64,000 bases of DNA from positions 1 to 64,000 of the forward strand of contig CAVRQT010000003.1 of NCBI GenBank assembly GCA_963723515.1, written 5' to 3'. This stretch comes from Vulcanimicrobiota bacterium. Lineage in GTDB: Bacteria; Vulcanimicrobiota; Vulcanimicrobiia; Vulcanimicrobiales; Vulcanimicrobiaceae. Under the pieces are notes generated by a model that saw nothing but the letters and a program-made list of their open reading frames with translations, did not search any database and was not told the origin of the DNA. The position numbers and the translations under genes were made by a program. This document shows positions 1-64,000 of the stretch, piece by piece; positions within the stretch are counted from its first letter, which is position 1; each line of letters opens with the position of its first letter.

Positions 1-47
1 ACGAGCGCTCGTCAGTTCGTTGAAAAAAAAAGAGGTTAAATCTTAAT

Positions 48-539
48 TTATTGCGCGCTGCCTTCGAACGTTTTCACGTTCTTCAGGCCCGCATTTTTGA
101 ACGCTTGCTCGACCTGCGGCGCTTCCGATGGATCCGCTTTGTAGGTGACGACCGCTCGGCCAGCTTCAATCGCTTCGTTGTAGTTTTGAATTTGATCTTG
201 AGGAATCGGCCAATCCGCGAGATGGTCGATGATTTGCGGCTGGGCGAAGAATCCGACGTAGCGGGTATCGGAGCTGATGCCGGGCACGTTGACGCCGCCG
301 GCTTCCGTCATGATCGCCGTATCGCCGCGAATCACATCATGCGAGACGTCGGACGTCTGCGCGTATTCGCTGGAATGAATGAATTGCAGAATTGAGCTCG
401 TGTGCTCTTGCGTCGGAGCATCTCCCGTGATCACGTGCACCTTGCTGCAATCCACGGGCGGCCGCGGGCAGAGCGCATCCTCGATCTTCTTCGGTTCCGA
501 CTCCGGCGAGATTCCGGTCACCAAATGCTGGTCAGCCAT
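48..539 (-). CDS. Hypothetical protein, general-stress-protein (YflT/17M)-like C-terminus
   Basis: 163-aa ORF with AGGA RBS; tail IPQDQIQNYNEAIEAGRAVVTY resembles general stress protein tails. Confidence 0.6.
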   Translation of the reverse strand: MADQHLVTGISPESEPKKIEDALCPRPPVDCSKVHVITGDAPTQEHTSSILQFIHSSEYAQTSDVSHDVIRGDTAIMTEAGGVNVPGISSDTRYVGFFAQPQIIDHLADWPIPQDQIQNYNEAIEAGRAVVTYKADPSEAPQVEQAFKNAGLKNVKTFEGSAQ

Positions 540-709
540 GTCGTCCTAAACCCCCATCTGGATAGCGTTGAACTTCGCTCAACGCTTGGCGCTCCGATTG
601 CGCTTTTGCCACGATGCGGCAAAAACACATCTTCGCGCCCCCGCCCAAGTCCTGAGCTTGAAGGGCGCGGGCGGGCCCCCTTTTAGACTAGCGTCGAACT
701 TCGCATAAA

Positions 710-1919
710 TCATTTCATCTCTCTTATCGCGTGCGCGAGCCGTTCGATGCCGTGGCGGATATCATCTTCCCCGGCGTTCGAGAAGTTCAAGCGCATGCCG
801 TTGTGAACGTCGCGATGCGGAAAGAAGCTGACGCCCGGAACGAACATGACCTTCTCGCGCGCTGCGACCTTCAGTAGTTCCTCCGTATCGAAGCCGTTGC
901 GCTCGACCGTTGCCCAGAGGAACATGCCGCCGTTAGGGCGGTTGAAACGGACGTCGGCGGCATGTATTCTCGCAAGCAGTCATGCATGTGCGTTCGCCGA
1001 TCGCTATAGACGCGCCGAATCGTCGCGATATGATCGTCGAGTGCGGCGCCGCTGTTGACGAACGCTGCAAAAACGTATTGCGCGAAGGTGCCGGTGTGCA
1101 AATCGACCGCTTGTTTCGAGAGAACGAGCCGCTCCATCACTTCCTGGTCCCGCATCACGAGCCACGCGACGCGCATCCCCGGCGCGACAATCTTTGAACC
1201 GGTTCCACTGTAGATGATCGGCGCGGTCGAGTCGTAGGCGATGAGCGAAGGGGCCGGCTCTCCCTCGAACTGCAGCTCACCGTACGGGTCATCCTCGATA
1301 GCGGAACGCCGTAGTGCTCGCAGATCCGAACGATATGCTCGCGGCGCGATGCGGCGAGCGTGCGTCCAGTCGGATTTTGAAAGTTTGGAACCAGATAGAC
1401 GAACTTCGGCAAGGCGTCGGCATGCGCGAGCACGCGCTCCAGTGATTCGGGAAGCATGCCGTCCTCGTCCGTATCGACGGTCAAATAGCGCGCTTGATAG
1501 GAATCGAACGCTTGAATCGCGCCGAGGTACGACGGATTTTCCAAAACGACGTGGTCGCCGGGATCGATGAAGATCTTGCCGAGGATGTCGAGGCCCTGTT
1601 GAGAGCCGTTGGTGATCAGCACTTCTTCGGGCTCGATGTCGATTTCAAAACGTCTTGAAATCCGCGCGGAAACCCAGTTGCGCATCTCCGGAATGCCTTC
1701 GGTGACGCTGTATTGGAGGGCCGCCGGACCAACGGCCGCCATGACCTCGCGCGTGATGTTGCCGATCGCTTCGATTGGAAAGAGTTCCGGCGCCGGGAGG
1801 CCTCCGCCGAAGGAGATGACGTCGGGCTGCTGCGTGACTTTGAGCATCTCACGGATCGTCGATGCGTGAAGCCGTGAGGTGCGCATAGCGAACCGGACGG
1901 CGCGCGGAATCGTCGCCAT
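710..1919 (-). CDS. PLP-dependent aminotransferase class I/II (LysN/2-aminoadipate transaminase-like), two frameshifts (~1300, ~955)
   Basis: Motifs ISFGGGLP, PNFQNPTG, EDDPYG, GTGSKIVAPGMRVAW, GGMFLW, MRLNFS spread over three frames. Confidence 0.85.
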
Positions 1920-1929
1920 CCGGCGGTAC

Positions 1930-2775
1930 TTAGGCGGGGTTCATCGGGGGTCCGCTTATCGGCGCGCGCGTCGCACCGAAGCCGCTCTCGCGTATGAATG
2001 CGAGTATTCCCGCGCCCAAACCGACGAGCACGACGAGCATCGTGATGAACCAACCGACGAAGGGCACAACCTGCGCGGCGGCGATCACGACGAGGCCGAG
2101 CACAAGCGCGCCGAGCGGTGAAGGTGTAGTGTGCGGACGTACGAGCTCGAAGAGACGCCGTCCCACGAGCATGCCGAGTGCCGCTTGGCCGATGAAGAGG
2201 CCGGCGAACACTGCTGCGATTTCCAATGGAATCAGCGGGATTCCGATGATGCTCACCAAGAGCAGCACGCCGACCGGAATGACGGCGAGCAACGCTGCCG
2301 TCCCGACGCCGGCGGAGAGGCCAGGATGGCGTTCGAGCCGGTCGAGCGCGATGCGCACACGCACCGGAAAGATCAGAAACACCAGCAAGATGATCGCGCC
2401 GTACGCCAGTGACTGCAGCATGCGAACGTTCTCGTGCATAATAGACGATGCGCCCGCAGCAGTTGCCCAAGGCGCAAGCGCTGAAACGTACGGTCCGCCA
2501 AATTCGTGATATTCGCCCGTAATCGTTGAACCGGGCAGCATCTCGACGTGGCCACCGTAACAGTTTACGTCGCCGTCGACCGTGCCTTCGATGACCGCAT
2601 CGCCGCCGACGACCGTGAGGTCGCCTTCGATGACCTGGTCGTGGTCGACTGTGACGTTCTCCCCCCAGTATGTTCCGCCGTGGTCGACTGAGACGGTTGT
2701 GGCGGCTGCCGGGGTGATCGAAAAGACCGCGCAAGCCGCAAAGAACGCCAAAGCAACCAAAGCAGCGCGTTTCAT
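1930..2775 (-). CDS. Membrane protein with signal peptide, bactofilin/polymer-forming-like beta-repeat region and multi-TM C-terminus
   Basis: MKRAALVALAFF signal; VIEGDLTVVGGDAVIEGTVDGDV repeats; several hydrophobic helices; follows anti-sigma gene. Confidence 0.75.
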   Translation of the reverse strand: MKRAALVALAFFAACAVFSITPAAATTVSVDHGGTYWGENVTVDHDQVIEGDLTVVGGDAVIEGTVDGDVNCYGGHVEMLPGSTITGEYHEFGGPYVSALAPWATAAGASSIMHENVRMLQSLAYGAIILLVFLIFPVRVRIALDRLERHPGLSAGVGTAALLAVIPVGVLLLVSIIGIPLIPLEIAAVFAGLFIGQAALGMLVGRRLFELVRPHTTPSPLGALVLGLVVIAAAQVVPFVGWFITMLVVLVGLGAGILAFIRESGFGATRAPISGPPMNPA

Positions 2776-2776
2776 T

Positions 2777-3334
2777 TTAAAAACCCTTTCGCCCATAGGC
2801 GAGCTCAGCCGCAAGCCGCGGCCGCAGAACGGTGTAGTAGGCAACGAACGCCGCGCCGAGGAGCAGATCAAGCACCAGCACGCCGCCGAGTGCCGCCGCA
2901 ACGGCCGGCGTCGTGTTGCCGAATGCGTGATGCGCTGCTTCAGCGAGCGTTCGCAAGGAGGAGGACAAATTAGCAGCAGCGCTCCCCACCATTGCGATCG
3001 CGGCCGCAATGCTCAGTCCGCTGAGCTTCAGCCATGCGCCGATAATGATCCACGCGATGGCGATATACGCACACAGCAGCAGCCACTGGTTCGGGCGATG
3101 CGCATAAGGGATCGGCATCGTTCGCACTTCGGACATGACCGCGTGCGTAAAATTGATCGCAGGTTCCGGCGGCTGCATCGTCTCGAGCAGCCCGTCCACT
3201 GCACGAACCTCTTCGAGCCACGAGCGACATTCGTGACAGCCGCGCAGATGATGCGCGAGGTGATAGCGCGCGCGGTGCGAGAGCGCCTGATCGACGTAGG
3301 CGCCGAGCAGCGGCCTACAATGTGAGCAGCGCAC
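2777..3334 (-). CDS. Zinc-finger (zf-HC2/ZAS) anti-sigma factor
   Basis: N-terminal Cys plus HLRGCHEC (HxxxCxxC), TM helices, overlaps sigma gene. Confidence 0.85.
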   Translation of the reverse strand: MRCSHCRPLLGAYVDQALSHRARYHLAHHLRGCHECRSWLEEVRAVDGLLETMQPPEPAINFTHAVMSEVRTMPIPYAHRPNQWLLLCAYIAIAWIIIGAWLKLSGLSIAAAIAMVGSAAANLSSSLRTLAEAAHHAFGNTTPAVAAALGGVLVLDLLLGAAFVAYYTVLRPRLAAELAYGRKGF

Positions 3335-3944
3335 TCGGTTTGCGTTCCTTGCTCGCAGTGGCATGGCGTGCTTGTTGCGCGCGTACTTTCTGAGCGAGCG
3401 CGATCTTACCGCGGTGGATCAGCGTCTTGACGTTGCCGAGCGAAAGTCCGAGGGTCGTCGCGATCGTTTGATATTCCATGTTGCTGTAGTATCGAAGCGC
3501 TAACACGGTGCGAGTGCGCTCCGGAAGTTCCGCCAACGCGGCGCGCAATTCGCGCTCCGCTTCGGAGCGGAGGAGCCCGGCTGCCGGGTCAGATTCCAAC
3601 GAGCGATCAGGCAGGACGTTTTCGAGCGTCTGCTCTTCCGGAAGCTCTTGCGTCTGGGGGCGGCGTTGTGCGCGCGAGAGATGCGTGCGAACGACGTTTC
3701 GCGCGATATGGTAGAGCCAAGTCGAGAATTTTCCAAGTGCCGGGTTGAACGTACCGAGATGCGCGTAGGCGCGCAGGAACGTTTCCTGCGCCAAGTCGGC
3801 GCTTTCCGCGGACCCGCGGACCGCGGCATTGATGAAGCTCGTAATTCCACGTTTGTATCTGTCGACGAGCAGGGCGAATTTTTCTCGATCGCCGCTGCGG
3901 ACAAGCCGCACCAGAGCCTCGTCGCTCTGCCCTTCGATCGCCAT
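3315..3944 (-). CDS. ECF RNA polymerase sigma-70 factor (SigW/SigE-like)
   Basis: DLAQETFLRAY, KFSTWLYHIARN, region-4 YQTIATTLGLSLGNVKTLIHRGK; GGAGG RBS. Confidence 0.9.
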   Translation of the reverse strand: MAIEGQSDEALVRLVRSGDREKFALLVDRYKRGITSFINAAVRGSAESADLAQETFLRAYAHLGTFNPALGKFSTWLYHIARNVVRTHLSRAQRRPQTQELPEEQTLENVLPDRSLESDPAAGLLRSEAERELRAALAELPERTRTVLALRYYSNMEYQTIATTLGLSLGNVKTLIHRGKIALAQKVRAQQARHATASKERKPSALLTL

Positions 3945-4022
3945 CCTCCCCGGATTCGGTCTTTCTCGCGTTGCTACCGCGGCGGGGCTGGAAAGTTGCA
4001 TGACGCCCCTAAATAGGCGGCT

Positions 4023-4931
4023 ATGGCTTCGGAGAGCGCGCGGTTTTCTCGCATCGTGGTCGTCGGGGCCAGCGGACAGCTCGGCACGGATCTCATGGAT
4101 GCGCTCGCGCCGTGGAATCCGGTCGGGCTCACTCACGCCGACATTTCGATCGAAGACGACGCCTCCGTTACCGCAGCACTTGAGCGCTACAATCCGGATC
4201 TGCTGATCAATACTGCTGCATTTCACAACGTGCAAGTCTGCGAATACGAGCCGCTGCGCGCGCTGGAAGTCAACGGCGTTGCGGTCGGCGCGTTAGCGCG
4301 AGCGTGTGAGGAACGGCAATGCGCGTTTGCGACGTTTAGCACCGACTACGTCTTCGATGGTACGAAAGACGAGCCGTATGGTGAGAACGATAAGCCGCGA
4401 CCGATTCAGGCCTACGGTCTTTCGAAGCTTGCCGGCGAGTTGCTCGTCAAAGCAGCGAGCTCGCGTTACTTTCTCTTTCGCACGAGCGGACTTTTCGGCC
4501 GGGCCGGCAGCAAATCGAAGGGCTATACGTTTATCGACCGCATTCTGCAGGCGGGCGCCGCGGGAAAACCCTCGAGCGTCGTCAACGACATGACGTTCTC
4601 CCCGTCGTACACCCGCGACGTTGCGGCAACGGTTCGCGAAGTTGTCGGGCGCGGCGATTTTGGTTTGTACCACGTCGTCAATAGCGGCTCGTGCACCTGG
4701 TATGAGTTCGCAATTGAAGCGCTCTCGCAAGCCGGTTTGGACGCTGAAGTCAAGCCGGTTTCGACCGCGCAATGGGGCGCCGACGTCCGGCGGCCGGCAA
4801 ACTCTTCGCTGACGAACGAACGATTGCGAAGCTCGGGCTTCCAAGAGCCGCCGCATTGGCGCTCGGCGGTTGCGCGCTATGTTGCCGAACGCGCATCAGG
4901 AGTTTCTCCTGTGCGCCCTAAAGTGGTCTAG
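4023..4931 (+). CDS. rfbD: dTDP-4-dehydrorhamnose reductase
   Basis: GASGQLG, STDYVFDG, YGLSKLAGE. Confidence 0.9.
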   Translation: MASESARFSRIVVVGASGQLGTDLMDALAPWNPVGLTHADISIEDDASVTAALERYNPDLLINTAAFHNVQVCEYEPLRALEVNGVAVGALARACEERQCAFATFSTDYVFDGTKDEPYGENDKPRPIQAYGLSKLAGELLVKAASSRYFLFRTSGLFGRAGSKSKGYTFIDRILQAGAAGKPSSVVNDMTFSPSYTRDVAATVREVVGRGDFGLYHVVNSGSCTWYEFAIEALSQAGLDAEVKPVSTAQWGADVRRPANSSLTNERLRSSGFQEPPHWRSAVARYVAERASGVSPVRPKVV

Positions 4932-4932
4932 C

Positions 4933-6507
4933 GTGAAACTTCGCATTGACGAAAAAGCGGTCGACGACTGCCGCGAGCTGGCGGCGCGCATCGTCGCGCC
5001 GGTTTCGCAATTCATTGCCGCGCATTCGACCGTTTCGGTCGAACGGTCGATCTTGCGTCTCTTCGGGATCGATGGCGTGCTCGACGAAGTTCCACTGGTC
5101 AATCTGATCGTCGATGCGCTAGCCTCCGAACAACGGGCGCGTGGGATTGCGACGTATTTCTGCGCCGGTTTGGCCGAGACGGGGTTGGAGCCCGCCGCAT
5201 TGGCGCAAGAACTCGTATCCGGGCGCACAGCAGTCACTGCATTTGAGGACGCGCCGGTCGAAGCGGTACGCGCGATCGGCAAGAAATTCGCGACCCAGGC
5301 GCTCGCGCGCATTGCAAAGAGTCGTGGTGAACGTGTGAATCGGCTCTCGCGCTTGCCTCAGAGTCCGCCGCCGTTGCTCTACGTGATCGTTGCCAGCGGA
5401 AACATCTACGAAGACAAGACCGCGGCTGTTGCCGCCGCCGAGTCCGGTGCACAGATCATCGCCGTCATTCGTTCGACGGGCCAATCGCTGCTCGATTACG
5501 TTCCTGCTGGCATAACGACGGAAGGCTTCGGCGGCACCTATGCGACGCAAGAAAATTTTCGCGTGATGCGCGAGGCGCTCGACGAAGTTTCGGAGCGCCT
5601 CGGCCGCTACGTGATGCTGACCAACTACGCGAGCGGTCTCTGCATGCCGGAGATCGCCGTCATCGCCGCCCTCGAGCGGCTCGACATGCTCCTAAACGAC
5701 TCGATGTACGGCATTCTCTTCCGCAATATCAACCCGAAGCGCACGTTCGTCGACCAGCACTTCAGCCGCATGCTCAATGCTTACTCCGGCATCATCATCA
5801 ACACAGGGGAAGATAATTATCTGACGACAGCCGATGCGGTCGAACAAGCGCCCGCGGTCCTTGCATCGCAGTTCATCAACGAGGAGTTCGCCCATCGCGC
5901 CGGCTTACCCGATGCGCAAATCGGGCTAGGCGATGCATTTGAGATCGATCCCGATTTAGAAGACGGACTCCTGTACGAGATCGCGCAGGCACAGCTCGAG
6001 CGCCAAATTTTTCCGAACGCAGCATTGAAGTATATGCCGCCGACCAAGCACATGACGGGCAACATCTTCAAAGGGCATTTGATCGACTCGATGTTCAACC
6101 TGACGTCCGTGATGACGCATCAGGCGATCCACCTGTGCGGCATGCTGACCGAAGCGATTCACACGCCGTTTCTCGGCGACCGCGCGCTTTCTCTGGAGAA
6201 TGCGCGCTACATTATGAACACCGCGCGTCACCTGGGGGACGATCTGGAGTGCAAGCCCGGCGGAATCATCGAGAGACGCGCCAACGATGTTTTGGAGGGA
6301 GCACAAGCGCTGCTCTCACGCGTTGCGCAGCGCGGTCTGTTCGATGCGATCGAGCAGAGTTTCTTTGCGGATGTTTCCCGCGCGCCGGATGGCGGCCGCG
6401 GCTTCGAAGGCGTCTTCGCAAAGGCCGCGGATTACTGGAATCCGTTTGAAGAGTTGCTGTCGGCCTCATCCAGCGGCGCCCAGATTCCGGCCGGAGCGCC
6501 GTCGTGA
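4933..6507 (+). CDS. kamD: Lysine 5,6-aminomutase alpha subunit
   Basis: HSTVSVER, YVIVASGNIYED, IRSTGQSLLDYVP, EGFGGTYATQENF, NYASGLCMPEIA, KYMPPTK. Confidence 0.92.
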   Translation: MKLRIDEKAVDDCRELAARIVAPVSQFIAAHSTVSVERSILRLFGIDGVLDEVPLVNLIVDALASEQRARGIATYFCAGLAETGLEPAALAQELVSGRTAVTAFEDAPVEAVRAIGKKFATQALARIAKSRGERVNRLSRLPQSPPPLLYVIVASGNIYEDKTAAVAAAESGAQIIAVIRSTGQSLLDYVPAGITTEGFGGTYATQENFRVMREALDEVSERLGRYVMLTNYASGLCMPEIAVIAALERLDMLLNDSMYGILFRNINPKRTFVDQHFSRMLNAYSGIIINTGEDNYLTTADAVEQAPAVLASQFINEEFAHRAGLPDAQIGLGDAFEIDPDLEDGLLYEIAQAQLERQIFPNAALKYMPPTKHMTGNIFKGHLIDSMFNLTSVMTHQAIHLCGMLTEAIHTPFLGDRALSLENARYIMNTARHLGDDLECKPGGIIERRANDVLEGAQALLSRVAQRGLFDAIEQSFFADVSRAPDGGRGFEGVFAKAADYWNPFEELLSASSSGAQIPAGAPS

Positions 6508-7250
6508 GCAAAGCCATCAAACCATACGGTGACACGCTGGACGACGGCGCGGTGCAGCTTTCTTTCACGCTGCCGATTCCGTGGAGCGAGGCCGCCGATG
6601 AAGCGGCGCGGCGGCTCGTTGCAAAGATGGGCTTTTCAGACGTTGCGATCGCCGACGGACGCCCGATCGCCGGCGATTATTCGTTCTTCGTCGTTTACGG
6701 CCGAACGACACAGGCGGTGGATATCGCAAGCATCAGTGCCCCTTCAGCAAAAACGCATCCGCTCGCGATGGAAGAAATAGACGCCCTGATCGCGCGTAGC
6801 CTCGGGCGCAAGGTTCGCGTCGCCGGCGCATGTATCGGAACGGATGCGCATACCGTCGGGATCGATGCGATCCTCAACATGAAGGGTTACAAGGGCGACT
6901 ATGGGCTGGAGCGCTACCACGGCTTCCAGACATATAACCTCGGCAGCCAAATCACCGTCGAAGAGCTTGTGCGCTTCGCTAAAGAAAAGCGGCTCGATGC
7001 GATTCTCGCTTCGCAAGCCGTGACGCAGAAAGGGAGCGACGTCGCCAACTTTACGGCGCTTGTCGAGCGCCTTGAGGCCGAGGGGATGCGGGATTCGATG
7101 CTGCTGATCTGCGGCGGCCCGCGGGTTACGAATCTGATGGCGAGCGAGCTTGGCTACGATGCCGGCTTTGGCCGCGGGACGCTGCCGAGCGAGGTGGCGG
7201 CCTTTATCGCGACCCGCCTCGCGGCTCGCCCCCGTCCCGTCTTACCCTGA
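6504..7250 (+). CDS. kamE: Lysine 5,6-aminomutase beta subunit (B12-binding)
   Basis: IKPYGDTLDDGAVQLSFTLP; DAHTVG (DxHxxG); NMKGYKGDYGLERY PLP-lysine loop. Confidence 0.92.
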   Translation: MSKAIKPYGDTLDDGAVQLSFTLPIPWSEAADEAARRLVAKMGFSDVAIADGRPIAGDYSFFVVYGRTTQAVDIASISAPSAKTHPLAMEEIDALIARSLGRKVRVAGACIGTDAHTVGIDAILNMKGYKGDYGLERYHGFQTYNLGSQITVEELVRFAKEKRLDAILASQAVTQKGSDVANFTALVERLEAEGMRDSMLLICGGPRVTNLMASELGYDAGFGRGTLPSEVAAFIATRLAARPRPVLP

Positions 7251-7399
7251 CGCGCTTCTTCCTTATAATATGCGATTTACGAACGGGATTTTTTTCGCCG
7301 GCTGAGCCGATTGAGGGCGGGCCGAGCCTGCGGCCCGACCCGGGACCGCCGTCGCTCCTATAGATGCAGCGCAAGCATTCAAGGGGAAAGGATAGCTGC

Positions 7400-8373
<974 letters not shown>

Positions 8374-8377
8374 CGTC

Positions 8378-9307
8378 GTGCGCGCGCTCGTTACCGGCGC
8401 CGGCGGGTTCGCCGGAAAGTATCTCGTCCGGTATCTCTGCGAGCAAAATCACGATGTGATCAGCAGCGGCCGCGAGTCGGACGGTTGCGAGCTCACCCTC
8501 GACCTCAATGATTTCGAGAGCATCCGGCGAGCGATTGAAACGGCGCGTCCTGATGCCGTGTTTCATCTAGCAGCGCAGACCTTTTTGCCTGAGGCAGCGC
8601 ACCGCCCGATCAAGACATATGAAACCAACATTCTCGGCACTGCGCGATTGCTTGCTGCAATCGCTCCAACGACACGCTTGCTCTTTACAAGCTCGGCGCA
8701 AGTCTATGGCGCCGGCGCAAAAGACCGGCGAGCGCTTTACGAAGATATGCCGCTAAAGCCGGTCGAGCCCTATGCCGCAAGCAAAGCGGCCGGCGAGCAC
8801 ATCTGCAACGCGGCCCATCAGACGTACGGACAAGAGTGCGTCATCGCGCGTGCTTTCAACCACATCGGTGCCGGCCAAGATACGCGCTTTGCCATCGCGT
8901 CCTTTGCGCAGCAGCTCGCGCGCATCGCATGCGGCGTTCAGCCGCCGCGCATCGACGTCGGCAACCTGGAAGCGGAACGTGATTTTCTCGACGTGCGTGA
9001 CGTTGTGCGTGCGTACGCGATCCTTGCAGAGCGCGGCCAATCGGGTGAGGCGTACAATGTTTGCAGCGGCGTACCGCGCAAGCTCAAGGAGTTACTGCGC
9101 ACGTTGATCCTTCGCGCCGGCGTCGCCGTTGAAGTGCGTGAGGATTCGCAGCGAATGCGCGCCAGCGAAATTTCATGCTTCTACGGCGACAACAGCAAAT
9201 TGCGCGCGCTCGGATGGGAACCGCAGATGACGCTCGAGCAATCGCTGCGCGACATCTACGACGCAGCGCTCGCTGAAACGAAGACGTTTGCTGGAACGCG
9301 CAGATGA
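8378..9307 (+). CDS. NAD-dependent epimerase/dehydratase, GDP-4-keto-6-deoxymannose reductase (Rmd)-like
   Basis: GAGGFAG, YAASK, RAFNHIGAGQ, GNLEAERDFLDVRDVV; directly after gmd. Confidence 0.8.
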   Translation: MRALVTGAGGFAGKYLVRYLCEQNHDVISSGRESDGCELTLDLNDFESIRRAIETARPDAVFHLAAQTFLPEAAHRPIKTYETNILGTARLLAAIAPTTRLLFTSSAQVYGAGAKDRRALYEDMPLKPVEPYAASKAAGEHICNAAHQTYGQECVIARAFNHIGAGQDTRFAIASFAQQLARIACGVQPPRIDVGNLEAERDFLDVRDVVRAYAILAERGQSGEAYNVCSGVPRKLKELLRTLILRAGVAVEVREDSQRMRASEISCFYGDNSKLRALGWEPQMTLEQSLRDIYDAALAETKTFAGTRR

Positions 9308-9900
9308 ACGATCCAGAGGAGAGTCTGCAGGCGCTGGTCTTCAAGAATCGCGGCGCGCTTCTCAGCATGCCGGCGCTCGTGCTTTCGCTTTTCGGGAAGC
9401 CGAGCGCGTTCAGCATTGCGGCCGGCTTGCCGCTGGCATTCTTGGGGGAGGCGCTGCGCTGTTGGGCGGTCGGATATTCCGGCGTCACGACGCGTAGCGA
9501 TCGCGTTGAAGCACCTAAGCTCGTCACCGCCGGCCCATACGCCTACGTACGCAACCCGCTTTACCTCGGCAACTTCATCACCGCCGCGGGCTTCACGGTC
9601 GCCTTCACCGGCAAAAATTCTTTCCTCGCCAAAGCAGCGTTGAGCGTGACGGCGCTCGGCACGATCGCCGGCGTGTACTCAACGATCGTTCCACACGAGG
9701 AACGCTTCTTGCAGCGCGAGTTCGGTGATGAGTTTACCGCCTATTGCGAGCGTGTTCCACCGTTGATCCCGCTTTCCGAGCCCGCGGAAGACGGCCGCGG
9801 AGAGTACGATCCCGACGTGCTCGTGACGGCGGAGAGCAAGACGTTCTTGACCTTCGGGTCGATGCTCGCGGTGCTCGCACTGAAGGCAATCAAGGCCTAA
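9304..9900 (+). CDS. ICMT/PEMT-family membrane methyltransferase
   Basis: LVTAGPYAYVRNPLYLG and EERFL..FG..F.AYC.RVP motifs. Confidence 0.8.
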   Translation: MNDPEESLQALVFKNRGALLSMPALVLSLFGKPSAFSIAAGLPLAFLGEALRCWAVGYSGVTTRSDRVEAPKLVTAGPYAYVRNPLYLGNFITAAGFTVAFTGKNSFLAKAALSVTALGTIAGVYSTIVPHEERFLQREFGDEFTAYCERVPPLIPLSEPAEDGRGEYDPDVLVTAESKTFLTFGSMLAVLALKAIKA

Positions 9901-9901
9901 C

Positions 9902-10816
9902 ATGACGCAAGCCCAGCGCTTAACGCTTGCCATTGGGCTGACTGCGCTCGTCGCGATCGTCGAGTTTTGGGGCGGCTTTCGCGCGCACAGTTTGGCGCTG
10001 CTTTCTGATGCGGCGCACGTCTGCATGGATCTCTTTGCGCTCGGCATCGCGCTGGCGGCGATGATCGCCGCAAGGCGACCTGCGACGCAGCATCAGACCT
10101 TCGGCTTCGGACGCTTGGAAATGCTGGCCGCGCTCACCAACGGTGCGTTGCTCTTCGGCGCGACGATCGTCATCGTAATCGAAGCGATACGGCGCTTAAG
10201 CGCGCCACTTTTGCCGCAGGGAGCATTGATGAGCGAAGTTGCGCTTTTCGGATTGCTGCTGAGCGGCGGCGTCGGCCTGATTCTCTTGCGCGACGGCCGG
10301 CAAAATTTGAACGTAGCGGCCGCGCTCTACCATGTCGCTGGTGATGCGCTCGGCGCGGTCTCGGTCATTGCCGGCGGCATCTTGATTTCGTTCTATGGAA
10401 CGGCGTGGCTCGATCCGGTGCTCTCGCTCTTCGTCGCCGTCATCATCGTGTTCGGCGTGCTGCGAATCTTACGTGAGGCGTCGCACGTGCTCTTGGGCGG
10501 CGTTCCGCAGAGCGTGAACATCGATCACGTTCTCGAACGCATGCGCGCGTTGCCCGGCGTCGTCGCCGTGCACGATTTGCACGTTTGGTCCCTCGGAACA
10601 AAGTCGTATGCGCTCGCCGCGCACCTTCAGTTAGACGACCGGCGCATCAGCGAGGCAACGGCGATCTTGCGTGCGTTGGAGACGATGTTGCGCAGTAGTT
10701 TCGGCATCACGCACGTGACGATTCAATTCGAATGCGAATCATGCGAACCGGACGAGCGTGTGGTTTGCACGCAATTGAACCGCACGGACGCATCGGCAGT
10801 CACCACCGCGCGCTAG
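9902..10816 (+). CDS. Cation diffusion facilitator (CzcD/ZitB-like)
   Basis: SLALLSDAAH, TFGFGRLE, HVAGD, VHDLHVW, HVTIQFE. Confidence 0.9.
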   Translation: MTQAQRLTLAIGLTALVAIVEFWGGFRAHSLALLSDAAHVCMDLFALGIALAAMIAARRPATQHQTFGFGRLEMLAALTNGALLFGATIVIVIEAIRRLSAPLLPQGALMSEVALFGLLLSGGVGLILLRDGRQNLNVAAALYHVAGDALGAVSVIAGGILISFYGTAWLDPVLSLFVAVIIVFGVLRILREASHVLLGGVPQSVNIDHVLERMRALPGVVAVHDLHVWSLGTKSYALAAHLQLDDRRISEATAILRALETMLRSSFGITHVTIQFECESCEPDERVVCTQLNRTDASAVTTAR

Positions 10817-10873
10817 AGAACGCTGCAAAATGGGCAAAATGCAAAGCTTCACAGTGCAACGAAGGGGAACGGC

Positions 10874-12223
10874 ATGCAATCGACCGCAGTGATCCTCGGC
10901 ACCGCTCGAACGCCGTTCGGTCGTCTCGGCGGCGCGCTTTCATCGATTCCAGCGACAAGTCTGGGAGCGGCAGCGTTAGCCGGCGCGATTGAACGGGCGG
11001 GCGTTGAGGGAGCCGACATCGAGCACGTGATCATGGGACAAGTGCTCCAAGCCGGTGTTGGTCAGGCGCCCGCGCGACAAGCCTCGTTCAAAGCGGGACT
11101 TGCAAAGACCACCACGAGTGAAACGGTCAACAAAGTTTGCGCATCAGGATTGCTTGCAGTGGTCAATGCTGCGCGACTGATCAACGATGGAAGCAACGCG
11201 CTCGTCGCCGCCGGCGGCATGGAGTCGATGTCCAATGCGCCCTACCTCCTCCAAGAAGCGCGCAGCGGATATCGCTTCGGCGATGGACGGCTGATCGACG
11301 AGATGATCTACGATGGGCTATGGGACTACTATTTTGAAATGACGATGGCGGCGCAAGGTGCAAAAGTCGCGCACGAATTTGAAATCAGCCGCGAAGATCA
11401 AGATCGTTTCGCATACGAAAGCCACCGTCGCGGTTTAGCCGCGTACGAAAGCGGTGCGATGAAAGATGAAGTCCTGCCGCTCAAAGTGGCGAGCAAGCTC
11501 AAAGGAAAGTTTGTCGTCGAGAAGTTGCCGGTGCAAGCGCGCGCACGTATTCCGGCATTAGCGGGCGGCAACGGGAGCACCGGCACGATGTGGCATCATG
11601 AGCCGCCGGCGCATTTCGCGCCGAACCCGGATCGATGGATGCCTTTTGTGACCGGCGATGTTCCGCATGCGCTGTTCGAGCGCGACGAGAGCATCCGTGC
11701 TGATGCGAGCTTGGAAGCGATGGCGAGGCTCAAGCCCATCGATAAGGAGGGCACCGTCACGGCCGGCAACGCGCCGGGCGTCAATGACGGCGCCGCGGCG
11801 GTGATTCTTTCAACTGAAGAATACGCGCGCGTTCACGGTTTGGAGCCGCTTGCAACGATCGTTGACCATGCGACCGTCGCGTGGGATTCCCCGTACATCG
11901 CGCTGACGCCGGCCATGGCAGCACAGAAGCTGCTCGACCAAAATGGCCTGAATAAAAGTGACATCGACGTTTGGGAGATTAACGAAGCGTTTTCAGCCGT
12001 CGTGCTGACCTCTGCGCGCAAGCTCGGCATCGATCCGGAAATTGTCAACCAAAACGGCGGCGCGGTCGCGATGGGGCATCCGATCGGCGCGTCGGGCGCC
12101 CGAATCATCGGTACGGTCGTGCATCAACTGCGCCGCAAAGGCGGCGGCCTTGGAATCGCAACGATCTGCAGCGGCGGCGGCCAAGGCGATGCGGTACTGA
12201 TTAGCGTGCCACGGAATAGCTAA
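10874..12223 (+). CDS. Acetyl-CoA C-acetyltransferase (thiolase) with ~50-aa insertion
   Basis: NKVCASG, GGMESMS, NEAF, GHPIGASG, ICSGGG. Confidence 0.92.
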   Translation: MQSTAVILGTARTPFGRLGGALSSIPATSLGAAALAGAIERAGVEGADIEHVIMGQVLQAGVGQAPARQASFKAGLAKTTTSETVNKVCASGLLAVVNAARLINDGSNALVAAGGMESMSNAPYLLQEARSGYRFGDGRLIDEMIYDGLWDYYFEMTMAAQGAKVAHEFEISREDQDRFAYESHRRGLAAYESGAMKDEVLPLKVASKLKGKFVVEKLPVQARARIPALAGGNGSTGTMWHHEPPAHFAPNPDRWMPFVTGDVPHALFERDESIRADASLEAMARLKPIDKEGTVTAGNAPGVNDGAAAVILSTEEYARVHGLEPLATIVDHATVAWDSPYIALTPAMAAQKLLDQNGLNKSDIDVWEINEAFSAVVLTSARKLGIDPEIVNQNGGAVAMGHPIGASGARIIGTVVHQLRRKGGGLGIATICSGGGQGDAVLISVPRNS

Positions 12224-13059
12224 TCCGCATCGCCGTCATCGGTGCCGGGCAGATGGGTTCGGGCATCGCTCAAGTCGCGGCAGCCTCGGGCGCGGACGTC
12301 ATTCTGCACGACCGCGAAGACCGATTCGTGCAGCGCGGGCTCGAGGGCATCGGGCGCAACCTCGATCGCGGCGTTGAACGCGGGCGGTTAACTCCCGAGC
12401 AGCGCGGCCACATTCTCTCGCGCATCACGCCGACGGCGCACATCGCTGATTGGGATGTCGCGATCGCAATCGAAGCGGCGACCGAAGACGCCGATATCAA
12501 ACGCGAGCTCTTCCGCCGACTCGATGAGGCGACGCCGCCTGAGGCCGTCCTGGCCAGCAACACGTCGTCGATTTCGATCACGATGCTTGGGGCACAGACA
12601 TCGCGGCCGGAAAACGTCATCGGCATGCACTTCATGAATCCCGTTCCGGTGATGAAGCTCGTGGAGATCATTCGCGGCCTCGCAACCTCGCAAAAGACGT
12701 TTGACTTCACGAAAAACTTGGCCGAAAAGCTCGACAAGACGCCGGTTGAGGTGCGCGACTTCCCAGGGTTCGTTTCAAATCGAGTGCTGATGCCGATGCT
12801 CAACGAAGCGATGTATGCGCTCTACGAAGGCGTTGCATCGCCCGAAGCGATCGATACAGTGATGAAGTTGGGGATGAATCACCCGATGGGACCCTTACAG
12901 CTGGCGGATTTCATCGGTCTGGACACGTGTTTGGCAATCTTGGGCGTGCTGCACGAAGGACTGGGCGATCCAAAGTATCGTCCCTGTCCGCTGCTCAAGA
13001 ACTATGTGGCCGCAGGTTGGCTCGGAAAGAAAACCGGGCGCGGCTTCTACATCTATTAG
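12223..13059 (+). CDS. hbd: 3-hydroxybutyryl-CoA dehydrogenase (start codon unclear)
   Basis: IRIAVIGAGQMGSGIA starts at 12223 upstream of the listed ATG; ASNTSS, HFMNP, GFVSNR, HPMGP. Confidence 0.9.
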   Translation: MRIAVIGAGQMGSGIAQVAAASGADVILHDREDRFVQRGLEGIGRNLDRGVERGRLTPEQRGHILSRITPTAHIADWDVAIAIEAATEDADIKRELFRRLDEATPPEAVLASNTSSISITMLGAQTSRPENVIGMHFMNPVPVMKLVEIIRGLATSQKTFDFTKNLAEKLDKTPVEVRDFPGFVSNRVLMPMLNEAMYALYEGVASPEAIDTVMKLGMNHPMGPLQLADFIGLDTCLAILGVLHEGLGDPKYRPCPLLKNYVAAGWLGKKTGRGFYIY

Positions 13060-13096
13060 CATTCCGAAACCGGCGCAGCACCCGAGCGTTAAAGCG

Positions 13097-14233
13097 ATGT
13101 TCGAGCTGACCGAAGAGCAGCGTCAAATCCGCCAGCTGGCTACGGAAATCGCTGCTCGTGAGATTGCGCCGCACATCGCGCGATGGGATCGCGAGCACGT
13201 CTTTCCGCGCGAGCTGTACGAAAAACTCAATGCCGCCGGCGTTTTGGGAATCATCATCCCCGAAGAATACGGCGGCGTCGGCGCGGACTACGTCGCCTAC
13301 GCGCTCGCAATCGAAGAGCTGGCCAAGGTCGACGCTGGGACCGCGGTCACGGTTTCCGTGCACTCGATGATCTGCTCGGCGATCATGCAGCTTGGAACGG
13401 CTGAGCAGAAGGCGCGGTATCTTCCGAAACTCGCAAGCGAAAACATGTTGGCCGCGTTCGCACTCACCGAGCCCGACGTCGGTTCGGATGCCGGCCGGCT
13501 TCGCGCGAAGGCGGAGCCGAGCAATGACGGCTACATCTTAAACGGGCGCAAGCAGTGGTGCACGAACGGCGGCTACTCCGGCGTCATCATGGCGATGTTC
13601 CGAACCGGCGCCGGACATAAGGGCATCAGCGCCTTCTTGGTCGACAACGACTTGCGCGGCGTCACGATCGAGAAGACAACTGAAAAGCTTGGCGTCCACA
13701 CCAGCAACACCTGTGATGTCGCCTTCGATGATGTGCACGTTTCGCGTTCCGCGCTCTTGGGCGGAGAAGGCGAAGGTTTTGGAAGCGCGATGACAGCGCT
13801 GCAGAGTGGCCGCATCGGAATCGCTGCGCAAGCCTGCGGCATTCTCGCCGCGTGTCTGGAAGCATCCGTTGCCTTTGCAAAAGACCGCTATGCATTTGGG
13901 AAACCGATCGGCGCATTCGAGGGTGTCTCGTTTAAGATCGCGCAGATGGCGACGGATCTGGATGCCGCGCGACTGCTGACGTACCGCGCGGCTGCGCTCT
14001 GTTCCGGGGGCCGTGAGTTTACCGCCGAGGCGAGCAAAGCGAAGCTCTTTGCGTCGACTGCGGCGCGCCGCCACGCCGCCGAAGCGATTCAAATTCACGG
14101 CGGGTACGGCTATACGACGGAACTTCCGATCGAGCGCTATTACCGCGATGCCAAAATCACGGAGATCTACGAAGGCACTTCCGAGATCCAGCAGATCATT
14201 ATCGCGCGCTCACTTCTCGGCAAACTAGGGTAG
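13097..14233 (+). CDS. Acyl-CoA dehydrogenase (short/branched chain)
   Basis: FALTEPDVGSD, GRIGIAAQ, QIHGGYGY, IYEGTSEIQ. Confidence 0.92.
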   Translation: MFELTEEQRQIRQLATEIAAREIAPHIARWDREHVFPRELYEKLNAAGVLGIIIPEEYGGVGADYVAYALAIEELAKVDAGTAVTVSVHSMICSAIMQLGTAEQKARYLPKLASENMLAAFALTEPDVGSDAGRLRAKAEPSNDGYILNGRKQWCTNGGYSGVIMAMFRTGAGHKGISAFLVDNDLRGVTIEKTTEKLGVHTSNTCDVAFDDVHVSRSALLGGEGEGFGSAMTALQSGRIGIAAQACGILAACLEASVAFAKDRYAFGKPIGAFEGVSFKIAQMATDLDAARLLTYRAAALCSGGREFTAEASKAKLFASTAARRHAAEAIQIHGGYGYTTELPIERYYRDAKITEIYEGTSEIQQIIIARSLLGKLG

Positions 14234-14257
14234 CGGATAGTTAACTTCTGCTCGATG

Positions 14258-14396
14258 CGATAGTCCCAATGTCAACTTGTCGAAATGTGAGCTTGTCGAA
14301 ATGTGAGCTCGTCGCACTTCGCTCAGTGTGACACAGTGTGAGAGCAGTTGAGTGACTCGACAGCCAGTGTGACACAGTTGCGCAGTTGGGACATCG
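14258..14396. repeat. Degenerate REP-like element with internal tandem duplications
   Basis: 16-bp unit (g)cttgtcgaaatgtga x2.5 and cagtgtgaca-like units, bounded by imperfect IR cgatagtcccaa/ttgggacatcg. Confidence 0.7.
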
Positions 14397-14420
14397 GCTC
14401 AGGAAATGTCGACCTGCCTC

Positions 14421-14819
14421 TTATCCGCCGCAGTTCATCATCCAAAAGATTCCGTAGCGATCTTTGAACATCCCGAACACGGCGCCCCAAAACTGCTTTT
14501 GAAACGGCATCGCCACGTTGCCGCCCGCGGAAAGCTTATCGAAGATTTCCTGCCCTCGGTTCTCATCATCGATGCCGATTGAAAGCGAGATGTTGCTCTC
14601 GGACGGCGCGCCTTGAGGACTGTCGGAAGCCATCAACGTTCCGCCCTCAAAGCTGAACGTCGCGTGCATGATCCCTCGTTTGTCGGTCACCTGTTGTTCC
14701 ATAGGCGAGCCTTCGAAGCGATGGATTTCTGAGATCGTTCCGCCGAGGCAGTCCTTGTAGAAGTTGAGCGCTTCTTCGCAGTTTCCGTTGAAGGCAAGAT
14801 ACGGTGCTAATTGAATCAT
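14421..14819 (-). CDS. VOC family protein (PhnB/glyoxalase-like)
   Basis: PYLAFNGNCEEALNFY, IMHA, FWGAVFGMFKDRYGIFW. Confidence 0.9.
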   Translation of the reverse strand: MIQLAPYLAFNGNCEEALNFYKDCLGGTISEIHRFEGSPMEQQVTDKRGIMHATFSFEGGTLMASDSPQGAPSESNISLSIGIDDENRGQEIFDKLSAGGNVAMPFQKQFWGAVFGMFKDRYGIFWMMNCGG

Positions 14820-14896
14820 GCCGCCGCTGATACGGTACATGTGCGCCGCACTCTTGCAAGGTTTGAGGACCTCTTAAGGCCAACCGTGCGCGACTC

Positions 14897-16057
14897 GTGA
14901 ATCTGCTCGAGTATCAAGGAAAAGAGCTTTTTGCGCGCGCCGGCATTCCGGTGCCTAACGGCGTTCACGTCGGCAGCGCGGCGGAGGCGCAGGCCTTCGT
15001 TCGCGAGCACCCCGGCCGCTGGGTTATCAAAGCCCAAGTGCTGATCGGTGGCAGAGGCAAGGCCGGCGGAATAAAGTTTGCAACGTCTGCCGCGCAAGCG
15101 CGCGACGTCGCCGAGAGTATCCTCGGCATGACGATCGCGAACCGCCAGAACCCAAAAGGCGAAGTCGTACGCTCGCTGCTGATTGAAGAACAGCTCGACA
15201 TTGCCAAAGAAGCGTACTGCGCCGTCGCGATCGATCGCGCAACGCGCCGTCCAACCGTAATTGCTAGCCACCGGGGCGGCATGGATATCGAGGAAGTGGC
15301 GGAGCTGCATCCGGACGACATCACGAAGTTCGGCATCGATACGGCGATCGGGTATTCGCCGTTCATCGGTCGCGACGTCGCGTTTACGGCGCAGCTCGAT
15401 CCCGGCTATCGCAAAGCCTTTCCGGCGATCCTGGGCGGAATTTACGAAATCTTCTTTCGCTACGGCGCGAAGTTGGTCGAAATCAATCCTCTCGTCCTGA
15501 CGCAGGACGGCTTGGTCATCGCTTCCGATGCCAAAGTTGAGCTGGACGACGACGCACTCTACAAGCATCGGGAACTCAAAGAGTGGCAAGGCGCGCTGCA
15601 ACTGGATGAAGATGAGACGCTTGCCGCGCAGGCGGGTTTAGGGATTCGCAACTTCCGCCGATTCGACGGCAGCGTCGGCACGATGGCCAACGGTGCCGGC
15701 CTCGCGATGGCCACGATGGATGCCGTTCGCAATGCGGGCGGATCGTTTGCGAACTTTCTTGATGTCGGCGGCGGCGCGGACGCGACGCTCGTACGCAGCT
15801 GCTACGAATTGATCATCAACAACACCGGCGCGCGCTCGCTCTTCATCAATATCTTCGGCGGGATAACGCGTTGCGACGAGGTTGCTAAGGGCATCGTCAC
15901 GGCGCTCACGCAGACGCAGGCGCGCAAAGTGCCGCTCGTCATTCGATTGACGGGAACGAATGAAGAAGAGGGCCGCGCGATTCTCTCGGGCGCAGGCATG
16001 TCACCGGTGCAAACGATGGATGAAGGCGCTGCCCAAGCGGTCTCGCTGGCAGCGTGA
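14897..16057 (+). CDS. sucC: Succinyl-CoA synthetase beta subunit
   Basis: MNLLEYQGKELF, KAQVLIGGRGKAGG, EINPL, NGAGLAMATMD, NIFGGITRCD. Confidence 0.95.
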   Translation: MNLLEYQGKELFARAGIPVPNGVHVGSAAEAQAFVREHPGRWVIKAQVLIGGRGKAGGIKFATSAAQARDVAESILGMTIANRQNPKGEVVRSLLIEEQLDIAKEAYCAVAIDRATRRPTVIASHRGGMDIEEVAELHPDDITKFGIDTAIGYSPFIGRDVAFTAQLDPGYRKAFPAILGGIYEIFFRYGAKLVEINPLVLTQDGLVIASDAKVELDDDALYKHRELKEWQGALQLDEDETLAAQAGLGIRNFRRFDGSVGTMANGAGLAMATMDAVRNAGGSFANFLDVGGGADATLVRSCYELIINNTGARSLFINIFGGITRCDEVAKGIVTALTQTQARKVPLVIRLTGTNEEEGRAILSGAGMSPVQTMDEGAAQAVSLAA

Positions 16058-16079
16058 ATGCGCTATCAAGGCAGTCCCG

Positions 16080-16142
16080 TGTCACACTGAGCTTGTCGAA
16101 GTGCAACGATTCCCGCTGCCCTTCGACAGGCTCAGGGTGACA
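16080..16142. repeat. Complete REP-like inverted repeat
   Basis: tgtcacactgagcttgtcgaag ... cttcgacaggctcagggtgaca between sucC and sucD. Confidence 0.85.
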
Positions 16143-16165
16143 GTGTATTGCGGAGCGCCTTCAAA

Positions 16166-17050
16166 ATGAGTATTTTCATCGACAAGAATACGAAGGTCAT
16201 CGTGCAAGGCATTACGGGCAGCGAAGGCTCGTATCACACCTCGCGCATGCTGCAATATGGAACGCAGATCGTCGGCGGCGTCACGCCCGGCAAAGGCGGC
16301 CAGAAGACGCCGCATGGTTTGCCGGTGTTTGACACGGTGCGTGATGCTGTTGCCGCAACCGGCGCGACGCACACCTGCATCTTCGTTCCGCCGCCGTTTG
16401 CCGCGGACGCGCTCTTCGAAGCGCACGACGCCGGCATCACGATGGCGATCTGCATCACGGAAGGCATCCCGGTGCACGATGTGTTGCGCGTTGTGGGAAC
16501 GACGCGCGGCATGCGCATCATCGGTCCGAATTGTCCAGGCGTGCTTTCGCCGGGAAAATCGTCGATCGGGATTATGCCCGGACACATCTTTGCGGAAGGC
16601 AACGTCGGACTGATCTCGCGTTCCGGGACGCTGACGTACGAAGTTGTCGATCAGTTGACGCGCGCCGGCTTTGGCCAATCGACGTGCGTCGGCGTCGGCG
16701 GCGATCCGATCATCGGAACGACGTTCGTCGATTGTTTGCGCGAATTCGCAAACGATCCGCAAACGCAAAGTCTCGTCATCTGCGGCGAAATCGGCGGATC
16801 GGATGAAGAAGATGCCGCGGCGTACATTGCGCAGCACATGCCCGATCGCCCGATCGTCGCGTTTGTCGGCGGCCGTAACGCGCCGCCCGGAAAATCGCTA
16901 GGCCACGCCGGCGCTATCATTTCCGGCAAGCTCGGCACTCCGCAAAGCAAGATCGAGGCCTTCGAACGGGCCGGGGTCCCCGTGGCGGATCGACCCTCTT
17001 TGATTCCGGAACTGCTGCGCTCACGGATGCCGGCCGGCATCCACTCCTAG
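16166..17050 (+). CDS. sucD: Succinyl-CoA synthetase alpha subunit
   Basis: [28 protein letters not shown] phospho-His motif. Confidence 0.95.
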
Positions 17051-17299
17051 GCACCGGCCCACAGCCAAACGTGGCTGAGCGACCCCTCGGGGAATGTTCA
17101 GCCATCGTCATGGCGAGGGAGCTGAAGGCTGGGGCCCCACGGCAGTGGGGGCGCGGAGCTTGGAGCGAAGCGCGTCTTTTTGAAGGAAGGCCACCCGGAC
17201 CCGACCAATCCGACATTTACGTCAGCTTAAGGGTTGCTGAGGAGAACTCAGCGTGCCCTAAAGTTGGCGTATACCACTTACCACAAAAGAGGGCTAGGA

Positions 17300-20200
17300 A
17301 TGAAAAAACCATCCCTCCGTAATGTGGCTGTCGCGCTGACGATGCTTGTCGCGTTTCTGGTCCAGGGAACATGGGCACTGGCCGGAACCACGGGCGGACT
17401 CAGCGGAGTGGTGACCGACGAAAAAGGCGCACCGGTTGTAGCAGCAACGGTGTCCGTCGCGGCACCCTCTGGAACGTCGACGACCACAACGGATGCATCA
17501 GGACACTATGTGTTCCTGAACCTGGCTCCGGACACGTATACCGTTTCGGTGAAGAAAGACGGTTACAATCCGGTTTCTCAAGGTGGCGTAACGGTCTTCG
17601 CAGACCAAACGCACACGGTCAACATACAGACCGAACACTCGATTAGAGAAATCGGACACGTCACTTCACGAGCGGCGAACGACCTCGTAAAGTCCGGAAC
17701 CACGGCCGATATCTACTCCGTCAATGCGGCGACCGCTGAAAAGGTCGCATCGATTGGCGGCGGCACCAACCTCAACAGCGCGTATTCGGCGCTGGCGTCG
17801 CAACCCGGCGTCATGCTCGACTACGGCGGCATGGGTTGGGGCCAAACGATCTACATTCATGGCGCCAGCTACTCGCAGGTCGGCTATGAATTCGACGGTA
17901 TTCCGGTCAACCGCGCGTTCGACAACTACAACGCCAACACGCTGACGAATCTCGGTCAGCAGGAGTTGCAAGTGTACACGGGCGGCGCTCCGGCAACCTC
18001 AACGTCGGCAACGGTCGGCGGATTCATCAATCAGGTTATCCGAACCGGAACGTATCCGGGATTCGGAACCGTGAATGCTGGATTCGGAGCTCCGAGCTAC
18101 TACCACGCACTGCAAGGTGAAGCGGGCGGCGCAACGCCGAACCGTCTCTTCTCGTATTACGTTGGATTGCTCGGCTACGATCAGAGCCAACGTATTCAAG
18201 ATCAATTCAACGGCGGCTTGTCGCCGGGCTTCAACATCAGCCCGTCGATCAGCACCGGTCCAAACGACTCACTTCAGACAGGCGGCATCTTCTCGCTGTG
18301 CGGTCCGCCGGGCAGCGCGTATCCGTCGCCTTTGGTTCAACCGGGCGGTTGTCTCGGATCGCTTCCGTTTGCGATCGCGACGTTAACTCGATCATCCAGG
18401 ACCGTGAATCCGTAGCGAACTTCCACATCGGCATCCCGCATAAGAAAGACAGCGGCCGTGACGATGTGCAGTTGCTCTACAGCGGTTCTTTCCAGCACGA
18501 GTCGTATCAGGACTCGATCAACGACTACGGCGGCTACGCCGGTTACTGCCAAAACTTCTACGGCTCAGCGACTTGCCCGTGCACGGCGTCCGCGGCATTC
18601 ATCCCGTACGCCGATTCGACGATCTTCAACACCAATGCGAGCATCGGACAGGTGTTGACCCCGGGACAGACGATCCCGCTGGTCAACTACTACTTCCCGA
18701 GCTCGAACACGGCGCGTCAACTGAACTCGCCGCTGCCGTACAACGGTGGGGGTCGCGCTGGGCAAGGCAATGACTCGCAGATCATCAAGGCCCAGTACAC
18801 GCACAACATCGGATCGAACGCGTATCTCCGTCTGTACGGCTACACGTTCTACTCCGACTGGTTGCTCAACGATCCGACAGCTGCCGAGACGGCGTACTAC
18901 CTGAACGGCGGCTTCTTCGGATCGACGCCCGACTACGAGCTGATCACGCACACCAAGGGCGGCTCGATCGAGTATGCCAACCAGATCAACGCACAACACT
19001 TGCTGCAAGCCGATATCAACTACGTCACTGCGAATGTGTCGCGTTACAACAACTCGACATTCCGCGCCGGCACGATGACTCAGCCGGGCAGCAGCGGCGC
19101 AGGCTGCTATCGTTGCGGCACAAACCTCATTGAGGGCGGCGTCCTCAACCCAGCGGGTTGCGTGAACTACACGACCGGTGCAATCGGTTCGTGTTTCAGC
19201 AGCAGCACGCAAGGGACGTTCTGGGATCCGACACGTGGCGGCGCGACGCAACCGGGCGCGTCCTGGGTTGTAACCAACCTTGGGCCGGCCGGAACGCTGA
19301 ACAAAGTCACGCCGAAGTTCGGTTCATTCTCCGTGAGCGATCAGTGGCGGCCAAACGACAAGCTGCTGATCAACCTCGGTCTGCGCGGCGACCAGTTCGT
19401 CTACGACCTGACGCCAACGAGCGATCCGTCGTACCAGTTCTGGTTTGCGGCGGGAGCGGCGAGCTTCTGCTACGATCCGGCGAACGCGAACTTCGCGGCG
19501 CTGGCATTCGCCAAGGCGGGCGGAGCGCCGGTTCCTGGAAGCTCAAGCCTCGTGTTGACAGCTCCTGGATCGCTCTGTCCGAATAGCCCGATCACCGGTA
19601 CGCCGATGCTCCATCCCAATGGATCGACGGCAGCTGGTTCCGGCAATCCGGCAGGCACCAATCCGCTGCTCTTCACGAACACCACACAGCCCAGCTACAC
19701 AGTCGCTCGGCTGGAACCGCGCTTGAGCGGAACCTATACGCAGAGCCCTGACACGGTGTGGCGCTTCTCGGCCGGACAGTACGTGAATCCGTTCAATACG
19801 GCGACCGTCGAGTACATCGACGCTTCACCGAAACGGGCTGCGTACTTCGACTTCCAGTCGTTCTTCGGTCTCGGCTTCACGACACCGGAGCACCAAGTTC
19901 AGCCGACAACGTCAACCAACTACGACTTCTCGCTCGAGCGTCGCATTCGCGGAACGGATACGAGCTTCAAGATCTCGCCGTTCTACCGCGACGTTCACAA
20001 CCAAACGCAAGACTCGTTTATCGGACCGGGATTCGTTTCGGCGCTCCCGACCAATAACGAACGCGCGTGGGGCGTAGAACTCCAGATCAACAAGGGCGAC
20101 CCGAACAAGAACGGTCTGTCGGGTCAGCTCTCGTACACGTGGACGCGCGCCGACTCGAAGTTCAATCCGATCGGATCGACCGGCCAGAACTTCATCGACG

Positions 20201-21261
20201 GCATCAACGGTGCGGTTGGCGCATACAACGCGTTGACGCGCGCTGGAGCCGGTTCGAGCTACACGCTCAGCACGGGTCAGCGAATCACGCTGCAGACGGC
20301 GGCACCTTGCTACTACAACGGTCAGGGATTCGGCGCGGGCTTCGCGCCGGTCACCACCCCGTTTGGCACGCTGGGTCCAACGGACTGCGTCGTGAGCGGA
20401 AGCACGATCCTCATGTCACCACTTGCTCTGGGTGGCGGAGCGTCGGGAACCTCTGCAGTGCAGAACCCGTACTACTTCGCAACGCCGCAGGGCTACTACG
20501 ATCCGGCTGGTCGCTACCCGCTGTACCAGACGTTCCCGAACATCTACGGGAACTTCCCGGATTCCAACATGACGATCGTCTGGCCGCAAATCATCTCCGG
20601 GTTCATCAACTACAAGCATGACAAGTTCTCGATTGCACCAAACTTCCAGCTGATTCAAGGCTACTCGGGCGGCAGCAATGGCGGCGCCTACTACGGCTCG
20701 CCACTCTCCGTCACGGGTCTGGATCCGCGCGGTTGCTTGAACAATCAGAGCTCGATCCCAGGTTCGAACACACCGCAAATGCCGGCGTACGTATTCGTAC
20801 TACCGAACGGTAACATCGGCTGCGGCGCCTCGAACTTCGGAAGCGGCTTCTTGTATGTGCCCGATCCCTACACGGGTAGCTTTGACGGCTTCGGCAAGTA
20901 CCTAAACCCGTGGCTGTTCAACCTGAACATGCAGATCAGCTACGACATCACGCCGAAGGTCAAGGCGAGCTTACTCCTGGCAAACATCTACAACCGGTGC
21001 TTCGGCGGCTCAAGCACGCCGTGGTCATCGTTCTCACCGCCGGGAGCGGTGGTCTGCGGATACGACTCCGCCTTTGGTGGTTCGACGTTCGCAGGCGCAC
21101 CTGGCCTCACACCTCCGGGAACCGGATACTTCCTCGGCAACTCGCCGACGAACCCGGTCAACGGAACAACGTGGAGCCAAGCTGCGACATACTATCCGTA
21201 CGCCCCGTTGACCAGTTTCTTGCCCTTCACCGCCTATCTGACGTTGCAGTTCAAGATCTAG
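17300..21261 (+). CDS. TonB-dependent receptor-like outer membrane protein with N-terminal carboxypeptidase-regulatory-like domain (frameshift ~18385)
   Basis: Signal peptide, TTTDASGHYVF.NL.PDTYTV domain, plug-like YEFDGIPVN..GGFINQV, beta-strand pattern, C-terminal YLTLQFKI; paralogous to 22602..26195. Confidence 0.8.
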
Positions 21262-21277
21262 TCGCGACAGCGTAAAC

Positions 21278-21318
21278 AAAAAGGAAGGCCCCGGAGCAAT
21301 CCGGGGCCTTTTCTTTTC
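21278..21318 (+). terminator. Rho-independent terminator
   Basis: aaggccccgga-gcaa-tccggggcctt hairpin followed by T-rich tract and preceded by A tract. Confidence 0.9.
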
Positions 21319-21320
21319 GC

Positions 21321-21338
21321 GTGCTGAGCTGTCGAAGC
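21321..21338. repeat. REP-like half element
   Basis: gtgctgagctgtcgaagc. Confidence 0.55.
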
Positions 21339-21397
21339 TGCGGCGGGCGTCACAGGACGGCGGAAACGAGCGCTCGTAGAGTCGGAGCGCCTACCGA

Positions 21398-22480
21398 ATG
21401 AGCAACCTTATTCGCAAAGCATGGCTTGTCGCAGCATTGCTGTTCGCATCTGCAGCGATCTCGAACGCCGCAACCGCGCCGGTTCAAACGCTTCCAAATC
21501 TCTCGGGAGGCGGCGGATGGCTGAACAGCGTTCCGCTTTCGCGCGAGCAACTCTTAGGGAAAGTCGTGCTCGTCGACTTCTGGGAATACACGTGCATCAA
21601 TTGCTTGCACACGCTGCCGTATCTGCGCGAGTGGTACAGGCGCTATAAAGATCAGGGCTTCGTCATCGTCGGCATTCACACGCCGGAATTCATTTTTTCC
21701 GCCCAGCCATCGAACGTCGCCGCGGCAACAAAGCACCTGGGCGTCGATTGGCCGGTTCTGCTGGATCCGAATCTTACGCTGTGGCACCGCTTCGACAATA
21801 GTGTCTGGCCGCACGAGTATCTCTACGATCAGAGCGGCAACTTGATCGAGAATGCCGAGGGTGAAGGCAATTACCAGCAAACGGAGCACGCGATTCAAAC
21901 AGCGATTAAGGCGCGAGATCCGCAGTTCAAAGCGCCTCCGCTCATGGCCCTCTTGCCGCAGGACAACTATACAAAGCCGGGATCGGTGTGCTACCCGCAT
22001 ACGCCGGAGGTGCAAGTCGGCATCATGCGCGGTCCGGGGCCCGCGAATCTTGCGCGTTACATGAATCCGGTGGTCGAGAATAACTTCTCCGATCCCGGAT
22101 CCCATCGTGACGGCGCCGTCTACTTGCGCGGCTATTGGCGGCCGACCGATCAGGCGCTCATCTCCGCCGCAAACGACGGATCGGCCATGCTGAAGTACCA
22201 TGCGATTCAAGTCGTCGCGGTGATGAGGCCCGAGGATGGCGTATCCACCCGCGTCAACGTGACGCAAGACGGTGCGCCGATCGCGCATCAAGATGCCGGT
22301 TCGGACATTCGCTATGCGGCCGACGGCACGTCGTACGTCGATGTCGATTCGTCGCGCGCGTACGATCTGATCATGAACAAGCACTACGGCCAGCACGAGC
22401 TGGCGCTGTCTCCGCAACGCGTCGGGCTTGGCCTCTACAGTTTCGATTTTGAATCTTGCGAGGTGGGCTCAGACCGGTGA
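21398..22480 (+). CDS. Secreted thioredoxin-like redoxin (DipZ C-terminal-like)
   Basis: Signal peptide; GKVVLVDFWEYTCINC, GIHTPEF, GEGNY, HTPE. Confidence 0.85.
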   Translation: MSNLIRKAWLVAALLFASAAISNAATAPVQTLPNLSGGGGWLNSVPLSREQLLGKVVLVDFWEYTCINCLHTLPYLREWYRRYKDQGFVIVGIHTPEFIFSAQPSNVAAATKHLGVDWPVLLDPNLTLWHRFDNSVWPHEYLYDQSGNLIENAEGEGNYQQTEHAIQTAIKARDPQFKAPPLMALLPQDNYTKPGSVCYPHTPEVQVGIMRGPGPANLARYMNPVVENNFSDPGSHRDGAVYLRGYWRPTDQALISAANDGSAMLKYHAIQVVAVMRPEDGVSTRVNVTQDGAPIAHQDAGSDIRYAADGTSYVDVDSSRAYDLIMNKHYGQHELALSPQRVGLGLYSFDFESCEVGSDR

Positions 22481-22601
22481 GCGCCTTGATGGCTGCCCAG
22501 ATTCCTTTAAGCTGTCTTTCATTTTCTCTGGTCGCGGCCGTAGGATTTGCGTGCTCGCAGATGGCAATCTTAATGCCGTCCATCCTTTAGGGGGAACCGT
22601 G

Positions 22602-25600
22602 ATGCAAAAACGTTGTTTTCGGTTTGCAGGGATAATCGCAATCGCATTGCTTGCAATGCTGGCGCAAGGAACCTGGGCGGTTGCCGGCACGACCGGCGCA
22701 CTTTCGGGCGTCGTTTACGAAGCCCGAACGCTCAAGCCGCTGGCGGACGCGCAAGTGACCGCGAGCAGTCCGTCGCAAAGCGCGACGACGAGGACAGATG
22801 CGACCGGGCACTTCAGCTTCGTTTCCCTCGCCCCGGACACGTACACCGTTTCCGTCTCCAAGGATGGATACGAGCCGACAAGCCACTCAGGCAACGTCGT
22901 CTTTGCGGACCAGACGCAGACGATAACCCTGAACGTCGAGCCCAAACTGCGAGAGATCGGAAACGTGACGAGCCGCTCGGTCAGCGACCTCGTGAAATCG
23001 GGCACGACGGCCGACGTCTATTCGGTGAACGCCGCACAAGCGGAACGCGTCGGTGCGCTCGGCGGTGGCGGAGGCCTGAACAACGCGTACTCCGCAATTG
23101 CGTCGGTGCCGGGCGTGTACGAGCCGATGAACCAAAACGGCTACTACCAAACGGTGCACATCCGCGGCGGCGATTACGACCAAGTCGGTTATGAGATGGA
23201 CGGCGTTCCGGTCAACCGGAGCTTCGACAACTATCCGGCGGGCACAGCGTCCTCGCTCGGCCAGCAAGAGCTCCAAGTCTATACGGGCGCGTCGCCCGCC
23301 AACTCCGAAGGACAGGGCCTGGCCGGTTACATCAATCAGGTCATCCGGACCGGAACCTATCCCGGATTCGGATTGATCGACATCGGCGTCGGCGGCCCGG
23401 CCTACTACCATAAGTTGAGTGCCGAAGCCGGCGGCGCAACGCCCAACCGCAACTTCTCGTATTACGTCGGCGTCGGCGGCTACAACAATGACGACTTCCG
23501 CTACATCGATCCATGGAACGGATCCGCGTATTCGCAAACGTACGGAAACGTGATCGGCTTCGATCCGAATGGCAACGCGGTATTCGGTGGACCGAATACT
23601 TTCTTGGAATCAGGACTATCGGATCGCGATGTCGTGGCGAACGTGCATATCGGCATTCCGCATCGCAACGATGCGGGAAGAGACGACGTCCAACTGCTTT
23701 GGGATAGTCAACTGCTCAAGACGTCATTCTACGATTCAACGAACGACGTCGGTCAGAACGTCTACCAGACGCTCGGCAACGGCTTGCCGGCGTGGCTCGA
23801 CTCCGCGGTGTATAGCGGCTCGGTCGGCGCACCGTTGCCCACAAACTACGGCTCGATGTTCTTGCCGTACTACTTTCCGAATTCTTCGACGAGCCGATGC
23901 ATCAACACGCCGGGATTCGGCGCCTTGTCGTGTGCGACGCCGGCGTTGATTCCGTTTGACGCGCGGGACACGATTTGGAACGATCAAGAGATCATCAAGC
24001 TGCAATATCAGAAGAATCTGAGCACGAACGCGTACTTCCGCGTCTACGGGTACAGTTATTATTCGGATTGGCTGCAGAACGGGGCGCAGACGGCGCTCGC
24101 CAACTTCTTCGGACCGTCCGGTCCCGACTACGAACTGATCACCCATACGCGGGGCGTCAGCGCCAGCTTCGCGGACCAGGTGAACCCGCAGCATCTGGTT
24201 GAGGCGCAAGCGTCTTATAGCACCGCTTCGACGGTGCGCTACAACAACTCGAGCATGTACAACGGCGGCGGCCAAGTAGCCCTTGTCAATGCGAGTAATC
24301 CAAACGCCGGCATCTGTTACGATCCGGCCTTCAGCGGCACTCCGATCTCGTGCAACAACGGCGGCTTACAGCTGCTCGCGCCCGGCCAATCCTTGCCGGC
24401 GATTCCCGGCGGCTCAACGTGCGGGGGCGGCTCGTGTCAATACTTCGTTGTTGAAAACGGCATTTCCGGAACCTTTAACACGGTTGTCCCGAAATTCGCA
24501 GCGGCTTCGATTACGGATCAGTGGAAGCCGAACGACAAGCTGCTCGTGAATCTCGGCATCCGCTGGGATCAATTCCAATTTCAAGGTGCCGACACAACCG
24601 GCGGTGCGCGCCCGTTTTGGTTCAACGAATTCAACGCGAACTCGTGCATCAATCCGCTGACGGGCATTCCGATCGATAAATCGGCAATCGGGGGCGGGTT
24701 CGGACCGACGACGCCGTGCGCATCGATTCCATTCGCGGGCGGCGGCTTCTATTCGACCCCAAACCTTCAGAACGTTCCGTCACAGACGTTCACGTACAAC
24801 GTCTGGCAGCCGCGTCTTGCTGCGACTTATACGATCAATCCGGATACGGTTATTCGCGGCAGCTTCGGCCGCTATGCGGAGCCGGCAAGTGCGGCGTACG
24901 AGCAATACAATACGAAGCAGCAAGATCTTGCCGACTTCCTCGCCGATCGCTTCTACCAGTACGGCTTCACAACGCCCGGACATAACGTGCGCCCCTCGAT
25001 TTCGCTGAACTACGATCTCTCGCTCGAGAAGCATATTCGCGGCACGAGCTGGAGCTACAAATTGACCCCGTTTTACCGGAAGACTCAAGATCAAGTCGAG
25101 AATTTCTTCCTCAATCAGCAGACTGGGTTCATCTCGGGATTCAACGCCGGCAATCTGACCGCAAAAGGTGTCGAGGTGCAGGTTAACGCCGGCGACTTCA
25201 ATCGCAACGGGTTCGCGGGGCAGCTCGCGTTCACGTACACGAATGCCTACGTCAACTACAACACCTTGCCCAATGGAACTTCCGTCGTATCGGCGATCAA
25301 TCAGGACATCAAGAATTACAACTCCTACACATCGTTCTGCGCGCAGAATCCTTCGAATGTCAGTTGCGCGGGCGGTTCGACGTCGTCGGGCGCCGGCGCG
25401 CCGTGTTACTCGACGGCCGGTGTTCCAGCGCCCGGCTGTCCGATCGGCAGTATTGCGAATCCCTATTGGAATGCTCCGCCTCAAGGGCTGCTCGACGCGC
25501 ATGCAAACTTTGTTCCGTACGACATCTTCCCGGCGGGGATCGGCGTTTCGGCAGATTCCTACAACGTACCGTATGTCGCGACGTTGGTCTTGAACTACAA

Positions 25601-26195
25601 GCACGATAAGCTATCGATTACGCCTTCGTTCCAGTTCGCCGCTGGAAATCGTTACGGATCGCCCGAGTCGACACCCGGTGTGGCGCCCGACACTTGCAGC
25701 GGCGTTCTGCCGGGCGGCCTCGATCGCGGGCGCTATCCCTTTGGGGCGCCAGGCGGTTCACCGTACGACGCGACGACATGCGGCACTCTGAACGCGATAC
25801 CGGATCCCTTCACCGGCATCTTTGATCCGCCCGGCTCCTTCCGCAATCCATCGCAGCTGCTTGGCAACCTCCAGCTCTCCTATGAAGTATCACCGAAAAT
25901 CACGATCACGGCGACGTTTGCGAATCTGATCAACCACTGCTTCGGCGGACAGACGACGCCGTTCACGTACAACGCGTCGACGAATATCTGCAGCTACACG
26001 ACGCTGTACAGCGCGGGGTCGCTGCTGCCGCCAATCGGGAACGTGTACAACCCGGACGCGGTGGGCAACGTCCCATCGAACGTTCCGCAGTTCTTACGCT
26101 ACCCGTACGAACCTTCGTTTGGTCCGGTGAATGTCGATGGAAACTCGACGCGACAGCCGTTCAACTTCTACCTGACGGCCCACATCAAGCTATAA
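22602..26195 (+). CDS. Second TonB-dependent receptor-like outer membrane protein
   Basis: Signal peptide, shared AGTTG, DLVKSGTTADVYSVN, IRGG..YEMDGVPVN motifs; GGGGGA RBS. Confidence 0.82.
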   Translation: MQKRCFRFAGIIAIALLAMLAQGTWAVAGTTGALSGVVYEARTLKPLADAQVTASSPSQSATTRTDATGHFSFVSLAPDTYTVSVSKDGYEPTSHSGNVVFADQTQTITLNVEPKLREIGNVTSRSVSDLVKSGTTADVYSVNAAQAERVGALGGGGGLNNAYSAIASVPGVYEPMNQNGYYQTVHIRGGDYDQVGYEMDGVPVNRSFDNYPAGTASSLGQQELQVYTGASPANSEGQGLAGYINQVIRTGTYPGFGLIDIGVGGPAYYHKLSAEAGGATPNRNFSYYVGVGGYNNDDFRYIDPWNGSAYSQTYGNVIGFDPNGNAVFGGPNTFLESGLSDRDVVANVHIGIPHRNDAGRDDVQLLWDSQLLKTSFYDSTNDVGQNVYQTLGNGLPAWLDSAVYSGSVGAPLPTNYGSMFLPYYFPNSSTSRCINTPGFGALSCATPALIPFDARDTIWNDQEIIKLQYQKNLSTNAYFRVYGYSYYSDWLQNGAQTALANFFGPSGPDYELITHTRGVSASFADQVNPQHLVEAQASYSTASTVRYNNSSMYNGGGQVALVNASNPNAGICYDPAFSGTPISCNNGGLQLLAPGQSLPAIPGGSTCGGGSCQYFVVENGISGTFNTVVPKFAAASITDQWKPNDKLLVNLGIRWDQFQFQGADTTGGARPFWFNEFNANSCINPLTGIPIDKSAIGGGFGPTTPCASIPFAGGGFYSTPNLQNVPSQTFTYNVWQPRLAATYTINPDTVIRGSFGRYAEPASAAYEQYNTKQQDLADFLADRFYQYGFTTPGHNVRPSISLNYDLSLEKHIRGTSWSYKLTPFYRKTQDQVENFFLNQQTGFISGFNAGNLTAKGVEVQVNAGDFNRNGFAGQLAFTYTNAYVNYNTLPNGTSVVSAINQDIKNYNSYTSFCAQNPSNVSCAGGSTSSGAGAPCYSTAGVPAPGCPIGSIANPYWNAPPQGLLDAHANFVPYDIFPAGIGVSADSYNVPYVATLVLNYKHDKLSITPSFQFAAGNRYGSPESTPGVAPDTCSGVLPGGLDRGRYPFGAPGGSPYDATTCGTLNAIPDPFTGIFDPPGSFRNPSQLLGNLQLSYEVSPKITITATFANLINHCFGGQTTPFTYNASTNICSYTTLYSAGSLLPPIGNVYNPDAVGNVPSNVPQFLRYPYEPSFGPVNVDGNSTRQPFNFYLTAHIKL

Positions 26196-26215
26196 GATGC
26201 GACGGTAGAGCATCA

Positions 26216-26329
26216 CTGTCACCCTGAGCCCAGCCTGTGCTGAGCGGTGTCGAAGCATCGAAGGGCAACCGTTATGGCGGCGCTTCGACACTTCGACAAG
26301 CTCAGTGCAAGCTAAGCTCAGCGTGACAG
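26216..26329. repeat. Nested REP-like inverted repeat
   Basis: ctgtcaccctgagc ... gctcagcgtgacag with a second REP half inserted in each arm. Confidence 0.85.
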
Positions 26330-26338
26330 GGAAGAGTA

Positions 26339-26563
26339 GTGCAATACGGTTTTCAATGTGAGGAGTGCGAGGAGGCAATCTTCCCTTCCACAACGCGTTC
26401 GGAGCTCGCGTGGCTGCGCGACCGCTTGCACGTCGTTCGGGAAGTTGCAAAGCACGCGCAGACTGGGTTAGATACGTGGATGCTTGAGGGGATGGAGTTC
26501 CTCGACCGTCATAGCGGCCACAGCGTCGTGCTCGTCAGCCGAACGCCGTCTCGGCGCAGTTAG
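26339..26563 (+). CDS. Small hypothetical protein, possible Zn-binding (CxxC ... HxxH)
   Basis: 74 aa with FQCEEC and HSGH; purine-rich RBS. Confidence 0.6.
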   Translation: MQYGFQCEECEEAIFPSTTRSELAWLRDRLHVVREVAKHAQTGLDTWMLEGMEFLDRHSGHSVVLVSRTPSRRS

Positions 26564-26566
26564 GGA

Positions 26567-26878
26567 TCAGCGATGAAAGAAGATCGCTGAAATCGTTGTG
26601 ACCCAAGTGCCGAAGATCAGGCCAACGATCCAGCGGAACTGTGTGCTCACTTCAGTATGAAGCGTGTCGAATTTGCCGTCGACTTTTGCATCAAAGCGGT
26701 CGAGGCGCGTGTCAAAGCGGTCGAGGCGAATATCAATTCGGTCGAGGCGCGTATCCATACGGTCGAGGCGCGTGTCGATGCCATCTAGACGGGTATCGAT
26801 GCTGTTGAGGCGCGTGGGGATCTGCTCGTAAGCGCCCTCCAGGCGCCCCATACGAGGTTCGAGCGGCGCGCTGCTCAT
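26567..26878 (-). CDS. Heptad-repeat coiled-coil protein with C-terminal TM helix
   Basis: (I/M/F)DTRLDR repeats then WIVGLIFGTWVTTISAIFF. Confidence 0.75.
   Translation of the reverse strand: MSSAPLEPRMGRLEGAYEQIPTRLNSIDTRLDGIDTRLDRMDTRLDRIDIRLDRFDTRLDRFDAKVDGKFDTLHTEVSTQFRWIVGLIFGTWVTTISAIFFHR
26691..26816. repeat. 21-bp coding tandem repeat (about 6 units)
   Basis: Variants of tcaaagcggtcgaggcgcgtg. Confidence 0.8.
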
Positions 26879-26908
26879 GGTAATCCATTAGTTCCCTAAT
26901 TATAACGT

Positions 26909-26991
26909 GGCACCCTGAGCTGGTCGAAGGGCCGCGGTAATCGCGGCCAACCGTAATCGCGGCGCTTCCTGTCGCGGAGGGAGCTCAGCGC
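26909..26991. repeat. Degenerate REP-like element
   Basis: ggcaccctgagctggtcgaaggg ... gagctcagcgc with internal direct repeat gtaatcgcggc x2. Confidence 0.7.
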
Positions 26992-27001
26992 AAAAGAGAC
27001 G

Positions 27002-27283
27002 TTACTTTGGAATTTTTAGCTGTTGGCCCGGAACGACCGTGCTGTTCTGCAGATGGTTGATGGCGGCGATCCGATCCACGGCGTCTTGCACGCTAGCGTC
27101 CGGAGGCGTGTTGCGCGTGGCAATCGACCACAGCGAATCTCCGCGCTGCACCGTCAAGGTGGCGAACTGCTCGCTGCCGGCCGCGTAGAGATGCATCGTC
27201 GAGAGGGTCGGCAAAGCGACGGTCAGGCTGAGCCCAGCCAGCACGATCATCGGCATCAATGAGAACCGTCTCCGCCTAATCAT
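27002..27283 (-). CDS. LysM-domain membrane protein, YneA-like SOS cell-division inhibitor
   Basis: TM helix plus TVQRGDSLWSIA..N.L....VPGQQLKIP; divergent from lexA; GAGGAG RBS. Confidence 0.8.
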   Translation of the reverse strand: MIRRRRFSLMPMIVLAGLSLTVALPTLSTMHLYAAGSEQFATLTVQRGDSLWSIATRNTPPDASVQDAVDRIAAINHLQNSTVVPGQQLKIPK

Positions 27284-27343
27284 CTCGATCTCCTCATACC
27301 CATCGCTGGGCGGATGCGGCCAACTTCGGGCCATATTTTGGGG

Positions 27344-27357
27344 CAAACGTCTGTTCG
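27344..27357. promoter_or_regulatory. LexA (Cheo-type) SOS box
   Basis: cAAACgtctGTTCg. Confidence 0.75.
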
Positions 27358-27404
27358 TCCCCAATATTTTATCATACGGGCGCTCGCGGGTGTCAAGGAT
27401 TTTT

Positions 27405-27418
27405 CGAACGTATGTTTG
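27405..27418. promoter_or_regulatory. LexA (Cheo-type) SOS box
   Basis: cGAACgtatGTTTg, next to the putative -35 of lexA. Confidence 0.8.
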
Positions 27419-27445
27419 CCTTGCAGGGGTCCCCTGTGGTAGATT

Positions 27446-28054
27446 ATGGGCGTGAATCAGCCAACCGAGCGGCAACGCCGCATCCTCGAAGTGATCTCGG
27501 AATTTGCGGCGGAGCACGGCTACCCGCCCTCAGTGCGGGAGATCGGCGAACGCGTCGGCCTCTCGTCTTCTTCGACGGTGCAGTCCCATTTGAAGACCTT
27601 GGAGAGACGCGGCCTGATCACCCGAGACCCGACGAAGCCACGCGCCCTGCGCAGCGTTGGGTCATCGCCGAGCGGACCGGAGGTGCTGGCGATGCCGATC
27701 ATCGGCAAGGTCGCGGCCGGAACGCCGATCACGGCGCAAGAGAACGTCGAAGGGGAGTTCGCCTTACCGAGCGACTTCGCGCGCCATTCTGATTCGTTCA
27801 TGTTGCGGGTCAGCGGCGATTCGATGGTGGACGCTGCCATTTTAGACGGTGATCTCGTGCTCGTCCGTCCGCAAAGAACGGCGAGCAATGGAGAGATCGT
27901 CGTTGCGATGGTGGACGGCGAAGCGACGGTCAAGCGTTTTTATAAGGAATCCGATCGCATCCGGCTGCAGCCGGAGAATCGCACCATGGAGCCAATGTAC
28001 GCGCACGATGTTTCGATCATCGGACGCGTCGAAGCGGTCGTTCGCAAACTCTAG
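27446..28054 (+). CDS. lexA: SOS repressor LexA (start may be GTG 27452)
   Basis: GYPPSVREI HTH, VAAG cleavage site, GDSM Ser, ATVKR Lys. Confidence 0.95.
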   Translation: MGVNQPTERQRRILEVISEFAAEHGYPPSVREIGERVGLSSSSTVQSHLKTLERRGLITRDPTKPRALRSVGSSPSGPEVLAMPIIGKVAAGTPITAQENVEGEFALPSDFARHSDSFMLRVSGDSMVDAAILDGDLVLVRPQRTASNGEIVVAMVDGEATVKRFYKESDRIRLQPENRTMEPMYAHDVSIIGRVEAVVRKL

Positions 28055-28055
28055 C

Positions 28056-29272
28056 GTAGCGCAAAGTCCGCTTTTCGGATGGTTTGATCGGCGCATCGTG
28101 CCGGCGCTGCGCCGCTTCGGTGATGCGCCTGCGCTCGTTGCAATCCGCCGCGCGCTGCCATGGAGTCTGATCGGCCTCGGCGCCGCGCTGCCCGTCTTTT
28201 TTGCTTTGGCTCCGCATCAGCGCGGAACATTGGGGGCGGTCTTCGAATCGCGGATCGCCTTCGCGCTGCTTCCCGTCCTTTGCCATCATGGCGATCGTCC
28301 TCGTGTTCTTGTTGGCGCGCGAGCTGGCGCTGCAACTGAAAGTCTCGGTGCTTGGAATGGTGGTCGCTGCGCCGGCGGCCTTCTTTCTTTCACCGCCACC
28401 GGGTTCGCATCGGACCCTCGTTGCGTACCTGCATGCGCTTGGAACGGTGGGACTCTTCTTAGCGATCGCGCTCGCCTTACTTTGTGCGGCGATCTTGCTT
28501 CTCGTGCGGCGTTTCACGCCGCAGCGAATGGCGAAGGTAGCGGCTTTCGGCGCTACGGTTGCCATCATCGTCCTGGCGCTAGTGCTTTTCCGTTTGCACA
28601 TCTCTCCGGCGCAAGCGATTCTGATCGCCTTGCGGCCGCTCTCGGCGCTCGGTGACACCTATGTTGCACTCTTAGGGATTACCGTCGTTGAAACGGCGCT
28701 CTGGATAGCAGGCATTCATGGCCCGGCAACGCTCGCTGCCGTCGTGACGCCCGTTTACTTGACGCTGCAGTTGCAAAACACGGCCGCTTTTTCGAATCAC
28801 GAGGCATTGCCGCATCTCGTTGTCGTCTCGACGTTTCTCTTCGTCTTTCCGGGCGGCGCCGGCGCCACGCTTCCGCTGGTCTTTCTGCTGCTCTTCAGTC
28901 GCGCCGCGCGCCTTCGAAAGGTTGCCAAGCTGACGGCTCGTGCCGGCGATTTTTAACTTGAACGAGCCGCTGCTCTTCGGCCTGCCGGTCGTCTTCAATC
29001 CGTTTCTGTGCGTGCCGTTTGTGCTCGCCCCGGCGGTCCTCGCTACGGTCACCTACGTCGCGATGCGGATCGGCTTCGTGCGTGCGCCGATCTTTTACGT
29101 CCCTTCCTCACTCCCAACGGTTGCCTCAACGTATTTAGCGACGTTCGATTGGCGCGCGGTCGTGCTAGTCATCATCAACATCTTGATTGCCGCGGCGATC
29201 TATGTTCCGTTCGTGCGGGCGTACGATCAGCATGAAACGCAAATCAGCCTGCAAAGCGAAGCAGCGTGTTAG
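28056..29272 (+). CDS. PTS EIIC component, lactose/cellobiose (CelB/ChbC) family, frameshifts ~28278 and ~28938
   Basis: LWIAGIHG, GGAGATLPL, PAIFNLNEPLLFGLPVVFNP, IYVPFVRAYD. Confidence 0.8.
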
Positions 29273-30538
29273 AGCGGCTCTGTTCATCGTTCAATATCGA
29301 TGCCCAGATCGCGCGCGCTGCCGCCAATGCCCTTGAGCGCGCTCATGCTGTGACGTATCCGGCGCAGGCCGAAAATCGTGTGCGCATCTTGGAGGCGTTC
29401 ATTGAGGAAGGCATCGTCGAAAGCGATCTTTCCGGCGCGTTCGGCTACGGTTATGACGATCCGGCGCGCACGCGCTACGAGTCACTCTTGGCAAAGCTTT
29501 TCGGCGCGCAGGCGGCGCTCGGGCGCTTGTCGCTCGTCAGCGGAACCCATGCGATCGTGGCGGCGATTCGAGCACTCGTCCCGCCCGGCAAGACACTGCT
29601 TTCCATCACCGGCGCTCCCTACGACACGTTGCGCAACGCAATCCTAACCGCGCCGAATTCGCTGCTCAAATCCGGAATGCGGTATGAAGAGGTCGCTCTG
29701 CTTGATGACGACTTCAACGGTGCCGCGATCGCGCAGCAGCTCGAAGATCCCGATGTGGCGGCGTTTTTCGTTCAGCGCTCGCGCGGCTATGCACCGCGTC
29801 CCTCGATCGGCATCGAGAAATCTTCCACGCTCTTCACAACGGTGAAGAACGCGCGACCCGACGTGGCGATTCTCGTGGACAACTGTTACGGCGAATTCGT
29901 GGAGACGCGGGAGCCGACGCATGTCGGAGCCGACCTCGCGCTCGGCTCGCTGATCAAGAACATCGGCGGCGGCCTTGCGCCCGCGGGCGCCTACGCGATC
30001 GGGAGAGCCGATCTCATTGAAAAGATCGCGGCGCATCATTATGCGCCGGGACTGCGAAGCGGCGTCGGCCCGACGCTCGAATGCCGGCCGCTCTCTGTTG
30101 CAGGGCCTCTTCGTCGCGCCACTCGTTGTCGAGCAAACCTTGCGCGGGCTCGACTTTGCGGCGGCGCTCTTTGAAGAACTCGGTTACCGTGTCGATCCGC
30201 GCTGCGGCGCGCAGCGGACGGATAGTGTGCAGGCGATAGCGCTTGGCAGCGAGCAGCGCGTTCGCGCTTTTGCCGACGGTTTGCAGCGCGCCATGCCGAT
30301 CAACGCGCGGTTTCGTCCCGAGCCCGGACCGGTACCCGGCTACGCCGAGCCGGTGATCATGTCGAGCGGCGCCTTTATCAGCGGCGCGACGATCGAGCTC
30401 TCCTGCGATGCGCCGCTGCGTGAACCGTATGAGATCTACCTTCAGGGTGGGCTCTTTGCCGAGCATACAGTTGCCGGCGCGCTCTTGGCCGCGCAATCGC
30501 TGAGCAACTTGGGGGCCCGCCCGCGTCACTTCGACTGA
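29266..30538 (+). CDS. Methionine gamma-lyase family / aluminium-resistance (YnbB-like) PLP protein, frameshift ~30080
   Basis: GYGYDD, VSGTHAI, QRSRGY, DNCYGEFVE, GSLIKNIGGG, GATIELSCD. Confidence 0.88.
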
Positions 30539-30547
30539 GCTCAGTGC
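30527..30547. repeat. REP-like half element overlapping a stop codon
   Basis: cacttcgactgagctcagtgc. Confidence 0.6.
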
Positions 30548-30656
30548 TTGGGCGGGGGCGGCGGAGATCGCTTTTTGCCGCATCGTGGCAAAGACGATCG
30601 GAGCGCCAAGCGTTGCGCGCAGTGCAACGCTGTCTAAAAGTAGAATCGCGGTTGCA

Positions 30657-30950
30657 ATGTACTTGCTCGAGGTCCTAAGCGGACCATTGGACGGCAAGAC
30701 GTGGCAGTTCGAGCGTGAGATTACGATTGGGCGCGATGATTCCGTTGCCGACGCCTGCATCACGATCGACCGCTACATCTCGCGCAAGCATGCACTCGTA
30801 AAGGCGCAGGCTGGCCGCCTCGTGCTGACCGATCTGCAGAGCCGAAACGGCACCAAAGTCGGTGGGCGCGCAGTGCGCGGAGATGCCCGCTTGGAAGTCG
30901 GCGATCCGTTCGTCGTCGGCCGCACGGTGTTGCGGGTCATCGTCGCCTAG
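30657..30950 (+). CDS. Stand-alone FHA domain protein
   Basis: ITIGR, ISRKHA, DLQSRNGT. Confidence 0.88.
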   Translation: MYLLEVLSGPLDGKTWQFEREITIGRDDSVADACITIDRYISRKHALVKAQAGRLVLTDLQSRNGTKVGGRAVRGDARLEVGDPFVVGRTVLRVIVA

Positions 30951-30966
30951 CACACAGGGCAATCTT

Positions 30967-31792
30967 ATGCAGATCGAACGCGGCGTTGTGCAAGCACGCG
31001 CCGCTGCCGCTTCGTTGCCGCATCCGCTCGGCTTCGTACCGACGATGGGCGCCTTACATGCCGGGTCATCTCGCGCTCGTTGCCGCCGCACGCCGCGATT
31101 GCGCGAGCGTCGCAGCGTCGATTTACGTCAACCGCCTCCAGTTCGGCGCGGGAGAAGATTTCGAGCGCTACCCTCGCGACCTGGAATCGGACGCAAAGCG
31201 CTTCCACGAAGCCGCCATCGACCTGCTCTTTGCTCCCGATGCGAGCGCGATGCTCCCCCGCGACTACTCGACCTTCATCGACGTGGGTGCCGTCGCTGTG
31301 GGCTTCGAGGGCGAGCGCCGGCCGGGACACTTTCGCGGGGTTGCCACCGTCGTAGCGAAGTTGCTCGAAATCATGCGCCCCGACGTTCTCTACGTGGGCC
31401 AAAAGGATGCGCAGCAGACCGCCGTCCTTCGCCGGATGGTTCGCGACTTGCAGTTTGGCATCGACGTCCGAATCGTCCCGACGGTCCGCGAGCCGGACGG
31501 CCTCGCGCTTTCCAGCCGCAACGCCTACCTCTCGCAAGAAGAAAGGCGCGCGGCGCCTTCGCTGCACGCGACGTTGCAGCAGGTGCGCGAGCTTATGGAA
31601 AGCGGCACAGATAAAGGAAGAGCGCTCGCACAGGCGACGCCAACGCTGAAATCGCCGGGACTGCTTGAGTACCTGGATATCGTCGACGCCGACTCATTTG
31701 AGCCCATTGCGACGCTTCGTTCACCGGCTTTCATCATTGCAGCGGCGCGTTTTGGCCGAACGCGCCTGTTGGACAACCTGTGGATCCATTAA
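30967..31792 (+). CDS. panC: Pantoate-beta-alanine ligase, frameshift ~31062
   Basis: FVPTMGALH.GH, RPGHFRGV, GQKDAQQ, DGLALSSRN, TRLLDN. Confidence 0.92.
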
Positions 31793-32994
31793 GCGGCGCT
31801 CGGATTCTCTTGGGAGTCGGCGGCGGGATAGCGGCCTACAAGGCCGCCGCCTTGGTGAGCACACTCGTGCAACGTGGCGCCATCGTCGATGTGATCATGA
31901 CGGCGGAAGCTGAGCGTTTCATCACGCCGCTGACATTTTCTTCACTGACCGCGCGTCCGGTCTACGCATCGTTATGGGATGCGCCCGAACGAATACCGCA
32001 CATCCGGCTCGTGCGCGAAGCGCAGATCTGTATCGTTGCGCCGGCGACCGCAAATCTGATCGCAAAGCTCGCAATGGGCATTGCCGATGATTTGCTGACG
32101 ACGGCGCTTTGCGCGGCGCGCATTCCAATTATCGTCGCGCCCTCGATGAACGCTGCGATGTACGAGCACCCGCAGACTTCAGCCAACATCGAGCTCTTGC
32201 GCGAGCGCGGCGCCGAGGTTGTCGAACCGGAACGCGGCTTCTTGGCCGAACGTGAGGTCGGCATCGGCCGGCTGGCGAGTGACGAGCAACTACTGGAAGC
32301 GCTTCGGCGCACGCTCCTGCGCGGCGAGGATCTGAAAGGCAAGCAGGTGCTCATCACCGCTGGACCGACCGTTGAAGCGCTCGATCCGGTCCGGCACTTT
32401 TCGAATCCGTCGACCGGAGCAATGGGGATTGCGCTGGCGCGTGAGGCGGCGCTGCGCGGCGCAGATGTGACGCTGATCCTGGGCCCGACGGCGCTTGGCG
32501 CACCTGCGAACGTTCGAACGGTGCACGTCAAGGAAGCGCGTGAAATGTACGAGGCTGCTATGCAGCACGCATCCTCCGCCGATTTGATCGTCGCGGCCGC
32601 GGCCATTTCAGACTGGCGTCCGGCACAGCGATTCGAGCAGAAAGTTCGCAAAGATTCAGAAGATCTGACGGTTCGCATGGTACGCAATCCCGACGTGCTT
32701 CAGGCCATCGGCGAGCGCAACGAGCGTGCCTTTCTCGTCGGCTTCGCCGCCGAGACGCACGCGCATCGCGAACACGCGCTCGAAAAGCTCCGCAAGAAAA
32801 ATCTGGATGCAATTGCCGTCAACGATGTCGCGGACGAGCGCGGCTTTGGCGTGCAAGAAAGCGCCCTGACGCTGATTTGGCGAGATGGAACGCAAACGGA
32901 CTTGGGCTCCGGTTCAAAGCAATCGCTTGCGGTGCGCATGCTCGATGCTCTGGGAGCAGGTCGGAAAAAGGTACGCGATGCTGCTCGCCATTGA
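31780..32994 (+). CDS. coaBC: Phosphopantothenoylcysteine decarboxylase/ligase
   Basis: GGIAAYKA, APATAN, PSMN, TAGPT.E.LDPVR, VGFAAET. Confidence 0.95.
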   Translation: MDPLSGARILLGVGGGIAAYKAAALVSTLVQRGAIVDVIMTAEAERFITPLTFSSLTARPVYASLWDAPERIPHIRLVREAQICIVAPATANLIAKLAMGIADDLLTTALCAARIPIIVAPSMNAAMYEHPQTSANIELLRERGAEVVEPERGFLAEREVGIGRLASDEQLLEALRRTLLRGEDLKGKQVLITAGPTVEALDPVRHFSNPSTGAMGIALAREAALRGADVTLILGPTALGAPANVRTVHVKEAREMYEAAMQHASSADLIVAAAAISDWRPAQRFEQKVRKDSEDLTVRMVRNPDVLQAIGERNERAFLVGFAAETHAHREHALEKLRKKNLDAIAVNDVADERGFGVQESALTLIWRDGTQTDLGSGSKQSLAVRMLDALGAGRKKVRDAARH

Positions 32995-33775
32995 CGCCGG
33001 TAACACCGAAACAAAGCTCGGCCTCTTTGCCGGCGACAAACGCGAGCTCTCGCAAATGTGGCGGGTCACGACGGAAGACCGCCGTACGGCCGATGAATTC
33101 GGCGTCTTTCTGACGCAGCTATTCGATACGCAACATCTGACGGGGAGCGATGTTGACGATGTCGTCATTGCAAGCGTCGTGCCGAAGCTCGACCCCGTTA
33201 TGTCGGATGCCTGCGAACGGTTTTTCGACGCGACGCCTTCGTTTCTGAAAGCGGAAGCTCAGACGTTGATGGATGTGCAAACGGAGCGTCCTGCGGAAGT
33301 GGGCGCGGATTTGGTCGCGGCCGCAATCGGCGCACGCGAACAGTACGGGCAACCGCTGATCGTCATTGCATTCGGAACCGCAACCGCGTTTGTCGCCGTG
33401 TCTGCCGAGGGCGCATACCTCGGCACCGCAATAGCGCCCGGCGTCGGTATCTCGGTGGATGCGCTCGTCGGCCGCGCTGCCAAATTGCCGCAGATCGCGC
33501 TCGACGCCCCGCCGCGCGCGATTGGCCGCGAGACGGTCACTTCGTTGCAATCCGGCATCATCTTCGGATTTGTCGGGCAAGTGGAAGCGCTGATCGATCG
33601 CATTCGCTCGGAAATCGGCGGAAGCCCACGCGTGATCGCGACGGGCGGACACGCCGACGTCATCGCGCGTCATACCAAGAAGATCGAGCTTACCGATGCG
33701 CACTTGAGTTTGATCGGCCTGCAACGCTTTCACACTTCGATCCGCTCAGCGCGAGGTCAGAGCCGCAAGCGATGA
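32978..33775 (+). CDS. coaX: Type III pantothenate kinase
   Basis: LLAIDAGNT, SVVP, VGAD, FGTAT, VIATGG. Confidence 0.92.
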   Translation: MLLAIDAGNTETKLGLFAGDKRELSQMWRVTTEDRRTADEFGVFLTQLFDTQHLTGSDVDDVVIASVVPKLDPVMSDACERFFDATPSFLKAEAQTLMDVQTERPAEVGADLVAAAIGAREQYGQPLIVIAFGTATAFVAVSAEGAYLGTAIAPGVGISVDALVGRAAKLPQIALDAPPRAIGRETVTSLQSGIIFGFVGQVEALIDRIRSEIGGSPRVIATGGHADVIARHTKKIELTDAHLSLIGLQRFHTSIRSARGQSRKR

Positions 33776-34113
33776 AAACGGAGAGCACTGCTAAGCTCGT
33801 GCGCATCTTTCTCGGCGAGTCGGATCGTTGGAAAGGCCAGCCGCTCTACGTCGCCATTGTTGAAGAGATGCGGCGCTTCGGTTTGAGCGGCGCGACGGCG
33901 TTCAAGGGTGTTATAGGATTCGGCGGACATTCGGTCGTTCACGCGGCGCGCATCTTAGATCTGTCGACGGATTTGCCGATTCTCATCGAAGTGGTTGATA
34001 CGGAGGAGAAGATCGACGCGTTCTTGCCGACGCTCGACGCGATGGTAACCGAAGGGCTTTTGACAATCGAAAACGTCAAAATCATCGCGTATCGCGCCGG
34101 TGTTCCAAAATGA
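33772..34113 (+). CDS. DUF190 (PII-like) protein
   Basis: RIFLGESD..G.PLY, GAT..G..GFG, LSTDLP; typical crcB neighbour. Confidence 0.88.
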   Translation: MKTESTAKLVRIFLGESDRWKGQPLYVAIVEEMRRFGLSGATAFKGVIGFGGHSVVHAARILDLSTDLPILIEVVDTEEKIDAFLPTLDAMVTEGLLTIENVKIIAYRAGVPK

Positions 34114-34505
34114 CCGGCTGGCCGATCATTCTCGCGATTGGCATCGGCGGCGGCCTCGGTTCAATACTGCGGTACGCCGTGAGTTTGCTGGTCTTTGAAC
34201 GCAGCGGTGCTGGGTTTCCGTGGAACACGCTGATTGTGAACGTTTCCGGCTCCTTCGTCATCGGCATCATCATGCAGCTCGCCCAGACGAAGACCGATTT
34301 CTCGCCGTTGCTGCGCGCGTTCATCGCCATCGGAATTCTTGGCGGGTATACGACATTTTCGACCTTCAGCTATGATGCGTTTGTGCTGGCATCGGAAGGA
34401 AGCCGCGCCGCTGCATTGTTGTACGCGGCGGGAAGCGTCGTCTTTGGGATCGGAGCGGCGTTTGCCGGGATTGCGCTGACGCGGATGGCGCTGCATGCTG
34501 TCTAA
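34110..34505 (+). CDS. crcB: Fluoride efflux channel Fluc
   Basis: GGGLGSILRY, FPWNTL.VN, GILGGYTTFSTF. Confidence 0.92.
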   Translation: MTGWPIILAIGIGGGLGSILRYAVSLLVFERSGAGFPWNTLIVNVSGSFVIGIIMQLAQTKTDFSPLLRAFIAIGILGGYTTFSTFSYDAFVLASEGSRAAALLYAAGSVVFGIGAAFAGIALTRMALHAV

Positions 34506-34532
34506 AGCAGGCGTGGTATAATGTCTGCCGCT

Positions 34533-35537
34533 ATGTCGCCGGCCGTCTCGCCGCTCGTCATCGGCCCGCACCGTATTTGGCCGCCCGTTATCTTGGCGCC
34601 AATGTCCGGTGTGACAAATCGTACGATGCGCGCACTCTACAGACCGTTTGGTCTTGGTCTGACCGTGACCGAATTCGTCTCGTCGTGCGCATTGCAATAC
34701 GGCAACCGCCGCACGATGGAGATGATCGATCAGCACGGTCTGGAGAAGCCCGTTTCGACCCAGCTCTGGGGCGACGATCCGGCCGTGATGGCGCATGCGG
34801 CCAAAGTGGTGCGCGAGTGCGGCGCCGACATCGTCGACATCAACTTCGGCTGTCCGGCACCCAAAGTGACGAAGACCCAGGGCGGAAGCGCCTGCCTCAA
34901 AGATGTCGACCGGTGCGAGGCCATCATGCGCGCCGTTGTCGACGCGGTCGATTGCCCGGTGACGATGAAGATGCGTCTTGGCTGGAGCGAAGAGCAGCTC
35001 GTCTATATTGAGGTTGCAAAACGCGCGCAGCAGAGCGGCGTGAAAGCGGTTACGCTGCACGCCCGCACGGCACGCCAATTTTATAAGGGCAGCGCCGATT
35101 GGGAGCACATCGCGCGGTTGAAGCGCGCCGTCGACATTCCGGTGATCGGCAACGGCGATCTCGACGATCCCTATCTCGCAGTCGAGCGAATGCGGCAGAG
35201 CGGCGTCGATGGCATCATGCTGGGCCGGGCGACACTCGGCAATCCATGGTTGATCTCGCAGATCGTCGACCTGCTTGAAGGGCGCGATGCGCGCGCGGTG
35301 CCGTCGCACGCTGATCGGCTCGCGTACGCGACGGTCCACTATCGAGCGATGGTCGATGAATGGGGGGAGCCACGCGCAGTGCTGCAGATGCGCAAGCATC
35401 TGGCGCTCTATCTTAAAGGAATTCCGAATGCGGCGGTGCTGCGCGAGCGGATCATGCGGATCGGCGGCGCAGCCGAAGCGCTGGCATTACTGAACGCAAC
35501 GATCGAAGCGCTGCGCTGCGAGCCGCTCGCGGCGTGA
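34533..35537 (+). CDS. dusB: tRNA-dihydrouridine synthase B
   Basis: LAPMSG, DINFGCP, TLHART, IGNGD. Confidence 0.92.
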   Translation: MSPAVSPLVIGPHRIWPPVILAPMSGVTNRTMRALYRPFGLGLTVTEFVSSCALQYGNRRTMEMIDQHGLEKPVSTQLWGDDPAVMAHAAKVVRECGADIVDINFGCPAPKVTKTQGGSACLKDVDRCEAIMRAVVDAVDCPVTMKMRLGWSEEQLVYIEVAKRAQQSGVKAVTLHARTARQFYKGSADWEHIARLKRAVDIPVIGNGDLDDPYLAVERMRQSGVDGIMLGRATLGNPWLISQIVDLLEGRDARAVPSHADRLAYATVHYRAMVDEWGEPRAVLQMRKHLALYLKGIPNAAVLRERIMRIGGAAEALALLNATIEALRCEPLAA

Positions 35538-36810
35538 TTTCACACGACGTCGCGGCGAAGTCCGCAGACGACCTGTACGCGGAAGTGTACGAGGACTACC
35601 GGCGCTACGTGAATCCGCCGCTGGCGCGCGTGATGAAAGTCTCCGGATCGCCGGTTGAAGTTCGTGCCCAAGGAGCGACGATCTACGACCACAAGGGCAA
35701 AGCGTATTTGGATTTTGCGGGCGGATACGGTGTTTTCACGCTTGGCCACCGGCATCCGAAAGTCGTCGCCGCGGTTAAGGAGCAACTCGATCTGATGGCG
35801 CTCTCAGGCAAGACGATGTTCAACGCGGTGCTCGGCCGCGCCGCGCGCAAACTCGCCGAGTGCACGCCGGGCGATCTCCGAATTTCGTTCTTCTGCAACA
35901 GCGGTGCCGAAGCGGTCGAAGGCGCGATCAAACTGGCACGGGCGGCCACGAAACGTCACAAAGTCGTCGCAACGCAGAATGCGTTCCATGGCAAGACGCT
36001 TGGGGCGCTCAGCGCGAGCGGGCGCGAATACTTTCAGGAACAGTATCGTCCGCTGCTTGCGGATATCGAACATGTTCCGTACGGTGATCCCTCGGTCTTA
36101 AAAGGAGCGCTGCGTGACGCAGCGGCCTTCGTCGTCGAACCGGTGCAAGGCGAAGGCGGCGTGATCGTTCCGCCTGCCGGCTACTTGCGCGCCGTTCGTG
36201 AAGCATGCGATGCATCCGGGCGCGCTCTTCATCGCGGATGAAGTGCAGACCGGCCTTGGCCGCCTCGGGATGTGGTTCGGATGTGACCGCGACGGCGTGG
36301 TGCCTGACGTCATGACACTCGCGAAGGGACTCTCGGGCGGCGTCATGCCGGTTGGCGCCTACATCGCCCGTCTCGATTGTTGGAACGCCGCCTACGCCAA
36401 AGCGCCGCTCATGCATACTTCAACATTCGGCGGAAGCGAAATTGCATGCGCCGCCGTCATCGCCGCGCTCGAGGTATTGGAAGAAGACGGTCTTGTTGAA
36501 AATGCGCGACGAGCGCGGCACGCAGCTGCTTGCCGGGGCGCAAGAGCTTGCAGCAGAGTTTCCTGCCGTTGTCGGCGATGTCCGCGGTGTTGGTCTGCTG
36601 GTCGGCGTCGAATTGACGAATGAAGGGTACGGCGGCTGGATCATTCCGGAGATGCTCAAAGCCGGTGTGACGGCGGCATGGACGCTGAACCTGCAGCGCG
36701 TCATTCGGCTGGAACCGCCGCTGATCGTCACATCAAGGGAGGTGGAATGCGCGCTGGCGGCATTGCGCACCGGTCTGCAAACGGCTTATATGAAATTCGG
36801 CGCGCTCTAA
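35534..36810 (+). CDS. Class III aminotransferase (putrescine/acetylornithine-like), frameshifts ~36218 and ~36500
   Basis: NSGAEAVEGA, FHGKT, EPVQGEGG, DEVQTG, TLAKGLSGG. Confidence 0.9.
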
Positions 36811-36823
36811 AGTCGCCTGCTCG

Positions 36824-37270
36824 ATGCCGTACGTTGAAACGTCGATTGAAGTCGCGGCTGCCGCCAACGCCGTGTACGAGCTTGCTAAGGAGCAAGAACG
36901 ATTTCCCGAGTTCATGCCGGACGTCGAATCGGTCGAAGTACTCGAGCGGCATCCGGATCGGGTCATCACGCGTTGGAAGACTCTGGTCGAGGAAGCGCCG
37001 ATCGAGTGGACAGAAGAAGATCGCTTCGACGATGAAGCTCCGCGAATCGACTACAAACTGCTCGAAGGCGATCTCGACAAGTTCGAGGGTTCATGGACCT
37101 TCGCGGAGCGCGACGGCAAGACACACGTGGTGCTTGGCGTCGATTATGATTTCGGCGTTCCGACGCTCGCCGAGTTGATCGGTCCCACGCTACAGCGCAA
37201 AGTGCAAGAAAATAGCGAGATGATGCTCCGCGCACTCAAGGATGAGGCCGAGAAGAATAATGGCGTATGA
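36824..37270 (+). CDS. SRPBCC/START (polyketide cyclase-like) lipid-binding protein
   Basis: E.FPEFMPDV..V.V, GDLDKFEGSW. Confidence 0.85.
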   Translation: MPYVETSIEVAAAANAVYELAKEQERFPEFMPDVESVEVLERHPDRVITRWKTLVEEAPIEWTEEDRFDDEAPRIDYKLLEGDLDKFEGSWTFAERDGKTHVVLGVDYDFGVPTLAELIGPTLQRKVQENSEMMLRALKDEAEKNNGV

Positions 37271-37300
37271 TTGTGCCAGTGTGATACTGTGCTCAACACC

Positions 37301-38426
37301 ATGACGGTCAACACGAGCAAATTTTGTTTTGTGATTCATCCGCTTTCGCTCGAAGACGTGGAACGGTATGAACCTGGGGCCAAGGGCAAAGGGACGCCGA
37401 TCATCCGCAAGATCCTCGAGTGGATGCCGGCGTATGCCGCGGTGCACGTGACCGGCGTGCGAACGCCCGACGGACGGGAAACGGAAGGATGGTTCGTGGC
37501 CGCTCCGCTGATGCCGGAGCAGATGTTGGATTTTCCACGTGAAGAGGTCTACGACCGAATCGTTCGCGCGATCAAAGTCGGTGCCGAGCTCGGCGCCAAC
37601 GTTGCCGGGTTGGGCGCGTTCACGGGGGTCGTGGGCGACGCCGGCATCACGATCAACGAGCGATCGCCGATTCCGGTAACGACCGGCAACTCGCTGACGA
37701 TCGCTGCGGGACTGCGCTCGCTCTTTCGCGGTGCGCAAGAGATGAGCATCAACGCAAAGGAGGCGACTGCAGTCGTCGTCGGCGCGACCGGTTCTATCGG
37801 CTCCGCATGCGTCCGTTTGATTGCGCCGCAAGTTAAGCGGGTCATCATGGTGGCGAGAAATGCAACGCGGCTACGCAAATTCTATGAATCGATCAAGGAT
37901 CAACTGCCGTGCGAATCATCGTATTCAGTCGACTTATCGGCGTCGGTACGCCAAGCGCAGCTGATCCTGACCGCGACCAGCTCAACCCAAGACGTCATCG
38001 AGCCCTAGCGATTTGCAAACCGGTGCCGTTGTCTGCGAATTATCGCTGCCGCACGATGTGAGCCGGCGCGTTGCGGAAGAGCGTCCCGACGTACTCGTCA
38101 TCGAGGGCGGCAACATGATGGTTCCCGGCAATCCGCGATTCCAACGTGTGCGCGAGCCCGGGACCGAATTCGACTTGAATCTGCCGCCGAGAACTGCATT
38201 GGCGTGCATGTCTGAAACGATGGTTTTGGCGCTCGAAAATCGGTGCGAGCCGTTCACGCTGGGACGCGGCATCGACGTGAACCGCGTGATCGAGATCGAC
38301 CGCATGGCGGTAGAGTGCGGCTTCACGTTGGCTGATATGCGCGCATTCGATGCGGCGATCACGCCGGAGATGCTCGAGCAGACGCGCAACGCGGCTGCGG
38401 CTCGCAAAGCACAGGTGCCGGCGTGA
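37301..38426 (+). CDS. Acyl-ACP reductase-like dehydrogenase, frameshift ~38008
   Basis: FVIHP, GLGAFT, VTTGNSLT, VVGATGSIG, ACMSE (catalytic Cys position), FTLGR. Confidence 0.75.
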
Positions 38427-38472
38427 ACGTTTGGGGGCCCGCCCGCGCAGCTTTGAGCGCAGCGCCTTCCAG

Positions 38473-39394
38473 ATGAAAAAAGTTGTTTCCGTTTCGCTCG
38501 GCTCGAAGTCACGCGACCACCGTGCGGAAGTCGAACTGCTCGGCGAGCGCTTTGACATTTCACGCGTCGGCACCGACGGCAAGCTCGAAGTCGCGATCGA
38601 GACCCTGCACGAGCTTGACGGTCATGTGGACGCGATCGGTCTTGGCGGGATCGATGTCTATTTGTACGCTGGAAGCAGGCGGTACGCGTTGCGGGATGGA
38701 TTACGGCTGCTTCAAGCCGCCAAGCAGACGCCGGTCGTCGACGGCAGCGGTTTGAAGAACACGCTGGAACGCGAAGCCGTCGCCTTCTTGCAGAGCGATC
38801 TCGGCGTCGATCTGCGGGGACGCAAAGTGCTGATGGTCAGCGCGCTCGACCGCTTTGGAATGGCGCAAGCGCTGGTTGATGCTGGCGCCGACGTCTTATT
38901 CGGCGACTTCATCTTCGCTCTCGATCTCGACAAGCCGGTTCGCGGGCTCGCCGACTTTGAAGCGTTAGCCGAACGCTATCTGCCCGATGCCTGCAAGTTG
39001 CCGTTTCAGTTTTTCTATCCGACCGGCGCAAAACAAGACCGGCCGCCGCAACCGAAATATCCGCAATACTATGAAGAAGCAGACATCATCGCCGGCGACT
39101 TCCATTTCATGCGACAGTTCATGCCGGCTCGGCTCGAAGGCAAACTCGTTCTGACGAACACCGTGACGCAAATCGGATGTTGAAGAATTGCGTGAACGCG
39201 GCGTTCGCACGCTCGTGACGACCACCCCGGATTTTGCGGGGCGCTCTTTCGGCACGAATGTCATCGAAGCAGCGCTGCTCGCGCTGCTTGGCAAGAAGTG
39301 GGAAGAGGTGACGGCGGACGATTACGAGCGCCTGCTGCGCGAGCTCGATTTGCGTCCGCGCGTCGTCCCATTAGCGGCTCCTTCGACAAGCTAA
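38473..39394 (+). CDS. Conserved uncharacterised protein (often auto-annotated quinate 5-dehydrogenase), frameshift ~39175
   Basis: VVSVSLGS..RD, RVGTDG, AIGLGGID, PVVDGSGLKNTLER, GRSFGTNVIEA. Confidence 0.7.
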
Positions 39395-39449
39395 AAGGAC
39401 AGGCACAATAGCTGAGAGGCTGCTGGTCCCTGGGCGGCATCTGCCGCGC

Positions 39450-40841
39450 GTGCTCGGATTTTTCGATGTCTCGGTACTCTCGTCGGCGTCGATGGGGCCT
39501 GCCTACAGTCTCGCATCGACGATGGGGCCGATGGTCGCTGCCGCCGGGTTTTTTGCGCCACGGCGTTGCTCGCCCTCGTTGCGATCATGCTCTGCATCGC
39601 GGTTGGCTTCTCACGTCTTTCGCTTCATTATCCGAACGCCGGCTCATCATACTCGTGGATCGAGATGGCGTTCGGCGCGGCTCGGTTCGTACGGCGCTTG
39701 GCTCTTGCTGCTTTCCAATTTTTTCGCCACGATGGCGATGTTCGATTCCCGCGGGAATCTATACGCTCGATCTCTGAATCCAGGCCGCGCGCAGAGTCCG
39801 CTATGGGATGCGGCAGTCGGCGGCGTATGGATTCTCGGAAGCGCGATTTTGCTTTATGCCGGCGTGCGTCCGACGGTCCTCGTCACGGCCGCGCTCCTGA
39901 TGTTCGAGTTGCTCGTGTTAGCCGCGAGCGCGGTTGCCGCTGCGCTCCATCCAAGCGCGGCAGTCGCACGTCCCGCAGCCGATTTCTTCGGCGCCGATCG
40001 CGCTGACCGCGTTCGGCTTCCTGAGCGCGATGACGCTCGGGATTTGGATGAGCGACGGCTGGGAAGTCTCGGCGTCCACATCCGAAGAGGTCCGCGGTCA
40101 GCAGTCGCAATCCGGCCGCGGCGGCATAACGGGATTGGTCGTGACGAGCATCATCTTGCTCGGATGCATGGTCGCCTATCTGCATATCGGCGGCGCCGCC
40201 GGTTTCAGCGAGCATGCCGACGATTCGATGGCCTACGTCGCGACACGCTTGGCTGGAAACTTCTGGCGCATGATCATCATCGTGACGGTGTTGGTCTCAA
40301 CGTGCACCGCGCTGTGGACGACGCTGCTCTATCTCTCGCGCAGCGTCTTCGCCATGGGCCGCAACGCCACGCTGCCGCATTTCTTTGGAACGCTGGATCG
40401 GCGTTCCGAGCCGTTTTGGTCGCTGCTGCGGCATCGCCGTGCTCGTAACGGTGTGCGAGCTGCTGGTCGGACTTTCGCCGACCGCGAATCGGGCGTTGAC
40501 GCTCGTCTTGAACGCGTCGTCCGTTTTCTTAGGACTACTGTTTTGCGGGAGTGCCGCAGCCAGCATGCGGCTGTTTTGGCGGCAGCGCACCGAGCGGCTC
40601 GCCGGCGTCATCGTGCCCGGTCGTTGGTCTTGTGGCGCTGTGCATCGTGCTGGGAGCGACGATCCGTTTCGAGGATCCGACCTTGCGCATGTACGCGATC
40701 GGCGGTATCTTGCTCGGCATTCCATTCGCATTGCTCGTGCGCAACGGCGAGCCGGCAGGCAGCGCCGCTGGGTATACGGAACCAACCGCCCTTGGCGCCT
40801 TAGAGGCGCCATTACTTGTGGATAGCCGAGGTTCTATTTGA
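39450..40841 (+). CDS. APC family amino acid/polyamine permease, multiple frameshifts
   Basis: SMGPAYS, YPNAGSSYSW, DGWEVSASTSEE, SRSVFAMGR..TLP across frames. Confidence 0.75.
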
Positions 40842-41348
40842 ACGAGAAAGAGATCGTCTTGACCGCCGATGGTCTGACGAAGCTCGAGCAGGAGCTCGAC
40901 GAGCTGAAAACCGTCCACCGCAGAGAGGTCAACGACCGGATCCGGCAAGCCAAAGAGTTCGGCGACATTACCGAAAATGCGGAGTACGAGAACGCGAAAC
41001 AGGAGCAGGCGTTCGTCGAGGGCCGCATCATGAGGCTCGAGCAGATGATTCGCAACGCGCACATCATCGACGAGTCGGAGTACTCCTCGAGCGAAGTGCA
41101 TCTCGGTTCGACCGTCAAGGTGAGGGATCGTCGCAGGCGGCGAAGCCCGCGAATTCACGATCGTCGGCTCGGCCGAATCCGATCCGCCGAATCGCCGGCT
41201 TTCGAATGAATCGCCACTCGGGCGCGCGTTGCTCGGCCGAAAGAAAGGCGAGACCGTTGACGTCAATACGCCCCGCGGCATCAGCCAATACAAGATTGAA
41301 ACGATCCGCACGCGCGTTCCAAAGAAGGCTGCAAAGAAGGCCTCCTAA
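40838..41348 (+). CDS. greA: Transcription elongation factor GreA, frameshift ~41125
   Basis: GDITENAEYENAK, ESPLGRALLG. Confidence 0.92.
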
Positions 41349-41378
41349 TCCGTAAGCCACGCTTGCGCGTCTCGCGCG

Positions 41379-42838
41379 ATGCATAAGAGCGAAGCGGCAC
41401 TCATAGCGGCCAGACGCACAAATCTGGCCGCTTTGCGTTCCCGAGGGCGCGATCCGTTCGCGCAGACGCGCTACGACGTCAATGCGCGCGCCGCCGACAT
41501 TCGCGAACGATGGGACGAGGGAACGCGCTACCGGTTAGCGGGCCGCGTCATGTCGAAACGCGGCACCGGCAAGACGCTCTTCGTCGATCTGCACGATCGC
41601 AGCGGCCGCATACAGCTCTACATTCGCAAAGACGAACTCGGCTGACGATCTCTTTGCGGATTGGGAGGATCTCGATCGCGGCGACTTCGTCGGCGTCGAC
41701 GGTTACATGTTTCGCACGCAAGAAGGGCGAGCCGACGTTGCACGTCGAGCGTTTTACCGTTCTCGGCAAAGCCTTCGCGCCGCTGCCGGACAAGTGGCAC
41801 GGTCTCGTCGACATCGAGAAGCGCTACCGCCAACGGTACGTCGACCTGATCGTCAATCCCGAGGTGCGCGACGTCTTCATCGCGCGCAGCCGCATCATCG
41901 GCGAAATCCGCCGCTTCTACGACGACCATGGCTTTCTCGAAGTCGAGACGCCGACGCTCTTGCATCTGGCCGGAGGTGCGGCGGCACGTCCCTTTGAGAC
42001 GCACTGCAAAGCGCTCGATCAGACGATGCAATTGCGGATCGCGACGGAGTTGAATTTGAAGCGTCTGATCGTCGGTGGCCTCGAGCGCGTCTACGAGATC
42101 GGCCACATCTTTCGCAACGAAGGCATCGATCGAACGCACAACCCCGAATTCACGATGCTCGAAGCCTACTGCGCGTACTGGTCGCTCGAAGAAATGCGCG
42201 AATTCGACGAAGCGCTCTACGCGCATCTCGTCTCGTTCGTAACCAACGGCAAGGACGAGCTCGAAGTCGGGGATCAGCGAATCTCCTTCCGCCGGCCGTT
42301 CGCGCGCCTGGCATACTTCGATGCGATGCAGCAGTTTGGTGGCTTGCGCCGAGAGCAGTTGCTCGATCCGCGCGGCGCGGCGAAAATCTTAGAAGACTTA
42401 GGATTATCCGAGTCGCCGTCGCATGGCCACGCGCTCGATAAGATCTTCGAGAAGATCGTCGAGCCGCATCTGGTTGCACCGACATTCGTCACCGATCAGC
42501 CGGCCGTGATCTCGCCGCTGGCAAAACGGCAACCTGCCGATGCGGACCTGGTCGAACGCTACGAGCTCTTCATCAAGAACATGGAGATCTCGAACGCCTT
42601 CTCGGAGTTGAACGATCCCGAAGATCAGCGCGCTCGCTTTGAAGCGCAGGCGCAGCAGCGCGCCGGCGGCGATGAAGAGATTCCCGAGCCGGATTGGGAT
42701 TACGTGCATGCGCTCGAATACGGCATGCCGCCGACGGCGGGCATTGGTATCGGAATCGATCGCCTCGTGATGCTGCTGACGGACAGCGCCTCGATCCGCG
42801 ATGTGATCCTCTTCCCGCTGCAGCGCCAGCACGGGTAA
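41379..42838 (+). CDS. lysS: Lysyl-tRNA synthetase class II, frameshifts ~41642 and ~41716
   Basis: PLPDKWHGL, YRQRYVDL, FRNEGID..HNPEFT, GMPPTAG.GIGIDRL. Confidence 0.95.
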
Positions 42839-42842
42839 CCAA

Positions 42843-43628
42843 ACGCCCTTTACGATCCGTGCGGTCGTCGAGTACGACGGCACCGATTTTGCCGGCTTTC
42901 AACTGCAGCCGCAGGTGCGAACCGTCGCCTTCGAGCTGGAAAGTGCGTTCGGCAAGCTGCTCGACGAGCGAGTGCGCATCACCGCTGCAGGCCGCACTGA
43001 TGCCGGCGTTCATGCGAGCGGACAGGTCGTTTCCTTTAGGACGGAGCGGGCCTTTCCGTTCGAGCGGCTCACAATCGCAATGAACAGCATTTTGCCGCAC
43101 GACGTCTCGGTTCGCGAAGCGCAGGTCACTGAAGACGAATTTTCAGCGCGCTTCAGCGCGCTAGAGCGCACGTATGTCTACGTCGTTTTAAACAGCGACG
43201 AGCCTTCGGCGCTTTTGCGGCGCTATGTGTACCAGCTTCGCGGTGCACTGGACCTCGATCGATTGCGTGCCGCCGCCGCGCCATTGCTCGGCGAACACGA
43301 TTTTCGATCGTTTTGCGGCATGCTGCCTGAAAACGGCGCAACCGTAAGGCGGATCACCGCCATCGATGTCCGCAGGCAACGCAATCTCGTCATCCTGAGG
43401 TTCAGCGCCGACGGTTTCTTGCATCGCATGGTGCGCACGATTACCGGCACGCTGCTCGAAGTTGCTGCCGGTCGCCGGGAGGCCGAATCGCTACGCGAAA
43501 TTCTGGAAGCGCGCGACCGGCAAGAATCCGGCGCGACCGCACCAGCTTGCGGGCTGTATCTCGCGGGCGTACGTTACGCGAATTTCAATTCGTACAACGA
43601 TCCGCCGATCTGCATCGGAGCGCCTTAA
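42843..43628 (+). CDS. truA: tRNA pseudouridine(38-40) synthase (start codon unclear)
   Basis: EYDGTDFAGFQ upstream in frame; AGRTDAGVHA, GEHDF, FLHRMVR. Confidence 0.92.
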   Translation, partial: TPFTIRAVVEYDGTDFAGFQLQPQVRTVAFELESAFGKLLDERVRITAAGRTDAGVHASGQVVSFRTERAFPFERLTIAMNSILPHDVSVREAQVTEDEFSARFSALERTYVYVVLNSDEPSALLRRYVYQLRGALDLDRLRAAAAPLLGEHDFRSFCGMLPENGATVRRITAIDVRRQRNLVILRFSADGFLHRMVRTITGTLLEVAAGRREAESLREILEARDRQESGATAPACGLYLAGVRYANFNSYNDPPICIGAP

Positions 43629-43667
43629 GCCAAGAAGAATCCGGGTCGTGGCAACGGCGATACCGCC

Positions 43668-43697
43668 TTGACTGATACGTCATTGACGTAGTACTAT
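43668..43697 (+). promoter_or_regulatory. Sigma70 promoter with perfect palindromic operator for the TA operon
   Basis: TTGACT-N18-TACTAT with tacgtca-t-tgacgta (43676-43690) in the spacer. Confidence 0.7.
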
Positions 43698-43712
43698 GAA
43701 TGCGGTGTTCGC

Positions 43713-44003
43713 GTGGATGAATTCACCGGCTTCGAATGGGACGATGATAAGAGTGGACGCACCTTCGATGAGCGGGGTATCGATTTCGAAGCCGCAGCGA
43801 GGATCTTCGACGGGCCATTCGTTGAGCGACAAGATTTGCGACGTGAGTACGGCGAGCCGCGTTTCATTACCATCGGCGAAGTCGACGGCGTTGTGATCAC
43901 CGTGGCGTGGACACCTCGAGAATCTATCCGCCGCATTATCTCAGCGTGGCCGGCATCCAGCCGAGAAAGACGAATGTATCGTGAGTACTGTCAGGAAGAA
44001 TAA
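43713..44003 (+). CDS. BrnT-family (DUF497) ribonuclease toxin
   Basis: FEWDDDK....RGIDF..A..IF, YGEPRFITIG, RIISA. Confidence 0.85.
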   Translation: MDEFTGFEWDDDKSGRTFDERGIDFEAAARIFDGPFVERQDLRREYGEPRFITIGEVDGVVITVAWTPRESIRRIISAWPASSRERRMYREYCQEE

Positions 44004-44319
44004 ATCCGAGATCGGCCGAGGACGCATCAATCGCCCTAAGGTGTTGATGGCAACCGAGAAGCAGATTGCTGCTTGGAAAAAACGAGATGACGTAGACGAT
44101 GCAGCGCTCGGCGTCCCAAATTGGGTGCCGGCCATTAGCGTTCAAGCCATTCGAGAGCAAATCGGATTGACGCAAGAAGAGTTCGCAACTCGATTCATGC
44201 TCTCATTGCGGACGATTCAAGAGTGGGAGCAAGGCCGACGTGAGCCATCTGAGGCGGCGCGTGTTTTGCTGTTTGCAATTTCACGAGCGCCGAAAGCGTT
44301 AGAACGAGCTCTGCGCTAG
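43981..44319 (+). CDS. HTH-XRE antitoxin (HigA/YiaG-like)
   Basis: IREQIGLTQEEFA....S.RTIQEWEQGRREPS; overlaps toxin. Confidence 0.85.
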   Translation: MSTVRKNKSEIGRGRINRPKVLMATEKQIAAWKKRDDVDDAALGVPNWVPAISVQAIREQIGLTQEEFATRFMLSLRTIQEWEQGRREPSEAARVLLFAISRAPKALERALR

Positions 44320-45314
44320 CCGGAAGGGTTGATAGGGTTCCTCGCTTCGACGCGCGATTCGATGTAGCGATCGACTCCCGGACGAACCGCCTCCACCATC
44401 ATCGCGGCGCCAAGTGCAATGAGCGCGCCGACGATAACGAGCAGCTCGTCCCGTTCGCCCTCACGATCCGCTTCGCGCCAGCGCACTTCAACGGTTTGCC
44501 CGAGTTTGACGCCGCGCTCGCTTTCGGGCGAAACGACGGAGCTGTTTCCGATCCACGAATATCCGCCTGAGAATTCAACGCTTTCCGTTCCTGCGGTGTG
44601 TGGGAAACGAATGTACACCGTTGGCGCGGCGGTGTGCGGCGCCATGTATGGACCCAGCCCCGCCGCATCGCGCGCCATAACGAGCAATCGCTTCGTCACA
44701 AATGTTTCCCGGTCGGCCGTGCGGCGCAAAGCACAGCGCAACTGAACGAGCGTTTCGACCGGCGCCAGCGTCCAGTTTTGGCTCACGGAATCGTAGATCA
44801 GCGGTTGATGCGGCTGGTGCGGCGTCACGGAGATGATCCAGTCGTCGTGAAAATTCGCGTCTGTTGCTGGGATCGGTTCGACTGCCAGCGTCTCGGTCGG
44901 CGTATCTTGCGCTCCGGTCAGCACCTCTTGGCATGCATCGGGGCCGGTCAAATGGGAGACCAAAATCTTGCCGCTGACTCCGGGCGGGTACCAGACGTAG
45001 AGCGCCGCGCTGCCGCGGTCTTCACGATAATCCGCCTCGGTATATGCTCCCAACTTTGCAAGGCGCGGACGGTCAATCGTTGTGTCGAGGAGCGAGCGCG
45101 TCGGGTGCAGCCCGGCGTTAGGAAAGAGAAACTCCAGGCGCAGCGTGTGTTCGTCGTCAATGGGCGCGTGCTTGACACCGACGACGATCCACGTGATGAT
45201 CGCCGCCAAGATGAAGAGGCAAAAGGCGAAGCTGCCCCAGGCGATAAGGCTGCGCCGTACCGAGTGGGGGCTGATCGAGAAAAGGGCATACCCAGGCTCA
45301 GGAACCTGACCCAT
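44316..45314 (-). CDS. Hypothetical membrane protein (two TM helices flanking an extracytoplasmic domain)
   Basis: 332-aa ORF with N- and C-terminal hydrophobic segments. Confidence 0.6.
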   Translation of the reverse strand: MGQVPEPGYALFSISPHSVRRSLIAWGSFAFCLFILAAIITWIVVGVKHAPIDDEHTLRLEFLFPNAGLHPTRSLLDTTIDRPRLAKLGAYTEADYREDRGSAALYVWYPPGVSGKILVSHLTGPDACQEVLTGAQDTPTETLAVEPIPATDANFHDDWIISVTPHQPHQPLIYDSVSQNWTLAPVETLVQLRCALRRTADRETFVTKRLLVMARDAAGLGPYMAPHTAAPTVYIRFPHTAGTESVEFSGGYSWIGNSSVVSPESERGVKLGQTVEVRWREADREGERDELLVIVGALIALGAAMMVEAVRPGVDRYIESRVEARNPINPSG

Positions 45315-45395
45315 CGGCTCGCTCGCCTTGGACCGGCGCTCGGCCGTCCCCTTCCCTTGACCCTAGGCAGCGTTCTCCGATACAATACGGCGGTT

Positions 45396-45833
45396 GTGCA
45401 GACGTTTCAAATGAAGACTGCCGATACGAAGCATTCGTGGTATGTCGTTGATGCCGCGGGTCAGCGTTTGGGAACGTTAGCGGTTCGCATTGCCCGCGCG
45501 CTCTGCGGCAAATACAAGCCGACGTGGACGCCGCACATCGACGACGGCGATTTTGTCGTCGTGCTCAACGCCGAAAAAATTGAGCTCGGCGGCAAGAAGT
45601 GGGAACAAAAAGTTTACCGCCGGCACAGCGGTTATCCCGGCGGCTTGCACACGCAGACCGCACAAGACGTTCGCGAACGGTACCCCGAGCGGCTGATCGA
45701 AATGGCCGTGCGCGGGATGTTGCCGACAAACAAGCTGCGCGACATTCAATTGCGGCGACTGAAAGTCTATCCGACGCAAACGCATCCGCACGCCGCGCAA
45801 GCGCCGCAACCGCTGCCCGAGACGATCGCTTGA
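45396..45833 (+). CDS. rplM: 50S ribosomal protein L13
   Basis: [38 protein letters not shown]18-TACAAT promoter upstream. Confidence 0.95.
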
Positions 45834-46219
45834 ACGAAAACTTCGCGGGCACGGGCCGCCGTAAACGCTCGATCGCGCGCGTGCGCCTCTCGCTGGGTCA
45901 GGGCACCATCACGGTCAATAAGAAGTCGCTCGACGAGTACTTCCCGCGTCCGGCGTTGCAGCAGATCGTGCGGCAGCCGCTTGAAGTGACGCAAAGCCTC
46001 TCGCGCTTCAACGTTGAGGTCAAAGCCGAAGGCGGCGGGGTTGCCGGACAAGCCGGCGCCGTACGTCACGGCATCGCGCGAGCGCTCGTCGAGATGGACG
46101 AAGCGCTGCGCGAACCGCTTCGGCGTAACGGACTGCTGACGCGCGACCCGCGCGAAAAAGAATCGAAGAAGTACGGGCGCAAACGCGCTCGCAAGCGCTT
46201 CCAGTTCTCGAAGCGCTAA
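45830..46219 (+). CDS. rpsI: 30S ribosomal protein S9
   Basis: [27 protein letters not shown]. Confidence 0.95.
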
Positions 46220-46284
46220 AGCACCCTCAATTTAGCAACAAGCAAGCCACTTCGTTGTCACCATGCGCGCCTATGATGGCGCGC

Positions 46285-46500
46285 ATGTTTGATCTTGCCC
46301 CCCAATTAGCGAGCGCGCTTCGCAAAAGCGCCGAACAACTGCAATCGACCGCGATGACGGCAGCCCGCGCGGAAACGAACGCCGGCGCGCCCGTTTCGAA
46401 TCAGGCCATGGCGTCGCTAGCGCGGGAGGCGATCTTCACTGAAACGCTCTTGAGCGCCATCCGATCGCGACTGCAAGAAATCAGGCTCGTGACCAAATGA
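46285..46500 (+). CDS. flgB: Highly reduced FlgB-like proximal rod protein
   Basis: 71 aa; C-terminal AMASLAREAIFTETLLSAIRSRL resembles the FlgB C-helix; first in cluster, overlapping flgC. Confidence 0.5.
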   Translation: MFDLAPQLASALRKSAEQLQSTAMTAARAETNAGAPVSNQAMASLAREAIFTETLLSAIRSRLQEIRLVTK

Positions 46501-46827
46501 ACGCGGACCTGCTCTCCATTGCGGCTCAAGGCATGGACGTGCAACGTGCCGCGCTCGATGTCGCGGCCAGAAATGTTGCCGCCGCTGAGGCTGCGGGCCC
46601 GAAGGGATCGTATGCGCGGTTGGTTCCACGCTTTCATCTCCTTCAGCGTGCCGGAAATACAGAGATCGCATTCGCCGGCGCGGCAACCGAACGTGGTTCA
46701 CACGTGGACATTCTCACGGAGATGGTGTCGGTCCTCAGAGCGTCGCGCGCGTTTGAGGCAAACGCATCCGTCTTCGATCTCGCAAAACGGCTCGCGGAAC
46801 GCACGATCGAGGTGGAGCGCGCAGTGA
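46497..46827 (+). CDS. flgC: FlgC-like rod protein (reads in frame into fliE)
   Basis: IAAQGMDVQRAALDVAARNVA; VDILTEMVSVLRASRAFEAN. Confidence 0.75.
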
Positions 46828-47093
46828 GGGTCGTTCCCTTACAGCCGGATATGCCGCAACCGGCAGTGCAGCAGACCGGGAGCACCGTTAACGCGTTTAC
46901 CGATGCCGTGAGCGCAATCGCCGGGTCGCTCGCGCGAGCCGAAAGCGCTGAAAACGCGTACGCGCTGGGAACGGGCACGTTGCAAAGCGCCGTGCTCGAA
47001 CGTGCGCGCGCCGATGTCGCACTTGCGGTTGCCGCGGCGGCAACTCAACGTACAGCGACCGCGGTGCAATCGATTCTGAACCTTCAGATCTAG
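46824..47093 (+). CDS. fliE: FliE-like protein
   Basis: AYALG...AVLERARADVAL......A.QSILNLQI FliE C-terminal pattern; GGTGGAG RBS before GTG. Confidence 0.7.
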   Translation: MRVVPLQPDMPQPAVQQTGSTVNAFTDAVSAIAGSLARAESAENAYALGTGTLQSAVLERARADVALAVAAAATQRTATAVQSILNLQI

Positions 47094-47096
47094 CCG

Positions 47097-48398
47097 ATGT
47101 CTTGGCCGAAGATGCTGCGAGCTTCGTTCGCTGCTCTCCCTCGGCCGGTAATCGTGATCGCCATTGCGGTTGCCGCCCTCAGCCTCATTGCGGCACTGTT
47201 CTTTTCGTTGCGTGGCGGTCAGGCCGCGCTCTTCGCCGGACCGGTGCATGCCGAACAGTTGGACGAAGTTGAGCAGCGCCTCGCGGAGTGGGACGTTCCT
47301 TTCACTCCCTTGGCCGACAATATCATGGTCAACTCAAGGCTGCGCAACGCACTTCTGCTGCGGCTTTCGCTCGCGGGCGTTCCGCACAGCCATATCGAGT
47401 CTTCGAGCGAGATGCTCACAAGAATCGGCGCTCTGACGCCGCAATCGATCGTCGATGAACAGCAGCGCAACGGGTTGGCAGCCGATCTCGAGCTGGCCTT
47501 GCGCGGGATCGACGGCGTCGATGATGCCACGGTGATCATCGCCCCGGCAAAGGCGGCGATCTATGCCGACGAGCATGCCCGCGATGCGACGGCCAGCGTA
47601 CGGCTTCACCTGCGCGCCGGCGCGCGGCTTCCGCCAAACGCCGTTGCGGGGATTCGTGCGTTCGTCGCGGCCGGTGTGCCCGACCTCGCGCCAAAGAACG
47701 TGACGATCGTTGACGACCGCGGTGTTGCGCTGCGCGACGAAATCGTCGATGCAGATCCGCAAGAGCTTCAGCCGGCGATTCAAAGCGCTCTGGATCAAAC
47801 ATTCGGCGCCGGCGTTTCCGTCGTACGCCTCGCGACATCGCCGGAGGGCGGAGGCTCGTCGTTAGGCCTTCGGCGCTCGATGCTTGTGCTCGTCGATCAG
47901 CGGCATGCGCCGCGTCTCGATGAAGTCAGTGCGGTTGCGTCGGCGGCCGGGGGCTTCGATTTTCGCCACGGCGATCGTCTTGACGTGGAGGCCGTGCACT
48001 TTGGAGAGACGACGCCGCATCGAAAGACAATTTGGCTCGCATTTTTGGGAAGCGCGTTGTCGATCGCACCCACGGTAATCGCGAGCGTCGCCTTGCTGAT
48101 CGGTTTACGGATCGGGATACGGCCTGCGGTAAGCATCCTCAAGACGATCGTTCGCAGCGCAACGATTGCGCGGACACAACGAACCACCCTAAGTCTTGCG
48201 CCGGCTCAGGTTCGCGGCGTGTTGCGCGGTGAGCCGCCGCACACCGCAGCCGCAATCATCAGCGCATTGCCCGCGGCAACGGCGGCCGCAGTCCTCGACA
48301 TGTATCCGGCCGAAGAACGCACCGCGATCATTCGCCGGATGTCGCGCGCGCAGTCCCCGCTGCTGCCGGACGTGGAGACGTTGATCTCGCATGCCTGA
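47097..48398 (+). CDS. fliF: Short FliF (MS-ring) fused to FliG middle domain
   Basis: TM1, LELALRGIDGV..A.V.I, TASV.L, V.AGVP.L...NVTIVDDRG, GFD..GD.L.V, TM2, then LRGEPPHTAAAIIS.LP...AA.VL (FliG EHPQ region). Confidence 0.8.
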   Translation: MSWPKMLRASFAALPRPVIVIAIAVAALSLIAALFFSLRGGQAALFAGPVHAEQLDEVEQRLAEWDVPFTPLADNIMVNSRLRNALLLRLSLAGVPHSHIESSSEMLTRIGALTPQSIVDEQQRNGLAADLELALRGIDGVDDATVIIAPAKAAIYADEHARDATASVRLHLRAGARLPPNAVAGIRAFVAAGVPDLAPKNVTIVDDRGVALRDEIVDADPQELQPAIQSALDQTFGAGVSVVRLATSPEGGGSSLGLRRSMLVLVDQRHAPRLDEVSAVASAAGGFDFRHGDRLDVEAVHFGETTPHRKTIWLAFLGSALSIAPTVIASVALLIGLRIGIRPAVSILKTIVRSATIARTQRTTLSLAPAQVRGVLRGEPPHTAAAIISALPAATAAAVLDMYPAEERTAIIRRMSRAQSPLLPDVETLISHA

Positions 48399-48861
48399 GT
48401 TTCGCACCCTCGTCGCCGTCCTTTCGAACGTCGAGGCGTCGCCGCAAGCAGCGCCTGAACCAGCGGTGATTTTCGATCCTACCGCTGCGACGGTCCCCGA
48501 AGCGATCGACATCGCGCTTAGCGATGCGCGGTTGATGCGTGCCCACTTGCGCGAGACGCTCGAAGAATCGTTCGACGATCTTCTGAGGGACATTGCGAGC
48601 GATGTCGTTGGTCGTGAGCTGCAGCTGCAACCGGTCGAGATCAAGCAGATCATCGTCGCCGCCATCGATCGGTACAGAGCCGAAATGCCGCTGCGCACAC
48701 GAGTTCATCCCGATGATGTGGCGGCGCTGAGAGATCTGGCCATCGACGTTGTTCCGGACGGCGCTCTAAAACGTGGTGACGCGTTTTTGGAGCTGCGCGA
48801 TGGAGCCGTCGATCTGAGTCTTGGCATCAGATTGGAGCGCTTGCTCGAAGCACGGGCGTGA
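48391..48861 (+). CDS. fliH: FliH/SctL-like stator protein (short)
   Basis: IA..VVGREL, RVHPDD, D.ALKRGD......GAVD. Confidence 0.75.
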   Translation: MPEFRTLVAVLSNVEASPQAAPEPAVIFDPTAATVPEAIDIALSDARLMRAHLRETLEESFDDLLRDIASDVVGRELQLQPVEIKQIIVAAIDRYRAEMPLRTRVHPDDVAALRDLAIDVVPDGALKRGDAFLELRDGAVDLSLGIRLERLLEARA

Positions 48862-50096
48862 AAGGCGAGAGCATCGGCCGTGTTTGCGATGCGCGGGCGG
48901 GCGTCGTTCAAGCAAAGTTGCCCGCGGTTTCGATCGGTGAGAGCGTCGAAATTCTGAGCCGCCGGCGCACGACTCTTGGAATCGTGCAGCGCGTCGGTGA
49001 GCGCGCCGTTTCGATTGCCTCGCATGGCGATGTGGAAGGCATCTCGGCCGGGGACGTCGTGCGCGCCTTACCTTACGGAAATGTTCGAGCGCCGGGCTTA
49101 GCCGCATTGGGACGCGCAATCGACGCGCGCGGACAGGCGATCGACGGTGGCCCGCCGGTGGTTTCTCGGCGTGGGGCCCGGATGAGAATTCGTCCATCGC
49201 CGTCGGCGCGAACGTTGCCGACCGCGCCGCTTTGGACCGGCATCAAAGCGATCGATGCGCTGTTGACGATTGCGCGCGGCGGAAGAGTCGGCATCTTCGG
49301 TCCGGCCGGTGCCGGCAAATCATCATTGCTCGCAATGTTAGACCGCGGTTGCCGTGCTGATGTGTCGGTCGTTGCGCTGATCGGCGAACGAGGGCGCGAA
49401 GCGCGCGAGTGGTTCGCGCGGTTGCATCCGCGCATGACCGTCATCTGCGCGGCGAGCGATCGCCCTGCGGCCGAACGTGTAACGGCCGCCGAATTGGCCA
49501 TTGCGCAAGCCGCACGTCTGCGTGGGCTCGGACTGGATGTCTTGCTGATTCTCGATAGCCTTGCCCGCCTTGGGGCGGCGTTGCGCGACGTTGCCGTTGC
49601 TTGCGGTGAGCCGGTCGGGCGCGCAGGTTTTCCGCCGAGCGTTTTCGCTCAAATTGCCCGCTTCGTTGAGTCGGCTGGAGCAACGGCAACCGGTTCAATA
49701 ACGCTCGTTGCGAGCGTGCTGAGCGAGGACGATCGAGAACCGATCGCGGAGGCCGCGCGATCGCTGCTTGACGGCCACATCACTTTGTCGCGTTCGCTCG
49801 CCCACGCGGGACGTTATCCCGCCATCGACGTGACATCGAGCGCCAGCCGCTTGATGTCCGCGGTGATATCGCAAACGCATGCTGAAGATGCCGCGACGCT
49901 GCGGCGGAGCCTCTGCGCCCTCAAGGACTCTGAAGACGCGCGCTCGATCGGACTGCCGCAACACGATCCGTGGATCCTTGCCGCGCAGCAGAACGAAGAG
50001 GCCATCGAGGAGCTGCTCCGGCAAGGAGTCGAACCGGTGGCGGCTGCCCTCACGTTACGCGACCTCCATATGCTCGCACAGCAGCTTCAACCCTAG
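48858..50096 (+). CDS. fliI: Type III export ATPase FliI/SctN
   Basis: TGIKAID, GPAGAGKS Walker A, IGERGRE, LLILDS Walker B, LDGHI.LSR, YPAID...S.SRLM. Confidence 0.92.
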   Translation: MKGESIGRVCDARAGVVQAKLPAVSIGESVEILSRRRTTLGIVQRVGERAVSIASHGDVEGISAGDVVRALPYGNVRAPGLAALGRAIDARGQAIDGGPPVVSRRGARMRIRPSPSARTLPTAPLWTGIKAIDALLTIARGGRVGIFGPAGAGKSSLLAMLDRGCRADVSVVALIGERGREAREWFARLHPRMTVICAASDRPAAERVTAAELAIAQAARLRGLGLDVLLILDSLARLGAALRDVAVACGEPVGRAGFPPSVFAQIARFVESAGATATGSITLVASVLSEDDREPIAEAARSLLDGHITLSRSLAHAGRYPAIDVTSSASRLMSAVISQTHAEDAATLRRSLCALKDSEDARSIGLPQHDPWILAAQQNEEAIEELLRQGVEPVAAALTLRDLHMLAQQLQP

Positions 50097-50126
50097 GCGC
50101 CGTTACGCAGCGCGCAGCAATTCGTT

Positions 50127-51695
50127 ATGTCGATAGTGACGCTGAGCATCTTAACGCTGGCCGCAGTCTGCGCGATCGCCGACGTGTCGCCGGCCGCCCA
50201 ACCGCGCGACGCCGCGCAAGTCTTGCAGTTATACCGTCGCGCGGTCGCGCCGACGGGTGCGTCGCCTCCGGCGGTTTGGCAGGCGCGAGGAACACTCAGT
50301 GGAGCGAATCTCGTCGGGACGTTTGCGTCGTGGCATGACGCCGAACACGATCGGCTCGATCAGGATCTCGGGGTGCGGCGCGAACGCACGTTGCGAATCG
50401 GCGAGCGCGTCTACGTCCAGAACAGCAGCGGAGATGTGATCGAGCTCAAAGGCCTGCTGCTGCGCCGTTCCCATACGCAAGACTTCATCGGCTCGAGCGA
50501 TCTCTTTCGACAGCCGCAATTTTCACGCTATCTCGGCCGTACAACGCTTTCGGACGGCCGCGATGTCTTTGCGCTTCAGGTGTCGCCGCCCAACGGCGAA
50601 ACGGAGACAATCGACGTCGATGCGCGCACGCATCTGCTCGACCGTTTAGAGTACATCGACGGCGACGGTCTCTTCACGATCGATTTCTCGGATTACCGGC
50701 CGGTCGACGGGTTTATGTTTGCATTTAGAGAGGTTCAGTCCGACGGCGACCATCCATACGACGTGACGCAAACGATGACGCAAATCAATGCCGGCACACC
50801 GATTTCAGCGCCCATTTTTGCACCATTGCAGCCGGCACGGCTGCAAGCATCTGGACCGGTGACGGTCCCATTGACCGAACGCAACGGCGGGCTCTATGCG
50901 GACGTCTCGATATTCGGACACAGCTTTTCTTTTTTGGTCGACAGCGGTGCGCAAGGGATTGTCGTGGACGCCAAAGCCGCGGCCTCGTTGCTGCTGGTGC
51001 CGCAAGGCTCGTTTGAAGCGCGCGGCGCGACTCGCAGCGGCGGAATCGGCGTTGCGCCACTGGACCACCTGATGATCGGCGGCGCGAAATTGCCCGTCGG
51101 CGTCGTTTCAATCCTCGACCTGGGCGCCTCTACGGCGGGACGCTTCCCGATCGACGGGATTTTGGGCTTTCCGCTTTTTGGCGCCGGCGTCGTCACGCTC
51201 GATGCGGCACACGCCACGATGACGATTTCACCACCTGGAACCCGGAGTGTTACGGGAGAGCCGTTTGAAATCGACGTCGATCGAGAACTTCCCGAGGTCG
51301 TCGCCAGCGTCAACGGTGTACAGGGACGCTTTCTGCTAGACACCGGCAACGGGAATGAACTGTTGTTGTTCCGCAATTTTCTTGAGGAACATCGCGGCGT
51401 ATTGCAGTTCAACCCGACCGGTTCGGTCGGAAGTTATGGCGTCGGCGGCGGCACGCGGGCCTATGCAACCGACGTCGATGAGCTTGACCTCGGATCATAT
51501 CGACTCTTTCACGCCAACACGAACGTGATGCTTTCGACCGAAGGTGCATTCGCGGATCGTTTTGATGCCGGCAACATCGGCCTTGGTGTACTGAAGAACT
51601 TCGTGGTGACGTTTGACGTACCGAATCGGATGCTCTATCTTGCGCCTGGCGCGAACTTCGATGACGGCCGGGGCCGGCGCGTGTTTCGGCAATAA
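50127..51695 (+). CDS. Secreted aspartyl protease with two retropepsin-like domains
   Basis: Signal peptide; FLVDSGA..DGILG and FLLDTGN..GNIG. Confidence 0.85.
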   Translation: MSIVTLSILTLAAVCAIADVSPAAQPRDAAQVLQLYRRAVAPTGASPPAVWQARGTLSGANLVGTFASWHDAEHDRLDQDLGVRRERTLRIGERVYVQNSSGDVIELKGLLLRRSHTQDFIGSSDLFRQPQFSRYLGRTTLSDGRDVFALQVSPPNGETETIDVDARTHLLDRLEYIDGDGLFTIDFSDYRPVDGFMFAFREVQSDGDHPYDVTQTMTQINAGTPISAPIFAPLQPARLQASGPVTVPLTERNGGLYADVSIFGHSFSFLVDSGAQGIVVDAKAAASLLLVPQGSFEARGATRSGGIGVAPLDHLMIGGAKLPVGVVSILDLGASTAGRFPIDGILGFPLFGAGVVTLDAAHATMTISPPGTRSVTGEPFEIDVDRELPEVVASVNGVQGRFLLDTGNGNELLLFRNFLEEHRGVLQFNPTGSVGSYGVGGGTRAYATDVDELDLGSYRLFHANTNVMLSTEGAFADRFDAGNIGLGVLKNFVVTFDVPNRMLYLAPGANFDDGRGRRVFRQ

Positions 51696-51740
51696 CCTCG
51701 TTATCGATCGACCATTTTCGCGGCTTATGCTATGCGCGCA

Positions 51741-52277
51741 ATGGACCGAACGCTCTGTGTCCTCAGCGTCCCGATTCAAACCTGCGATCGGCGAGCGCTT
51801 TCCGAAGCATGGTACGGCGCGCTGCACGCTGCGCAACCAGCGGCCGCGTCAGGAACAACTCTAAGACTTAAGACCGGCGGCGTTGCCGATGTGCCGAAGC
51901 GACGCTTCATCGAGTTCACAGCGCGCCAAAACAGCGCCGCTCGAGGTGGTGTCTCGCGACAAACATCAACCGCGCGCCGTTTCACGTCGCTGGAAGGGCA
52001 AGCCGCGTTTGCTTCGCGGAGATCTTCGCTTGCACGGCGGATCGAGCGCACGTTTTTGAAAGCGGCTCATCCAGCACGCCAGTCCACGTTCACGCTTGAA
52101 GATGGGCGCACGCGAGTGCACGTCATGTTGCGCCGGCTGGGCCGAAGCGTACACCTCGTTGCGCTTTGCACCGCTGCCGCTCGCCTTCCGGTCGCTCAGG
52201 CACTCGCCGAGATTCAACGCCGGCTTCGAGCGCGCGGAGTTGATTTACGCACCGCTCTAACGCAGCAGGTCGTTTGA
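51741..52277 (+). CDS. Putative short FliK-like (length control/substrate switch) protein
   Basis: C-terminal RVHVMLRR.G.SVHLVA.C..AAR..VAQALAEIQRRL.ARGV resembles the FliK_C/T3S4 domain; syntenic position. Confidence 0.5.
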   Translation: MDRTLCVLSVPIQTCDRRALSEAWYGALHAAQPAAASGTTLRLKTGGVADVPKRRFIEFTARQNSAARGGVSRQTSTARRFTSLEGQAAFASRRSSLARRIERTFLKAAHPARQSTFTLEDGRTRVHVMLRRLGRSVHLVALCTAAARLPVAQALAEIQRRLRARGVDLRTALTQQVV

Positions 52278-52993
52278 TGATCGTTTCATCGGCGACGGCG
52301 CAAGCACTGGAGAAGATCACGGAGCGTGAATCTGAGTTGCGCGCGGCGTTTACTCCCGGCGCACAGCCGACCCACCCGGAAATTACGGCGGCGCCGTCAG
52401 TTGAAGCGGATCGCTCGCCCCTCAGCGTCGCACCGGACGGAAACGCATATTTCGTCGTTCGCGATCCGAATGGCGGCGAGGCGTTTACTCGAGACGGCGT
52501 CTTTCACATCGACGGTGCAGCGCTCGTCGATCGAGACGGCACGCCGGTGCTTGGTTTTCAGCGTGGCGGCGCGCTGAGGCCGTTGCGGCTCGATCCGATC
52601 GACAGCGCACTGGGACGCATACGAAATGTTCGCATCGAAAACGACGGCGCGCTCACGTACGAAAAGAGTGCGATCGACCCGGTGACGCGCCAACCGCAGC
52701 GCGTCAAGATTGTTGCCGGCCGTTTGGCCTTGGCGCGTTTCTCGGCTGCCACGCGGCTCGAGCCGATCGGCGACACGTACTTGCGCGCGCCTGCCGGCAT
52801 ACCACCGCACGTTGGAACGCCCGCTGATGGAAATTTTCTCCCGCTGATTACACATGCGCATTTGCGCAGCGGCATCGACCTGCTGACGGGCATCGATCGG
52901 CTACAGGAATCGTACATGGCGTTTGACGCATTGCGCGCCGCCCATTCAGCGGAAGGGCGAACCGAGAAAATCGCGATGGATTTGCTGAAGTGA
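52274..52993 (+). CDS. FlgE/FlgF/FlgG-family hook/rod protein (short)
   Basis: GNAYFVV....GEAFTRDG.F..DG.LV..DG.PVLG; C-terminal SGIDL..helix. Confidence 0.8.
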   Translation: MMIVSSATAQALEKITERESELRAAFTPGAQPTHPEITAAPSVEADRSPLSVAPDGNAYFVVRDPNGGEAFTRDGVFHIDGAALVDRDGTPVLGFQRGGALRPLRLDPIDSALGRIRNVRIENDGALTYEKSAIDPVTRQPQRVKIVAGRLALARFSAATRLEPIGDTYLRAPAGIPPHVGTPADGNFLPLITHAHLRSGIDLLTGIDRLQESYMAFDALRAAHSAEGRTEKIAMDLLK

Positions 52994-53781
52994 TTCGAAC
53001 GCTCGCCTTTGCACCGGAATGCGAAATGCTCGGCGGACGACAAATTCGCCGCGCACGCTTCGAGCGCCGTTCGTCTTTGCCGATAGCGGCTGCGTGCCTG
53101 ATCGCCAACGGAATTCGCGAGACGCTTGCGATGCTCGTTGCGAAGGCGGTTCGCGTGCGACTGATGGAGCCGGTCTGTCCCGACCCGGACCTCTGGCCGG
53201 TCCTTGTCAATGATGCCCGTCTCTACCAAGTGCGCGGAACGCTGAACACCGCGACCTTCGTCTTAGGCAGCACCGATGCGATCGGGCTCACGCGAATGCT
53301 GTTCGGTGCAAGCGAGCAAACCGAAGACCGCCTTTCGCGAATTGAAGAGCACGTCTTAGGCCGCATGATCGAAGCGCTTGCCGCAACGCTCGCGCCGGTG
53401 TGCGGGAAGACGGTTGAAATCGCCGCCCCCGGCCGCGAGCTGCCGGGTTGGCTAACGTTTCTTGACGTGCTCATCGAGGAGCCCGTGTCGTTGCGCCTCG
53501 GCATCGCGCTGACTCGCGATACGTTCGAAGCGCCGGCGCCGCTCTTTCGAGCGGAACATCTGCTCGATGTGCGGTTGCACTTGACCGCACAGACGAGGGA
53601 AACGGAAATCGATTCGTCTCGGTTAATGCGCCTGGAGGCGGGCGCAGTCGTGCCGCTCGGCGCGCAACGAGAGGGGTGCGATCGCCTCAAGATGGGCGAT
53701 CGAACGGTCGCCGTTGGAACGTGCGGCGCGCACGGCGATTCCCGTGCTTTCTCGGTCAGCAAACTTCTGTCGGCAGCATGA
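52990..53781 (+). CDS. fliM: Divergent FliM-like C-ring protein
   Basis: LSRIEEHVL middle-domain motif; C-terminal SpoA-like LMRLEAGAVVPL..GTCG; precedes fliN. Confidence 0.6.
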   Translation: MIRTLAFAPECEMLGGRQIRRARFERRSSLPIAAACLIANGIRETLAMLVAKAVRVRLMEPVCPDPDLWPVLVNDARLYQVRGTLNTATFVLGSTDAIGLTRMLFGASEQTEDRLSRIEEHVLGRMIEALAATLAPVCGKTVEIAAPGRELPGWLTFLDVLIEEPVSLRLGIALTRDTFEAPAPLFRAEHLLDVRLHLTAQTRETEIDSSRLMRLEAGAVVPLGAQREGCDRLKMGDRTVAVGTCGAHGDSRAFSVSKLLSAA

Positions 53782-54080
53782 ATCCGCAGGGGTTTACGGC
53801 TGCCGAAGATCCGGAGCCGCCAAACCTGACATTGCTGATGAATGTCGCGCTGCAGATCTGCGCGCAACTCGGAACGTGCACGTTGACTGTCCGTGAGGTG
53901 CTCTCGATGGGCGCGGGATCGATCGTCGAGCTCGATCGGGGATGTACCGATCCCGTCGAGTTGATCGTCAACGGAAAGCGCGTTGCACGGGGCGAGATCG
54001 TCGCCGTTGAGGAGAAGCTTGGCGTGCGCATTACCGAACTGATTGCCCTTCGACAGGCTCAGGATGACACGGCGCCGTGA
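53778..54080 (+). CDS. fliN: FliN C-ring protein
   Basis: GSIVELDR...PVELIVNGKRVARGEIVAV...GVRITE. Confidence 0.9.
   Translation: MNPQGFTAAEDPEPPNLTLLMNVALQICAQLGTCTLTVREVLSMGAGSIVELDRGCTDPVELIVNGKRVARGEIVAVEEKLGVRITELIALRQAQDDTAP
54046..54069. repeat. REP-like half element inside the fliN 3' end
   Basis: cccttcgacaggctcaggatgaca. Confidence 0.8.
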
Positions 54081-54733
54081 GGGAATGGCTCGCGCTCGCA
54101 CAGCACGCTCATGCAGCACTGCCGCTCGATATTCTGGGCGGCTTGCTTTTGATCGGCATCGCGCCGTTCATCTTGGTGATGTCGACGTCGTTTGTCAGGA
54201 TCGTCGTCGTGCTCTCGCTCGTGCGCTCCGCGATCGGTGCCGCCGCGCTTCCGCCGAATACCGTTCTAACGGGCCTAGCACTGATTCTGACGCTGGTGAT
54301 CATGTCACCGACGCTGAATGCAATTTCAAAGCACGCCGTCGAGCCGTACACGCGCGGACGGCTCTCGCAAGGCGCCTTTCTCGAACGTGCCGCGACGCCG
54401 CTGCGCGCCTTCATGCTGCGGCAGACGCGCGCCGACGACATTGCTCTCTTCTCGCGTGTGGCACATCGTTCGCGTGAACCGGCGGCACAAACGCCCACGT
54501 TCGTTTTGGTTCCCGCGTTCGTCGTCGGGGAACTGAGAAGCGCCTTTGCAATCGGCTTCGCGCTCTATCTTCCGTTCGTTGCGATTGACCTAGCCGTGGC
54601 GTCGATCCTGATGGGCTTGGGCATGTTCATGTTGAGCCCGCCCGTCATCTCGTTGCCGGCGAAGTTATTGTTGTTCGTGATGGTTGACGGTTGGGCGCTC
54701 GTTTGCGGAGGCGTCGTTTCCAGCTTCCGCTAA
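54077..54733 (+). CDS. fliP: Export gate FliP/SctR
   Basis: TSFVRIVVVL, PPNTVL.GLAL, PAF...EL, MGLGMFML.P..ISLP.KLLLFV.VDGW. Confidence 0.92.
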   Translation: MREWLALAQHAHAALPLDILGGLLLIGIAPFILVMSTSFVRIVVVLSLVRSAIGAAALPPNTVLTGLALILTLVIMSPTLNAISKHAVEPYTRGRLSQGAFLERAATPLRAFMLRQTRADDIALFSRVAHRSREPAAQTPTFVLVPAFVVGELRSAFAIGFALYLPFVAIDLAVASILMGLGMFMLSPPVISLPAKLLLFVMVDGWALVCGGVVSSFR

Positions 54734-54750
54734 AGTAGCGCGCAACGCCG

Positions 54751-55656
54751 ATGCGAATCGATCTCGCGCTAGCGACGCGCCGTCCGTTCTTTTCCTTCGA
54801 ATTCTTTCCGCCGAAAAGCGACGACGGACAGGAGCAGCTTTTTCGCGCGATTGAGACGCTGTGCACGCTGCATCCATCCTTCGTTTCAGTCACCTACGGA
54901 GCGGGAGGATCGACCCGCGCCCGCACGACGACGCTCACCAAGCAAATCCAAAACGAAATCGGACTCGCGGCGATGGCGCACATCACGTGCGTTGGGCACT
55001 CGCGCCGTGAACTGCGTGAGATCTTTTACGATCTCGAGCAAGCCGGCATCGAAAACGTTCTCGCTCTACGCGGCGACCCGCCGCGCGGTCAGGCGTTCCA
55101 GATGAGCGCTGACGGCTTCTCGTACGCCTCTGAGCTTACCGCGATGCTTGCGCGGGACTTTAATTTTACGGTCGGCGGCGCGGCATATCCGGAGAAGCAC
55201 CTGGAAGCAAAGACGCTTGACGCCGATCTGCAACACCTTGCGTTGAAGGTGCGCGCCGGGGCGAAGTTCTTGATCACGCAACTCTTCTTTGACAACGAAT
55301 ACTACTTCTCGTTTGTCAAGCGCGCCCGCGCGATCGGCATCACCGTACCAATCTTGCCCGGCATCATGCCGATTACGAACTTCGAGCAGATCTCGCGCTT
55401 CACCGCGATGTGCGGCGCAACGATTCCACCGAAGTTGTATGCGGAGTTGCTTGCCCGTGCCGATCAGCCTGATGCGGTCAAAGAGCTCGGCGTCTCCTAC
55501 GCCACGTTGCAGTGCCAGGACTTGCTCGCGCGGGGAGCGCCGGGCATTCATTTTTATACATTGAACAAATCCCCGGCCACGCGCGCCGTCGTTTCCGCGC
55601 TGCTCGCTGCCAGCGCGTGGCAGCCGATGCCGCAGACGAAGTTTCAAGCGCTCTAG
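54751..55656 (+). CDS. metF: 5,10-methylenetetrahydrofolate reductase
   Basis: SFEFFPPK, SVTYGAGGS, LALRGDPP, YPEKH, ITQLFFD, HFYTLN. Confidence 0.95.
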   Translation: MRIDLALATRRPFFSFEFFPPKSDDGQEQLFRAIETLCTLHPSFVSVTYGAGGSTRARTTTLTKQIQNEIGLAAMAHITCVGHSRRELREIFYDLEQAGIENVLALRGDPPRGQAFQMSADGFSYASELTAMLARDFNFTVGGAAYPEKHLEAKTLDADLQHLALKVRAGAKFLITQLFFDNEYYFSFVKRARAIGITVPILPGIMPITNFEQISRFTAMCGATIPPKLYAELLARADQPDAVKELGVSYATLQCQDLLARGAPGIHFYTLNKSPATRAVVSALLAASAWQPMPQTKFQAL

Positions 55657-55868
55657 AGGAACCTCCGAAGAAGCCCCACGCGCCCAGTCGCCGCAGCGCT
55701 TTTAGGCCATTTCATTGTTGCTGCGGCGGCCACAATGCGCTGCATTGCGTCCGTCCTCGCGCCTCGAACTGGCCAAAAATCGCCGCGACGGTAGAGCACG
55801 GAGGCTTCTTCGGGGGTTCCTAAAACTTCGGCAAAACGGCGCTCATCTGCGTCGATTACACTCGCGCG

Positions 55869-56138
55869 ATGGATGTCTTCGATCGGCTGCTCCGCGAGTC
55901 TCTCGTCGTCGCGGCGTTGCTCTGCTTGCCCGTGTTGATCGCTGCAACCGCGGTGGGAACGGCCGTAGCGCTGCTGCAAGCCGCGACGCAAGTACAAGAG
56001 CAAACCTTATCACTGCTTCCCAAACTCCTGGTTGTCGGCGTGGCGATTGCACTCTTCGGCGGATTTGGGATGCATCTGTGCGCTGCGCTCTTCGTTGAAG
56101 CGATCGCGCAGCTTGCGCAGATCGTGCACGGCGTTTGA
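55869..56138 (+). CDS. fliQ: Export gate FliQ/SctS
   Basis: LQAATQVQEQTLSLLPK. Confidence 0.9.
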   Translation: MDVFDRLLRESLVVAALLCLPVLIAATAVGTAVALLQAATQVQEQTLSLLPKLLVVGVAIALFGGFGMHLCAALFVEAIAQLAQIVHGV

Positions 56139-56851
56139 ATGCGACGGCGCTCCTCGTCTTTGCACGCTGTGCCGGTTTCGTCTTTAAAGCGCCCGGCTTC
56201 TCGCATCCGAGCGTTCCGCCGCCGGTGCGCGCGGGATTGGCGCTCGTTCTCGCGATTGGTCTGCAACCGGCAACCGCTCATGCTGGATCCGCCTTCGGCC
56301 TGCCGTTCGTCTTTGGGATGGTTAGCGAGTTTGCGATCGGCGCCGCAATCGGCATAGCGACAGCGGTCCTCTACGACGGCGCGTATGCCGCTGGTCGCGT
56401 ACTGGACGATTACGTTGGAATTCGCGGCAGCGTGCCTTCAGCGGCATTTTTTGCGTCGAGCGGCTTCGGACGAGTTTGGTCCCTGACGTTTCTCGCCGGG
56501 TTCTTCTTGCTGCGCGGTTACGATCCGATCTTGCGCATCCTCGCGGACGGCTTTAACCGCCTGCCGCCGGGCGCTGCGTTACATCAAACGGGTTTTCAGC
56601 TTTTGGCCATCTCGTTGCCCGCGCTGATGCTCAAAGCTGCGCTCTTCATCGCCGGTCCCGCGATTGCACTCGTGTTCGTCGCGCAATGTGCTTTGGGAAC
56701 GCTCTCGCGCGCAATTCCGCGGTTCGCGAGCTTCACGCTCTCGTTTCCCATCAACTTCGCGGGCGTGCTGATCGTCACGCTGATTATGGTCCCGCTACTG
56801 CTTCATACCGGCGGCCGCCCGTGGATCTTTCTGCCCTTTCTTAGGCGATGA
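56135..56851 (+). CDS. fliR: Export gate FliR/SctT
   Basis: FAR......AP.F....VP..VR, E..IG, AG..LD, LG.LSRAIP; between fliQ and flhB. Confidence 0.85.
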   Translation: MNATALLVFARCAGFVFKAPGFSHPSVPPPVRAGLALVLAIGLQPATAHAGSAFGLPFVFGMVSEFAIGAAIGIATAVLYDGAYAAGRVLDDYVGIRGSVPSAAFFASSGFGRVWSLTFLAGFFLLRGYDPILRILADGFNRLPPGAALHQTGFQLLAISLPALMLKAALFIAGPAIALVFVAQCALGTLSRAIPRFASFTLSFPINFAGVLIVTLIMVPLLLHTGGRPWIFLPFLRR

Positions 56852-57870
56852 GCGAACCGAGCGGGGAACGGCAATTTGAGGCCAGCGCCGCACGCTTACG
56901 TAAAGCCCGAGAGGAAGGTGACGTACCACGCTCGGCCGATCTCTGCGGCGCGCTCGCCTTCGCCGCGGCGACTTTGGCAATCGCCGCCGGCATGCCGTGG
57001 GTCGTAACGTCCGCTGAGGCTTCGATTCGGGAGGCGGCGCTGCAGCGGCGACTCGATTTCGCCTTGCTGATTTGCCTCCTCGCATCGGCGATGCTCTTGC
57101 CGCTCGCTTCAGGCGCCTGCGGCGCAATTGCCGCCGGCGTCTTGCAGACCGGTGGTTTGCAATTGCGAATGCCGCGGCTCTCGTTCACCCGGCTCAATCC
57201 AAGTGACGGATGCAAGCGCATCTTTTCGCGGGACACGTTCTTGACGATGTTGCGCGGTGCGATTGCCCTCAGCGGAATCCTCGCCGTTCTTGTGCTTACT
57301 TCCATTCGCGTCGTCGTTCAGGCGGCTGGTTCTTCAGAACCCGCCGCACTTGGCGGAGCAACATGGAATGGAGCGCTTTGCGTCGCGATTGCGGGCGCAG
57401 CATTTGCGGTTCTCTTTGGCGCGGTCGATTTCATCACGATGGTGAGGCGGTGGCGCGGACGTTTGCGTATGACGCTCGCGGAATTCAAGCGCGATCAAAA
57501 GGAGACTGAAGGGGATCCGCTGCTGCGCAGCCGGCGCCGCTCCGCGCAACGACAATCTTCCCGTTTAGCGGTGCAGCGAGTTGCAGATGCGGCATTCGTT
57601 GTCGTCAATCCGACGCACATCGCGATCGCTTTGGAATATCGGCCACCCGATGTTGCGGTGCCGCGCGTGTTGATTCGCGCCGCCGGCGAGGCGGCAATGC
57701 GCGTTCGGGCGGAGGCTGTCGCGCAGCAAATTCCGATCGTTGAGGATACGGCGCTTGCACGCGCGCTTTACACAACGACCGAAGTCGGCCAGCCGGTTCC
57801 GCTCGAACTCTACATCGCCGTGGCGGCGATCGTCGTTGCGCTTTCGCGCGCGAGCGCGATTTCCAAATGA
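56848..57870 (+). CDS. flhB: Export switch protein FlhB/SctU
   Basis: RLRKAREEGDVPRS, LRMT..E.K...KETEGDP, intact NPTH autocleavage motif. Confidence 0.92.
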   Translation: MSEPSGERQFEASAARLRKAREEGDVPRSADLCGALAFAAATLAIAAGMPWVVTSAEASIREAALQRRLDFALLICLLASAMLLPLASGACGAIAAGVLQTGGLQLRMPRLSFTRLNPSDGCKRIFSRDTFLTMLRGAIALSGILAVLVLTSIRVVVQAAGSSEPAALGGATWNGALCVAIAGAAFAVLFGAVDFITMVRRWRGRLRMTLAEFKRDQKETEGDPLLRSRRRSAQRQSSRLAVQRVADAAFVVVNPTHIAIALEYRPPDVAVPRVLIRAAGEAAMRVRAEAVAQQIPIVEDTALARALYTTTEVGQPVPLELYIAVAAIVVALSRASAISK

Positions 57871-59921
57871 AACGCTGGCCAACGTACGGCCTTGCGGCGG
57901 CGGTCCTTTCTATCGTCTTCATGCTGATCGTCCCGCTTCCGTCCGAGCTGCTGGACGCGCTTCTCGCGTTGAACATTCTTGGCTGTGCGCTGGTCTTGCT
58001 TATGAGCGTCACGATTACGGAACCGCTGGAATTCTCAACGTTTGCGCCGGCCCTGTTAATTGCGACGCTCTTCCGGCTGGCGCTGGATGTCAGCGCGACG
58101 CGCTTGATCCTGACGCAGGGCCACCTCGCGGGCGGAGCCGGCGCGATCATCCCGACCTTTGGACAGTTCGTCGTCCGCGGCAATTTGGTCGTCGGCCTGA
58201 TCGTCTTTACGATCCTCGTAACAATTCAATTCATCGTCATCGCACAAGGCTCGCAGCGGATCGCCGAGGTCGCGGCCCGCTTTACGCTCGATGCAATGCC
58301 AGGCAAGCAGATGGCCATCGACGCTGAGGTGCATGCCGGCGTTATCGAGGCGGAAAACGCGCGCATGAAGCGCGCGCTGGTGCAGAAGGAGGCAGATTTC
58401 TACGGCGCCATGGACGGCGCCGGCAAATTCGTCAAAGGCGACGCGATCGCGGCGCTGGTCATAGTCGTTTTGAACCTGATCGGTGGTTTGATCGTCGGAA
58501 TCGGCTACCATGGGCTCTCGCCCGCCGACGCACTCAATACGTTCGCGTTGCTTTCAATCGGAAACGCGCTCGTGACGACGCTGCCGGCATTTCTGATGTC
58601 GATCGCGATGGGCATGATGGTCACGCGCGTTTCGGCCGGCGGATCGCTCGGCTTCGATCTCTCGCAACAGGTCTTTGCAAGACCGGACCTCTTGCGTGCG
58701 GCAGCGTGCTTGATTTTCGTGCTGGCGATCGTGCCGGGTTTGCCGCGACCGCTGTTTCTGATTTTAGGCATGTGCGCGATGGGCGCCGCGCAACTTCTGC
58801 TCCGCATGCATGCTGCCAACGACGCGGCCGAAAAAGAGGCCAAGGAACGCGCCCGACGCAGCGCCATTCGAAGGCCGGAGATGGCGCTTTCGCTCGTCGG
58901 CGTCGACGCGGTTTGCATTGAGTTCGGTCATGCGTTGACGCCGCTGCTCGCGTCACCCGCGTGCGAGCAGTTGCTCGATCGAATCGGTGAAGTTCGCCGC
59001 GCGCTCGCCGCCGATATCGGCGTCGTCCTGCCCGGCGTGCGTCTGCGCGATAATCCCGCCGACGATGCGGACGGCTACGTCATTCGCATTCGCGAGGAGC
59101 GCGTCGCGCAGGGCCGATTACAGCTCGATGCCCTCCTTGCGGTCTGCGAACATGCACGCATAAGGCACCTGGACGGAATGCAAACCTCGGAACCGGTGTA
59201 CGGCTTGCCGGCGAAGTGGATTTCGGCACGGGATCGGGACGCGGCAATTTCCGCCGGAGCGCTCGTCTTCGATCCCATCTCCGTTTTAGGCTCTCATTTG
59301 GCGGAAGTTGCTCGCGAGCACGCCGATGCGCTGCTCGGGCGTCAGGAGTTGCAAACGTTGCTGGAGCATCTGCGCACGATCGTGCCGGCGCTGATAAAAG
59401 AAGTCGGAACGGATAACTTGCCGCTGGCGACGCTGCATCGGGTCTTCACCTTGCTGCTTCGGGAGCGGATCTGGCCCCGCGATCCGAGCGCTGCGCTCGA
59501 AGCGATCGTCGATGCCGCAGCGACTTCACGCGACGCACGAGAGATTGCGGAACGCGCTCGTGCTGCAATCGTTCCGTCGCTCCTGCGCCGCAGCGAAACA
59601 GCGTCATTGGAAGCGATGATCTTCGCACCGCCATTGGAACGCGAGCTGACCGAAGCGTGGATTCCATCCGTTGATGGACCAACCGCCGCACCCGATCCCT
59701 CGGTTGCTATGCGGCTGCGGGAGTTTGCGCTTCGATTTGCGGCGAGCGTCCCGCGCGAACGCTCGGCAGCGGTATGCGGAAGCCGCCTGCGACCGATGCT
59801 TGCGGATTTCTTCTTGCGCGCGGGAATCGCGCTGCCCGTCTTTTCTTATAACGAGCTTCCAACCAATATCGAACTTCTGCCGCGCGCGCTCTTTGGCGCT
59901 GAACCCGCCTTAGCTTCTTAA
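57867..59921 (+). CDS. flhA: Export apparatus FlhA/SctV
   Basis: RIAEVAARFTLDAMPGKQMAID, EADFYGAMDGAGKFVKGDAIA, FSYNEL. Confidence 0.95.
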   Translation: MKRWPTYGLAAAVLSIVFMLIVPLPSELLDALLALNILGCALVLLMSVTITEPLEFSTFAPALLIATLFRLALDVSATRLILTQGHLAGGAGAIIPTFGQFVVRGNLVVGLIVFTILVTIQFIVIAQGSQRIAEVAARFTLDAMPGKQMAIDAEVHAGVIEAENARMKRALVQKEADFYGAMDGAGKFVKGDAIAALVIVVLNLIGGLIVGIGYHGLSPADALNTFALLSIGNALVTTLPAFLMSIAMGMMVTRVSAGGSLGFDLSQQVFARPDLLRAAACLIFVLAIVPGLPRPLFLILGMCAMGAAQLLLRMHAANDAAEKEAKERARRSAIRRPEMALSLVGVDAVCIEFGHALTPLLASPACEQLLDRIGEVRRALAADIGVVLPGVRLRDNPADDADGYVIRIREERVAQGRLQLDALLAVCEHARIRHLDGMQTSEPVYGLPAKWISARDRDAAISAGALVFDPISVLGSHLAEVAREHADALLGRQELQTLLEHLRTIVPALIKEVGTDNLPLATLHRVFTLLLRERIWPRDPSAALEAIVDAAATSRDAREIAERARAAIVPSLLRRSETASLEAMIFAPPLERELTEAWIPSVDGPTAAPDPSVAMRLREFALRFAASVPRERSAAVCGSRLRPMLADFFLRAGIALPVFSYNELPTNIELLPRALFGAEPALAS

Positions 59922-61417
59922 GCGCGCTTCTGCCAACGGAGCGTTGCCATTGCATTGGGCTTCATACCGTCGCACCAGGTCGTATAGTAGGTGCGGGGCG
60001 GAATCCCGCTTGTCGCATACGCATATGACAGCCTTGGCCCATCTCGAACGGCCACGCATGCGCGATGCAGTTGCATGATGAAGTCGGGACGCCGTTCCAG
60101 CGGCACCTTGTCGATGAAGAGCGCGCGATGCGCACGAAGGTCCGCATCGTTGAACCAGCGTTTGGCTTCCTGCCCTTGGGTATCGTAACCGATGACGGCG
60201 GGTGTAACGCCGGCGTAAAAGTCCAGCGCCGACGAAAAGCCATAACCGTCCGTGACGGCAATCGCCCGCTGCTGCTCCGTGATGCGCCTGACGTCATGCG
60301 CTAAGCGCTCGTACGTGTAAATCTCAAATGCACCGTTGTCGCTCAAGTGAATCCCAAGATGCTGGACAAAGGCATAGATTCGATCTGGAACGATCGTTGC
60401 GCCGAAAAGCAGCACGAGTAAGAAAATCGCCGGCGCAATCGCAAATCCACTCCAAAAGCGGCGCATCTTGGGCGCAAGGCCGGTCCACGCAATTCCTGCG
60501 GCGATCGCGAGCGTCACAAACGGCGCATCAAACCAATAGACTTCGACCGGCTCCTTAAAGGCCAGCAGTGCAAAGCCGATCCCGAGCGGCAAAGCGCTCC
60601 AGAGCAGCAGCGGATTGCGGGCGCGTGCGGCCGCCACCACTGCGGCGGCATATAGCCCCGGCGAAAATGCGATGATCGCAGTGAGCTGCAACGTCAGCGG
60701 TCGCAAGAGCATCGGATGGCCCGCGTGACGTCCAAAGATCGAAAAAACGAACGTGATCCAGCCATGCGTAGCATTCCAAAGCAGAAATGGCGCTATCAGC
60801 AACACCGCGATCGCAACGCTGAACCACAGCCGCTGCGGTTCAACGGGCCGACGCAGGGAGCGTAGTGCGAGCCAGACGCCGGCAAGGAAGGCGAAACCGA
60901 AGAGTCGCGAGAGCAGCGTAAGCCCAACGCACACTCCAAGCCACACATACCAGCGCGTTTCGCCTTCACGAAACGCACGAGCACCGAAATACAGCGCGGC
61001 GGTCCATGCGGCGAGATAGGGGCCATCGGGAACGGCCGTTGCAAAGGCGATCGAAAGAATGGGGGCGAGCGCCACAGCCAGCCCGGCCGGTAGGGCGGCG
61101 CGGCGATCCTCGGCAAGATAGGCCGCCGTTGCAGCGGCAAAAACCGGCGCAGCGATGCCGCAGATAATGAAGGGCAGGCGGACGGCAAACGGGTTCGCAC
61201 CCAGCCAGGAGAAGAGCCGGATCGCATAGGCCACCAACGGCGGATGGTCGGTGTAGCCGGCCGCGAGATGACGGCTCCACTCCCAGTAGTAGCCCTCATC
61301 CCCGCCCAGCGGCGTGCGCCAGGCGCCGAGGCAGCGCAGCAGCGTCAGGATCGCCACCGTCGTCACAAGCAGGCCGCCCCCGTCCCACGAACGCAGCACA
61401 ATCTTGAGTTTTGTCAT
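59918..61417 (-). CDS. ArnT/PMT (GT39/GT83)-family membrane glycosyltransferase
   Basis: DEGYYWEW, GYTDHPPL, VRLP, many TM helices. Confidence 0.85.
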   Translation of the reverse strand: MTKLKIVLRSWDGGGLLVTTVAILTLLRCLGAWRTPLGGDEGYYWEWSRHLAAGYTDHPPLVAYAIRLFSWLGANPFAVRLPFIICGIAAPVFAAATAAYLAEDRRAALPAGLAVALAPILSIAFATAVPDGPYLAAWTAALYFGARAFREGETRWYVWLGVCVGLTLLSRLFGFAFLAGVWLALRSLRRPVEPQRLWFSVAIAVLLIAPFLLWNATHGWITFVFSIFGRHAGHPMLLRPLTLQLTAIIAFSPGLYAAAVVAAARARNPLLLWSALPLGIGFALLAFKEPVEVYWFDAPFVTLAIAAGIAWTGLAPKMRRFWSGFAIAPAIFLLVLLFGATIVPDRIYAFVQHLGIHLSDNGAFEIYTYERLAHDVRRITEQQRAIAVTDGYGFSSALDFYAGVTPAVIGYDTQGQEAKRWFNDADLRAHRALFIDKVPLERRPDFIMQLHRACVAVRDGPRLSYAYATSGIPPRTYYTTWCDGMKPNAMATLRWQKRA

Positions 61418-61458
61418 CCTGAGCTTAGCCTGTACTGAGCTTGTCGAAGCATCAAAGG
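61412..61458. repeat. Nested REP-like half element
   Basis: tgtcatcctgagct[tagcctgtactgagcttgtcgaagca]tcaaagg. Confidence 0.8.
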
Positions 61459-61462
61459 ACGT

Positions 61463-61492
61463 TTGACGCTCAAAGAGCGCTCCTGCTACAAT
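61463..61492 (+). promoter_or_regulatory. Sigma70 promoter of secDF
   Basis: TTGACG-N18-TACAAT. Confidence 0.6.
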
Positions 61493-61553
61493 GCATCAGC
61501 TTACGCCGCGGTCGGCTCTTGTGGCCCCGAGGTGATCCGCATCTTGGGAGATC

Positions 61554-62880
61554 ATGAGCTGGAATAGACTGAGGAACCCACTGAAGGCGCTGGTCGTATT
61601 GGCCATTGCGGCGCTGTGCATTTGGTTCGTCGTCCCCATTCAGAAGAAAATTCACCTCGGCTTGGACCTCCAAGGCGGCGTGCGAGTCTTGCTGCAGCTC
61701 AATCCGAACACCCAGGTTCCGCAGATCAACTCGCAGGTGCAAGGCGAGGTCGAGCAGGTCATTCAAAACCGCATCAACGGCTTGGGCGTGACCGAACCGG
61801 TCATCACGCGCGTCGGCAACGATCGATTGATGGTCGAGCTGCCGCAGGTCAAAAATCCCGACGAAGCGACCAAAACGCTCAAAGAAATCGCGCAACTCGA
61901 GTTTAAGATCGTTCCGGAAGCGGTCGCAACTCGCGCCGAGCGCGATCTAAAATATGCGCGCGATCCGAACGGCGCCTACAAGGACAGCGGTCCCGTCGTC
62001 TACTCTGGCGCCGAGTTGAAAAACGCCGTCGCCGGCTATCAGAATACGAACAACGAACCGGTGATATATTTTTACACGAAGAACCCGCGCAAGTTCGGAC
62101 AGCTCACGCAGCAGAACTTGCATCGCCCGCTCGGTATCTTTCTCGACAAGCATTTCATTTCGGCGCCCGTAATCAACGCGGCAATCTTTGACTCCGGTGT
62201 CATCGAAGGCAACTTCACGCAAGACGACACGATCCGACTCGCAAACGAGCTCAACGCCGGTGCGCTGCCCGTCGGCATCACGATCATCGAGAACGATACG
62301 ATCGGTCCGACCCTCGGCGCAATCGACTTAAAGAAATCGCTTTACGCCTCGATGTTTGGATTGGGCGCTCGTGCTGATCTTCATGATCGCGGTCTATCGA
62401 CTGCCCGGCTTCTTGGCCGACCTGGCCCTGATCGTCTACGTGCTGATGATGTTGGGACTGCTTGCGAGCGCCAAGGCGACGTTGACGCTGCCGGGCATCG
62501 CCGGATTCGTGCTCTCGATCGGCATGGCAGTCGACGCGAACGTCCTGATTTTCGAACGGCTCAAGGAAGAGTTGTGGTCCGGCAAGACGCTGCGTGCCGC
62601 CGTGCGCACCGGTTTTGCGCGCGCATTTACGGCGGTCTTCGATAGCCACTTCACGACGATCGTCGGCGCAGGCGTGCTGTTCTGGCTTGGAACCGGTACG
62701 GTCAAAGGTTTCGCTTACACGCTCTTTTGGGGCACGGTCTTCTCGTTAATTACCGCCGTTTTTATCACGCGCTTCTTCGTTGACGTTTTGGTGGACAACA
62801 ATCTGATCACGGCACCACCCGCCTACGGCGTCAATCCGAAAGACATCGGAACGCTGGCGCCCGCCCGGAGCAGCACATAA
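61554..62880 (+). CDS. secD: Protein translocase subunit SecD, frameshift ~62365
   Basis: LGLDLQGG, RINGLGVTEP, AGALP, IGPTLG, GMAVDANVLIFER. Confidence 0.95.
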
Positions 62881-64000
62881 TGCTCTTTCGCCGGCTGAAC
62901 TGGAACATCGTCGGATGGTTCCGGATCGTCTCCATGATCTCGTACGTCATCATCGGCATCGGCATTGCCGTAATGTTCTATCACGCGTTAAGCGCCCCCG
63001 GTGGCGGCTTCCAGCCCTCGCATGCGCTGCGCCTAGGTCTTTCGTTCACCGGCGGTACCGACATTGACGTCAAGTTCACCAAGCCGGTGTCGCAAGATCA
63101 GGTGAAAGGCGCGCTTGGCACGATCGGCGTCAGCGATGAGCGGATCACGGAAGTCGGCGCACGGGGAAAGGAGCCGCCCGGCGAGCGCTACTCGATTCAA
63201 ACGCAGACGGCGCTTGGAAATGATACCGGCAAACTGTGGAGCGCGCTGGGCAACGTAGCGCCGGTCGACCGCAGCCAATCACAGATCGCATCCGTCGGCC
63301 CGTCGCTCGGCCGCGAGTATCTCATGAAGGCGATTTGGGCGCTCGTGATCGCGCTGTCGATCCAGTTCATGTACATCGCCTTCCGCTTCGGCTGGAATTA
63401 CATCTTCGGTCTAGTAACGGTCATCGCACTGGTTCGCGATGCGCTGATGATGATCGGCATCTATGCGGTTGCCGATAAGCGCGCCGACGATGCCTTCCTG
63501 GCCGCGGTGCTGACGGTTATCGGTTACTCGGTCATGGATACGATCGTTATCCTGGATCGAATTCGTGAAAACACGCGCTTGATGGTCGACGTTCCGTACG
63601 ACCGTATCGTCAATACCTCGATTCTGCAAACGATGACGCGTTCGTTCAACACGCTGGCGACCGTCGTCATCACGCTCGTCGCGCTGCTCGCGCTCGGCGG
63701 CGCCTCGCTGCAAAACTTCGCCTTCGCCTTGCTCGTCGGCATCTGCTCGGGCGGCTACCACTCGATCTTTTTCTCCGCGCCGCTCGTGCTCGGTTTTCGC
63801 AAACGACAGATGGAAGCAGCGGTGCGCCGCCGGCGACTTGGGCTTGCAACGGACCGCACGCAAACGGCGCGCACGGTTGCCGAAGCGAAATCGCTCGGCA
63901 GCCGCGCGGGAATGGATCGCGTCGACATCGTTCAGAAGCGGCGCGAACGCCGCGAGAAAGCGAAAGTCGCGCGCCCGTACAGGTGGTGGGCCAGTCCGCT
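62880..64000 (+). CDS. secF: Protein translocase subunit SecF (runs off the window end)
   Basis: LGLSFTGGT, VGPSLG, IGYSVMDTIVILDRIREN, QTMTRSFNT. Confidence 0.92.
   Translation, partial: MLFRRLNWNIVGWFRIVSMISYVIIGIGIAVMFYHALSAPGGGFQPSHALRLGLSFTGGTDIDVKFTKPVSQDQVKGALGTIGVSDERITEVGARGKEPPGERYSIQTQTALGNDTGKLWSALGNVAPVDRSQSQIASVGPSLGREYLMKAIWALVIALSIQFMYIAFRFGWNYIFGLVTVIALVRDALMMIGIYAVADKRADDAFLAAVLTVIGYSVMDTIVILDRIRENTRLMVDVPYDRIVNTSILQTMTRSFNTLATVVITLVALLALGGASLQNFAFALLVGICSGGYHSIFFSAPLVLGFRKRQMEAAVRRRRLGLATDRTQTARTVAEAKSLGSRAGMDRVDIVQKRRERREKAKVARPYRWWASP

Follow-up and report, generated by a model that had tools for sequence, protein, structure and literature searches.

A gene cluster at positions 46285–59921 (+ strand) of the window, the 64,000-nucleotide stretch of DNA analysed here, probably encodes a working, non-rotary descendant of the flagellum, with an export gate and ATPase, a reduced FliF ring, and FliJ and FliO provided in trans. 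The cluster, referred to here as CL, contains every component of the type III export gate (FliPQR, FlhB, FlhA), FliH/FliI, a short rod set and FliM/FliN. The host genome (2.1 Mb, 88% complete) belongs to the class Eremiobacteria of the phylum Eremiobacterota, and the only sequencing run in which sequence of the window recurs carries a soil label. No published description of a CL-type system was found in the literature. The first-pass annotation of this DNA, which saw a miniaturised flagellum-derived export system without motor, switch or filament, was largely right, the main correction being that the FliM/FliN ring proteins are kept.

Gene content and reduced components

Pfam and NCBIfam assignments bear out the gene order first read from the open reading frames, with the genes on the + strand. 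The features are, from left to right:

46285..46500, +, two-helix 71-aa protein in the flgB position, alternative start TTG 46255 (ORF, position)
46497..47093, +, FlgC (~residues 1–109) continuous in frame with FliE (from GTG 46824) (Flg_bbr_C 3e-6, FliE 4.6e-4; TIGR01395 FlgC 2.4e-12)
47097..48398, +, FliF (YscJ_FliF ring domain, two membrane helices) joined at its C-terminus to the first half of the FliG middle domain, a FliF–FliG_M fusion (PF01514 2.4e-22, PF14841 2.4e-9)
48391..48861, +, FliH, short, 156 aa (PF02108 2.6e-9)
48858..50096, +, FliI ATPase with Walker A and Walker B (PF00006 7.3e-59; PDB matches SctN, FliI)
50127..51695, +, aspartyl protease, secreted, with two retropepsin-like domains (PF13650 1.6e-13, two stretches)
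51732..52277, +, conserved 181-aa protein in the fliK position (position)
52274..52993, +, short rod/hook-family protein, 239 aa (PF22692 FlgE/F/G D1 2.3e-9; TIGR03506 7.4e-12; FlgF models ~1e-10)
52990..53781, +, FliM without the N-terminal CheY-binding stretch (FliMN_C 6.4e-8; AlphaFold model and Foldseek)
53778..54080, +, FliN (PF01052 1.5e-22; TIGR02480 89.8 bits, above cut-off)
54077..54733, +, FliP (PF00813 1.1e-71; TIGR01103 229 bits, above cut-off)
54751..55656, +, MetF (methylenetetrahydrofolate reductase), between fliP and fliQ (PF02219 2.8e-93)
55654..55824, no strand, copy of a ~160-bp dispersed repeat in the metF–fliQ spacer (blastn)
55869..56138, +, FliQ (PF01313 9.1e-21)
56135..56851, +, FliR (PF01311 2.4e-31)
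56848..57870, +, FlhB with NPTH autocleavage motif (PF01312 1.8e-71; NPTH at residue 254)
57867..59921, +, FlhA (PF00771 1.3e-201; TIGR01398 FlhA 650.5 bits)

The export-core motifs noted earlier are all found in the translations: those of FlhA (RFTLDAMPGKQM at 138, FYGAMDGA at 178), the NPTH of FlhB, and the Walker A/B and SRLM motifs of FliI (GPAGAGKS at 148, LLILDS at 229, SRLM at 330). FlhA scores higher against the flagellar model TIGR01398 (650.5 bits) than against the SctV model (515.9), and most CL components do not reach the NCBIfam flagellar equivalog cut-offs. The metF gene has the same position in CL in 7/7 relatives of the family, and the cluster of the sister family has none. The ~160-bp repeat beside it has 10 blastn matches in its own genome (the metF–fliQ copy included) and 10 in a same-genus genome.

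FlgC and FliE, read at first as two genes, form a single in-frame ORF in this genome only; in all seven relatives examined they are separate genes with overlapping stop and start codons. The FliF–FliG fusion retains 65 residues of the FliG middle domain, with FliG_N and FliG_C absent. Its residues 369–432 align to residues 127–193 of full FliG, including the EHPQ motif region, and this FliG-derived tail, the most conserved part of FliF–FliG across 25 sequences, represents the piece of FliG that binds FliM. In the Pfam search of CL, the FliM protein is missed by the FliM model proper. The AlphaFold model of the protein (pLDDT 85.6) comprises a CheC-like middle domain and a FliN-like C-terminal domain, and its best Foldseek match is FliM of the Salmonella C ring (E 8.8e-11, both domains), followed by FliM middle domains and then CheC/CheX. 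The predicted fold marks it as a genuine FliM, bearing out the original call. Of the switch, initially described as lacking, FliM, FliN and the FliM-binding part of FliG are kept, and FliG_N, FliG_C and the CheY-binding stretch of FliM are lost.

The labels FlgB and FliK given in the first pass reflect position only, with no sequence, profile or fold match behind them. The 71-aa protein lies where the paralogous full flagellar cluster has flgB, has no Pfam, NCBIfam or PDB match, and gave nothing in a profile comparison with the FlgB of that cluster; it is kept in five relatives with a mean column identity of 65%, and its size fits a stripped rod protein as well as a needle-like subunit. The 181-aa protein, conserved in seven relatives, sits in the FliK slot of the paralogous cluster, which is its sole likeness to FliK. 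Pfam, NCBIfam, PDB profiles, hhalign and fold comparison (model pLDDT 57.7) gave it no match, the C-terminal T3S4 (Flg_hook) domain of FliK/SctP proteins included. Because these two proteins match nothing, the rod and substrate switch of CL are partly conjecture.

The hydrophobic N-terminus of the aspartyl protease reads as a Sec-type signal, and the gene is present in 5/7 family relatives and in the sister family. In relatives it comes after an SLT transglycosylase gene, which follows fliI in six of them and has been lost here; two relatives also lack the protease. With these losses, erosion of CL may be ongoing.

Motility genes and the fliJ–fliO locus

The host genome contains no Flagellin_N match and no FlgI (P ring), and FlgC is its only Flg_bbr_C match, with no hook protein detected. 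The best FliG_C match (E 0.08, at an unrelated locus) is not above noise, and the only MotA_ExbB gene is an ExbB gene flanked by two ExbD and TonB genes. In tblastn searches of this genome with 22 proteins of a relative's canonical flagellar system and 14 of the paralogous system, matches outside CL are limited to FliO, ATP synthase genes, one weak FliI match and four SLT-domain paralogues; the relative's MotA, MotB, FlgD, FlgE and FliK have none. Full-length fliG, motAB, flagellin, flgD and flgI are not found elsewhere in the host genome. Because that genome is 88% complete its absences alone are weak, and they rest mainly on single-contig relatives that carry CL only, in which flagellin, FliG_C and FlgI are also not found. 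The reported absence of torque and filament parts thus holds for both.

SctC secretin, SctD, needle, tip and translocator families are not found in CL with Pfam or NCBIfam. As the first-pass annotation stated, no secretin lies nearby: the only one in the host genome (contig positions 705465–706733) is 650 kb away, among aro and ftsZ cell-division genes. The analysis identified neither a substrate nor a chaperone nor an outer-membrane part for CL, no cargo gene is linked to it, and no pilus or chemotaxis gene lies within it.

The genes fliJ and fliO, initially counted as absent, are indeed not in the window, but both are encoded on the same contig as an adjacent pair (positions 529991–530692, 470 kb from CL), so their loss was overstated. 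Host FliJ matches TIGR02473 (4e-7) below cut-off and FliO matches PF04347 (2e-8) above it. The order GH125–purA–fliJ–fliO occurs in the host genome and five further CL-only genomes, and in a relative with a canonical flagellar operon the operon comes after GH125–purA. FliO is above cut-off in 5/5 CL-only genomes tested, and FliJ is matched in three of these (one above cut-off). Judged by gene order, fliJ–fliO are the only genes left where the host's canonical flagellar operon was deleted. Their retention at this scar argues that the CL export machine is in use, and offers a natural genetic hint to indispensable export parts; with them, the export apparatus (FliPQR, FlhB, FlhA, FliHIJ and FliO) is a complete set in the host genome by Pfam and NCBIfam.

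Distribution and descent

Of 81 genomes sampled from the class Eremiobacteria, a FliF–FliG query finds CL in 75, corresponding to 65/71 genomes of the window's family, 1/1 of a sister family and 9/9 of a third family. The six family genomes without a match are 94–100% complete, and CL is therefore dispensable. Relaxed selection or pseudogenisation, named in the first pass as contrary evidence, was looked for in relatives; gene order is the same in seven family genomes and one sister-family genome, and dN/dS of FliF–FliG in the closest pairs is 0.17–0.25 (about 0.2). The comparison supports a cluster under purifying selection, not a decaying one.

The canonical flagellar system in CL relatives is separate, with its own FlhA and FliF. 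Four single-contig genomes each have two FlhA and two FliF loci, one locus in each being a canonical operon containing FliG, FliJ, FliK, FlgD, FlgE, MotAB, FliM, FliY and FliO, and a complete second export gate and FliF are present in 5/5 checked family genomes with flagellin, FliG_C and FlgI. Flagellin_N has strong matches in only 25/71 genomes of the window's family and in 0/9 of the third family, and FliG_C, found in 33/73 family genera, tracks flagellin. Among the 31 genomes sampled in both searches, flagellin and FliG_C occur together in 17, neither occurs in 13 and FliG_C occurs alone in one; CL is present in 17/17 with both and 11/13 with neither. Some relatives have lost the canonical system and kept CL, and where both systems occur they may share parts. 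Parts of the report on a cultured family member (PMC9758169) state that flagella were not seen, that the flagellin gene is absent and that motility is phototactic and by type IV pili, and in its gene table fliN is the sole entry under 'flagell'.

In an FlhA tree (seven named FlhA and seven named SctV, with Myxococcus and Chlamydia systems left out), CL forms a clade (support 100/99) inside flagellar FlhA, with a second flagellar FlhA lineage, from other classes in the phylum, as its sister (100/100); SctV forms a separate clade (100/100). The FliPQR–FlhB tree also places CL apart from SctRSTU, without resolving its sister flagellar lineage, and the CL stem branches are long in both trees. The paralogous full flagellar cluster has the same gene order as CL. 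The nesting of CL FlhA in the flagellar clade, apart from SctV, supports CL as an independent derivative of the flagellum and not of the injectisome lineage, and the independent origin proposed earlier is borne out by both trees.

Proposed machine, alternatives and known systems

CL arose within the class Eremiobacteria as a shrunken form of the second flagellar paralogue of the phylum, and it is retained regardless of a true flagellum in the same cell. The FliPQR–FlhB–FlhA gate, with its FliH/FliI ATPase, would be seated in a reduced FliF ring that carries the FliM/FliN cytoplasmic ring directly via the fused FliM-binding FliG piece, FliJ and FliO would be supplied from the scar locus, and a very short axial structure would consist of FliE, the two-helix FlgB-position protein, FlgC and one small rod/hook-family protein. 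Such a machine would be unable to rotate and is predicted to export proteins, at least its own rod parts. The intact FlhB NPTH and the conserved protein in the FliK position suggest that it would switch substrates after rod completion and then export other cargo to the periplasm or beyond, in a putative secretion or cell-contact role. It is possible, and we suggest it tentatively, that CL represents a third kind of type III machine, namely an ancient, class-wide, independently evolved secretion apparatus, a miniaturised paralogous flagellum in which the FliF–FliG fusion would suspend a non-rotating cytoplasmic sorting ring straight from the membrane ring, with non-flagellar cargo exported after a minimal rod.

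The shortening of all structural parts could instead mean that CL is a decaying, functionless relic of a second flagellum under loss, as could the loss of the SLT gene here and of SLT and protease in two relatives, the running together of FlgC and FliE in the host genome, the six of 71 family genomes without a FliF–FliG match, the long stem branches and the many parts below family cut-offs. This is very unlikely given the intact open frames, a gene order shared by three families of the class, a dN/dS of ~0.2 for FliF–FliG (among the faster genes of CL), the preserved catalytic and gate motifs, a fused FliG piece that hardly varies and the retention of fliJ–fliO after deletion of the canonical operon. 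It is harder still to credit CL as the base of a swimming flagellum with its filament, hook, stator and torque parts missed through extreme divergence or gaps in the assembly, since single-contig CL-only genomes also lack flagellin, FliG_C and FlgI, FliG is cut down to a 65-residue piece fused to FliF, the CL FliM has no CheY-binding end, the 5/5 checked genomes with flagellin, FliG_C and FlgI have a complete second gate and FliF, and the cultured family member is reported to show no flagella (PMC9758169); the incomplete host genome, the ability of very divergent proteins to escape HMM searches and the flagellar operon order of CL speak for it.

CL might also assemble and serve a role other than cargo secretion, such as a regulator or anchor (e.g. 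of type IV pilus motility) or an envelope-spanning scaffold or sensor. The pilus-driven, phototactic movement described in part of PMC9758169 fits such a role, as do the lack of a linked cargo gene and the report, in part of PMC7277350, that leftover flagellar export components of Lysobacter enzymogenes control twitching. We consider it unlikely: the complete gate, ATPase, NPTH motif and retained FliJ/FliO matter for export and not for a static scaffold, CL holds no pilus or chemotaxis gene, and the Lysobacter apparatus is, in part of a further report (PMC7688988), also credited with exporting proteins. A working export machine remains the preferred reading.

When a flagellum turned into a different machine is discussed, the injectisome is the usual example; an intermediate stage between the two has been proposed, and the persistence of a motor-less export intermediate is argued mostly from phylogeny. 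CL looks like a second natural case of such conversion. It would represent a natural motor-less export state maintained throughout a class, in a widespread phylum that has a cultured member but is otherwise known mainly through metagenome-assembled genomes, and it stands beside a normal flagellum in some genomes and alone in others. If it is a third kind of machine, it would be a living analogue of the proposed intermediate. The natural FliF–FliG(middle) fusion and the two-helix rod-position protein also indicate how far a basal body can be pared down.

CL shares with the Firmicutes/Terrabacteria-type fla operon a homologous gate, ATPase complex, FliF, FliM, FliN, FliE, FlgC and gene order. 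It differs in its embedded metF, the location of fliJ/fliO elsewhere, the FliG piece on FliF and its shortened structural proteins, and the flagellin, hook, FlgD, FlgK/L-type proteins, MotAB, FliG_N, FliG_C and P ring of that flagellum are not found. The degenerate flagella of Actinobacteria, described in part of PMC10746217 as having the 'simplest rod', show reduced rod composition within a Terrabacteria lineage; they remain motility organelles, whereas torque and filament parts are not found for CL. Buchnera aphidicola is reported (in part of PMC8109811) to keep basal-body and export genes without a filament. Buchnera lives only as an endosymbiont of insects and its genome is tiny, whereas the Eremiobacterota are named mostly from metagenome-assembled genomes. 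Like the injectisome, CL is a putative flagellum-derived export machine without motor or filament, and its FliI and FlhA score about equally against solved SctN/SctV and solved FliI/FlhA; however, it falls outside the SctV/SctRSTU clades, keeps FlgC and FliE, and has no detected SctC, SctD, needle, tip or translocator families, which argues for a separate derivation. Lysobacter, according to part of PMC7688988, lacks the flagellin gene, keeps and expresses flagellar type III export genes as CL keeps its own, and exports non-flagellar proteins. In that single genus the export genes are what recently remained of the organism's only flagellar system, whereas CL is paralogous, remodelled and class-wide, carries gene fusions, and stands beside a true flagellum in many genomes.

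Gene content and ring proteins of the cluster

The reduced flagellum-derived export cluster comprises sixteen tightly packed or overlapping forward-strand genes directly 3′ of rplM-rpsI, with a single gap of 213 bp between metF and fliQ. Gene products were identified using Pfam and NCBIfam profiles and are listed in gene order. Every motif quoted in the first-pass annotation, which had described a miniaturised flagellum-derived export system, is present in the encoded proteins, and together with the profile identifications this bears out its observation.

Features of the export cluster (all + strand; identities from Pfam and NCBIfam)
46285–59921, + strand: the whole cluster
+ strand: 71-aa conserved open reading frame in the flgB position, no Pfam or NCBIfam match
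46497–47093, + strand: FlgC and FliE in one 198-aa frame
+ strand: FliF, 433 aa, with a FliG middle-domain match at its C-terminus
+ strand: FliH, 156 aa, and FliI, 412 aa
+ strand: 522-aa protein with two aspartyl-protease domains
+ strand: 181-aa conserved open reading frame in the fliK position, no Pfam or NCBIfam match
+ strand: 239-aa protein with a FlgE/F/G D1 domain
+ strand: 263-aa protein with a FliN-like C-terminal domain
+ strand: FliN, FliP, MetF, FliQ, FliR, FlhB and FlhA

The joined FlgC-FliE frame (junction near 46824) occurs in this genome only; in relatives the two genes have an overlapping stop and start in different frames. Either a single-base change or an assembly error accounts for it, and an internal GTG near 46824 could still serve as the start of FliE. 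The hydrophobic N-terminus of the aspartyl-protease protein reads as a Sec-type signal. Between rpsI and the cluster, a GC-rich stem-loop of 10 pairs (46262–46287) overlaps the likely ATG of the first gene; it may act as a terminator or control translation. The metF-fliQ spacer contains a copy (55654–55824) of a dispersed ~160 bp repeat with 10 blastn matches on three contigs of the genome (81–100% identity, spacer copy included) and 10 in a same-genus genome. A promoter and terminator scan returns counts at shuffle level (3 versus 2.9 and 25 versus 20.2), and the window has 0.05 of words in common with one DNA run, which is labelled as soil metagenome.

Profiles of the 71-aa and 181-aa proteins give only chance-level matches to PDB sequences, and hhalign finds nothing for either against FlgB and FliK of a paralogous full cluster, a second flagellar paralogue present in other classes of the phylum. 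The AlphaFold model of the 181-aa protein (pLDDT 57.7) has no Foldseek match at E ≤ 0.001 and only generic alpha/beta matches by VIA-align (Z about 8). The two are designated putatively FlgB-like and FliK-like solely by position relative to this sister-lineage cluster.

In known flagella the N-terminal domain of FliG (FliG_N) binds the FliF C-terminus, its middle domain binds FliM and its C-terminal domain (FliG_C) meets the stator. Residues 369–432 of the cluster FliF align with residues 127–193 of the sister lineage's full FliG, a stretch at the start of the middle domain that includes the EHPQ-motif region, and in a 25-sequence alignment conservation within the FliF fusion is highest in this FliG-derived tail. 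Given the known contacts, such a covalent link would make FliG_N unnecessary and leave no torque surface. Approximately 55 residues of the periplasmic region are missing from FliF in the window and six other sequences, and are present in the other 18 of the 25. The model of the FliM-like protein (pLDDT 85.6) has its best match, spanning both domains, in the Salmonella FliM of C-ring structures (E 8.8e-11), followed by FliM middle domains and then CheC/CheX. FliM of known flagella bears an N-terminal CheY-binding segment; the first strand of the model begins at residue 2, so there appears to be no room for one here. When the fused FliG piece and the FliM middle domain are modelled as a complex, the score is 0.50, against 0.55 for one control.

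Conservation of the cluster across the class

A search with the FliF fusion of 151 genomes sampled from the phylum gives matches in 141 (phylum tallies include four unpublished genomes, G128, G160, G162 and G165, and no statement depends on these alone). Strong cluster-type matches are present in 65/71 genomes of the window's family, 1/1 of its sister family and 9/9 of a third family of the class, and matches in other classes are weak only (E 1e-9 to 1e-24), the listed open frames being mostly ~560 aa. All named relatives of the fusion belong to Candidatus Eremiobacterota (Baltobacter, Cybelea, Tumulicola, Rubrimentiphilum and Vulcanimicrobiaceae).

By tblastn, seven family genomes share one gene order: flgB-position gene, flgC, fliE, fliF-fliG piece, fliH, fliI, protease, fliK-position gene, rod/hook gene, fliM, fliN, fliP, metF, fliQ, fliR, flhB, flhA. 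The protease gene is missing from the cluster in two of the seven, and a sister-family genome has an identical order but without metF. Unrelated genes are inserted beside metF in three of the seven (metF-fliQ in two, fliP-metF in one), including ABC transporter, dehydrogenase, racemase and GGDEF genes and three 360–593 aa open reading frames without a Pfam match; a search of these inserts for cargo reveals no obvious candidate. Six relatives have a ~190-aa SLT lytic transglycosylase gene between fliI and the protease gene that is absent from the window's genome. The N-termini of these six proteins are not signal-peptide-like; the closest SLT paralogue in the window's genome, located elsewhere, starts with a lipoprotein-like signal.

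Nei-Gojobori dN/dS values were calculated for the FliF fusion, which is among the faster-evolving cluster genes, in all 36 pairs of nine relatives. They are 0.17–0.34 in the 14 closest pairs and 0.17–0.25 in the seven closest, at dS values of 0.9–1.2 that are near saturation, and indicate that the cluster is under purifying selection. When the window is searched as DNA against the same-genus genome (77% complete), only the spacer repeat is found and not the cluster, so there is no close-pair dN/dS for the window itself.

Six family genomes that are 94–100% complete have no FliF fusion match (G043, G081, G089, G107, G123 and G124). Only G043 and G089 are in the FliG_C sample, and both also lack FliG_C, so some family members may have neither the cluster nor the canonical system, the separate full flagellar operon of some relatives. 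The family genome G077 (1.9 Mb) has two cluster-type FliF copies on different contigs (C18:20838–21545 and C62:80527–81198), together with a FliG_C match and no flagellin match.

Descent and relation to the true flagellum

Pairwise scores place the core proteins approximately midway between flagellar and injectisome proteins. Against solved chains, FlhA scores 377.4 bits with an FlhA and 378.6 bits with a SctV, and FliI 210 bits with FliI and 228 bits with SctN; the NCBIfam flagellar and injectisome profiles score 650.5 and 515.9 for FlhA, and 229 and 184 for FliP. An FlhA/SctV tree (IQ-TREE, LG+C20) was built from 34 sequences: 10 from the cluster, 10 other Eremiobacterota copies, seven named FlhA and seven named SctV from plasmid records. 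SctV forms one clade (100/100) and the cluster another (100/99), the latter being sister (100/100) to one of two FlhA lineages of the phylum's other classes; this pair is sister (83/94) to the lineage holding the family's canonical systems, and all three sit amid flagellar FlhA of the Terrabacteria type. In a 15-taxon tree of concatenated FliP, FliQ, FliR and FlhB the Sct pair is again set apart from all else (100/100), and the cluster is recovered (100/100) on a very long stem, without a settled sister lineage.

In another class, the sister-lineage cluster has the same gene order with full-size parts: FlgB (153 aa), FlgC, FliE, FliF (558 aa), FliG (N, M and C domains), FliH (371 aa), FliI, FliJ, an SLT protein, FliK (341 aa), a 271-aa D1-domain protein, FliM (508 aa), FliN, FliO, FliPQR, FlhB and FlhA. 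This match and the FlhA tree argue that the cluster is a miniaturised version of the second flagellar paralogue, and its derivation appears to be separate from that of the injectisome. Large genomes of other classes (G062, G004 and G014) also contain several extra open frames of ~380–1020 aa, up to seven in G062, that match the FlhA cytoplasmic C-terminal domain only (26–37% identity).

The window opens contig 3 of a 2.11 Mb genome in four contigs (~60% GC, rated 88% complete). Six-frame profile searches of the whole genome detect no Flagellin_N and no Flg_bbr_C beyond FlgC; FliG_C gives nothing above noise in this genome, and FlgI is not found there. Its sole MotA/ExbB gene has two ExbD and two TonB C-domain genes downstream and a TonB-domain gene upstream, and its sole secretin is 650 kb away, beside aro genes, an FtsA-like gene, a sigma factor gene and ftsZ. 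When 22 proteins from a relative's canonical operon and 14 from the paralogous cluster were used as tblastn queries, the only matches outside the cluster were one to FliO, the ATP synthase genes, an additional weak one to FliI, and four paralogues with an SLT domain.

Gene content among relatives shows that the cluster is a conserved system separate from the true flagellum, coexisting with it in some genomes. Flagellin is found in 54/151 phylum genomes and 32/71 of the family, seven of the latter matches being weak and below cut-off. Four single-contig flagellin-positive genomes have two FlhA and two FliF loci each, a cluster-type locus with FlhA 60–64% identical to the window's and a canonical locus with FlhA ~40% identical and FliF at ~200 bits on the Pfam model. 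One such canonical locus encodes FliF, full FliG, FliH, FliI, FliJ, FliK (561 aa), FlgD, FlgE (609 aa), MotA, MotB, FliM, FliY, FliO, FliPQR, FlhB, FlhA and CheC. A single-contig genome without flagellin (99% complete) has cluster FlhA and FliF loci only. In the family's genera FliG_C is present in 33/73 and FlgI in 17/41. Of the 31 genomes sampled for flagellin as well as FliG_C, both are present in 17, neither in 13 and FliG_C alone in one; the cluster is present in 17/17 with both and 11/13 with neither.

Weak Flagellin_N matches in several genomes of one genus (g4; L029–L032) were treated as noise (E ~1e-4, ~22 bits, below cut-off); they occur in 420–680-aa open frames far from the cluster. 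The canonical operon of one relative (G136, L027:12010–13931) has trpE- and trpG-like anthranilate synthase genes between the fliJ region and fliK, echoing metF within the cluster.

The lone FliO match outside the cluster led to a FliJ-like gene and a FliO gene, four bases apart, on the same contig outside the window (G000:C3:529991–530692, G000 being the window's genome) and directly 3′ of GH125 and purA. The FliJ-like gene is under cut-off (PF02050 4e-5, TIGR02473 4e-7) and the FliO gene over it (PF04347 2e-8). A relative with the canonical system has the whole operon after GH125-purA, with fliJ and fliO far apart within it, and the GH125-purA-fliJ-fliO arrangement is found in four single-contig genomes without a canonical system (cluster-only) and in the same-genus genome. 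A fifth cluster-only genome has FliO in another context, with FliJ not detected; in the cluster-only genomes tested FliO is over cut-off in 5/5 and FliJ matches in 3/5, one over cut-off. The pair marks the site from which a whole canonical flagellar operon was deleted. Cluster-only genomes are interspersed with those retaining the canonical system in the FlhA tree, suggesting at least three losses, provided that the gene tree follows the species tree. The retained fliJ and fliO are exactly the two export-apparatus genes absent from the cluster; that the genes kept are precisely those it lacks is the strongest indirect evidence here that the cluster is in use as an export machine.

Proposed function and known parallels

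The cluster encodes rod-family proteins, a complete export gate with its ATPase complex, and a membrane ring to which a FliM/FliN ring is tied; of parts for torque, filament, hook cap, bushing or chemotaxis input, none were found for it. We propose that its products form a static complex resembling a basal body, with a very short rod that in most genomes would be helped through the wall by the cluster's own SLT enzyme. A switch to later substrates could occur, as suggested by the intact NPTH site of FlhB and by the conserved protein that takes the FliK slot.

A cultured family member, Vulcanimicrobium alpinus, is reported to have an outer membrane and type IV pili, with flagella and a flagellin gene absent (PMC9758169); in the supplementary files the only occurrence of 'flagell' is a fliN entry in a gene table. 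No published description of the cluster was found in the limited set of papers searched, and it is of high interest to students of type III systems. The closest precedents come from Lysobacter enzymogenes, in which a leftover flagellar export apparatus reportedly exports proteins other than flagellar ones (PMC7688988), from Buchnera, with its basal bodies (PMC8109811), and from Actinobacteria, with their reduced rods (PMC10746217). In contrast to these, the cluster is paralogous, remodelled and class-wide, not what is left of the sole flagellum of a cell, and it differs from the injectisome in its apparently separate derivation.

Follow-up and report, generated by a model that had tools for sequence, protein, structure and literature searches.

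Does an open reading frame that carries the ring protein FliF directly into part of FliG encode a natural protein and, if so, does the machine built around it rotate? In the window (the whole stretch of DNA analysed, 64 kb in length), this question is raised by a 433-aa ORF on the forward strand (47097–48398), a fusion of FliF with helix NM and the middle domain of FliG. The ORF lies in a cluster with the gene order FlgB-like, FlgC, FliE, fusion, FliH, FliI, aspartyl protease and FliK-like, continuing with FlgF/G-like, FliM-like, FliN, FliP, metF, FliQ, FliR, FlhB and FlhA. The following features were assigned:

46255–46500, forward: putative minimal FlgB-like rod protein, from its position and a graded alignment to FlgB (no Pfam match)
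46497–47093, forward: FlgC (about 46497–46820) and FliE (about 46824–47093) in a single open frame (Pfam/NCBIfam)
47097–48398, forward: FliF-FliG fusion, with TM1, RBM1-3, TM2, a long helix, ARM-M and the short helix MC
48195–48398, forward: FliG-M tail of the fusion (EPPH motif at residues 379–382)
48391–48861, forward: short FliH (Pfam)
48858–50096, forward: FliI export ATPase (Walker A GPAGAGKS intact)
51732–52277, forward: FliK/SctP-like protein in the fliK position, a lead only (Atlas features 0.93 and 0.91 to HpaP/SctP clusters)
52274–52993, forward: single FlgF/G-like rod protein with a D1 domain (about 240 aa, below the length of hook FlgE)
52990–53781, forward: reduced FliM with a CheC-like middle and an SPOA fold, without the N-terminal CheY-binding peptide and without GGxG
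53676–54080, forward: FliN
54077–54733, forward: FliP
55869–56138, forward: FliQ
56135–56851, forward: FliR
56848–57870, forward: FlhB (NPTH cleavage motif intact)
57867–59921, forward: FlhA

Several hallmarks of a rotary flagellum are present: the gate (FliPQR-FlhB-FlhA) with its FliH/FliI ATPase, the MS ring supplied by the FliF part of the fusion protein, and the rod components FliE, FlgB and FlgC, FlgB being recognised solely by position and alignment. Four rod-type genes are found in the cluster. The NPTH motif of FlhB, the Walker A motif of FliI and the conserved motifs of FlhA are all intact, and the cluster proteins score below most of the curated NCBIfam cut-offs. The FliK-like assignment derives from a single embedding search, and the comparison of this family with the FliK of the sister classes by hhalign provided no support (probability 0.2). 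No secretin or outer-membrane ring gene was found among the scanned cluster ORFs, nor did any ORF of the cluster stand out as a candidate for the needle SctF or a translocon. A metF gene (54751–55656) separates fliP from fliQ in the window and is present in 78 of 80 cluster loci, and 42 of the 80 have the double aspartyl-protease gene that lies 3′ of fliI in the window (50127–51695). In relatives, a lytic transglycosylase gene is also found 3′ of fliI (52/80 loci); it is not in the window, and the top match (59%) is found on a different contig of the same genome (G000:C2 736527–736907). FlgC and FliE share a stop-free frame in just three of 47 other loci, so their shared frame probably reflects either a minor variant or a single-base error in the assembly. 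Two other genes of the window are split in a manner that suggests assembly indel errors: an aminotransferase class III gene over three overlapping ORFs (35534–36810) and a class II aminoacyl-tRNA synthetase gene over two (41379–42838). A BrnT-type toxin and HTH antitoxin pair (43713–44319), upstream of rplM-rpsI, adjoins the cluster.

In the flagellum, FliG-N co-folds with the FliF tail and the torque helix sits in FliG-C, as described in PMC7355467. The initial annotation proposed that the fliF ORF runs in frame into FliG-M, that fliH overlaps its stop and that no torque domain is present, and all three proposals were borne out. Pfam identified YscJ_FliF at residues 51–212 (E 2.4e-22) and FliG_M at residues 369–418 (37.7 bits, against a cut-off of 25; E 2.4e-9), with no match to FliG_N or FliG_C on the 433-aa ORF, and the fliH start codon (ATG, 48391) overlaps the stop codon of the fusion (TGA, 48396–48398) by 8 nt. 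The last 67 codons (48195–48398), translated as LAPAQVRGVLRGEPPHTAAAIISALPAATAAAVLDMYPAEERTAIIRRMSRAQSPLLPDVETLISHA followed by the stop, were correctly attributed to FliG-M, but the FliG-derived part begins earlier than was then supposed. TIGR00207 aligns residues 339–417 of the fusion with residues 90–168 of FliG, and in an AlphaFold2 model based on 94 sequences (pLDDT 87.4, pTM 0.55) residues 344–428 superpose on residues 92–173 of Aquifex FliG (Z 8.5, rmsd 3.0, 81 aligned); these alignments place the join directly after TM2, at about residue 339–344. The model comprises TM1, three ring-building motifs, a TM2 that continues as a single long helix (310–364), an ARM bundle (369–415) and a final helix (426–432). 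When the whole model is aligned by structure, the FliF part dominates. For the modelled tail, FliG-M matches in five structure entries have middling scores (Z 7.2–8.5) and MgtE-N also matches (Z 6.0–6.3), so the identification as FliG-M depends on sequence too: the Pfam E value for MgtE_N is 0.013, far from that of FliG_M, and nine of ten PDB sequence matches are FliG chains, among them T. maritima FliG-M, in which EHPQ aligns with EPPH and KRIA with RRMS. The protein thus has neither the cytoplasmic tail of FliF nor FliG-N, and its chain ends in helix MC. The β-collar insert of FliF is absent from nine of 94 fusion sequences, a single sub-lineage that includes this one.

Because reading frames are broken elsewhere on the contig, other assemblies were checked for the same fusion. 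A search for homologues returned 1080 sequences, and YscJ_FliF and FliG_M occur together in 118 of the 120 listed (query included), FliG_N and FliG_C in none of these 120; the source names were Eremiobacteraeota, Baltobacter, Cybelea, Tumulicola and Vulcanimicrobiaceae. In a sample of 151 genomes of the phylum Vulcanimicrobiota (at least 85% complete; samples of MAGs, in which kin are not independent), the fusion was found in 88 of the 94 genomes of this class of soil bacteria. These carriers, one of which is an unpublished genome (G048), comprise 83 with a single near full-length match, three with two pieces in one open frame and two cut by a contig end. Likewise, 52 of 80 named loci found via FliP reach the fusion gene, and in 46 of the 52 the ring and the tail occupy one stop-free frame; of the other six, two run off the end of the locus and four have frame breaks. 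The tail ends 43–63 residues past the motif glutamate in all 94 fusion proteins, as opposed to 209 residues in canonical FliG, and the junction is identical in three families (the tail row of L037, in the wrong frame, was left out of the tail comparison). In a profile search of 1.84 billion representatives, the matches among the best 150 that span ring and tail all scored at least 358 bits, and the lower full-length matches stopped at or before profile position 420; fusions weaker than these 150 would rank below that list. One DNA read run (share 0.05) yielded short pieces only, none spanning the junction. The recurrence of the fusion across other assemblies rules out an assembly artefact. The fusion is thereby confirmed as genuine, and natural, as had been proposed.

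The genome of this contig (hereafter referred to as G000) is 88% complete. Searches with tblastn, based on the canonical flagellar proteins of relatives, found no FliG, FliC, FlgK, FlgL, FlgI, hook FlgE, MotA, MotB, FliK or FliO in G000; three queries with full FliG gave no match, the family searches agreed, and no FliG_C match exceeded the cut-off anywhere in this genome. The parts of a rotary flagellum not found in G000 are, then, the FliG C domain with its torque helix, MotA/MotB, and the hook, junction and flagellin (FlgE, FlgK, FlgL and FliC). FliJ and FliO were found neither in G000, FliJ being the weakest tblastn case (E 0.001, outside the cluster), nor in the 80 cluster loci, which also lacked matches to FliG, FliC, FlgK/L, FlgI and MotA/B. 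As the MotA_N profile is insensitive (13/61), MotB_plug was used instead. Flagellin scored above the cut-off in 31 of the 94 genomes, MotB in 31 and full FliG in 32; the set with full FliG coincides with the genomes that have flagellin or MotB, and each of these 32 carries the fusion too. A complete fliG elsewhere, which the initial annotation held would count against its reading, is therefore present in 32 of the 88 carriers, but there it is part of an additional flagellum of the ordinary kind, encoded in a separate fliF-fliG-fliH-fliI-fliJ operon, and the fusion is kept beside it. The other 56 carriers, G000 included, have no match to flagellin, MotB or full FliG. In one family (f3), all 10 genomes have the fusion and none has a match to flagellin, MotB or full FliG. 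Three genomes (G013, G095 and G127; 96–100% complete) have neither an FlhA nor a FliF match, indicating that the machine can be lost. These results support a natural, conserved fusion without a torque domain, most carriers of which have no stator or filament genes.

In other classes of the phylum, the same operon occurs with FliF and FliG unfused, and this type of FliG was found in 54 of 57 genomes. The order is flgB flgC fliE fliF fliG fliH fliI fliJ slt fliK flgG-like fliM fliN fliO fliPQR flhB flhA, complete in G062 and G111 and partial in seven more. Flagellin was not found in 35 of these 54 genomes, and 32 had neither flagellin nor any MotB match. The torque-helix arginine (located against T. 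maritima SKRAA), which we take to be R281 in E. coli numbering, is replaced by D or E in all 27 unfused-type FliG sequences (Glu 17, Asp 10), which came from 26 of the 54 genomes, whereas it is kept as R in 22 of 23 flagellar FliG sequences, the single miss being a row (L165) with an apparently misread C-terminal part. The second torque arginine (R297) is R or K in none of the 27 unfused-type sequences versus 18 of the 23 flagellar ones, and is a weaker marker, with Pro in five of 13 flagellar FliG of other classes. In G114 (C41, 9207–11717), a tandem pair of unfused, torque-dead fliG genes was observed.

The initial annotation took the fusion to be the strongest sign that the machine does not rotate. 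This claim did not hold, because the sister FliG is unfused yet has already lost the torque arginine, in a group of genomes most of which (32/54) have neither flagellin nor MotB. Nor does fusion as such point to non-rotation: Salmonella strains with a FliF-FliG fusion are reported to be motile (PMC7355467). It is the loss of FliG-C, not fusion, that matters for non-rotation. Torque was likely lost first and the fusion likely came after, given that the unfused sister FliG sequences already have D or E at this position.

In an FlhA tree of 34 rows, 14 fusion-type and nine unfused-type sequences formed a single clade (100/100) on long branches, separate from four SctV rows. The flagellar FlhA of this same class adjoins that clade with weak support (85/89), the frameshifted flagellar FlhA sequences of G010 and G006 having been left out. 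A grouping of the fusion type with the class's own flagellar FlhA, chosen for testing after the first tree had been seen, was rejected (p-AU 2.5e-5). The tree for FliI and FliP also separated fusion, sister and flagellar groups, without resolving the branching order among them. A profile of the fusion tail gave a median of 31.7 bits for sister FliG, versus 22.3 and 24.0 for flagellar FliG, and the FliM of both reduced types is devoid of the N-terminal CheY-binding peptide present in two flagellar rows. The likely order of events is a duplication, the loss of stator contact and chemotactic input, the fusion, and finally the loss of the FliF collar in one sub-lineage; the fusion step likely included deletion of FliG-N and FliG-C, and FliJ and FliO were likely lost in this class. 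Additional FlhA-family genes, with up to 10 matches per genome, were observed in G062, G074, G090 and G111 of the other classes (L100–L111). Many consist of the cytoplasmic domain alone, and some are fused to HTH, ankyrin repeats or a FliG_N-like piece; they may regulate the same machine or serve it as adaptors.

We infer from sequences and models that the fusion probably forms the membrane ring of a type III export machine that derives from the flagellum and does not rotate, with its tail as a putative FliM/FliN adaptor; the cluster likely builds a non-spinning export machine because it is kept where motor and filament genes were not found. A single deletion may have joined TM2 to helix NM of FliG, with truncation following helix MC, in an operon whose FliG would already have lost its torque charges. 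The tail would hang FliM/FliN, and thereby FliH/FliI, beneath the gate, which would export FliE-FlgB-FlgC-FlgG-like subunits to form a short rod across the wall. The lytic transglycosylase encoded in the cluster of relatives would fit the passage of such a rod through the wall, and a FliK-like ruler and FlhB might then switch export to late, non-filament substrates; no substrate candidate was found. Against this model stand the lack of FliJ and FliO matches and, the cells being diderm, the lack of an outer-membrane ring or secretin gene among the scanned ORFs of the cluster. With FliF and FliG covalently linked, the pairing of the FliF tail with FliG-N would no longer be needed and, in the absence of stators, nor would FliG-C. 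The remaining part of FliG would be what an export machine needs to hold FliM/FliN and the ATPase under its gate.

An alternative that we consider rather unlikely is that the non-rotating machine exports nothing other than its own short rod and serves as a static scaffold or conduit spanning the envelope (a cell-cell junction, a nanotube-like platform or a means of reshaping the envelope) instead of secreting other proteins. Near-universal vertical inheritance in the class, with tree nesting that follows kinship, would fit such a cell-biological role, as would the lack of any candidate secretin, needle or effector gene among the cluster ORFs, the transglycosylase and aspartyl protease of many loci, and the presence of housekeeping genes such as metF inside the cluster; a nanotube role has been published for flagellar export genes (PMC6456723). 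However, the NPTH motif of FlhB and the FliK-like gene suggest a substrate switch, and the three nearly complete genomes with neither FlhA nor FliF show the machine to be dispensable.

The adaptor step of the export model depends on the contact between FliG-M and FliM, which uses the EHPQR and GGxG motifs (PMC7355467). The EHPQ motif that the initial annotation named for FliG-M is not found in the tail: the motif reads EPPH in this protein and in 70 of the 94 fusion proteins, and EHPQ in none. GGxG is lost in 27 of 29 aligned FliM-like rows, which have FGE-like residues instead, a GGxG-like sequence remaining in two. These changes count against the adaptor step and, together with a shortened FliM middle domain, would fit a tail that no longer binds FliM and has been retained because it helps to pack the ring or serves another partner, the C ring being attached in some other way. 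We nevertheless judge this improbable, because the motif glutamate is invariant (94/94), R414, which matches the arginine of T. maritima KRIA, is kept in 84 of 94, the reduced FliM still folds like FliM, and no other FliG-like adaptor was found in G000. Retention of C-ring anchoring by the FliG-M tail is accordingly putative.

It is very improbable that the ring still rotates, whether through a stator that engages some other part or through use of the ordinary flagellum's FliG and MotAB. Full FliG is indeed present in 32 of the 88 carriers, laboratory FliF-FliG fusions do rotate (PMC7355467), and one 1.9-Mb genome (G123; C18, C62) has two copies of the fusion, full FliG and MotB, with no flagellin match. 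However, the other 56 carriers have neither flagellin, MotB nor full FliG, the laboratory fusions retain FliG-C (PMC7355467), and the FliF tail to which a free FliG would bind is deleted in the fusion. Least credible of all is an assembly artefact or a decaying relic of a lost flagellum, which would be in keeping with the other frame breaks on the contig (such as the aminotransferase in three ORFs), the low NCBIfam scores and the long branches, but not with 1080 homologues, one junction in three families, intact catalytic motifs and a fusion kept beside intact flagella.

A FliF-FliG fusion has been published for the Chlamydiaceae (Bergeron 2016, PMC4768692), so the FliF-FliG-M architecture was already known. 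As described there, the cytosolic tail of FliF is likewise replaced by the FliG middle domain alone, in a non-flagellated host, and a FliM/FliN homologue is the proposed partner. The chlamydial protein differs in being about 330 aa long, in having lost part of the SctJ region and RBM3, and in its setting, a handful of orphan flagellar genes accompanying an injectisome (PMC4768692), whereas the Vulcanimicrobiota fusion retains RBM1-3 and is encoded in a complete operon together with a gate, a rod and FliM/FliN of its own. The chlamydial family NF004606 exceeded its cut-off in none of 21 genomes and had no match in G000. The existence of unfused sister orthologues points to an origin independent of the chlamydial fusion, in trees composed of non-chlamydial sequences. 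The Salmonella laboratory deletion fusion resembles the natural one in that most of FliG-N is removed and, according to PMC7355467, the C ring is still built; it differs in keeping FliG-C and motility. In the ESM Atlas, Planctomycetota-dominated fusion clusters also combine YscJ_FliF and FliG_M in one chain, but often keep FliG_C (31–94% of members). The FliF-FliG-M architecture thus recurs across lineages.

The cluster as a whole resembles the bacterial flagellum in its gene order, flgB-flgC-fliE-fliF-fliG-fliH-fliI-(fliJ)-fliK-rod-fliM-fliN-(fliO)-fliPQR-flhB-flhA, and in an FlhA that groups with flagellar sequences rather than with SctV (four SctV rows only). Unlike the flagellum, it has no matches to FliG-N/C, stator, hook, junction, filament or P-ring proteins, and its FliM lacks the CheY-binding peptide. 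It differs from injectisomes in the presence of flgB, flgC and fliE, the absence of which is used as a criterion for those systems in PMC3459982. The secretin-less or “needleless” T3SS of Myxococcales is similar in being an export core of flagellar origin that lacks both a secretin and the parts for motility (PMC3459982, PMC12075869), but has been assigned a basal position in the injectisome tree (PMC3459982), our tree being composed of sequences other than those of Myxococcota; moreover, the present system retains flgB, flgC and fliE, which that study treats as flagellum-specific (PMC3459982). Within the phylum, the cultured Vulcanimicrobium WC8-2 is described in PMC9758169 as having no flagella and no flagellin, yet a fliN (WPS_28550) is listed in Table S8, in keeping with a machine independent of motility. 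TXSScan identified putative T3SS and flagellar genes in marine members, the available part of that report containing no description of this system (PMC9259500), and the main text of PMC12248157 does not mention the phylum. No published description of a phylum-wide machine with graded intermediates was found in a search of sources outside subscription journals; the fusion architecture is known, and the phylum-wide system and its intermediates appear to be undescribed.

The main interest of this locus lies in the system and its intermediates, above the fusion alone. We lean slightly towards the view that it represents a third lineage of type III machines, one that diverged from the flagellum at the base of Vulcanimicrobiota, independently of the injectisome, and was vertically inherited by nearly all members, with the steps of its exaptation surviving in living genomes. 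If this is true, those steps would run from a stator-free operon with a torque-dead full FliG, through the FliF-FliG-M fusion and the loss of FliJ and FliO, to the loss of the FliF collar. Arguments on how a motor becomes a secretion device usually draw on a single event, the injectisome; this would apparently be an independent second case, with living intermediates. The end point shared with Chlamydia suggests that FliG-M is the minimal piece for hanging a C ring under the gate, and the system offers a natural way to tell the parts of FliG that serve export from those that serve torque. Genome screens will miscall these bacteria as flagellated, in a phylum that has a cultured, non-flagellated member.
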